A stretch of 20,388 bases of DNA, taken from an archaeon (GTDB lineage Archaea > B1Sed10-29 > JAJRYS01). Below, piece after piece: positions 1 through 20,388 of this stretch (position 1 is its first letter; each line of letters begins with the position of its first letter). The position numbers and the translations under genes were made by a program. The stretch covers positions 1 through 20,388 of the forward strand of contig JAVYMF010000006.1 of the NCBI GenBank assembly GCA_038736665.1, given 5' to 3'. A model generated the notes under the pieces. The model saw only the letters and a list, made by a program, of their open reading frames with translations. It had not been told where the DNA came from and made no database searches.

Positions 1-461
1 GCTACTTTGCATGTTCTCGGCGCGCAGTCAGACAGGGGATCAACGCATGACAGCGCTGCCTGACAGTCCGAGGGGCAGTTGTACGTCGTTTCGCCTATTT
101 CTGGCTCGCAAACGCCGTTGTTGTTGCAGGCAGACGGTATTGCCGCGCAGCCCGGACTGCCTTCGTATATCCCGCTCGAGTTCCCTGCTTTGCAGCAGTT
201 TATCGCTCCTGTGAATATCTCCTTGTTGTTCGCGGGGTCAACGCACTGCGTGTCGCACAATGAACACGGGTTGTTTGGGTTAGCGGCGCGCAATAATCGG
301 CATTGTGTCGCGGCTTCCTGACAAGAAGAATAAAGCACGCTCTGCTTGCCCGTGCCAGCTACTCCTGTCACTATTAATACAGTTACGCCCGCAACGATGA
401 GCACTGCCGCTATGATAATAAGATACTCTAATGAACCTTGGGATTTGATTTTCTTCTTCAT
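1..461 (-). CDS. Cys-rich secreted/surface protein with class III (archaeal pilin-type) signal peptide, paralog B. Its N-terminus is in the window and its C-terminus runs off the left edge (partial).
   Basis: Hand translation of the minus strand from ATG at 461..459 gives MKKKIKSQGSLEYLIIIAAVLIVAGVTVLIVTG..., with no stop down to nt 1. The N-terminus shows the K-x-QGS-LEYL + hydrophobic class III signal peptide motif. Residues about 40-110 are collinear with the next gene (LYSSCQEAAT.CR...NP..PC..CDT.CVD...EIF.GAI.CCK.GNSSGI.EGS.GC). The ORF is missing from the six-frame track only because it has no stop inside the window. Confidence 0.7.
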   Translation of the reverse strand, partial: MKKKIKSQGSLEYLIIIAAVLIVAGVTVLIVTGVAGTGKQSVLYSSCQEAATQCRLLRAANPNNPCSLCDTQCVDPANNKEIFTGAINCCKAGNSSGIYEGSPGCAAIPSACNNNGVCEPEIGETTYNCPSDCQAALSCVDPLSDCAPRTCKV

Positions 462-471
462 ATTAAATCAT

Positions 472-2034
472 TTAATATGGGCAAGTAACGCATGAACCTT
501 TAACGCATGTTAGTGAACCGCATGAAGTCGTTTCTGTCGTCGTGCTTGAAACGCACGAGCCCTCTCCATTGCAGGCGTATGTCGTTACACTCCTGCATTT
601 GCTTGTCGTACCCTTCAAAGCAGCACAGTTGGTATTGCCACAGCAATAATATGAGCTGTATGTCGTGGTGCCGCAGCTGGTTCCTGACACCACATTCGTG
701 TGAGAACAAACATACGACGAGCAGAGGTCGTTTGTGCAGGGGTTCCCGTCGTTACAGTGCGACGCAGTCGTGCATTGTACTACGTTCGGACCTGGGTTAG
801 GACCGGCGATTGTTTCGTTGAACCCGTCACTCATGTTATAATAATAATTGTGTGTGCTTATTGTTGAGAAAACTTTTTGGTAAATATAGTTGCATCCAGC
901 AGCGTAGTCAACGCATGACGGCGATTGCTTAGTCATATCATAAGTGCTTGTGCCGTCAATGATTACTCGGACAAAAGAAGGCGTTTTGTTGTCAGCGTCC
1001 TTGTAATAAACAGAGTAAGTGAACGTCGATCCAGCCGCGCCCGGGTTTGGAGTAACTCCGGCACCGTAGAATGCCGGGGCGTTGTTCGCGAACACTGATT
1101 TTGTTTCTGTGTCTTTCATGCCCTTGTTGTCAGTGACTGTCAGCGTTACGTCCCGGTAGCCTTGCGTCGTGAAGTTCCATTCTGCCAGCACTTTAAAGTC
1201 AATGCCCTCCCCCGAAAAATTCCAAGAGTACGAAACTATGGCGCCGTCTGGGTCGTTTGAGGATGTCGCGTTGAAACTGCACGTAGAACCAGTGCAGTTA
1301 TAAGTGAAAGCCGCATTCGGTGGCACGCCTGTGCAGTAAGGGTCGCCTGCGCAGTCTGCGTCTCCGCAGTCAATACGGCCGTCGCAGTCGTTGTCCTTGC
1401 TGTCATTGCACGTTTTTTCCGTTGCTTCTGTTAAGAGGCAGCAACCCGCTGTGTTGAATGCACAGTTGACGCAAGTAAGCGTTCCTGATGTGAAGCCTTG
1501 AGTGACGCACGTTTCGCCGTTTAGGTTGGTACCATCGCATTCTTCTGCGCCGCTGATGATATTGTCGCCGCATGTTGCCGGGCAGCCGTCGTTCGGAATG
1601 TCACTGCACGGCCCCCATGCTCCGCTGATGCATTCGCGCTTTCCTGGGCAGTTGGTTGAAGTATTGCATGCTAACGTTTGGCCTGGCGAACAAGATATCT
1701 CACCGCAACCCAACGAGCCCTCGAATATCCCAGAAGAGTTTCCGAGTTTGCAGCAGGTTATAGCCCCTTCAAATATCTCCTCGCCTGACGTCATATCAAC
1801 GCATGAAGTATCGCAGAAGTTGCAAGGGTCGTCCGGATTCACAAGGTGTTTCGCACGGCATTTTGTCGCTGCTTCTTGGCATGAAGAATAAAGAGCGGAT
1901 GATTTCCCTCCGCCAGCTGCGCCTGAAACAAAAAAGACAACGACCCCCGCAACTACTAGCACGGCCGCTATGATTATTAAGTATTCCAAAGAGCCTTGAG
2001 CATGCTTGCTCTTATTGCGCTTAGCCCGCTTCAT
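472..2034 (-). CDS. Large (about 520 aa) Cys-rich, N-glycosylation-sequon-rich modular surface protein with a class III signal peptide, paralog A. It contains a DUF4215-like 'CGDN..GEECDG.N' repeat, a MopE-like 'C.D..DNDCDG..DC' metal-binding motif, a PKD domain and a C-terminal Cys-rich region.
   Basis: The real start is ATG at 2034, giving MKRAKRNKSKHAQGSLEYLIIIAAVLVVAG. The track ORF 472..2073 is over-extended. A TATA-like box TATTTAAG sits 26 nt upstream. The PKD signature is SSNDPDGAIVSYSWNFSGEG...GYRDVTLTVTDNKG. The MopE-like motif is CNDSKDNDCDGRIDCGDADCAGDPYC. The DUF4215-like repeat is CGDNIISGAEECDGTNLNGETC. There are more than 10 N-x-S/T sequons, and the protein has no methionine-rich or hydrophobic core apart from the N-terminal helix. 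Confidence 0.8.
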   Translation of the reverse strand: MKRAKRNKSKHAQGSLEYLIIIAAVLVVAGVVVFFVSGAAGGGKSSALYSSCQEAATKCRAKHLVNPDDPCNFCDTSCVDMTSGEEIFEGAITCCKLGNSSGIFEGSLGCGEISCSPGQTLACNTSTNCPGKRECISGAWGPCSDIPNDGCPATCGDNIISGAEECDGTNLNGETCVTQGFTSGTLTCVNCAFNTAGCCLLTEATEKTCNDSKDNDCDGRIDCGDADCAGDPYCTGVPPNAAFTYNCTGSTCSFNATSSNDPDGAIVSYSWNFSGEGIDFKVLAEWNFTTQGYRDVTLTVTDNKGMKDTETKSVFANNAPAFYGAGVTPNPGAAGSTFTYSVYYKDADNKTPSFVRVIIDGTSTYDMTKQSPSCVDYAAGCNYIYQKVFSTISTHNYYYNMSDGFNETIAGPNPGPNVVQCTTASHCNDGNPCTNDLCSSYVCSHTNVVSGTSCGTTTYSSYYCCGNTNCAALKGTTSKCRSVTTYACNGEGSCVSSTTTETTSCGSLTCVKGSCVTCPY

Positions 2035-2055
2035 GCAAGAAAAGAAACAGAACAG

Positions 2056-2064
2056 GTATTTAAG
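2056..2064 (-). promoter_or_regulatory. TATA box for pilin-like gene A, implying a leaderless or short-leader transcript.
   Basis: Minus-strand CTTAAATAC is centred about 26 nt upstream of the ATG at 2034. It lies inside the 3' end of the signal peptidase gene. Confidence 0.45.
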
Positions 2065-2066
2065 CA

Positions 2067-2777
2067 TTAACAAGAAAGGGTGAACTCGTAATTCGTGCCC
2101 ATATTAGAATGGCCTTCGCACACGGGAATGACATCGCAGAAGAACAGCTTCACGTGCCCGAGCAGGGGAACGTGCCACAGGATTTTTTTGCCGACAAGCG
2201 AGCGCTGCGTGATAAGCGTTGACAGGCACGAGCCAGGGTTCTCGTCAGCGCACATAATAACGCTACCGTTTATCGAGCCGAACTGGTCCGGAACAGAGTT
2301 CGCGTCGCCTTTCGTCATCAAGTAGTAATTGCCGTTGTACTTGAATAATGCCATGGCACGGTGGATTACCTGCGCCCCTGACGGGCGCGCGTAATACACG
2401 ACCAGGTCGTTGGAAGCGTTAGCCTGGATTGTTTCTCCACCTGCTATTATTCTCTGTACAGTGTTGTTTTCAATGACTGGCTTGATGTCTGAAAAAGAAG
2501 TTATGCTCACGAGAGGCGCGTTAACGCTCGATATGTCAGTACCTTGGATTATGAGAATGTCGCCTATGTTGTAATGACCGCGCTCGGAGCATGACGAAAC
2601 GATGACCATCGGCGAGGACGTTCCAAGAATAGCTGGGAGCACGACGAAGTAAACCACTGCCGCGACGATGAAAGAAATAGCCCATTCGCGCAGCTCGTCT
2701 TTCACGCTGTACTGTTTCTTGGTTTTTTTAGGGAAAAAAGTCCTGAATATCTTGGAGGCTGTTTTTTTAACTTCCAC
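2067..2777 (-). CDS. Signal peptidase I, archaeal/eukaryotic Sec11 (S26B) type, with an N-terminal TM anchor and an unusual C-terminal Cys/His-rich extension.
   Basis: The catalytic region VSSCSERGHYNIGDILII aligns to Sec11 VLSGSMEPAFQRGDILFL with the serine nucleophile conserved. The histidine motif is VIHRA and the TKGDANSVPD motif corresponds to the Sec11 GDNN box. The start is GTG at 2777, immediately after an in-frame stop and preceded by the SD-like GGGGT. The C-terminal 70 aa carry C..C...H..H...C..C.H residues. Confidence 0.75.
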   Translation of the reverse strand: MEVKKTASKIFRTFFPKKTKKQYSVKDELREWAISFIVAAVVYFVVLPAILGTSSPMVIVSSCSERGHYNIGDILIIQGTDISSVNAPLVSITSFSDIKPVIENNTVQRIIAGGETIQANASNDLVVYYARPSGAQVIHRAMALFKYNGNYYLMTKGDANSVPDQFGSINGSVIMCADENPGSCLSTLITQRSLVGKKILWHVPLLGHVKLFFCDVIPVCEGHSNMGTNYEFTLSC

Positions 2778-2874
2778 TTAATAACCCCATTACGAACAGC
2801 TCTGGTGAACGCAGCTTGCGTTACCAGCGCAAGTGATGACGACTCCTGCGCCGAAAGCGCGGTGCATGCCGTTT

Positions 2875-3129
2875 TTATTTAATCAGCGATTTAATGTCTT
2901 TTTTCAAATCGCTCAGGGCATCCTTAAGAGCTTTTCTCGGCTCGCCTTTCTTCGTTCTTATGAAAAACGTCGGATGGCCAACGAGGGGATGTGGCACGTC
3001 ATACTGGGCGATTTCGACGTTCTTGTCTTCCAACAGCTTCGAAACGAGAACGCCAGCGAAAGTATGGTCCTCGCCCTGCAGCTCGAACTCCAGTTCGTTG
3101 TCATCCTCGCGGATTTTTTTGAATTTCAT
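2875..3129 (-). CDS. rpoL: DNA-directed RNA polymerase subunit L (Rpo11).
   Basis: MKFKKIREDDNELEFELQGEDHTFAGVLVSKLLEDKNVEIAQYDVPHPLVGHPTFFIRTKKGEPRKALKDA is a textbook RpoL/Rpb11 pattern (ExGEDHTLxNxL...HPL...P.F.I.T). ATG at 3129 is preceded by GGTGA (SD) 5 nt upstream. The track start at 3138 is a GTG. Confidence 0.85.
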   Translation of the reverse strand: MKFKKIREDDNELEFELQGEDHTFAGVLVSKLLEDKNVEIAQYDVPHPLVGHPTFFIRTKKGEPRKALKDALSDLKKDIKSLIK

Positions 3130-3139
3130 CTTTTTCACC

Positions 3140-3736
3140 TTACATTAATAGTTTTTCGTCAGCGTTGCTAAAATCAGAGCCGTAGCAGTCCGCGAGCTTC
3201 CGCGACTCGATGAAGCCGCATGCTGGGCAACGCAGTTTCACGCCATCTCTCTCAAGCGTGGTCCTGCAACGGGCGCATGACGCCTTGACGACTCCGAGCG
3301 ACTTGCCGTCGGTCGAAAGGGAGACCGTGTGCTTTGAAACGCCTGTGATTCGCGCTTTGATGATATCGCCGACGCGGAACTCTGAGTGCATAGTCTCGAC
3401 GTACGAGTTCTTCACGTCCGAAACGCGGAGAACCGCGGTTATGCCGTTGACCGCGTAGTCCACGCCGTTAACTCTCACAGGCATCAGATCTACCATGGCC
3501 GAGTTTTCGGTCACTTCAGCGACTTTTCCGAGGGTTATTGTTCCGACGCCCTGCAGCTTAGCCACGCGCGTTCTTACGTTCAATCTTGCCAAGTGATTCT
3601 TGGCGTCAAGCACCGGCTCGCCGATGTTCGATGAGAGCACGTCGTCGTCCTTCGCGTACGTGCCGAACCCTGGCAGGTATTCTACACTGTTCCCTAATAG
3701 TTCGCCTGGAACAACCGTTTTCTTACCATCAGACAT
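3140..3736 (-). CDS. csl4: Exosome complex RNA-binding subunit Csl4 (N-terminal domain + S1 domain + C-terminal zinc ribbon).
   Basis: MSDGKKTVVPGELLG... is followed by an S1-like beta-barrel. The C-terminus has C-x2-C...C-x2-C (CARCRTT...CPACG), typical of the Csl4 Zn-ribbon. csl4-rpoL linkage is conserved in archaea. ATG is at 3736 (GTG at 3742 also possible). The stop is 10 nt before the rpoL ATG. Confidence 0.8.
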   Translation of the reverse strand: MSDGKKTVVPGELLGNSVEYLPGFGTYAKDDDVLSSNIGEPVLDAKNHLARLNVRTRVAKLQGVGTITLGKVAEVTENSAMVDLMPVRVNGVDYAVNGITAVLRVSDVKNSYVETMHSEFRVGDIIKARITGVSKHTVSLSTDGKSLGVVKASCARCRTTLERDGVKLRCPACGFIESRKLADCYGSDFSNADEKLLM

Positions 3737-3783
3737 AAACACAACTCATTTAGAACAAGTGCAGTTAATTCTGTCAAACATTG

Positions 3784-3791
3784 TTTATAAA
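3784..3791. promoter_or_regulatory. TATA box in the divergent csl4 / GTPase intergenic region.
   Basis: TTTATAAA is near-palindromic. It lies about 32 nt upstream of the GTPase ATG (3823) and about 45 nt upstream of the csl4 ATG. Confidence 0.5.
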
Positions 3792-3822
3792 CGTTATCAA
3801 ACATAAAAAAACAGAGATAATC

Positions 3823-5022
3823 ATGAAAATAGGCATAGTGGGCAAGCCGTCCTGTGGAAAATCAACTTTTTTTAAGGCCGCGACGCTCGTTGACGTCGCG
3901 ATAGCCGCGTATCCTTTCACGACCATAAGCCCGAACTTCGGCGTGAGCTACGTGCGCGTGAAATGCGTCGAGAGCGAGTTCAACGTGCGCTGCAACCCGC
4001 GGCAGGGCTACTGCGAGAAAGGCGTCCGTTACGTGCCTGTCGAGCTCGTCGACGTCGCCGGCTTAGTCCCTGGAGCCCACGAAGGAAAAGGCCTAGGCAA
4101 CCAGTTTTTGAACGACTTGAACATGGCAGACGTGCTAATTCACGTTGTGGACGCAAGCGGCTCGGCAAACGAGCGCGGTGAAATAGGCGCACCGGGCTCG
4201 TACGACCCAGCGAATGACGTAAGATTCTTGGAAAACGAGCTAGATATGTGGTACTTCAGCGTGCTGAAGAAAGGCTGGGAAAAGTTCGCCAAAAAAGCCG
4301 CGAATATGAAGACAAGCGTTCAAGAGCAATTAGCCCAACAGATGTCCGCTTTCAACGTCAAATCTTTTATGGTTGAGGAAGCGATGAAAATACTCGCGTT
4401 ACCTGAAAATCCAGCGCATTGGACAGATGAACAGCTGAAAGAGCTCGCGATTAACTTGCGCCGCGTCACGAAACCTATACTCATCGCGTGCAACAAAATT
4501 GACCTGCCGAAAGCCGGAGAGAACTACGAGCGCCTGAAAAAAGAATTCCCTGAGTATTATTTCACGCCCTGCTCGGCGGCGTCAGAATTAGCGCTGCGCG
4601 AAGCCGCGAAACGAGGCGTGATTAAATACAACTCAGGGGACAGCGACTTTGAAATAATAAACAAAAACGCAATGACTCCTGAGCAGTCTAAAGGACTGGA
4701 ATTCATCCGCGAGAGCATACTGAAAAAGTACGGGTCCACAGGCGTTCAAGCAACGCTGGACGCGGCGGTTTTCGACTTCTTGAAGTACATCGCCGTGTTC
4801 CCCGGCGGCGTGAACAAGCTCGCGGACAGCCAGGGAAGGGTCTTGCCTGACGTGTTCCTGATGCCGCCTGGCACGACAGCGTATGATTTCGCCGCAAGGA
4901 TTCACACTGATTTCGCGAAGAACTTCCTGTACGCCGTAGATGTGCGCTCCAAGATGAAAATAAAGCGAGAGCACGCCCTGAAAAACCGAGACGTGATTGA
5001 AATAATTTCAGCGGCCAAGTGA
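3823..5022 (+). CDS. Obg-family GTPase/ATPase of the YchF/OLA1 type, with a C-terminal TGS domain.
   Basis: The P-loop is [17 protein letters not shown] and the G3 motif is DVAGLV. The C-terminal [17 protein letters not shown] matches the YchF TGS region (E. coli KIHTDFEKGFIRA). ATG at 3823 has a TATA box (TTTATAAA, 3784..3791) about 32 nt upstream. Confidence 0.8.
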
Positions 5023-5364
5023 CTGCTGGATGTCGCTGACGTCAACGCCGTCGGCATCAGCGTCGCTTATATACTCTTTTTCTGATAGCATGTCGCGCTC
5101 GTCATCGGACGCCGTTTCGTATGACGAACTTTCACTGTTCTGCGGTGGTTGAGTCGTTTCCGAGCTTTTGTTTTTTATGAGGCTGAGGGCGTAAAAGTAG
5201 TTCTTGACAAGCGATTCGATGCTTTTGTCTCGCGAGTCGCGCGCGTGTATTTCGACGAGGCGCAGCGCGATTTCCTCATCTGAAAGCTGGCTGGCCGCGC
5301 CAGGCGATGCCTGGGAGCTGCTCGCGCTTTCGTAATTGACCGGCGTTTCAAGTATATCAAACAT
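5008..5364 (-). CDS. Small acidic Ser/Asp/Glu-rich hypothetical protein.
   Basis: The ORF is 118 aa and has TTATTATATA (TATA) 28 nt upstream of its ATG at 5364, on the minus strand. It is convergent with, and overlaps by 15 nt, the 3' end of the GTPase gene. I recognise no family. Confidence 0.4.
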   Translation of the reverse strand: MFDILETPVNYESASSSQASPGAASQLSDEEIALRLVEIHARDSRDKSIESLVKNYFYALSLIKNKSSETTQPPQNSESSSYETASDDERDMLSEKEYISDADADGVDVSDIQQSLGR

Positions 5365-5386
5365 GAGTAATGAAAACGCGGAATCA

Positions 5387-5399
5387 GTATATAATAATT
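5387..5399 (-). promoter_or_regulatory. TATA box for the acidic small protein gene.
   Basis: Minus-strand TTATTATATA is centred about 28 nt upstream of the ATG at 5364. Confidence 0.4.
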
Positions 5400-5406
5400 A
5401 GTACAG

Positions 5407-6186
5407 CTAGTACAGCCCGAACTCTTCAAGCAGCGCTAGTTCCTGCAGGGAGACTTTCTCGCCTTTCTTGAAACGCTCGAAGACCTCTTTGGCTTTTTCC
5501 TCCAGCTTTTTCCTCTGCTCGTCTTTGATTTCCTTCTTTTCTTTCTCGATGGCTGCTTTTTCTTCCGTCCTTTTCCTGCGAGTCGTCTCGATGGCTTCGC
5601 CCAGCTTCGCGCGGACTTCAGCGATTTTCTCGTTTTTTTCCTTGAGCTTTTTCTCCAGCTTGTCTTTTTCCTCGAACAATCTAACTAGTTCTTGGTGGTG
5701 CTTTTCGCTTTCAGCTGCGTTCAACAGCACGGTTTCGTGCGACGCCGAAGCATCGTCCCTCAGCTTGCGCAGCTCCTTGAGCATTTTGTAGTGCTCTTTT
5801 TTGACGTCCCGGAATCCTTTTGACTGCTCTAACTGGCGCTCGAGCTCGTCTAACCTTTTTACTATCTTTTTTTCAGCCGCAGGAGAGAACACGTCCGTCT
5901 GGTAGCGCCAGTTCAGCTCCTCGTATTCCTTGCTTATCTGCGAGTACGAGCCTAGCCCTTCAGACATTTTCTCAAGCTCTTTGTCAAGGCGCTTCAGCTT
6001 CGAGCGGACGTCCGCGACCTGGTCGAGTATCCTCTCTCTTTTTTCCTTGGCTTCTTTGACTTTCGCGTTGTTAGCGTCCCGAGCTTTTTTCTCGGTTTTG
6101 TACTTCTCGTAGTTTTCGTTAAGCGCTGAAATAAGCGCTTTTTTTTCTTCAACGAGCTTGTCCAGTTCCCTCCTAAGGTCTTCCAT
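5407..6186 (-). CDS. Soluble K/E/R-rich coiled-coil protein (family not recognised with certainty).
   Basis: The ORF is 259 aa, almost entirely heptad-like charged sequence, and ends ...LQELALLEEFGLY. Its ATG lies 6 nt after the stop of the upstream gene, so the two look like an operon. The strong, non-random charge periodicity argues for real coding sequence. Confidence 0.6.
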   Translation of the reverse strand: MEDLRRELDKLVEEKKALISALNENYEKYKTEKKARDANNAKVKEAKEKRERILDQVADVRSKLKRLDKELEKMSEGLGSYSQISKEYEELNWRYQTDVFSPAAEKKIVKRLDELERQLEQSKGFRDVKKEHYKMLKELRKLRDDASASHETVLLNAAESEKHHQELVRLFEEKDKLEKKLKEKNEKIAEVRAKLGEAIETTRRKRTEEKAAIEKEKKEIKDEQRKKLEEKAKEVFERFKKGEKVSLQELALLEEFGLY

Positions 6187-6192
6187 TAAGAA

Positions 6193-6924
6193 TCACACGA
6201 CGTCCTTTTCCTTCACGAGCTCTTGAATGGAGCCCTCTTCTTCTTTCCTCTTGCGGTCGAGGAACTCCAGGCCTATTTTTTCGAGCTGCTTCTGGCCTGC
6301 CATGTAAATGCGCAACCCTGTGTTAAGCGACGCGAAAGACACGACTGCGAGCACGGCACACGCGAGCACGTAAATGAAAAAATAAATATCCATCGGGTAC
6401 CTGTTAACTATCGAGTCCACTATGTAAGCCCCGAAGTAAACCACCGCAAGCGCTGAGAACAGCCCAACTATCATCAGGCCTAACGACATCATTTTTTGCG
6501 TGGCCCCGCTTATCCTCAGCAGGTCTATTTTGTCCTGCATCTTGCGCAGTTCCGTTTCTTCTTTGAGCTTCAGGCTGACGAGCTCGCTTTTCAGCAAGTC
6601 CAGCTCGCGCTTTTCCTCGGCGACGCGCTTGTCTGTGTAGTCCTTCTGCTCCATGAGCTTAAGGTCCTGCTGGAGCGCGAACTCTTTCTTGATTTCCTCT
6701 AATTTTTCTTCCGCCTTTTCGCGGATTTTCTTGTCTACTATCGAGTCAAGCTTTTCAGCCAGCGACTGCTCGAATTCTGTCTTGGCTTTCTTGAGAACGC
6801 CCTTTGCTGCCGATTCGCTCAAACCGCTCTGTTGGAGAGTTATGAGTATGTTCTGCTCTGACACGTTCTGGGCGAGCATTTCGATTACGATGTCGGTAAG
6901 TTTGCGCACGTCAACAGAAGCCAT
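6193..6924 (-). CDS. Membrane protein with an N-terminal helical domain, a long coiled coil, two C-terminal TM helices and a short charged tail.
   Basis: The ORF is 243 aa, running MASVDVRKLTDIVIEMLAQ... through a coiled coil to ...MMSLGLMIVGLFSALAVVYFGAYIV...IYFFIYVLACAVLAVVSFASL. It has an ATG start and is co-directional and adjacent with the coiled-coil gene downstream. Confidence 0.6.
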   Translation of the reverse strand: MASVDVRKLTDIVIEMLAQNVSEQNILITLQQSGLSESAAKGVLKKAKTEFEQSLAEKLDSIVDKKIREKAEEKLEEIKKEFALQQDLKLMEQKDYTDKRVAEEKRELDLLKSELVSLKLKEETELRKMQDKIDLLRISGATQKMMSLGLMIVGLFSALAVVYFGAYIVDSIVNRYPMDIYFFIYVLACAVLAVVSFASLNTGLRIYMAGQKQLEKIGLEFLDRKRKEEEGSIQELVKEKDVV

Positions 6925-6960
6925 TAAGCAATCCCACTCGCGAACCGTATTTAATAGTAA

Positions 6961-7914
6961 ATGATGGCAATGGTTATTTATATATTCACAGGGCGCGTCG
7001 GTATTAGCATGATTGAGTCGCTCATCAACCCAGAGCGCGTTGAGAAAAAGCCTTGGGAAGCGTTCATCGCGGGATTTCTTTTCACGATAGCCGCGTGCGT
7101 CCTAACGATGCAGATGAGTGTTACGGGCAGCGGCACGGGCTTTCTCGTGGTTTCCTTCATAACGATAGCTGCCGCGCCTTTCATGGTGCGCTTGTTCGAC
7201 ATCGAGGAAAGCAAAAGAGCCGAGAAAAAAAGCCTACTAGGCAGGCACGAGGAAATCATTCAAGTGTTTGCTTTCTTTTTCGTTGCCGTCATATTCGCTT
7301 CATCGCTGTTCTTCGTGCTGACGGGAGACGACGCGAGCTCGCTCATGTTCGGTGACCAAACGCTTGACTTGTGCTCGAAAGGCCTCATAAAAGACCCCTT
7401 GTGCGCCAAGGCATGCGAAACAGGCGCGCTGAGCGGACCCGTGTGCAGTGAGATGCAGATGACGGGGAACGCCATCGCGTTCAACCCTGACTTCATGACG
7501 ATACTGATGAACAACCTCACAGTTCTGGCGCTTGCGGTAATATTCTCGCTCATACTCGGCGCCGGGGCTGTGTACTTGATAGCGTGGAACGCAACGGTAA
7601 TAGGTGTGCTTATCGCGAAAGTAGCTGAAACGCCGTCAATCCTGGGTTACGCCGACCTCGGAAGCCCATTAATGAATTATATCATCGCTCTCCCGATGAC
7701 GTTGCTGAGGATTCTGCCGCATGGCATTTTCGAGTTCGGAGGATACTTCTTCGGCGCGGTGGCTGGGGGAATACTTTCCTTCTCCCTGATGAGAATGCGC
7801 TGGTGCGACGTCACGAGAATGACGCTGCGCAGGTCGTTCAAGGATGCCGTGATTTACCTGGCAATAAGCGTCGCGCTCATCTTCATCGGCGCCGTAATAG
7901 AAGTAGGCATCTAA
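6961..7914 (+). CDS. Polytopic membrane protein of the SpoIIM/DUF95-like family, with an inserted four-cysteine extracytoplasmic loop.
   Basis: LPHGIFEFGGYFFGA near the C-terminal third resembles the PHGIFE(L/I)P signature of stage II sporulation protein M-like proteins. There are multiple TM helices. The loop is LDLCSKGLIKDPLCAKACETGALSGPVCSEM. The start is ambiguous between ATG at 6961, 6970 or 7009, and a TATA-like TATTTAATAG lies at 6939..6950. Confidence 0.5.
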   Translation: MMAMVIYIFTGRVGISMIESLINPERVEKKPWEAFIAGFLFTIAACVLTMQMSVTGSGTGFLVVSFITIAAAPFMVRLFDIEESKRAEKKSLLGRHEEIIQVFAFFFVAVIFASSLFFVLTGDDASSLMFGDQTLDLCSKGLIKDPLCAKACETGALSGPVCSEMQMTGNAIAFNPDFMTILMNNLTVLALAVIFSLILGAGAVYLIAWNATVIGVLIAKVAETPSILGYADLGSPLMNYIIALPMTLLRILPHGIFEFGGYFFGAVAGGILSFSLMRMRWCDVTRMTLRRSFKDAVIYLAISVALIFIGAVIEVGI

Positions 7915-7985
7915 GCAAAAAACGCGAAGTTTAATGTTGTCGTCTTGTAATAAGACGCTGGAGAAGACGATATTTACTTTTTTTT
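7915..7985. terminator. Convergent-gene terminator zone with a short hairpin plus oligo-T tracts on both strands.
   Basis: Hairpin CGTCTT-gtaat-AAGACG spans 7941..7957. T9 on the plus strand (7977..7985) would serve the SpoIIM-like gene, and T6 on the minus strand (A6 at 7919..7924) would serve the SPFH gene. Confidence 0.3.
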
Positions 7986-9011
7986 CTTGCCGAGTTTCGC
8001 GCTTAGCGCTGCTTTGATTAGGGCTTTTTCGTCTTCGGTCAGTTCGAGCTTTTCTATGCCATATTCTTCTTTTAGCTCGTCTATTATGCTTTTTTTCTTC
8101 TCGCCTGCAGCTGCTTTTTCCTTGTATTTTTCAGCGATTTCCTGCTGGGCTTTAGCGTAGTCTGTGCCGAATTTTTCCGAAACGCTTGCTGCGAGGCGCG
8201 AGAGCTCCATTGGGAAGATTATTTTGGACGACTTGCCTTCTGCGATTTTCTGAAGCGACTGCAGGTACATGTACTGCAGGGTCGGCTGCGAGAATTTGCT
8301 TGCGGCTTCTTGGACGGCGTCCAGCTTTATTTTCATGCCTTCTGCTGTTTCTTTCGCTGCGAGCTTTTTCTGTTGGGCTTCTTTGAGGGCGTGCATTGCT
8401 TTCTGCAGACCTTCGGGGAGGGTTACGGACTGTATTTCGACGTTTTCTATTTCAACGCCCCAATCCTCGGTGACTTTTTTGGTGCTTTCCTTGAGCATGG
8501 CGTTTATTTTCGAGATGCTGGATATGACGTCTGAAGCTTCCATTTGACCTACTACTGAGCGCAGCGCCGCTTGAACGTCCAGAACAGCGGATTTTTGGTA
8601 GTTTTCGACGTTCAGAACAGCTTTTTTGGGGTCCTGGACTTTCAGGAAAAGAATGGCATCTATCTTCAGCTTTACGTTATCTTTGGTCACCACTTCTTGC
8701 GCGGGAATGTCGACTGACTTGGTCCTGAGGTCGACGAGGACGTGGGATTCTATGAACGGTATTAAGAAAGTCCACCCGGGCCCTGCTACGCGCTCGAACT
8801 TGCCACGGTGAAAAATCACGGCTCTCTCGTATTCGTTGAGCCTTACGAAATAATTAGGTGCGCTGATGTAAACGAGCGCAAGGATTGCTATTATGAAAAC
8901 TATCGTCGCGAAAGAGTACCAGAGGTTGAATACTGTGAGCAACGCCGCTCCGAACACCAGCGCGAAGACGAGGGTGATGAACAGCGCTGACTGCTTCTGC
9001 TCTTCTTTCAT
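7974..9011 (-). CDS. SPFH/band-7 (stomatin/prohibitin-like) membrane protein with an N-terminal TM hairpin and a long K/E/A-rich C-terminal tail.
   Basis: The core is ...RAVIFHRGKFERVAGPGWTFLIPFIESHVLVDLRTKSVDIPAQEVVTKDNVKLKIDAILFLKVQDP...VENYQKSA..., followed by coiled-coil-like sequence. The probable start is ATG at 9011 (MKEEQKQ...), with TATA (TTTTATAC) about 25 nt upstream. The track ORF extends to 9044. Confidence 0.8.
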   Translation of the reverse strand: MKEEQKQSALFITLVFALVFGAALLTVFNLWYSFATIVFIIAILALVYISAPNYFVRLNEYERAVIFHRGKFERVAGPGWTFLIPFIESHVLVDLRTKSVDIPAQEVVTKDNVKLKIDAILFLKVQDPKKAVLNVENYQKSAVLDVQAALRSVVGQMEASDVISSISKINAMLKESTKKVTEDWGVEIENVEIQSVTLPEGLQKAMHALKEAQQKKLAAKETAEGMKIKLDAVQEAASKFSQPTLQYMYLQSLQKIAEGKSSKIIFPMELSRLAASVSEKFGTDYAKAQQEIAEKYKEKAAAGEKKKSIIDELKEEYGIEKLELTEDEKALIKAALSAKLGKKKK

Positions 9012-9032
9012 GCGTCTTTTAAGGCTCGGAAG

Positions 9033-9060
9033 GTATAAAAACATAACATATATTTAATAT
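9033..9060. promoter_or_regulatory. Bidirectional promoter region with two TATA boxes (SPFH gene leftward, DUF373-like gene rightward).
   Basis: GGTATAAAAAC (9033..9042) is about 25 nt upstream of the minus-strand ATG at 9011. TATTTAATAT (9051..9060) is about 28 nt upstream of the plus-strand ATG at 9083. Confidence 0.5.
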
Positions 9061-9082
9061 CCGAGAGGCGGGTGCGAACGCG

Positions 9083-10297
9083 ATGTCAAAAGTCCTAGTG
9101 CTTTGCGTGGACCGCGATGACGATGTCGGAAAAAAGACCCGGTTCAAAGGCCCGATTGTCGGCGAGAAGAACAACATCGAAGTAGCCACGGCTCTTATCG
9201 CAGCTGATCCTGGGGAAAGCGATGGCAACACGATGTTCGAGGCCGTGCGCGTTTTCCGCGAGCTTAAGAAGGACGCGGTGGATGTCGTGACGCTGACGGG
9301 TCATCCTTCGCGCGGGTACGCTGCTGACAAGACTCTGGCGGCGCAGCTGGACAGTGTTCTGAAGAAATACGGCAAGATCGACGGGGTTTATCTGGTTACT
9401 GATGGGGCTGACGACGACGAGATAATCCCTATAATTCACTCGCGAGCGAAAGTCATCTCCAAGAAAACGCTGATAATAAAGCAGGCGAAAGAGCTGGAAA
9501 AATCGTATTACGTGATAAAGCAGCTGCTGCAGGAGCCGGCTTTCGCCAGGATAGTGTTCGGTTTGCCGGGCGTAATACTTTTGACTCTTTCTTTTTTCCA
9601 AGAGCTCGGCCTGAAGATAATCATTTTCCTCATCGGAACTTACTTGATGCTGAAAGGATTCGGCGTTGAGGAACCAGTGATAAACTCGTTCCGCTCTTTC
9701 CGGGAAACGACGAGCATTGAGCGCGCGTCTTTCCCCTTGTACATCGGCGCGTTCCTAATGGGCATATTTTCTGTCTGGGCTGGCTTCGAAAAACTCTCGA
9801 CTGCCCAGGCCTCGTTCCTGATGCAGGCCACGTCATTCATTTCTGGGTTCGCGACGCTGTTCATCATAGCTGTGGCGCTGTTTTTGTTCGGCAGAATCGG
9901 AGACATGGCTTACCAGAAAGAGACTTACAAGATAAAGCGCTACTTGATGAGCCTCGTCTCGATAATAGCGATTTGGACCGTGCTCTTGAAAGCGGTTGAC
10001 TTCATATTCGGGAAGATATTTCTAGACGAACTGATATTGTGGGTGCTGCTGGCGTTCTTCGCTTCCATCGTGGGCTTGAACGTTGTGAAGCGCCTGTTCA
10101 TAGACAGGTTCGTGGTAAAGCACTTGAGGAAAGACATGGACGCTTACGACGAAAACGGCGACAGGCTAGGCAAAATCACTGAAGTGAACCGCAATAAGCG
10201 CTTCATCACCGTTGAAAAAAAGGATGAGAAGACAAAAATTTCCTTCAACAAGATAGCGCTTGTAACGAGCGAGTACGCGTCAATAAGAACGCGCTAG
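9083..10297 (+). CDS. Archaeal integral membrane protein with an N-terminal cytoplasmic domain, possibly DUF373/COG2237-type (from memory, unverified).
   Basis: The N-terminus [19 protein letters not shown]...[10 protein letters not shown]...[13 protein letters not shown] forms a soluble domain of about 150 aa and is followed by 6 or more TM helices. The ATG is preceded by GAGGCGGGTG (SD-like) and two TATA boxes at 9033..9060. Confidence 0.55.
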
Positions 10298-12186
10298 GCG
10301 ATCGTTTTTCGTACTTCTGCAATCAGCTGTTTCTTCGCTGCGCACTCTTTCAGCGCGATTTTCAGGACGTCGACCAAATCGCTGGCAGTCACTATCCTGA
10401 TTTTTTTAGCTTTCTTCGCGTCAAGCACGACGTCGTCCTTGTTTCCGTGCGGTATAATGACTGTTTTCGCGCCTGCCTCGATGGCAGCTTCTATTTTCGC
10501 TGAAACGCCGCCCACGGGCAGCACTTCACCTTTGACGCTTATGGAACCGGTCATAGCGACGCTCTGGTCGACTGGAACGTTTTCCAGCGCGGATATCACG
10601 GCTGTAGCGACGCTTATTGAAGCTGAGTCGCCTTCAACGCCCTCGTACGTCTGCAAGAATTGAATGTGCACGTCGTAATTCTTTATGTCCTTGCCTTTGT
10701 ATTTTTTAACTATCGCGAAAACGTTCTGCACGGCCTCCTGCGCGATTTCGCCGAGTTTTCCCGTGGCTATTGTCTTGCCGACATTAACGCTCTGCGCGGG
10801 CGCGACGCTCGCCTCAATAGGTAAGAGTATTCCGCCGAAGCCCACGTTCCCGCCGAGCACGGCGAGGCCGTTCACTTTACCGACAGCCAATCCGCGCGTT
10901 CGGAACACTTCATACTCTTTCTTCACGTCAATCGTCTTGTCGGCTATCTGCTGCTCGAGAGTGCGCGCCAGCGTCTTAGCCGCCAGGACATGCTCTCTTG
11001 TGACGATGCGCGCGTTCTTGGTACGCGCGATGTCGCCCGCCGCTCGGACTAGCCCGCCGAGGTCGCGCAGCTTCAGCGTCAGCCTGTTCTTTCTTCCAGC
11101 GCGCCTGCGGGCTTCGAAAATTACTTCTTCGACGGCTTCAGCGTCGAAATGAGGTATTTTCCCGTCTTTCTTCACTTCTTGCGCGACGAACATGACTATT
11201 TTCTCGCGGTTTGCTTTGGTGTCAGGCATGTCCTCGTTCAAGTAAATCTCGTACCCGTAGCCGCGGATGCGCGACCGCAATGCAGGGTGCATTTTCTGCA
11301 GATCAGACATGTTTCCCGAAGCTATGAGCAAGAAGTCGCACGGCACAGCGTCAGTGCGCACCATCGCGCCTGACGACATCTCGCTCTGGCCAGTGATAGG
11401 GTATTTTTTTTCCTGCATTGCCGTAAGAAGCTCTTGCTGCGCTTTCGGAGACAATGTCGCGACCTCGTCGATGAACAGCACGCCGCGGTTTGCTTTGTGA
11501 ATCATGCCTGGCTCGACGCGCAGGTGAGGGGGCGTCCCGAGGCCGCCGCTCTGGTACGGGTCGTGGCGCACGTCGCCCAGCAGCGCCCCTGCCCGCGCGC
11601 CTGTGGCGTCCACGAAAGGCGCTGAGTTCTTGCCGAAGTTGTCGATGAGCAGCTTAGGCGCGTTTTCCTTTTCCCTGCCAGGCATTCTCAGTCCTTTCAT
11701 TCCTGAAGCGAAAGCGCTCGCGAAGACAAGGATGGCCATGAAAAGGCCGCCGACGATGATGAAAGCAGCGAGTATTATGTCCGTGAAAAGGCGGAAATAC
11801 ATTGAAACTGCTATTGAAAGCATAAACAGCAGCCCTATTAAGAGCACGGGGCCGAAGCCTGGTGTCATTTCTTCCATTGACTGCTGGACGCTTTTCATTT
11901 TCGAGTCAGCGACCATCTTGCGGCCGGAACCTGCGGGAACTACGACGACTTTCGGGTTGTTCTCGTCGCTCGGGTTCGGGTAAATCAAAACATCTTCAAG
12001 CCGCTCCACGGGAAGCATTTCGGCCATGGCCTGCGCGAGCATACTTTTTCCCGTGCCAGGCTCGCCGATGAGAAGGACGTTCCTCTTCTGAGCGGCGGCT
12101 TTCTTGATTAGCTCAACGGCCTTTTCTTGTCCTATCACTTGGCCTACAAGCTTTTCAGACACCTGTATTTCAGAAGTCGATTTCAT
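10294..12186 (-). CDS. lon: Archaeal membrane-bound ATP-dependent Lon protease (LonB).
   Basis: Walker A is [16 protein letters not shown] two-helix TM insertion follows Walker A, as in LonB, and Walker B is VLFIDEV. The C-terminal protease domain has the catalytic Ser in [17 protein letters not shown] and Lys in [10 protein letters not shown]. The ORF is 630 aa with an ATG start. Confidence 0.92.
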
Positions 12187-12224
12187 TGCTTTTCCACTCT
12201 CGTTTGAATACGCAGTATTATTAT

Positions 12225-13487
12225 TTAAACTATTTTCCCACGGTATACCCAGGACGGGCCGTAGTAATTCTCGTGGCTCTGGAAATCGTCGGCCAAGCGC
12301 AAGCTTTTCAGAACGTCAAAAAAGTTGCCTGTAATCGAACACTTCGACACAGGCTTAGTTAATTCGCCGTTATTCAGGAACGCGGCGTTCGAAATTTCCA
12401 TGGAAAAGTCCCCAGTGAGCTCGTTCGCGTTATGCACTCCGATGACGTCGTAAACAAAAACGCCTTCCAAATCGCGGAACGGAATATACTCCCTCGCCTT
12501 GGCTTCTATGTTCGAAAAGCCAGGGTGCGGCAATGAAGAGAAAGCGCGTATTGCGTTGCCTGACGGCTTTTTTTTCGCCAAGGCCGCGGCTTTCAAGTCA
12601 TAAAAGTAATTCCTTAAAACGCCGTTCTCTATTATGGGCTTGCGTTCTGCGGGCACGCCCTCGTCGTCGCACGCAAAAGACATTATACCGCCTGCTCGCA
12701 GGGGGTTGTCATACAAGGAAAAAGAATCGCTGGCCACTTTCTTGCCTAATTTCCCTGAGAAATAAGACTGCTTTCTGAAAGCTTCCTCGCCGTTCACTGC
12801 TACTTCTAAAATTTCCAAAATCAGGCTTAGCGCGACAGAAGGGTGAAGCACTATGTCGTACTCGCCCGACACCCGTCTGCCTCCTTGGAATTTTTCGGCG
12901 TACTCGCCGGCCTTCTGCGAAACCTCTTGGAGGCAGAAGTGTTCTCGCGCGCTGAAAGAAAAAGAGGAAACGCATTCCTTGAACTGCGCGGATGACGTCG
13001 CGCTCAACTGATTTTCTCTGCACTCGAAGTCAACGCCGTTTGAGTTGATGATGCGCGAGCGCTCTTCGGAGTAGGACACAAAGTTCTGGTTCGAGTGAGA
13101 GCGGCCTTTGATTTCAGTCATGCCGATGACTTCGTCGGCGATTTCTTCTTTCTTGGACGCCAACTTTTTTGAGTAAAGGCCTTTCACGTGCTGATAGCCT
13201 GAGCTTTCCGGAAAATTAAACTTAACCCCTGAAAACTTCGCAGAGCTCAGCGCGCTCTTTAACGCAGCGCCGAACATTTTCTCGTCTGTAAAGTAAGAGA
13301 ATCCCACGCCTCCTTTTTTTAAGACGCGGATAGCATAGCCTGACGTCGAAGACGAGTCGAAGCTTTCAACGCGGTCCAAAACAGTCTTGAACAGGAGGCT
13401 GTTTGAAGATGAAAAAAATAGCTCGGCTTCATCGCAATGCTTCTCGGCTTCTCTCAAAAAATAAGTTAAGTCAGGCAACGCGCACAC
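12225..13487 (-). CDS. PmbA/TldE-family (peptidase U62, non-catalytic partner of TldD) protein.
   Basis: Global TldD/PmbA-family similarity: ...[16 protein letters not shown]...GGGR..GEYDIVL... pattern, with no HExxxH. The start is a non-ATG codon. The track start at 13487 is GTG sitting inside AAGAGGTG. TTG at 13478, with that GGTG as SD 6 nt upstream, is equally likely. The gene overlaps the tldD 3' end. Confidence 0.8.
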
Positions 13488-14820
13488 CTCTTATTCTCAT
13501 ATGCGGCGCCGAGCCGCTTACAGGGACTCCTTGCCCTCCCTTGCCGCAAGTGCCTGGGTCGTTGAACGCCATGTCTTTGCCGACGGCGTCTACTTTTTTC
13601 AGAGTAGTGAGAATATCGCCGATAATCACGATGTCGCGGACGCGCTCCTTTAACTCTCCGTTTTCAATAATATAACCGCCTTCTGACGCGAACTGATACG
13701 TTCCCGCGGACGTCATAACCTGCCCTCCTTTCACGCCTTCCACGTACAAACCGCGGCGCACGTCAATGATGTCATCGAAAGAAAAATCGCCTGTTTCGAC
13801 TACTGTGTTGCTCATCCTCACTAAAGGAAAGCGCGATACTCCTTGCGAGCGAGCATTTCCGGTGGAGTGCGTTTTCATTTTTCCAGCTGTCTCGCGAGAG
13901 TGCAAATAAGAGCATAAAACTCCTTTGTCGATGATTCGCGTAGGGCGCGCCTTCACGCCCTCGTCATCATAATAGTAAGAGCCGGCGAACCTTTCGAGCG
14001 TCGGGTCGTCAATTATGCTCACGTGCTGCGAGCCGATGCGTTCGCCTATTCTGCCGCGCAAGATGGACTCGCCCATCAGGACGTAATCCGCTTCGCACGC
14101 GTGGCCGACGGCCTCGTGCGCCAGCGTGCCGCTCATTTTAGGGCCGAGCACTACGTCGTAAACCCCCGGCTTGACTCGCTTCGCCCGAAGGAGGGAAACG
14201 CAGCGCTTTGCAACGTCTTCTGTTTTTTCCATCGCGTCGTCAGCCAGCTCTAACCCGTAAAGCCCGGAAAATCCTTCGGAGGATTTAATCACAAGGCCGT
14301 TTTTTCCGGCGAAGACTGAGTGGAATATTCCGCTCGAGTCGGACTCGAAATCCACGCGTGAGCCTTCCGAGGAAGCGTAAAAATGCCTGAAATGCGCGTC
14401 TCTGTAAGTCGTGTCGAATCCGACGACGCTTTTCATTTTCAGGAGTCTGTTCAGTTCCAGGGTTTTCTTGACTTTCTCGTCAAGAGAAAAGTCGCTGACT
14501 GGCTTCTTGGATTTGAGTTTAATGCTGTCGACGCTTGTTTTCTCTTGGCTCATTGTAGTCTTCAGGCTTTTTTTCCCTGCTGCCCTGCATAAACGCATCG
14601 CAACGCTTAAAGTTTCTTTTAATTTTTTCTCATCATTAGTTGACGCGAAACCAAAAGCTCCTTTTTTAAGAACGCGCACTGAAAAAGCCGAGCGCGAGCT
14701 GTTTACTGCGCTGTCTGGCTTTCCGCTGCGCACGGAAACGAACGCTGAGTCAACTGAAACTCCTCGTATTTCTACGAGGTCGGCGTCGGCATCTAGAAAA
14801 CGCTCGATTGCATCTATCAT
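13471..14820 (-). CDS. tldD: TldD metalloprotease (peptidase U62, catalytic subunit).
   Basis: The HExxxH zinc motif is in AHEAVGHACEADYVL. A TldD-type N-terminal region (MIDAIERFLD...YVEIRG) and the GGxxxS...G C-terminal patterns are present. ATG at 14820 overlaps the upstream gene's stop (ATGA) and has the SD-like AAGGAAG 7 nt upstream. Confidence 0.88.
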   Translation of the reverse strand: MIDAIERFLDADADLVEIRGVSVDSAFVSVRSGKPDSAVNSSRSAFSVRVLKKGAFGFASTNDEKKLKETLSVAMRLCRAAGKKSLKTTMSQEKTSVDSIKLKSKKPVSDFSLDEKVKKTLELNRLLKMKSVVGFDTTYRDAHFRHFYASSEGSRVDFESDSSGIFHSVFAGKNGLVIKSSEGFSGLYGLELADDAMEKTEDVAKRCVSLLRAKRVKPGVYDVVLGPKMSGTLAHEAVGHACEADYVLMGESILRGRIGERIGSQHVSIIDDPTLERFAGSYYYDDEGVKARPTRIIDKGVLCSYLHSRETAGKMKTHSTGNARSQGVSRFPLVRMSNTVVETGDFSFDDIIDVRRGLYVEGVKGGQVMTSAGTYQFASEGGYIIENGELKERVRDIVIIGDILTTLKKVDAVGKDMAFNDPGTCGKGGQGVPVSGSAPHMRIRGVRVA

Positions 14821-16121
14821 ACTAATCTTCCTTTGTCTATGACCAAGCGGCCGTCAACAAAAACTTTTCCGTTGCAGTTGCGCAGGTCCTTGATGAAGTC
14901 CAGATGTGACGCTGCGTTTGTTTTTCCTCCGTAGCCGCGGTTCCATCCTATTGCGATGTGAACTGAACCGAAAATCTTCTCGTCTATGATTATTTCCCCA
15001 CGCGTGAATTCTGCTTTCTTGTTCAGACCGATTCCGAATTCTGCTATGCGGTTCGAGTCCTTGCCGTTCTTTTTTATGAATTCGCCGAGCATTCCTGCAC
15101 CTTTTTCAGCGGTGCTTTTCATGACAAGGCCATCCTTGAAAGTCAGCGTCAGGCGCTCTGCAACCCCCTCTCCTGGGATGACTGAAACTGGTATGACAAG
15201 AGTTCCGTTCGCCGACGTCTCCACGGGAGCGAAGAAGATTTCGCCTGTGGGAATGTTTTTTCCGACGTCGCCGTGCTTTACTCCCTCCTCGTCGTATTCC
15301 GCGGTGTCCTTGTTCAAGCGTCTGCCTTTCAAGGAAAACGACAAATCAGTGCCGTCGTCGGCGGTGATGCGTATGATGTCCGCGCCTTTGAACGCTTTAG
15401 TGTAAGCGTCGACAAGCCGCTGGATGTCACTTGAGTAAGAGTATTCGATGCAGTCAAACATTATTTTTTTAAGTTTCCTGTAAGGGAACTTCCTTTCTCT
15501 CGTGGCGCGCTTGTGTGGCCAGCCGACAAGCACCCACGGCGTGTGCTTCTCGTCGCTTATCTCATGCAACTTCATTGTGACGGGGCGACGCACGCGTATT
15601 TTTGAAGGAGGTATTCCTCGGCTCCAGCCGCTCCAGTCGCGCGACTCAAGGTGAATCGCTGCGTCTATGTTTTCCTCGATCAACCGCGATACGGCTGGCA
15701 GCTCGCGCAACGCGTCTTCAGAGCGGTACTGGACGAATTTCCTGGTGCGCTCCATATCTGTTTCATTCATTATCACAAAAGCGTCTTTCTTCCAAAGCTC
15801 GTCCCTCACTGCGTACGCTAGCGTTCTGTTGTCCGGATGATATGTGACTTGGACCGTCATTGATATTTTGTCTTTGACGCGGTAGCGCTTGCCTTTCTTT
15901 ATAAGCAGCGGGCCGTAAGTGACATCTTCGTACTTCGCCAGGAACTTCTCGGCGTTTTTTTCGTTCATACAGAGGTTCTGCGCTGCGTAATGCAACGAGA
16001 ACGCTCCGCGCATCCACGGGTATTTCTTGCTGATTTTAAGAAAATAGGGGTTGTCTTTTTTCCCGACGCGCATGCTTTTATTCACGATATTATAAGCGAG
16101 CTTTTGAACGTCCATAGCCAT
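14817..16121 (-). CDS. Aminopeptidase of the M29 family (aminopeptidase T/S, 'thermophilic metalloprotease').
   Basis: M29 hallmark blocks are present: NIPTGEIFFAP, AEFGIGLN, FGSVHIAIG and ASHLDFI. ATG at 16121 has TATA (AATTAAATAC, 16142..16153) 27 nt upstream, so it is probably the first gene of the protease operon. Confidence 0.85.
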   Translation of the reverse strand: MAMDVQKLAYNIVNKSMRVGKKDNPYFLKISKKYPWMRGAFSLHYAAQNLCMNEKNAEKFLAKYEDVTYGPLLIKKGKRYRVKDKISMTVQVTYHPDNRTLAYAVRDELWKKDAFVIMNETDMERTRKFVQYRSEDALRELPAVSRLIEENIDAAIHLESRDWSGWSRGIPPSKIRVRRPVTMKLHEISDEKHTPWVLVGWPHKRATRERKFPYRKLKKIMFDCIEYSYSSDIQRLVDAYTKAFKGADIIRITADDGTDLSFSLKGRRLNKDTAEYDEEGVKHGDVGKNIPTGEIFFAPVETSANGTLVIPVSVIPGEGVAERLTLTFKDGLVMKSTAEKGAGMLGEFIKKNGKDSNRIAEFGIGLNKKAEFTRGEIIIDEKIFGSVHIAIGWNRGYGGKTNAASHLDFIKDLRNCNGKVFVDGRLVIDKGRLV

Positions 16122-16141
16122 CTTTCATAAAACGCTGTGAT

Positions 16142-16153
16142 TGTATTTAATTG
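16142..16153 (-). promoter_or_regulatory. Promoter TATA box of the aminopeptidase-tldD-pmbA-lon operon.
   Basis: Minus-strand AATTAAATACAA is centred 27 nt upstream of the aminopeptidase ATG (16121). The spacing matches the other first genes in this window. Confidence 0.5.
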
Positions 16154-16160
16154 TTCCCGG

Positions 16161-16169
16161 AAAAAAAAA
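16161..16169 (-). terminator. Oligo-T (T9 on the minus strand) archaeal-type terminator downstream of the RHH gene.
   Basis: A plus-strand A9 run (ggAAAAAAAAAgcc) lies about 90 nt after the RHH stop and just upstream of the protease-operon TATA. Archaeal RNA polymerase terminates at oligo-dT tracts. Confidence 0.4.
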
Positions 16170-16256
16170 GCCGTGCGCGCGTTGAACAGACTTTTCCGCG
16201 TGCGTTGTCGAATGTATGCCGCGCGCCGGACCGAAACACAGACCTATTTTTCAGCG

Positions 16257-16472
16257 TTATGTTGCTTTTTTCCCGAGCTCAACCGTGCGCAGTTCGAACT
16301 TCGGCCGCTCGACGTGCTTGATGCCGTGCTCGTCTACGAGCCGGCGCGCCGCGTCGCGCAAAGCGTCTGAAATGTTAGAATAATACCCTTCGTCAACAAG
16401 GTGGCGGAGCTGGTGCTCAAGGCGGCGCGGTACACGAGTGTGTATCACAGTTGAGATATTATCGTCATTCAT
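16257..16472 (-). CDS. Ribbon-helix-helix (CopG/Arc/MetJ-type) DNA-binding protein.
   Basis: MNDDNISTVIHTRVPRRLEHQLRHLVDEGYYSNISDALRDAARRLVDE fits the RHH beta-strand, helix A and helix B pattern (compare [34 protein letters not shown]). ATG is at 16472, and the track start at 16496 is an over-extension. An oligo-T9 run (plus-strand A9 at 16161..16169) lies downstream on its strand. Confidence 0.7.
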   Translation of the reverse strand: MNDDNISTVIHTRVPRRLEHQLRHLVDEGYYSNISDALRDAARRLVDEHGIKHVERPKFELRTVELGKKAT

Positions 16473-16494
16473 ATGTAACACAAAAGTATACAAC

Positions 16495-16504
16495 ATTTAT
16501 AAAG
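16495..16504. promoter_or_regulatory. TATA box in the divergent RHH / RNase Z intergenic region.
   Basis: ATTTATAAAG lies about 25 nt upstream of the RHH ATG (16472, minus) and about 55 nt upstream of the rnz ATG (16559, plus). Confidence 0.4.
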
Positions 16505-16558
16505 CTGTCGGTGCGCTGCTTGGGAGGTTTAAAAAAGCCGCGGTTCTTAATACAGCGC

Positions 16559-17455
16559 ATGATTGAAGTAACGTTCCTGGGGACCGCTGCGTCGCTGCCT
16601 ACAAGAGAACGAAATTTGTTCAGTGTGCACGTTAAGCACTTGAATAACCGCATGCTTTTCGACTGCGGCGAAGGCACGCAGCGCCAGATGTTCAGCGCGG
16701 GAATTTCGCCTTTCAAGATAAGCAATGTGTTCATCACGCACTTGCATGCAGACCATTTTCTCGGGCTGGCAGGGCTGATTCAGACGCTTAATTTCCTGCA
16801 GAGGGAAGAGCCGCTGCACGTTTACGGGCCGACGAAAATAAAGAAATATGTCGACTTCTTCAGCAATTGGGACTACTTTGCGCCTTCTTATGAGATAATC
16901 TCTAAGGAAGTGAAGGAAGGCCTCGTGTTCGAAAACGCTGATTACAGCGTCGCGGCGTTCGAGCAGAAGCATTCTTGCCCTTGCTTCGGGTACGTGTTCG
17001 AAGAAAAAACCGAGCTGAACGTTGATAAGGCAAAGTTCAAGAAATTCGGATTGAAAGAAGGGCCCCTTATCAGAGAGATAAAAGAAAAAGGAAAAGTGCA
17101 TGTCGGCGGCCGAGTCGTCCGTTTGGAGGACATAGCTAAGCCGATAAGGCCCGGCAAGAAGATAGTAATTTCCGTCGACACCGTGCCTAACCCTAACATC
17201 GTGAAGTTCGCGAAGAACGCTGACGTCCTGATCAGCGAAGCCACGCACATGGACGACCTTAAAGAGCGAAGCCATGAGTACGGGCACATGACGGCCAAGG
17301 ACGCTGCGCGGTTAGCTAAGGAAGCAGACGTCGGGCGTCTCTTATTATCGCATTTCAGCGCGCGCTACGAGGACGTGAAAGCGCTTGAAAAAGAGGCTAG
17401 GGAAATCTTTAAAAACACGACAGCAGCGACTGATCTGATGACCATCCAAGTTTAG
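16559..17455 (+). CDS. rnz: Ribonuclease Z (tRNA 3' endonuclease, metallo-beta-lactamase fold).
   Basis: MIEVTFLGTAASLPTRERNLFSVHV...MLFDCGEGTQRQMF...ITHLHADHFLGL (HxHxDH motif)...HMTAKDAARLA. The length is about 298 aa, typical of short-form RNase Z. ATG is at 16559, and the track ORF from 16451 is over-extended. Confidence 0.9.
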   Translation: MIEVTFLGTAASLPTRERNLFSVHVKHLNNRMLFDCGEGTQRQMFSAGISPFKISNVFITHLHADHFLGLAGLIQTLNFLQREEPLHVYGPTKIKKYVDFFSNWDYFAPSYEIISKEVKEGLVFENADYSVAAFEQKHSCPCFGYVFEEKTELNVDKAKFKKFGLKEGPLIREIKEKGKVHVGGRVVRLEDIAKPIRPGKKIVISVDTVPNPNIVKFAKNADVLISEATHMDDLKERSHEYGHMTAKDAARLAKEADVGRLLLSHFSARYEDVKALEKEAREIFKNTTAATDLMTIQV

Positions 17456-17459
17456 CGCG

Positions 17460-17711
17460 CTATTCTTCTTTGAATACAAGGTCTCCTGCTTTCACGGGCT
17501 GGTCAACTTTCATGCCTATTGATTCGCCGGCTTTCGCTTCCTCGATGTTCTTGTGCTCTACTTGCATCGAACCTACGCTCTGCGTGAAGTTCGTGTTAGG
17601 ACCCTCTATGGATATCGTGTCTCCCACTCTAAGAGTTCCTTTCAGCTCCACTACTGCGACGCTTATCTTGTTGAAAAAGTGGGTCACTTTCCCGACGGGC
17701 GTTTTAGCCAT
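17460..17711 (-). CDS. Small stand-alone beta-barrel protein resembling domain II of EF-Tu/EF-1alpha-type translation factors.
   Basis: The ORF is 83 aa: GKVTHFFNKISVAVVELKGTLRVGDTISIEGPNTNFTQSVGSMQVEHKNIEEAKAGESIGMKVDQPVKAGDLVFKE. It follows the EF-Tu domain 2 pattern (G.V..G.L.VGD.V.I.G....T.V.S.E....A.AG.N.G.....GD.V). It has an ATG start. Confidence 0.5.
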   Translation of the reverse strand: MAKTPVGKVTHFFNKISVAVVELKGTLRVGDTISIEGPNTNFTQSVGSMQVEHKNIEEAKAGESIGMKVDQPVKAGDLVFKEE

Positions 17712-17746
17712 TCAAAACCACCGATAATATTGCGTTTTCCAAGCAT

Positions 17747-17779
17747 AAAAGGCTTACATTTGCACTGCGTTAGCCTTTT
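17747..17779. other. Perfect 8-bp inverted repeat (AAAAGGCT ... AGCCTTTT) with a 17-nt spacer in a divergent intergenic region.
   Basis: Seen directly in the sequence. It lies between the minus-strand beta-barrel gene start (17711) and the plus-strand Gly-zipper gene (17816). It is immediately followed by TTTTATT, which could be a TATA box at about -30 for the plus-strand gene. Confidence 0.35.
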
Positions 17780-17815
17780 ATTGCCTCTCCTTGTTTCAAT
17801 AAGGGGTGCGTTTTG

Positions 17816-18127
17816 ATGGCTGTTGTTGAAGTAAGGTCATGCGACGTTTGGACCGCTGGAAAAATAGGCGCCGCCTTGGGCTTCATCTGGGGGGCGATAG
17901 CGGGCCTTGTGCGGGCGGTTGCCGGCGGCACTTTGTTCGGCTCGTCTGTGCTCGGAATTCAGGGCTACTCAGCCGCGGGCATTGTCGGCTTCTTCGTGAT
18001 TTGGATGGCTGCCATAGCAGTGTACACTACTACGGGGCTGGTCGGCGGCATGCTTGCGTCGTTGATGTATAACTTCGCGGCCAGCAGGATAGGCGGAATC
18101 AAGCTAAAAATCAAAACTAAGGAATAA
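17816..18127 (+). CDS. Small glycine-zipper (GxxxG-rich) membrane protein.
   Basis: The ORF is about 103 aa with at least two TM helices rich in GxxxG/AxxxG and a K-rich C-terminus. ATG at 17816 (TTG at 17813 also possible) is preceded by AAGGGGTG (SD) 7 nt upstream. It lies 25 nt upstream of the next gene on the same strand. Confidence 0.5.
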   Translation: MAVVEVRSCDVWTAGKIGAALGFIWGAIAGLVRAVAGGTLFGSSVLGIQGYSAAGIVGFFVIWMAAIAVYTTTGLVGGMLASLMYNFAASRIGGIKLKIKTKE

Positions 18128-18152
18128 AAACAAAAAAGGAGATAATAATTTC

Positions 18153-18926
18153 ATGCCAATTTCAAGGGCTTTTGCTCTTTTCATAATGCTGTTGGCGACG
18201 CCGCTTGCAGTCGTGACGCTCGAGCATGACGTGATACTTAAGGTGAATTCTGACAACAGCGCTTCAGTTACAGAACGCTATTTGCTGGGCCTGAACGAGA
18301 ATGAAACTGCGTTATTCAACAAAATTTCGGAAAGCAACGTCAACAGCATAACAGAATGGCAGAAGCTTCTTCCCGGGATGAACGCTTACGTGCTCGGCGA
18401 AACGCCTTCATTCCAGATAAGCACGTCCACAGCCAGCGGGGGACAGTTTGGAAACGAAGTGAAAATAGAGTATTCGATAGTAAATTTTTCTTCGAAAGTA
18501 GAGACAAGCGGCAGGTATGAAGTGTACAGGATAAACGGGACACAGTTCAGGTTCTACGACGCGAACACAGGCATATTCAGTATCGGCTCAGCTGACCTGA
18601 CGATAATACTGCCTGACGAAGTCACAAGCGCCAACATCCTTGAAACAACCCCTAAGCCGTGGATATCAAGCGGCAACTCCTTGCGGTGGATAAGCGGCAC
18701 AAGCACCAATTCTTTCACCGTCGTTTACAGAAAGGAAATCAAGATAAGCGAAAGCTTTGACTTCAACAGGCTAATCGAAACGTACTTCGTCAAAAACCCG
18801 TTTTACGGAGGGCTCATAGTGGCGGTGGTCATCGTGAGCATAGCGTACAGGAAGCAAATCATTTCACTCATAAGCGAGTCGTTTTCCTCGGAAGAAGAAA
18901 TACAACCGCCGAAACGCGAGTCATAA
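18153..18926 (+). CDS. Secreted, C-terminally membrane-anchored protein with a Sec-type signal peptide and several N-glycosylation sequons (unknown family).
   Basis: The N-terminus MPISRAFALFIMLLATPLAVVTL is a signal peptide. A beta-rich ectodomain of about 200 aa carries the N-x-S/T sites NETA, NFSS, NGTQ and NSIT. The C-terminal TM segment is GGLIVAVVIVSIAY, followed by a charged tail. A strong SD (AAGGAG, 18136..18141) lies 11 nt upstream of the ATG. Confidence 0.6.
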   Translation: MPISRAFALFIMLLATPLAVVTLEHDVILKVNSDNSASVTERYLLGLNENETALFNKISESNVNSITEWQKLLPGMNAYVLGETPSFQISTSTASGGQFGNEVKIEYSIVNFSSKVETSGRYEVYRINGTQFRFYDANTGIFSIGSADLTIILPDEVTSANILETTPKPWISSGNSLRWISGTSTNSFTVVYRKEIKISESFDFNRLIETYFVKNPFYGGLIVAVVIVSIAYRKQIISLISESFSSEEEIQPPKRES

Positions 18927-19481
18927 AGAGTAAACAAGGCTCGCCAGCAAAAACGCTAAAACCGAGCCGGCAATCACTTGCGCCCAAGTATGGACCTTCA
19001 TTCTCACGCGCATCCACATCACAGGAACGACTAACAAATGGAAGACATTGGCTTCTGGACCGAGTACGAACGAAAGCGCCGTAATTGGCAAAGTCACGCC
19101 TGACGCGTGCATGCTTATTTTCCACTTCGTGTTGATTAACGAAAACGCCGCGAACATCAACAGGTAGCTCAGCGAAATGTCAAACATAATCCTGTTTTTC
19201 AACGTGAGAAAGACCGCTGTCGAAACAAACGCTCCTGCTACCGTGGAGTCGTATAAAAGCTGGCGCGTTTTCCTGTCGGAAACGTTCAAATCCGCTTTGT
19301 TCCCCCTCCATAAGTAAATCACGGACGCCGTGGGAAGCAGAACCACCAGAACCGCGAAAATCAGCAGATTAACAGAACAGACAAGCGGGTTTTCTGAGGA
19401 CAAAAGGCTGAAGGCGATGCCTGCGTAAAAAGCCGTGGCTGTAACGCTTGAAAACAGCGAGAAAATTTCAATAGGTTTCAT
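18921..19481 (-). CDS. Polytopic membrane protein, with a possible degenerate PAP2-like phosphatase motif set.
   Basis: The ORF is 186 aa with about 6 TM helices. KISMHASG...RVRMKVHTWAQVIAG loosely resembles PAP2 motifs 2 and 3 (PSGH / SR...H...D) with the Asp replaced. ATG at 19481 overlaps the stop of the upstream PIN gene (ATGA) and has a perfect SD (AAGGTGA) 4-5 nt upstream, so the two are translationally coupled. Confidence 0.5.
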   Translation of the reverse strand: MKPIEIFSLFSSVTATAFYAGIAFSLLSSENPLVCSVNLLIFAVLVVLLPTASVIYLWRGNKADLNVSDRKTRQLLYDSTVAGAFVSTAVFLTLKNRIMFDISLSYLLMFAAFSLINTKWKISMHASGVTLPITALSFVLGPEANVFHLLVVPVMWMRVRMKVHTWAQVIAGSVLAFLLASLVYSL

Positions 19482-19867
19482 TCTTTCACCTTGAATTTTT
19501 TCTTCTCGTTGATTTTGCCGCGCGCCACGCCTTCGTACTCGATGTTCAAATGCGCGGCCAGGTTCTGCAGAGAAAAGTCGTCAGTGACCAGCTTCGCGTG
19601 CAGGTCGAAAGCCAGCGCGACGACGCCGACGTCCGTCTCGCTAAGTTTCTTCAAAGCGCCTATTTCGCGCGCCACCATGCGGACATACTCAGTCATTTCC
19701 TCTGACGCCGATGAAACCCGTAAAGAGCCTTTCGCCCGCGCGGCGTCCGCGACTGAGCGCGAGCGCGCGTCTTTCAGCTCGTTCAGAACGTCTTGTGTCG
19801 TGAACGCCTCGCTTTCTTCGAGAATCTGCGAGTTGATGAACGCGGCGCTGTCCAGCACGATTTTCAT
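19478..19867 (-). CDS. Nob1-like PIN-domain endonuclease (the 18S/16S rRNA 3'-end maturation nuclease family) that lacks the usual C-terminal zinc ribbon.
   Basis: The N-terminus MKIVLDSAAFI..., then TTQDVLNELKD, then LSETDVGVVALAFDLHAKLVTDDFSLQNLAAHLNIEY, match the archaeal Nob1 PIN blocks (V(L/I)D.SAFI, TT..V..E.., LS.TD..V.ALA.EL...L.TDDY.IQNVA). The protein has no Cys at all. The preferred start is ATG at 19867, with TATA about 29 nt upstream. An alternative start is ATG at 19885. Confidence 0.65.
   Translation of the reverse strand: MKIVLDSAAFINSQILEESEAFTTQDVLNELKDARSRSVADAARAKGSLRVSSASEEMTEYVRMVAREIGALKKLSETDVGVVALAFDLHAKLVTDDFSLQNLAAHLNIEYEGVARGKINEKKKFKVKE
19486..19492 (-). promoter_or_regulatory. 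Shine-Dalgarno sequence (AAGGTGA) for the membrane-protein gene downstream of nob1-like. It is representative of GGTG-type SDs in this window; others are at 3134..3139 (-), 17802..17808 (+) and 18136..18141 (+).
   Basis: A perfect match to the complement of the archaeal 16S 3' end (..CACCUCC) lies 4-5 nt before the ATG and overlaps the end of the upstream gene. Confidence 0.55.
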
Positions 19868-19890
19868 AATGCTTTTAATATACATGATGG

Positions 19891-19902
19891 CTAATAAAAA
19901 CG
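19891..19902. promoter_or_regulatory. Shared AT-rich TATA element between divergent nob1-like and pheS genes.
   Basis: CTAATAAAAACG is centred about 29 nt from the nob1-like ATG at 19867 and about 33 nt from the pheS ATG at 19929. Confidence 0.45.
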
Positions 19903-19928
19903 CTCGTTTTCAGCACACTGAACGAACG

Positions 19929-20388
19929 ATGGTAAAAATGAACCTGACAAACCAAGAGAAGAAAGTCCTCCTTTCGCTTCAGAAAAAACCGAAGCAGACG
20001 ATAAGCGAGCTGATGCAGTCCGCAGGCCTGCCTGAAGCGGGCGTGAACCGGGCTGTCGCGTGGCTGAACGAGAAAAAGCTTTGCGAAATCGAAGAGCAGA
20101 CGAAAGAAACCATCACTCTGGACGAGGAAGGGCTGAATTACCACTCGCGCGGACTTCCTGAACGCGTGTTATTGAATGAAATAAGGAACTCGCCGAAAAG
20201 CGTCCGCGAGCTCACGAAGAAGTACGGCGAAGATGCTGTGAAAATCGGCACCGTGTGGCTCCGCAAACTGAACGCAGCCATGATAATCAACGGGAACGTA
20301 ACGATAACGCCGAACGGAAAAAAACTGCTTGACAAGAAAACGCCTCACGAAGAAATACTGGCGCTGATTCACGCCGGCAAAAGCGTGC
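19929..20388 (+). CDS. pheS: Phenylalanine--tRNA ligase alpha subunit, N-terminal winged-helix region. This is the 5' part only, and the gene runs off the right edge.
   Basis: Hand translation gives MVKMNLTNQEKKVLLSLQKKPKQTISELMQSAGLPEAGVNRAVAWLNEKKLCEIEEQTKETITLDEEGLNYHSRGLPERVLLNEIRNSPKSVRELTKKYGEDAVKIGTVWLRKLNAAMIINGNVTITPNGKKLL. This matches the archaeal PheS N-terminus (...EKKVLLAL...LPERRLL...). The frame is open to the end of the window, and a TATA box lies about 33 nt upstream. Confidence 0.75.
   Translation, partial: MVKMNLTNQEKKVLLSLQKKPKQTISELMQSAGLPEAGVNRAVAWLNEKKLCEIEEQTKETITLDEEGLNYHSRGLPERVLLNEIRNSPKSVRELTKKYGEDAVKIGTVWLRKLNAAMIINGNVTITPNGKKLLDKKTPHEEILALIHAGKSV

Follow-up and report, generated by a model that had tools for sequence, protein, structure and literature searches.

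Tandem archaeal genes for class III signal-peptide proteins as candidate modular type IV pilin-like adhesins

Two adjacent minus-strand genes, designated A and B, were located at one end of a stretch of archaeal DNA of 20,388 nt (the window), and we consider it reasonably probable that they encode modular Epd/Flp-like (PF04021, "system 1") type IV pilin-like proteins that display adhesion domains via a pilus. Gene A (472..2034, minus strand, as are all features given below; ATG at 2034, stop codon at 472-474) is complete and encodes a 520-aa modular class III signal-peptide protein, identical to an NCBI record (P0001) named "PKD domain-containing protein". Gene B (1..461) is a paralog of A of which the N-terminal 153 aa are present, the rest being cut by the contig end; it is on record as P0121, "hypothetical protein QXO69_01035, partial". 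The open reading frames and their translations bore out this arrangement as first described by a sequence-only reading of the same DNA, except that the spacer between A and B is 10 nt instead of 12 nt. Because the spacer is only 10 nt long, co-transcription of the two genes is plausible. A TATA-like element, TTAAATA (2057..2063), 29 to 23 nt upstream of the start codon of A, is a candidate promoter element judged from sequence only; it had been placed inside the upstream signal peptidase gene, but is actually situated in the 32-nt spacer following the stop codon (2067-2069) of that gene.

In both proteins a short basic leader precedes QGSLEYLIIIAAVL at the N-terminus. In A, the leader MKRAKRNKSKHA (aa 1-12; 1999..2034) has a predicted prepilin-peptidase cut between Ala12 and Gln13, and in B the translated leader is MKKKIKS (441-461). 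The Pfam family PF04021 (Class_IIIsignal; DUF361 / UPF0333; gathering cutoff 23.7 bits) matched residues 12-35 of A with 28.1 bits (24.7 bits when only the mature segment was scored), and the B fragment reached 23.6 bits, 0.1 bit under the cutoff. A and B both have Gln+1, Glu+5, Tyr+6 and the hydrophobic stretch. Of these, Gln+1 and Glu+5 are the stated hallmarks of the EppA-processed DUF361 pilins of Methanococcus maripaludis, in which Tyr+6, typical of Flp pilins, is missing (PMC3875500). In the family to which the two proteins belong (see below), the consensus of the cut site, marked here by a slash, is [KR][AG]/QG[SA]LEY in about 90% of members. The sites of A (...KHA/QGSLEY, with an atypical His at -2) and B (...IKS/QGSLEY, with Ser at -1) are minority states, the residues at -2/-1 being KS in 7 and RS in 2 of 113 long representatives, and the efficiency with which A and B would be cleaved is therefore in doubt.

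The pilin module of A (aa 13-110; 1705..1998) consists of a hydrophobic alpha-1 helix and a small 8-Cys head, and that of B (aa 8-105; 147-440, by translation) precedes a Cys-rich extension of which only the start (3-146, by translation) is present. The two mature modules aligned without gaps over 98 residues with 69% amino-acid identity and 8/8 Cys in register, in agreement with the collinear N-termini and conserved Cys spacing noticed earlier. At the DNA level the modules are 65% identical, and 46% identical at third codon positions, lower than the three-quarters that had been estimated. Protein A was modelled in AF2 as two pieces, not at full length; the module (102-sequence alignment) had a mean pLDDT of 82, with a helix spanning residues 16-65 and a small disulfide-knotted head. 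The model thus contains an alpha-1 helix as in type IV pilins (about 50 residues, first half hydrophobic). The class III signal peptide and pilin-type helix read from the sequence are both supported for A, with B just short of the Pfam cutoff. An antiparallel beta-sheet on alpha-1, forming the alpha-beta roll head of type IV pilins, was absent from the model. The nearest relative of the A module is a stand-alone 112-aa pilin (P0125; 75% identity). Among PDB sequences, a profile of the module gave only weak matches (E 0.1-1.6), but 7 of the 8 listed were pilins from solved filaments.

An exhaustive profile search with the module (about 100 aa) recovered at least 324 cluster representatives from Micrarchaeota, Iainarchaeum and unclassified archaeal MAGs, the module being always N-terminal (residues ~1-102); A is thus one member of a large family and not a one-off protein. 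Lengths above 200 aa were recorded for 113 of the 132 members inspected (127 of these were new representatives and 5 were known from before). Some members, pilins of about 100 aa, consist of the module by itself, and others join it to PKD, lectin-like, FG-GAP, Ig-like, CARDB or LVIVD domains. In 105 long members the cargo comprised PKD (22), InlB B-repeat, FG-GAP, ConA-like lectin and Big_7 (8 each), CARDB (7) and LVIVD (4), and PF11617 was carried by 5. Since hundreds of related proteins have this head and tail layout, the members may serve as a set of attachment proteins that can be swapped for one another. The family can be searched for by the cut-site consensus together with the conserved Cys pattern.

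The ectodomain of A (aa 111-520) begins with a Cys-rich linker containing 6 Cys (aa 111-154; 1573..1704), for which no family was matched. It is followed by a single DUF4215-like/Myxococcus-type Cys-rich repeat (aa 155-198; 1441..1572), for which the expected likeness was found in part: best local BLASTP alignments had 55-71% identity over 8-9% of A to Myxococcota-type proteins built of tandem copies of this repeat (P0003, P0015 and P0018), but the excised segment scored 16.9 bits (E = 0.008) against the DUF4215 (PF13948) cutoff of 27. The next element, an acidic double-disulfide motif CNDSKDNDCDGRIDCGDADC (aa 203-234; 1333..1428), had been called MopE-like; the MopE-type putative metal-binding motif PF11617 gave no match in A at E <= 10, and the segment instead resembled NCBIfam NF033662 (E = 1.8e-6), at 27.6 bits below the cutoff of 41. 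The PKD domain (aa 246-312; 1099..1299) was recognized by Pfam above cutoff, as predicted, with PKD_4 (PF18911; E = 4.6e-11, 43 bits vs. 27) and PKD (PF00801; 28.2 bits vs. 23.5).

Downstream of the PKD domain, aa 315-420 (775..1092) matched no Pfam family and form an Ig-like beta-sandwich whose homologue is an accessory module in PspXan9, a xanthanase of Paenibacillus. A profile of this segment matched residues 816-916 of 6FHJ among PDB sequences (E = 4.3e-21), the AF2 model was a 7-strand sandwich (pLDDT 70-85), and the top Foldseek matches were 6FHN/6FHJ (E = 3.5e-6). The construct for the xanthan-binding CBM84 begins at "DGRVYT" and runs to the C-terminus of PspXan9 (PMC10049358); as this start falls inside the matched stretch, the segment of A may correspond to the module preceding CBM84 and not to CBM84. 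The protein ends with a Cys-rich module containing 16 Cys (aa 421-520; 475..774), for which no family was above threshold; a sub-threshold score to Dicty_CTDC (20.1 bits vs. 27) and a weak likeness to P0058 were obtained, and its pLDDT in AF2 was below 50. No full-length homologues of A were found, the matches being domain-wise only (PKD, Cys-rich repeats and N-terminal module), and in a word-indexed search with residues 313-520 nothing scored.

At 520 aa, A is far larger than a structural pilin, as had been pointed out, and what it carries in addition are adhesion-type domains. Cys, Thr, Ser and Asn are frequent in the protein, which has 46 Cys rather than the more than 60 previously counted. 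It does contain more than 10 sequons (11, of which 10 are in the mature protein), but the suggested density goes no further than composition: composition-preserving shuffles gave 7.9 +/- 2.4 and 23% of them reached 10, so there is no enrichment. With a full N-terminal pilin module followed by non-pilus domains (PKD and the Ig-like sandwich), A has the build of a modular pilin as defined by Raynaud et al. 2021.

Within the 20-kb window, neither pilus-assembly genes nor a prepilin peptidase were found, which counts against the pilus reading. In related loci L007, L014 and L017, short family members share a gene cluster with one ATPase-like gene, a pair of genes of platform size and a prepilin peptidase of A24 type; Pfam confirmed T2SSE, two T2SSF and Peptidase_A24/Arc_PepC in L007, and the peptidase in L014 and L017. 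A single contig of GCA_038870695.1 carries both a T2SSE/2x T2SSF/A24 pilin operon (L020) and a region syntenic with the window (L019), the latter encoding family members of 330 aa, 106 aa and 207 aa. The set of ATPase, platform and prepilin peptidase is thus present in L007, L014, L017 and L020, and type IV filament clusters of system 1 with two platform genes occur in methanogens and DPANN (bioRxiv 10.64898/2026.04.22.720090). We infer that the genome harbouring A and B also encodes assembly machinery. The syntenic and homologous loci lie in Micrarchaeota and Iainarchaeum MAGs, so that the source organism, a tiny archaeon, groups with DPANN and is probably related to Micrarchaeota and probably host-dependent; the grouping with host-dependent DPANN agrees with the host-attached lifestyle proposed previously.

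Based on these features, a route to display can be proposed. The pre-protein would enter the membrane via its hydrophobic N-terminal segment, and an A24-family prepilin peptidase would remove the short basic leader just ahead of Gln+1. Together with the small head and its four disulfides, the alpha-1 helix (about 50 residues) would then constitute a complete pilin module, near-identical to that of the stand-alone pilins of about 100 aa in the family, which the ATPase/platform machinery could take into a pilus or place at its tip. Since a filament shaft would hardly accommodate a tail of 400 residues, incorporation of A may be limited to the tip or occur at low abundance. The C-terminal chain of A, with its Cys-rich repeats, PKD domain, Ig-like sandwich (the one akin to an accessory module of a polysaccharide hydrolase) and Cys-rich end module, would thereby be shown outside the cell as the binding part, its likely target being a surface, a host-cell envelope or a glycan. 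Diverged tandem copies with different tails could provide several binding specificities on one carrier.

It is also conceivable, although we judge it unlikely, that the proteins are anchored like bindosome or pseudopilus components, in which case the signal peptide would be processed and the proteins would stay at the cell surface without an extended pilus, as short membrane-proximal assemblies or single helix-anchored molecules binding substrates or host molecules. Class III signal peptides in archaea also serve non-pilin surface proteins, bulky tails are ill-suited to a filament shaft, and the long family members sit away from the assembly operons. This last point carries little weight, because archaeal major pilin genes are also often stand-alone (PMC4858521). 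Moreover, the long proteins retain the whole pilin head together with leader and helix, the head of A being 75% identical to a stand-alone pilin, whereas a substrate-binding-protein family was found neither in A nor among the 25 most frequent of the 63 Pfam families in the 105 long members.

A much less probable explanation is that A and B are envelope or S-layer-associated structural proteins with no link to a type IV filament, either retained in the membrane through an N-terminal helix that stays uncleaved, or set free by the adjacent type I signal peptidase. The atypical residues at -2 in A and -1 in B could hamper cleavage by prepilin peptidase, the richness of A in Cys, Thr, Ser and Asn resembles that of many envelope proteins, and the gene immediately upstream of A encodes a type I signal peptidase (2067..2777). 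This upstream gene, recognized as a signal peptidase in the sequence-only reading, gave no Pfam match at E <= 0.1 and scored 44.6 bits against TIGR02228 (cutoff 51.85), but alignment with human SEC11A placed Ser64, His139, Asp158 and Asp164 at the catalytic positions, identifying a type I (Sec11/SipW-type) enzyme; it carries a conserved Cys/His-rich C-terminal extension. It is a neighbour outside the pilin system. Its orthologues in L002 and L019 (47-50% identity) belong, as it does, to a conserved Csl4-RpoL-signal peptidase block, and in these two loci the block is apart from, or otherwise arranged relative to, the class III genes. A functional tie between A and this peptidase was accordingly rejected. 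In addition, the invariant Q-G-x-L-E-Y marks substrates of prepilin peptidase and not Sec signal peptides, and the S-layer protein of a cultured Micrarchaeon differs in architecture (bioRxiv 10.1101/2021.04.28.441871).

Finally, adjacency and similarity of A and B, with the contig end cutting B, might recall an artefact of assembly or annotation, either a collapsed repeat or a single gene interrupted by a frameshift, but its probability is negligible and a frameshift-split single gene is effectively refuted, because each copy has its own start codon, complete leader and full module, DNA identity is 65% with third codon positions near-saturated, and tandem pairs of long members recur in other MAGs (557 + 200 aa in L001, 477 + 314 aa in L004 and 330 + 106 aa in L019); the earlier statement that the copies are genuine therefore holds.

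The favoured reading, modular pilin-like proteins displayed on a pilus, has counterparts in several known systems. Pilin modules with grafted adhesion modules are established in bacteria, as exemplified by PilB (vWA module) and PilC (lectin module) of Streptococcus sanguinis (Raynaud et al. 2021, PMC8179133). The bacterial proteins, like the present family, are very diverse in architecture, and they abound in the ultrasmall CPR bacteria, which are to bacteria what DPANN are to archaea; that survey covered bacteria only (PMC8179133), and the present family is known from sequence and predicted structure. Unlike the bacterial IPR012902 pilin, the carrier here is an archaeal PF04021 module with Gln+1, Glu+5 and Tyr+6 and a disulfide-knotted head devoid of beta-sheet. 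The PF04021/DUF361 leaders with Gln+1 and Glu+5 are shared with the Epd pili of M. maripaludis and system 1 (PMC3875500; bioRxiv 10.64898/2026.04.22.720090). As in system 1, the operons of the relatives have a dedicated A24 peptidase and a platform split into two T2SSF genes, and in Epd/system 1, as in the present family, some pilin-like proteins far exceed the major pilin in size. However, neither Tyr+6 nor the conserved 8-Cys head is found in the M. maripaludis pilins, and systematic large fusion to PKD, lectin and propeller domains has not been described for M. maripaludis Epd or system 1. The short leader, the Glu+5-Tyr+6 pair ("Flp motif") and the small head after a long helix are also found in bacterial Flp/Tad pilins, but Flp pilins are about 50-80 aa without extra domains, whereas the machinery of the present relatives is archaeal, its peptidase having a C-terminal domain of the Arc_PepC type. 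Archaeal bindosome substrate-binding proteins similarly have a large functional ectodomain behind a class III signal peptide; unlike them, the present proteins have no substrate-binding-protein fold and keep the full pilin head common to stand-alone pilins.

To our knowledge, host recognition and attachment by DPANN archaea are largely unexplained. Pilins of DPANN have often been reported as "not annotated" (e.g. PMC9563170), and a pilin family can now be linked with entire type IV filament operons of relatives, with many of its members carrying swappable binding domains. If the proteins do sit on pili, they would be prime candidates for determinants of host specificity, and the modular pilin principle would reach from bacteria to archaea. 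More tentatively, and with some doubt on our part, Micrarchaeota/Iainarchaeota DPANN might have an undescribed, lineage-restricted pilin carrier (Epd/Flp-like helix and a four-disulfide head that matches no known fold) bearing dozens of different grafted domains of adhesion, lectin and propeller types, with several such proteins in each genome, often encoded in tandem, such that the pilus would act as a programmable host-recognition organelle; A and B would then set which host cell or surface can be attached, which would mirror, on the archaeal side, the modular pilins of CPR bacteria. Cultured Micrarchaeota co-cultures offer a possible test bed for a role in host specificity.

As to the window as a whole, a tRNA scan and an Rfam scan were both empty. 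The genes with a recognised family in these 20 kb are of the housekeeping type, and several others had no Pfam match. The MAG of A and B also encodes a stand-alone pilin, P0135.

The two adjoining minus-strand genes reported by the sequence-only reading were recovered at the left end of the window, which is an entire NCBI contig of 20388 bases. Gene A (472..2034, minus strand) was a complete ORF of 520 aa starting with the ATG at 2034, named 'PKD domain-containing protein' in the database, and gene B (1..461, minus strand) encoded the initial 153 aa of a protein whose remainder lies beyond the window end ('hypothetical protein QXO69_01035, partial'); the spacer between them was 10 nt, not 12 nt. 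A TTG at 2073 was rejected as the start of A, as it would overlap the preceding gene and add a non-basic extension found in no family member. A TATA-like sequence, TTAAATA, was located at 2057-2063, 29 to 23 nt 5′ of the ATG; it lies in the 32-nt spacer beyond the stop codon (2067-2069) of the upstream signal peptidase gene and not, as had been thought, inside that gene.

Both proteins have short basic leaders (MKRAKRNKSKHA in A, MKKKIKS in B) followed by QGSLEYLIIIAAVL, and the class III signal peptide proposed for them was detected by Pfam (PF04021, cutoff 23.7 bits) in A with 28.1 bits, B falling just under with 23.6 bits. From Gln+1, the residue after the predicted prepilin-peptidase cut, A and B aligned over 98 residues without gaps and with 8 of 8 Cys in register, as the noted collinearity and Cys spacing had indicated; beyond this pilin module their sequences were wholly different. 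Identity within the module was 69% for protein and 65% for DNA, the latter below the three-quarters estimated before, with 73-77% for the first two codon positions and 46% for the third. Judged from these sequences, the pair arose by an old duplication and has been under purifying selection.

A profile of the module was searched against 1.84 billion cluster representatives and matched 324 proteins at E <= 0.001 (239 at E <= 1e-10); in the best 150 of the 324 matches, the module nearly always started within ~30 residues of the N-terminus. Among 132 representatives inspected (127 new and 5 known from an earlier search), 113 exceeded 200 aa and 60 exceeded 400 aa. Four related proteins (P0020, P0058, P0073 and P0098; 393-526 aa) had only the first ~105 residues in common with A and carried other domains beyond. 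A word-indexed search of a larger database returned mostly stand-alone proteins 90-125 aa long. Several of these belonged to Micrarchaeota, and some bore the names 'class III signal peptide-containing protein' or 'UPF0333'. Closest to the module of A was a stand-alone 112-aa pilin (P0125, 75%), the best other long member reaching 65%. The cut-site consensus, [KR][AG] before and QG[SA]LEY after the cut, was present in ~90% of members; A and B show minority states, His at -2 and Ser at -1, respectively, the latter also seen in 9 of 113 long representatives (7 KS, 2 RS). Gln+1 and Glu+5 are hallmarks of the DUF361 pilins processed by the dedicated peptidase EppA in Methanococcus maripaludis (PMC3875500), whereas Tyr+6, a Flp-pilin feature of the family, is lacking in those pilins (PMC3875500).

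Pfam scans of 105 long members revealed PKD in 22, InlB B-repeat, FG-GAP, ConA-like lectin (Laminin_G_3) and Big_7 in 8 each, CARDB in 7, the MopE motif in 5, LVIVD in 4, DUF4215 and fibronectin type III (fn3) in 2 each, and several beta-propeller families, a cargo such as adhesins and surface proteins typically have. In a one-genome-per-species scan the family occurred at 18 loci, 15 of them in Micrarchaeota or Iainarchaeum MAGs, two in MAGs labelled 'archaeon' and one on a short contig binned as 'Bacteroidetes bacterium' (L009, PWHJ01000086.1, 3649 bases). This last contig encodes a typical member of the archaeal family, and its label is probably due to mis-binning. Long members in tandem were also found elsewhere (557 and 200 aa at locus L001; 477 and 314 aa at L004). 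The A/B pair is one case within a sizeable family and not a lone oddity.

AlphaFold2 modelling of A residues 1-115 (102-sequence alignment, mean pLDDT 82) predicted one helix at residues 16-65, its length fitting the alpha-1 helix of type IV pilins, and then a small head in which the conserved Cys lie on short helices and loops. Further downstream, the PKD domain was verified (PKD_4, E = 4.6e-11, residues 246-312). The DUF4215-type repeat (aa 155-198) scored 16.9 bits in Pfam against a cutoff of 27; the best local matches of A to Myxococcota-type proteins made of such repeats had 55-71% identity across 8-9% of A. The MopE-like stretch had no Pfam match and resembled NCBIfam NF033662 (acidic double-disulfide repeat) under cutoff. 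Residues 315-420 (775-1092, minus strand), without a Pfam family, were homologous to residues 816-916 of the Paenibacillus xanthanase PspXan9 (6FHJ, E = 4.3e-21) and were modelled as a seven-strand sandwich (pLDDT 70-85), for which Foldseek returned 6FHN/6FHJ first and then generic Ig-like/E-set modules (sulfite oxidases, chitinases) and CBM56. Since the xanthan-binding CBM84 construct begins within the matched PspXan9 stretch (PMC10049358), the match may be to CBM84 or to the preceding module. Two copies of the sandwich were present in P0242 and one each in P0315 and P0058, and it apparently represents a domain family, as yet without a name, common to glycoside hydrolases and these pilin fusions. 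The C-terminal Cys-rich end matched only Dicty_CTDC, sub-threshold, and the prediction for residues 421-520 stayed at pLDDT <50, giving no usable model. No full-length homologue of A was found, matches being confined to single domains. The Cys count of A was 46 (8.8%) rather than more than 60. Its sequons did number 11 N-x-S/T, 10 of them in the mature protein; this is no excess, as composition-preserving shuffles gave 7.9 +/- 2.4 and 23% of them reached 10, so that the count reflects an Asn/Ser/Thr-rich composition.

Short family members were located inside pilus gene clusters at L007 (Micrarchaeota), L014 ('archaeon') and L017 (Iainarchaeum), in the order ATPase, two platform-sized genes, pilins, prepilin peptidase and more small class III proteins. 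Pfam identified T2SSE (1.6e-52), two T2SSF and Peptidase_A24 + Arc_PepC at L007; for L014 and L017, the Pfam scan covered the peptidase (Peptidase_A24 + Arc_PepC), and the ATPases were assigned from their Walker A motif, GGTGSGKTT. In GCA_038870695.1, a pilus operon (L020) lies ~37 kb from a region syntenic with the window (L019) on one 138-kb contig, in the order T2SSE, T2SSF, T2SSF, family pilin P0164, Peptidase_A24, eight small ORFs and a KaiC-like ATPase. The two separate platform genes and dedicated peptidase correspond to the 'system 1' (Epd-like) layout known from methanogens and DPANN (bioRxiv 10.64898/2026.04.22.720090). In this stretch downstream of the peptidase (11101-15901 of L020), the eight ORFs (52-148 aa, no Pfam matches) could be minor pilins or assembly factors; after them come the ATPase (PF06745) and three further unannotated ORFs.

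A and B are best read as modular pilins, in which a complete Epd/Flp-like pilin module would carry a displayed binding part made of consecutive disulfide-rich and beta-sandwich domains; for the two proteins themselves, we infer cleavage, filament incorporation, a place in the filament, a ligand and machinery in their own genome. The chief competing reading is a bindosome-like arrangement, with the processed proteins remaining in short assemblies at the surface. Less probable is an envelope protein held by an uncleaved anchor, and an assembly artefact or a single frameshift-split gene is excluded, the 98-residue module being collinear yet so diverged in DNA. The sequence-only reading was largely real, with several numbers and domain assignments wrong, and its adhesin interpretation is reasonable, with added support from family-level and context evidence. 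Modular pilins are established in bacteria, as for PilB and PilC of Streptococcus sanguinis, with >1,200 of them in 264 architectures and many from CPR bacteria (PMC8179133), and archaeal pilus loci have been noted to include large class III proteins (PMC4858521; bioRxiv 10.64898/2026.04.22.720090). Here this known kind is carried on an archaeal Epd/Flp-like module in DPANN. In the literature searched, we found no description, for Micrarchaeota or Iainarchaeota, of the Cys-knotted A/B pilin family or of its being fused systematically to adhesion domains; in databases the family is largely unnamed.

The gene upstream of A (2067..2777, minus strand) is, as proposed, a signal peptidase, of the type I Sec11/SipW kind: TIGR02228 scored 44.6 bits, below cutoff, and alignment with human SEC11A placed Ser64, His139, Asp158 and Asp164 at catalytic positions; no Pfam match was obtained at E <= 0.1. 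Its serine motif, SSCSE, is unusual (usually SGSMEP around the catalytic Ser), and a ~70-aa Cys/His-rich C-terminal extension, PLLGHVKLFFCD...CEGHSN.GTNYE..LSC, is conserved in the L002 and L019 orthologues. At L002 (Micrarchaeota), a 626-aa family member adjoins Csl4, RpoL and a signal peptidase 50% identical to that of the window. The window gene order recurs in L019 (LonB, DUF373, Band_7, SpoIIM, ..., Csl4, RpoL, signal peptidase I), where the 215-aa gene past RpoL had no Pfam matches and 47% identity with the window signal peptidase, and class III genes encode 330, 106 and 207 aa. The blocks compared were window 2875-12186, L019 1-6644 and L002 9726-11887, L002 having only the Csl4, RpoL and signal peptidase I part; each of the three has class III signal-peptide genes a few kb or less from the block. 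Given this conserved order, the adjacency of A and the signal peptidase is an inherited neighbourhood and not an operon-level functional link.

No pilus-assembly genes were found in the 20-kb window, its recognisable genes being of housekeeping type, nor were tRNA genes or Rfam families (gathering threshold) across 1-20388. It encodes Csl4, RpoL, an Obg-like GTPase, a SpoIIM-like protein, DUF373, an M29 peptidase, RNase Z, a PAP2-like protein, a PIN-domain protein and a PmbA/TldD-family gene (12225-13487); a LonB-like protease, a Band_7-like protein and a probable second PmbA/TldD-type gene (13471-14820) were assigned from translations and L019 synteny. Three successive genes without Pfam match (5008-6924, minus strand) encode an acidic 118-aa protein, a Lys/Glu-rich coiled-coil-like 259-aa protein, and one of 243 aa whose N-terminal half is charged and Lys/Glu-rich and whose C-terminal part has membrane segments. 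A 257-aa protein encoded at 18153-18926 (plus strand), also without Pfam match, has an N-terminal hydrophobic signal/anchor and, towards its C-terminus, a transmembrane segment; it is possibly a further surface protein.

Follow-up and report, generated by a model that had tools for sequence, protein, structure and literature searches.

A probable housekeeping proteolysis neighbourhood of M29 aminopeptidase, TldD/PmbA and LonB genes in a DPANN archaeon

The post-proteasome cascades of archaea include Tricorn with its factors F1–F3 (in Thermoplasma) and the TET (M42/M18) aminopeptidases. To our knowledge, the TldD/E metalloprotease is nearly universal in archaea and has no agreed cellular role, its physiological role still being called elusive. 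In the literature it acts as a 'pencil sharpener' on unfolded peptides, and in Escherichia coli it processes microcin B17. Both the E. coli TldD/TldE pair (PDB 5NJ5) and Sulfolobus Sso0660/Sso0661 are encoded by adjacent genes and combine a TldD carrying HExxxH and a conserved cysteine ligand with a partner that lacks the motif, and tld genes have been noted near lon (Ghilarov et al. 2017, PMC5810440).

Here, we describe a locus with these components in a 20,388-nucleotide stretch of archaeal DNA (GCA_038736665.1, JAVYMF010000006.1:1–20388; hereafter the window) from a genome that probably belongs to the DPANN lineage Candidatus Micrarchaeota. Four genes follow one another on the minus strand: an M29-fold aminopeptidase gene (14817..16121; 434 aa, ATG start), first in the operon and recognized by PF02073, fold and metal ligands; a TldD gene (13471..14820; 449 aa, ATG start) with three PmbA_TldD Pfam domains and HEAVGH; a PmbA/TldE gene (12225..13487; 420 aa, GTG start) with PmbA_TldD domains 1 and 3; and a LonB gene (10294..12186; 630 aa, ATG start) matching TIGR00764, Lon_C and LonB_AAA-LID. 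ORF calls and family matches reproduced the genes, strand and coordinates of a preliminary description of this DNA exactly, and its junctions were read identically: the TldD ATG overlaps the M29 stop codon by 4 nt (ATGA), TldD and PmbA overlap by 17 nt and PmbA is separated from LonB by 38 nt (12187..12224). The second overlap shrinks to 8 nt if PmbA starts at the TTG at 13478, which is preceded by GAGGTG 6 nt upstream and is as good a start as the GTG. The GGTG Shine–Dalgarno motif proposed before PmbA had to be given up, as it includes that gene's own GTG start codon.

Catalytic motifs are intact in all enzymes of the four-gene cluster, based on motif and alignment checks. The M29 protein scored 93.5 bits with Pfam PF02073 (Peptidase_M29), for which the cut-off is 27, and matched none of the NCBIfam models; an exact-sequence look-up gave no match, although the homologue database contains the protein. 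Its AlphaFold model (pLDDT 93.3) found PepS, AmpS, AmpT and NicX as best Foldseek matches (E ~1e-19; 4ICR, 1ZJC and 2AYI included). Residues E294, E361, H388, H406 and D408 align to the five metal ligands of AmpS and are invariant across 35 homologues, while the first Glu has no counterpart in NicX at the position aligned with it. Compared with AmpS, AmpT and PepS (PDB 1ZJC, 2AYI and 4ICQ), the window protein shares the fold (TM ~0.6, E ~1e-19) and all five ligands of the dinuclear metal site but only 18–19% sequence identity, and NicX is about equally close in sequence; an extra N-terminal segment of ~68 residues extends beyond the Pfam match. We place it in the M29 family with a predicted aminopeptidase activity, noting that the fold is common to the dioxygenase NicX.

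In TldD, PF01523, PF19290 and PF19289 all scored above cut-off (231.6 bits for the third PmbA_TldD domain), the zinc motif HEAVGH begins at residue 235 and the cysteine of GTCGKGGQ aligns with that of E. coli TldD (5NJ5), although identity to the latter is low (E 5.5e-41 over residues 141–446). The protein is a member of the TldD family rather than an equivalog of the seed group of the NCBIfam archaeal model NF040952, against which it scored 292 bits, below the cut-off of 635. PmbA matched PF01523 (first domain) and PF19289 (third domain), and a search of its sequence for HExxxH found none. As in the E. coli and Sulfolobus pairs, TldD is the predicted catalytic subunit and PmbA/TldE the predicted non-catalytic partner of a TldD/E metalloprotease, which on the precedent of 5NJ5 would form a closed heterodimeric shell. 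Neither a microcin nor a CcdA context accompanies the genes here. LonB is a predicted membrane-anchored AAA+ Ser-Lys protease, matching TIGR00764 over residues 2–626 (876 bits, cut-off 516.6) and Lon_C (104 bits) in addition to LonB_AAA-LID, with Walker A (GEPGTGKS at 41), VLFIDE at 236, GDSA at 519, a dyad lysine assigned by eye to GGVSAK (~residue 564) and a hydrophobic insert at ~106–165 in the ATPase domain.

Upstream of M29, the TATA-like element TTAAATAC (16143..16150, minus strand) occupies positions −29 to −22 relative to the ATG, a distance that matches the TATA-like boxes before a ribbon-helix-helix (RHH)-like gene, RNase Z, orf6193 and orf5008 in the same window, and equivalent boxes are present in two related loci (L091 and L082). 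This spacing bears out the TATA box and leaderless reading first suggested from the sequence, and the mRNA of the M29 operon is probably leaderless. Within the PmbA–LonB spacer, a second TATA-like element, TTTAAATAATAATA (12216..12229, minus strand), shares nucleotides with the PmbA stop codon and might act as an internal promoter for LonB; therefore, a single transcript covering LonB is not established. A bacterial sigma-70 and terminator scan of the window was uninformative, the host being an archaeon, and scans for Rfam families and tRNAs gave no matches.

Gene order was compared with 25 related loci; 20 loci, the window counted, span the region. A scan of genome contigs with the M29 protein alone gave one locus, and a metagenome scan with an alignment was needed. 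M29 proteins of the relatives are 39 to 66% identical to that of the window. All 20 spanning loci have LonB downstream of M29 or TldD, no more than ~6.5 kb away, but TldD/PmbA is absent from nine, and opposite-strand genes cut LonB off in seven, so a LonB promoter of its own is the norm. A spacer of less than 100 nt between adjacent PmbA and LonB genes is found in the window and L009 (60 nt) and in none of the other loci; at this position the relatives have 60 to ~460 nt, usually >200 nt, or opposite-strand genes. The M29/TldD overlap, on the other hand, is conserved in L001, L009, L083 and L091, and the TldD/PmbA overlap in L001, L082–L086, L088 and L091. Thus, a fixed four-gene operon, as initially described, does not hold as the unit: judged by gene order, the tightly coupled and conserved part is M29-TldD-PmbA, and LonB is a conserved neighbour whose close juxtaposition is confined to two loci. 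Between M29 and LonB lies a variable slot, which holds zero, one or two TldD/PmbA pairs (the second pair sharing 51% and 44% identity with the first) and is otherwise occupied by an M24 Xaa-Pro peptidase (PF00557, 206 bits), a small metallopeptidase (PF18894) or an M18 aminopeptidase, the last found in L092 and belonging to a TET-type family.

Linkage of lon and tld extends beyond the lineage. Among four TldD contexts sampled outside the DPANN group, LonB-TldD-PmbA, in reversed order relative to the window, is found in a Hydrothermarchaeales MAG (11-nt overlap) and in Methanolobus zinderi (CP058215; 34-nt gap), and the Thermoplasmata and Methanocaldococcus examples have no LonB neighbour. The window resembles this lon-tldD-tldE neighbourhood in having the TldD pair tight beside Lon on the same strand, and differs in that TldD-PmbA precedes LonB and M29 heads the operon; its relatives differ further in that LonB is often separated and additional exopeptidases are inserted. 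The linkage had been thought not to be a recognized arrangement, but it was already recorded by Ghilarov et al. (PMC5810440), while our literature search found no paper joining TldD, LonB and archaea. Since all components are known and annotated and the linkage is published, the gain is incremental. With relatives retaining the neighbourhood but exchanging its peptidases, the locus looks like an ordinary protein-recycling cluster rather than a new type of system.

The RHH-like gene (16257..16472, minus strand; 71 aa) forms its own transcription unit, divergent from RNase Z, and its start at 16472, rather than a longer ORF from 16496, is supported by homologues in relatives. Family scores fell below cut-offs (RHH_8, 21.5 against 25.4 bits; CdrS NF058555, 26.5 against 100; ParD, 20.7 against 46.2), the weak resemblance to antitoxins of the ParD type (TIGR02606) having an E of 3e-4. 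The pattern of motifs is nevertheless RHH-like, and homologues sharing the motif VVHTRVP...GYYSN.SDALRDA.RRL occur in L001, L082, L091 and L092. Between its stop codon and the M29 promoter lies a hairpin followed by T9 (16161..16232, minus strand; closing stem of 10–13 bp, T9 at 16169..16161), an architecture that recurs in L091, L092 and L082 with a different stem sequence but retained complementarity. Single-sequence fold z-scores for the hairpin were weak (−0.6 to −2.6), and it had no Rfam match; it is probably the RHH terminator, as the oligo-T tract had suggested, and possibly a small RNA. A GTATAC palindrome (16486..16491) between the RHH TATA box (16503..16495) and start codon is a candidate operator, and the motif also occurs at the RHH 5' region of L001 (three copies), L082 (two), L091 and L092. 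The only other GTATAC in the window, at 12243 in the PmbA 3' end and 57 nt before the LonB ATG, was dismissed as chance, given that RHH-bearing relatives lack GTATAC upstream of LonB or M29. No convincing operator at the M29 promoter emerged from a repeat search around the RHH–M29 spacer, and RHH is probably autoregulated through the candidate GTATAC operator, a reading that we favour over operon control.

We consider it fairly probable that these genes, in a DPANN genome that is probably micrarchaeal, form a neighbourhood for housekeeping proteolysis, with an order of action and an amino-acid salvage role that we infer from the gene products. The TATA box at 16150..16143 would drive a leaderless mRNA for M29, TldD and PmbA, the translation of which would be coupled through the overlapping stop and start codons, and LonB, 38 nt on, would be expressed by read-through from this mRNA or from the element overlapping the PmbA stop. 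Membrane-anchored LonB would unfold proteins and cut them to oligopeptides, the closed TldD/PmbA shell would take only unfolded peptides and trim them to short fragments, and M29 would free amino acids, with the M24 Xaa-Pro and M18 aminopeptidases contributing in relatives; a biosynthetically poor organism would rely on such recycling. The proposed logic is that of the Tricorn and TET cascades, in which an ATP-dependent unfoldase-protease is followed by an oligopeptidase and then by aminopeptidases; the enzymes here are instead LonB, TldD/E and M29, and their genes are clustered. Retention of M29 and LonB across the lineage, peptidase swaps in the slot between them (M24, M18 and PF18894) and the independent LonB-TldD-PmbA clusters of Methanolobus and Hydrothermarchaeales support a neighbourhood leading from protein to peptide to amino acid. 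To this extent the 'degradation line' of the preliminary description stands, while the functional coupling within it is something that we infer.

Ten genes on both strands, comprising orf18153, U32C-like, RNase Z and others up to DUF373, SPFH and SpoIIM, are syntenic in the lineage, and therefore the adjacency could be partly inherited gene order. Taken to its end, this would leave M29-TldD-PmbA as one operon and LonB as an independent housekeeping gene without functional coupling, the two abutting here through sub-lineage loss of intervening genes such as a UPF0020 methyltransferase. We regard this as possible but rather unlikely. The genes of the long block are unrelated to one another, the methyltransferase, divergent from LonB, does intervene in L016 and L083–L086 (after PmbA) and in L006 (after M29), LonB spacers are at least 200 nt in most relatives and even the short spacer of the window holds a TATA-like element. 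Inheritance by itself sits poorly, however, with a slot that repeatedly gains peptidases, including a second TldD/PmbA pair, and with a lon-tld linkage that recurs in distant phyla in another gene order and in the literature.

Repression of the protease operon by RHH, or a variant in which the operon responds to the breakdown of RHH, as an antitoxin-like substrate, by LonB and TldD/E, is very improbable. RHH does immediately precede the operon, on its strand, in the window, L091, L092 and L082, it resembles ParD-type antitoxins and CdrS weakly and AATACAAT, in the M29 TATA region, differs at one position from the TATACAAT found beside the RHH-promoter palindromes; this match, however, is at chance level, and no toxin partner is present. 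The gene is also absent from most relatives, namely L002–L016 and L083–L086, where RNase Z abuts M29 (or TldD in L084 and L086), and in L001 it lies 3.3 kb from M29 behind two opposite-strand genes. Moreover, GTATAC clusters at the RHH promoter and, in L001 and L082, not at those of M29 or LonB, and the conserved hairpin and oligo-T insulate RHH from M29. We reject, as less probable still, the idea that the cluster matures a ribosomally made peptide or gives immunity to it, with TldD/E as leader peptidase, for which the microcin B17 precedent is the argument. No cyclodehydratase, YcaO enzyme or dedicated exporter is encoded in the 20 kb of the window or by the relatives, where the sole transporter is an MFS protein in L016 and L085, outside the window, and the neighbours are housekeeping genes. 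As for a precursor peptide in the M29–RHH spacer, the only ORF there (16239..16147; 30 aa) is not conserved, stopping at codon 3 in L091, and PADLOC returned nothing relevant: apart from generic matches to AAA and Lon domains, it assigned the genes to no defence system.

Returning to the housekeeping proteolysis neighbourhood, a more tentative extension is that TldD/E acts as a general oligopeptidase downstream of LonB in archaea, and that a 'peptidase island' in Micrarchaeota swaps M29, M24, M18 and TldD/E modules beside lonB, which might provide a DPANN cell of low biosynthetic capacity with amino acids, perhaps through a physical transfer of peptides between the enzymes at the membrane. An M29-TldD-PmbA operon that lies beside LonB and is swappable with other exopeptidases makes a role of TldD/E in general peptide trimming during intracellular protein turnover a testable hypothesis, and the cluster is relevant to the amino-acid supply of DPANN archaea, whose genomes are reduced.

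The M29-fold aminopeptidase (16121..14817), TldD (14820..13471), PmbA (13487..12225, with a GTG start) and LonB (12186..10294) genes follow one another on the minus strand at coordinates that match the ORF list and the preliminary description exactly, and its junctions were likewise read from the sequence: an ATGA overlap between M29 and TldD, a 17-nt overlap between TldD and PmbA, and a 38-nt spacer before LonB. Its family assignments were upheld by profile matches to Peptidase_M29 (93.5 bits) for the aminopeptidase, all three PmbA_TldD domains for TldD, the first and third of these for PmbA, and TIGR00764 for LonB (876 bits against a cut-off of 516.6). Judged from conserved residues, the catalytic equipment of TldD, LonB and M29 is intact. 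At residue 235 TldD carries HEAVGH, and the cysteine of its GTCGKGGQ can be aligned with E. coli TldD. The partner subunit PmbA, in line with its role, has no HExxxH, and in LonB both Walker motifs (A and B) are present together with GDSA and a hydrophobic membrane insert. The predicted M29 structure (pLDDT 93) matches only PepS, AmpS, AmpT and NicX structures (E about 1e-19), and E294, E361, H388, H406 and D408, its counterparts of the five metal ligands of AmpS, are invariant in 35 homologues. Beyond its Pfam match, the M29 protein carries an N-terminal segment of ~68 residues (residues 1–68), predicted with high confidence as helices and short strands, that is common to DPANN homologues and absent in those of Hadarchaeota (query coverage 76–83%).

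The closest named TldD relatives are labelled Candidatus Micrarchaeota (identity up to 80%), and the window organism is probably a DPANN archaeon. We collected 25 related loci, comprising one from species-representative genomes (L001), 15 M29-anchored metagenome loci (L002–L016) and nine from exact-protein look-ups (including L082–L086, L091 and L092), and placed the window proteins on them by tblastn. Twenty loci, window included, span the region. The lineage-wide block reads RNase Z<, (RHH>), M29> ... LonB>, <DUF373, SPFH>, <SpoIIM, with < and > giving gene direction, and LonB lies 3' of M29 or TldD in 20 of the 20.

TldD–PmbA alone separates M29 from LonB in the window and follows M29 in the same way in L091, where the contig stops after PmbA. 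About 450 nt intervene between the pair and LonB in L001 and L082, the latter with an additional M24 gene 5' of M29; L002 and L003 have M24, then TldD–PmbA, then about 300 nt before LonB; and L009 has two diverged pairs. In L016 (with an extra PF18894 metallopeptidase), L083 and L085, TldD–PmbA is followed by further genes plus a UPF0020 methyltransferase on the opposite strand, an arrangement that recurs without M29 in L084 and L086. In L005, L007, L010, L011 and L013–L015 an M24 Xaa-Pro peptidase is the sole occupant of the slot, and its start overlaps the stop of M29; L006 has the methyltransferase alone, and L092 an M18 aminopeptidase gene transcribed from the opposite strand. These varied contents identify M29–TldD–PmbA, with its overlapping junctions, as the conserved operon core, in place of the four-gene operon first proposed; by the same gene-order comparison, LonB is a conserved neighbour and normally a separate unit, and the slot between M29 and LonB is preferentially occupied by peptidases.

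Several loci have features of their own. The tandem TldD–PmbA pairs of L009 (11289–16607) share only 51% and 44% identity, with HExxxH retained in each TldD copy; this is an old duplication, and it suggests two TldD/E complexes of differing specificity. In L001, the ~460 nt separating PmbA from LonB (13870–14307) are low-complexity sequence that can be read as an ORF on either strand, rich in Cys/Phe/Leu on one and in Lys/Thr on the other. Neither ORF has a Pfam match, and the stretch is probably not a gene. The LonB genes of L007 (10627–13803), L002, L003, L011 and L013 are broken by in-frame inserts of about 1.1–1.5 kb, more than one in L011, and the junctions in L007 (HDPFQ|C...HN|SGGLGTP) are intein-like in appearance; the window LonB has no insert.

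A TATA-like element, TTAAATAC, lies at −29 to −22 relative to the M29 ATG. This is the distance of the boxes 5' of RHH, RNase Z and other window genes, and so a leaderless M29 transcript is plausible. At the other end, LonB and a DUF373 membrane-protein gene are convergent, with stop codons overlapping by 4 nt in the window (10294–10297) and L001 and adjoining likewise in the remaining relatives, leaving no space for a LonB terminator except inside the DUF373 coding region. The next gene, for an SPFH/Band 7 protein, is a hint that the neighbourhood serves membrane quality control. Two starts in the window are placed too far 5' by the longest ORFs (16451–16558 for RNase Z and 7974–9044 for SPFH). 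For RNase Z the most likely start is 16559, since family models align from residue 37–39, and SPFH probably starts 3' of 9044, since a TATA-like box lies only 8–18 nt before the ATG there.

The 71-aa gene 5' of M29 (16472..16257, minus strand) is weakly RHH-like, with all family scores under their cut-offs. It is kept in a closer sub-clade (window, L091, L092, L082 and L001) and missing elsewhere; in L001 it lies 3.3 kb from M29, with two opposite-strand genes between. Each of the five loci with the gene carries GTATAC palindromes grouped between the TATA box and start codon of this gene (window 16486–16491; L001 6461–6507; L082 4214–4261; L091 1610; L092 2), and in relatives the promoters of M29 and LonB have none. 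The gene is therefore better supported as an autoregulator, and the idea that it regulates the operon is unsupported. The palindromes are a likely operator for this autoregulation, within the promoter region common to RHH and the divergent RNase Z gene, and RHH control possibly extends to the RNase Z promoter. Directly 3' of the gene, a hairpin with a closing stem of 10–13 bp and an oligo-T run recurs in four loci (window 16161–16232, minus strand; L091 ~1887–1950; L092 ~234–296; L082 ~4524–4587), with stem letters that vary by locus and complementarity kept, which supports the proposal of an own terminator. A terminator and a so far undescribed small RNA are both possible, and Rfam has no match. 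An inner motif, ACAACGC...GTCTGTT, is common to the window, L091 and L092. Unlike the GTATAC sites, two perfect palindromes 5' of M29 in L092 (~330–400), CAATTAAC-aaa-GTTAATTG and CGATTAATC-ata-GATTAATCG, are possible operators of another regulator.

The earlier alternative of a ribosomal-peptide maturation or immunity module is rejected: RiPP modification enzymes and a precursor gene are absent from the window and the relatives, and a 30-aa ORF in the RHH–M29 spacer is not conserved. A PADLOC scan returned nothing relevant.

Beyond this group, distant M29 homologues (L017–L081; Hadarchaeota, Aenigmarchaeota and others) have no TldD or LonB neighbours. M24 adjoins M29 in eight of these loci (L017, L018, L032, L036, L057, L073, L078 and L079), and in L031, L057, L073 and L078 a further M29 paralogue, shorter than the first, comes next. 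The M29–M24 pair has the look of an exopeptidase module of wider occurrence. Among four TldD contexts sampled outside this DPANN group, a Hydrothermarchaeales MAG (LonB/TldD overlap of 11 nt) and Methanolobus zinderi (gap of 34 nt) have the order LonB–TldD–PmbA, reversed relative to the window, where LonB comes last; no LonB was found near TldD in a Thermoplasmata MAG or Methanocaldococcus villosus. The lon–tld link, at first taken as unrecognised, is already known in outline (Ghilarov et al., PMC5810440), and our literature search found no paper describing an M29–TldD operon or the archaeal arrangement.

The identities and linkage of these genes are established, and the region is best read as a protein-recycling neighbourhood. 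The main rival is that LonB and M29–TldD–PmbA adjoin through inherited synteny, as the conservation of the entire two-strand block would suggest; LonB is also often apart from M29–TldD–PmbA, and even the 38-nt spacer of the window carries a TATA-like element for it. Functional coupling is favoured because the linkage survives reversed gene order in distant phyla and because unrelated peptidase families were repeatedly recruited to one slot. The preliminary description was correct in what it observed and annotated, and partly right in what it concluded: its degradation line is supported as a neighbourhood, and was overstated as an operon unit, in its RHH regulator and in its lon–tld novelty. 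In such protein recycling, LonB would release oligopeptides, the TldD/PmbA shell would admit only unfolded peptides and trim them, a mechanism described for TldD/E (PMC5810440), and M29 would yield amino acids, a role that M24 and M18 would share in relatives. We infer that the enzymes would act in this order and serve amino-acid salvage.
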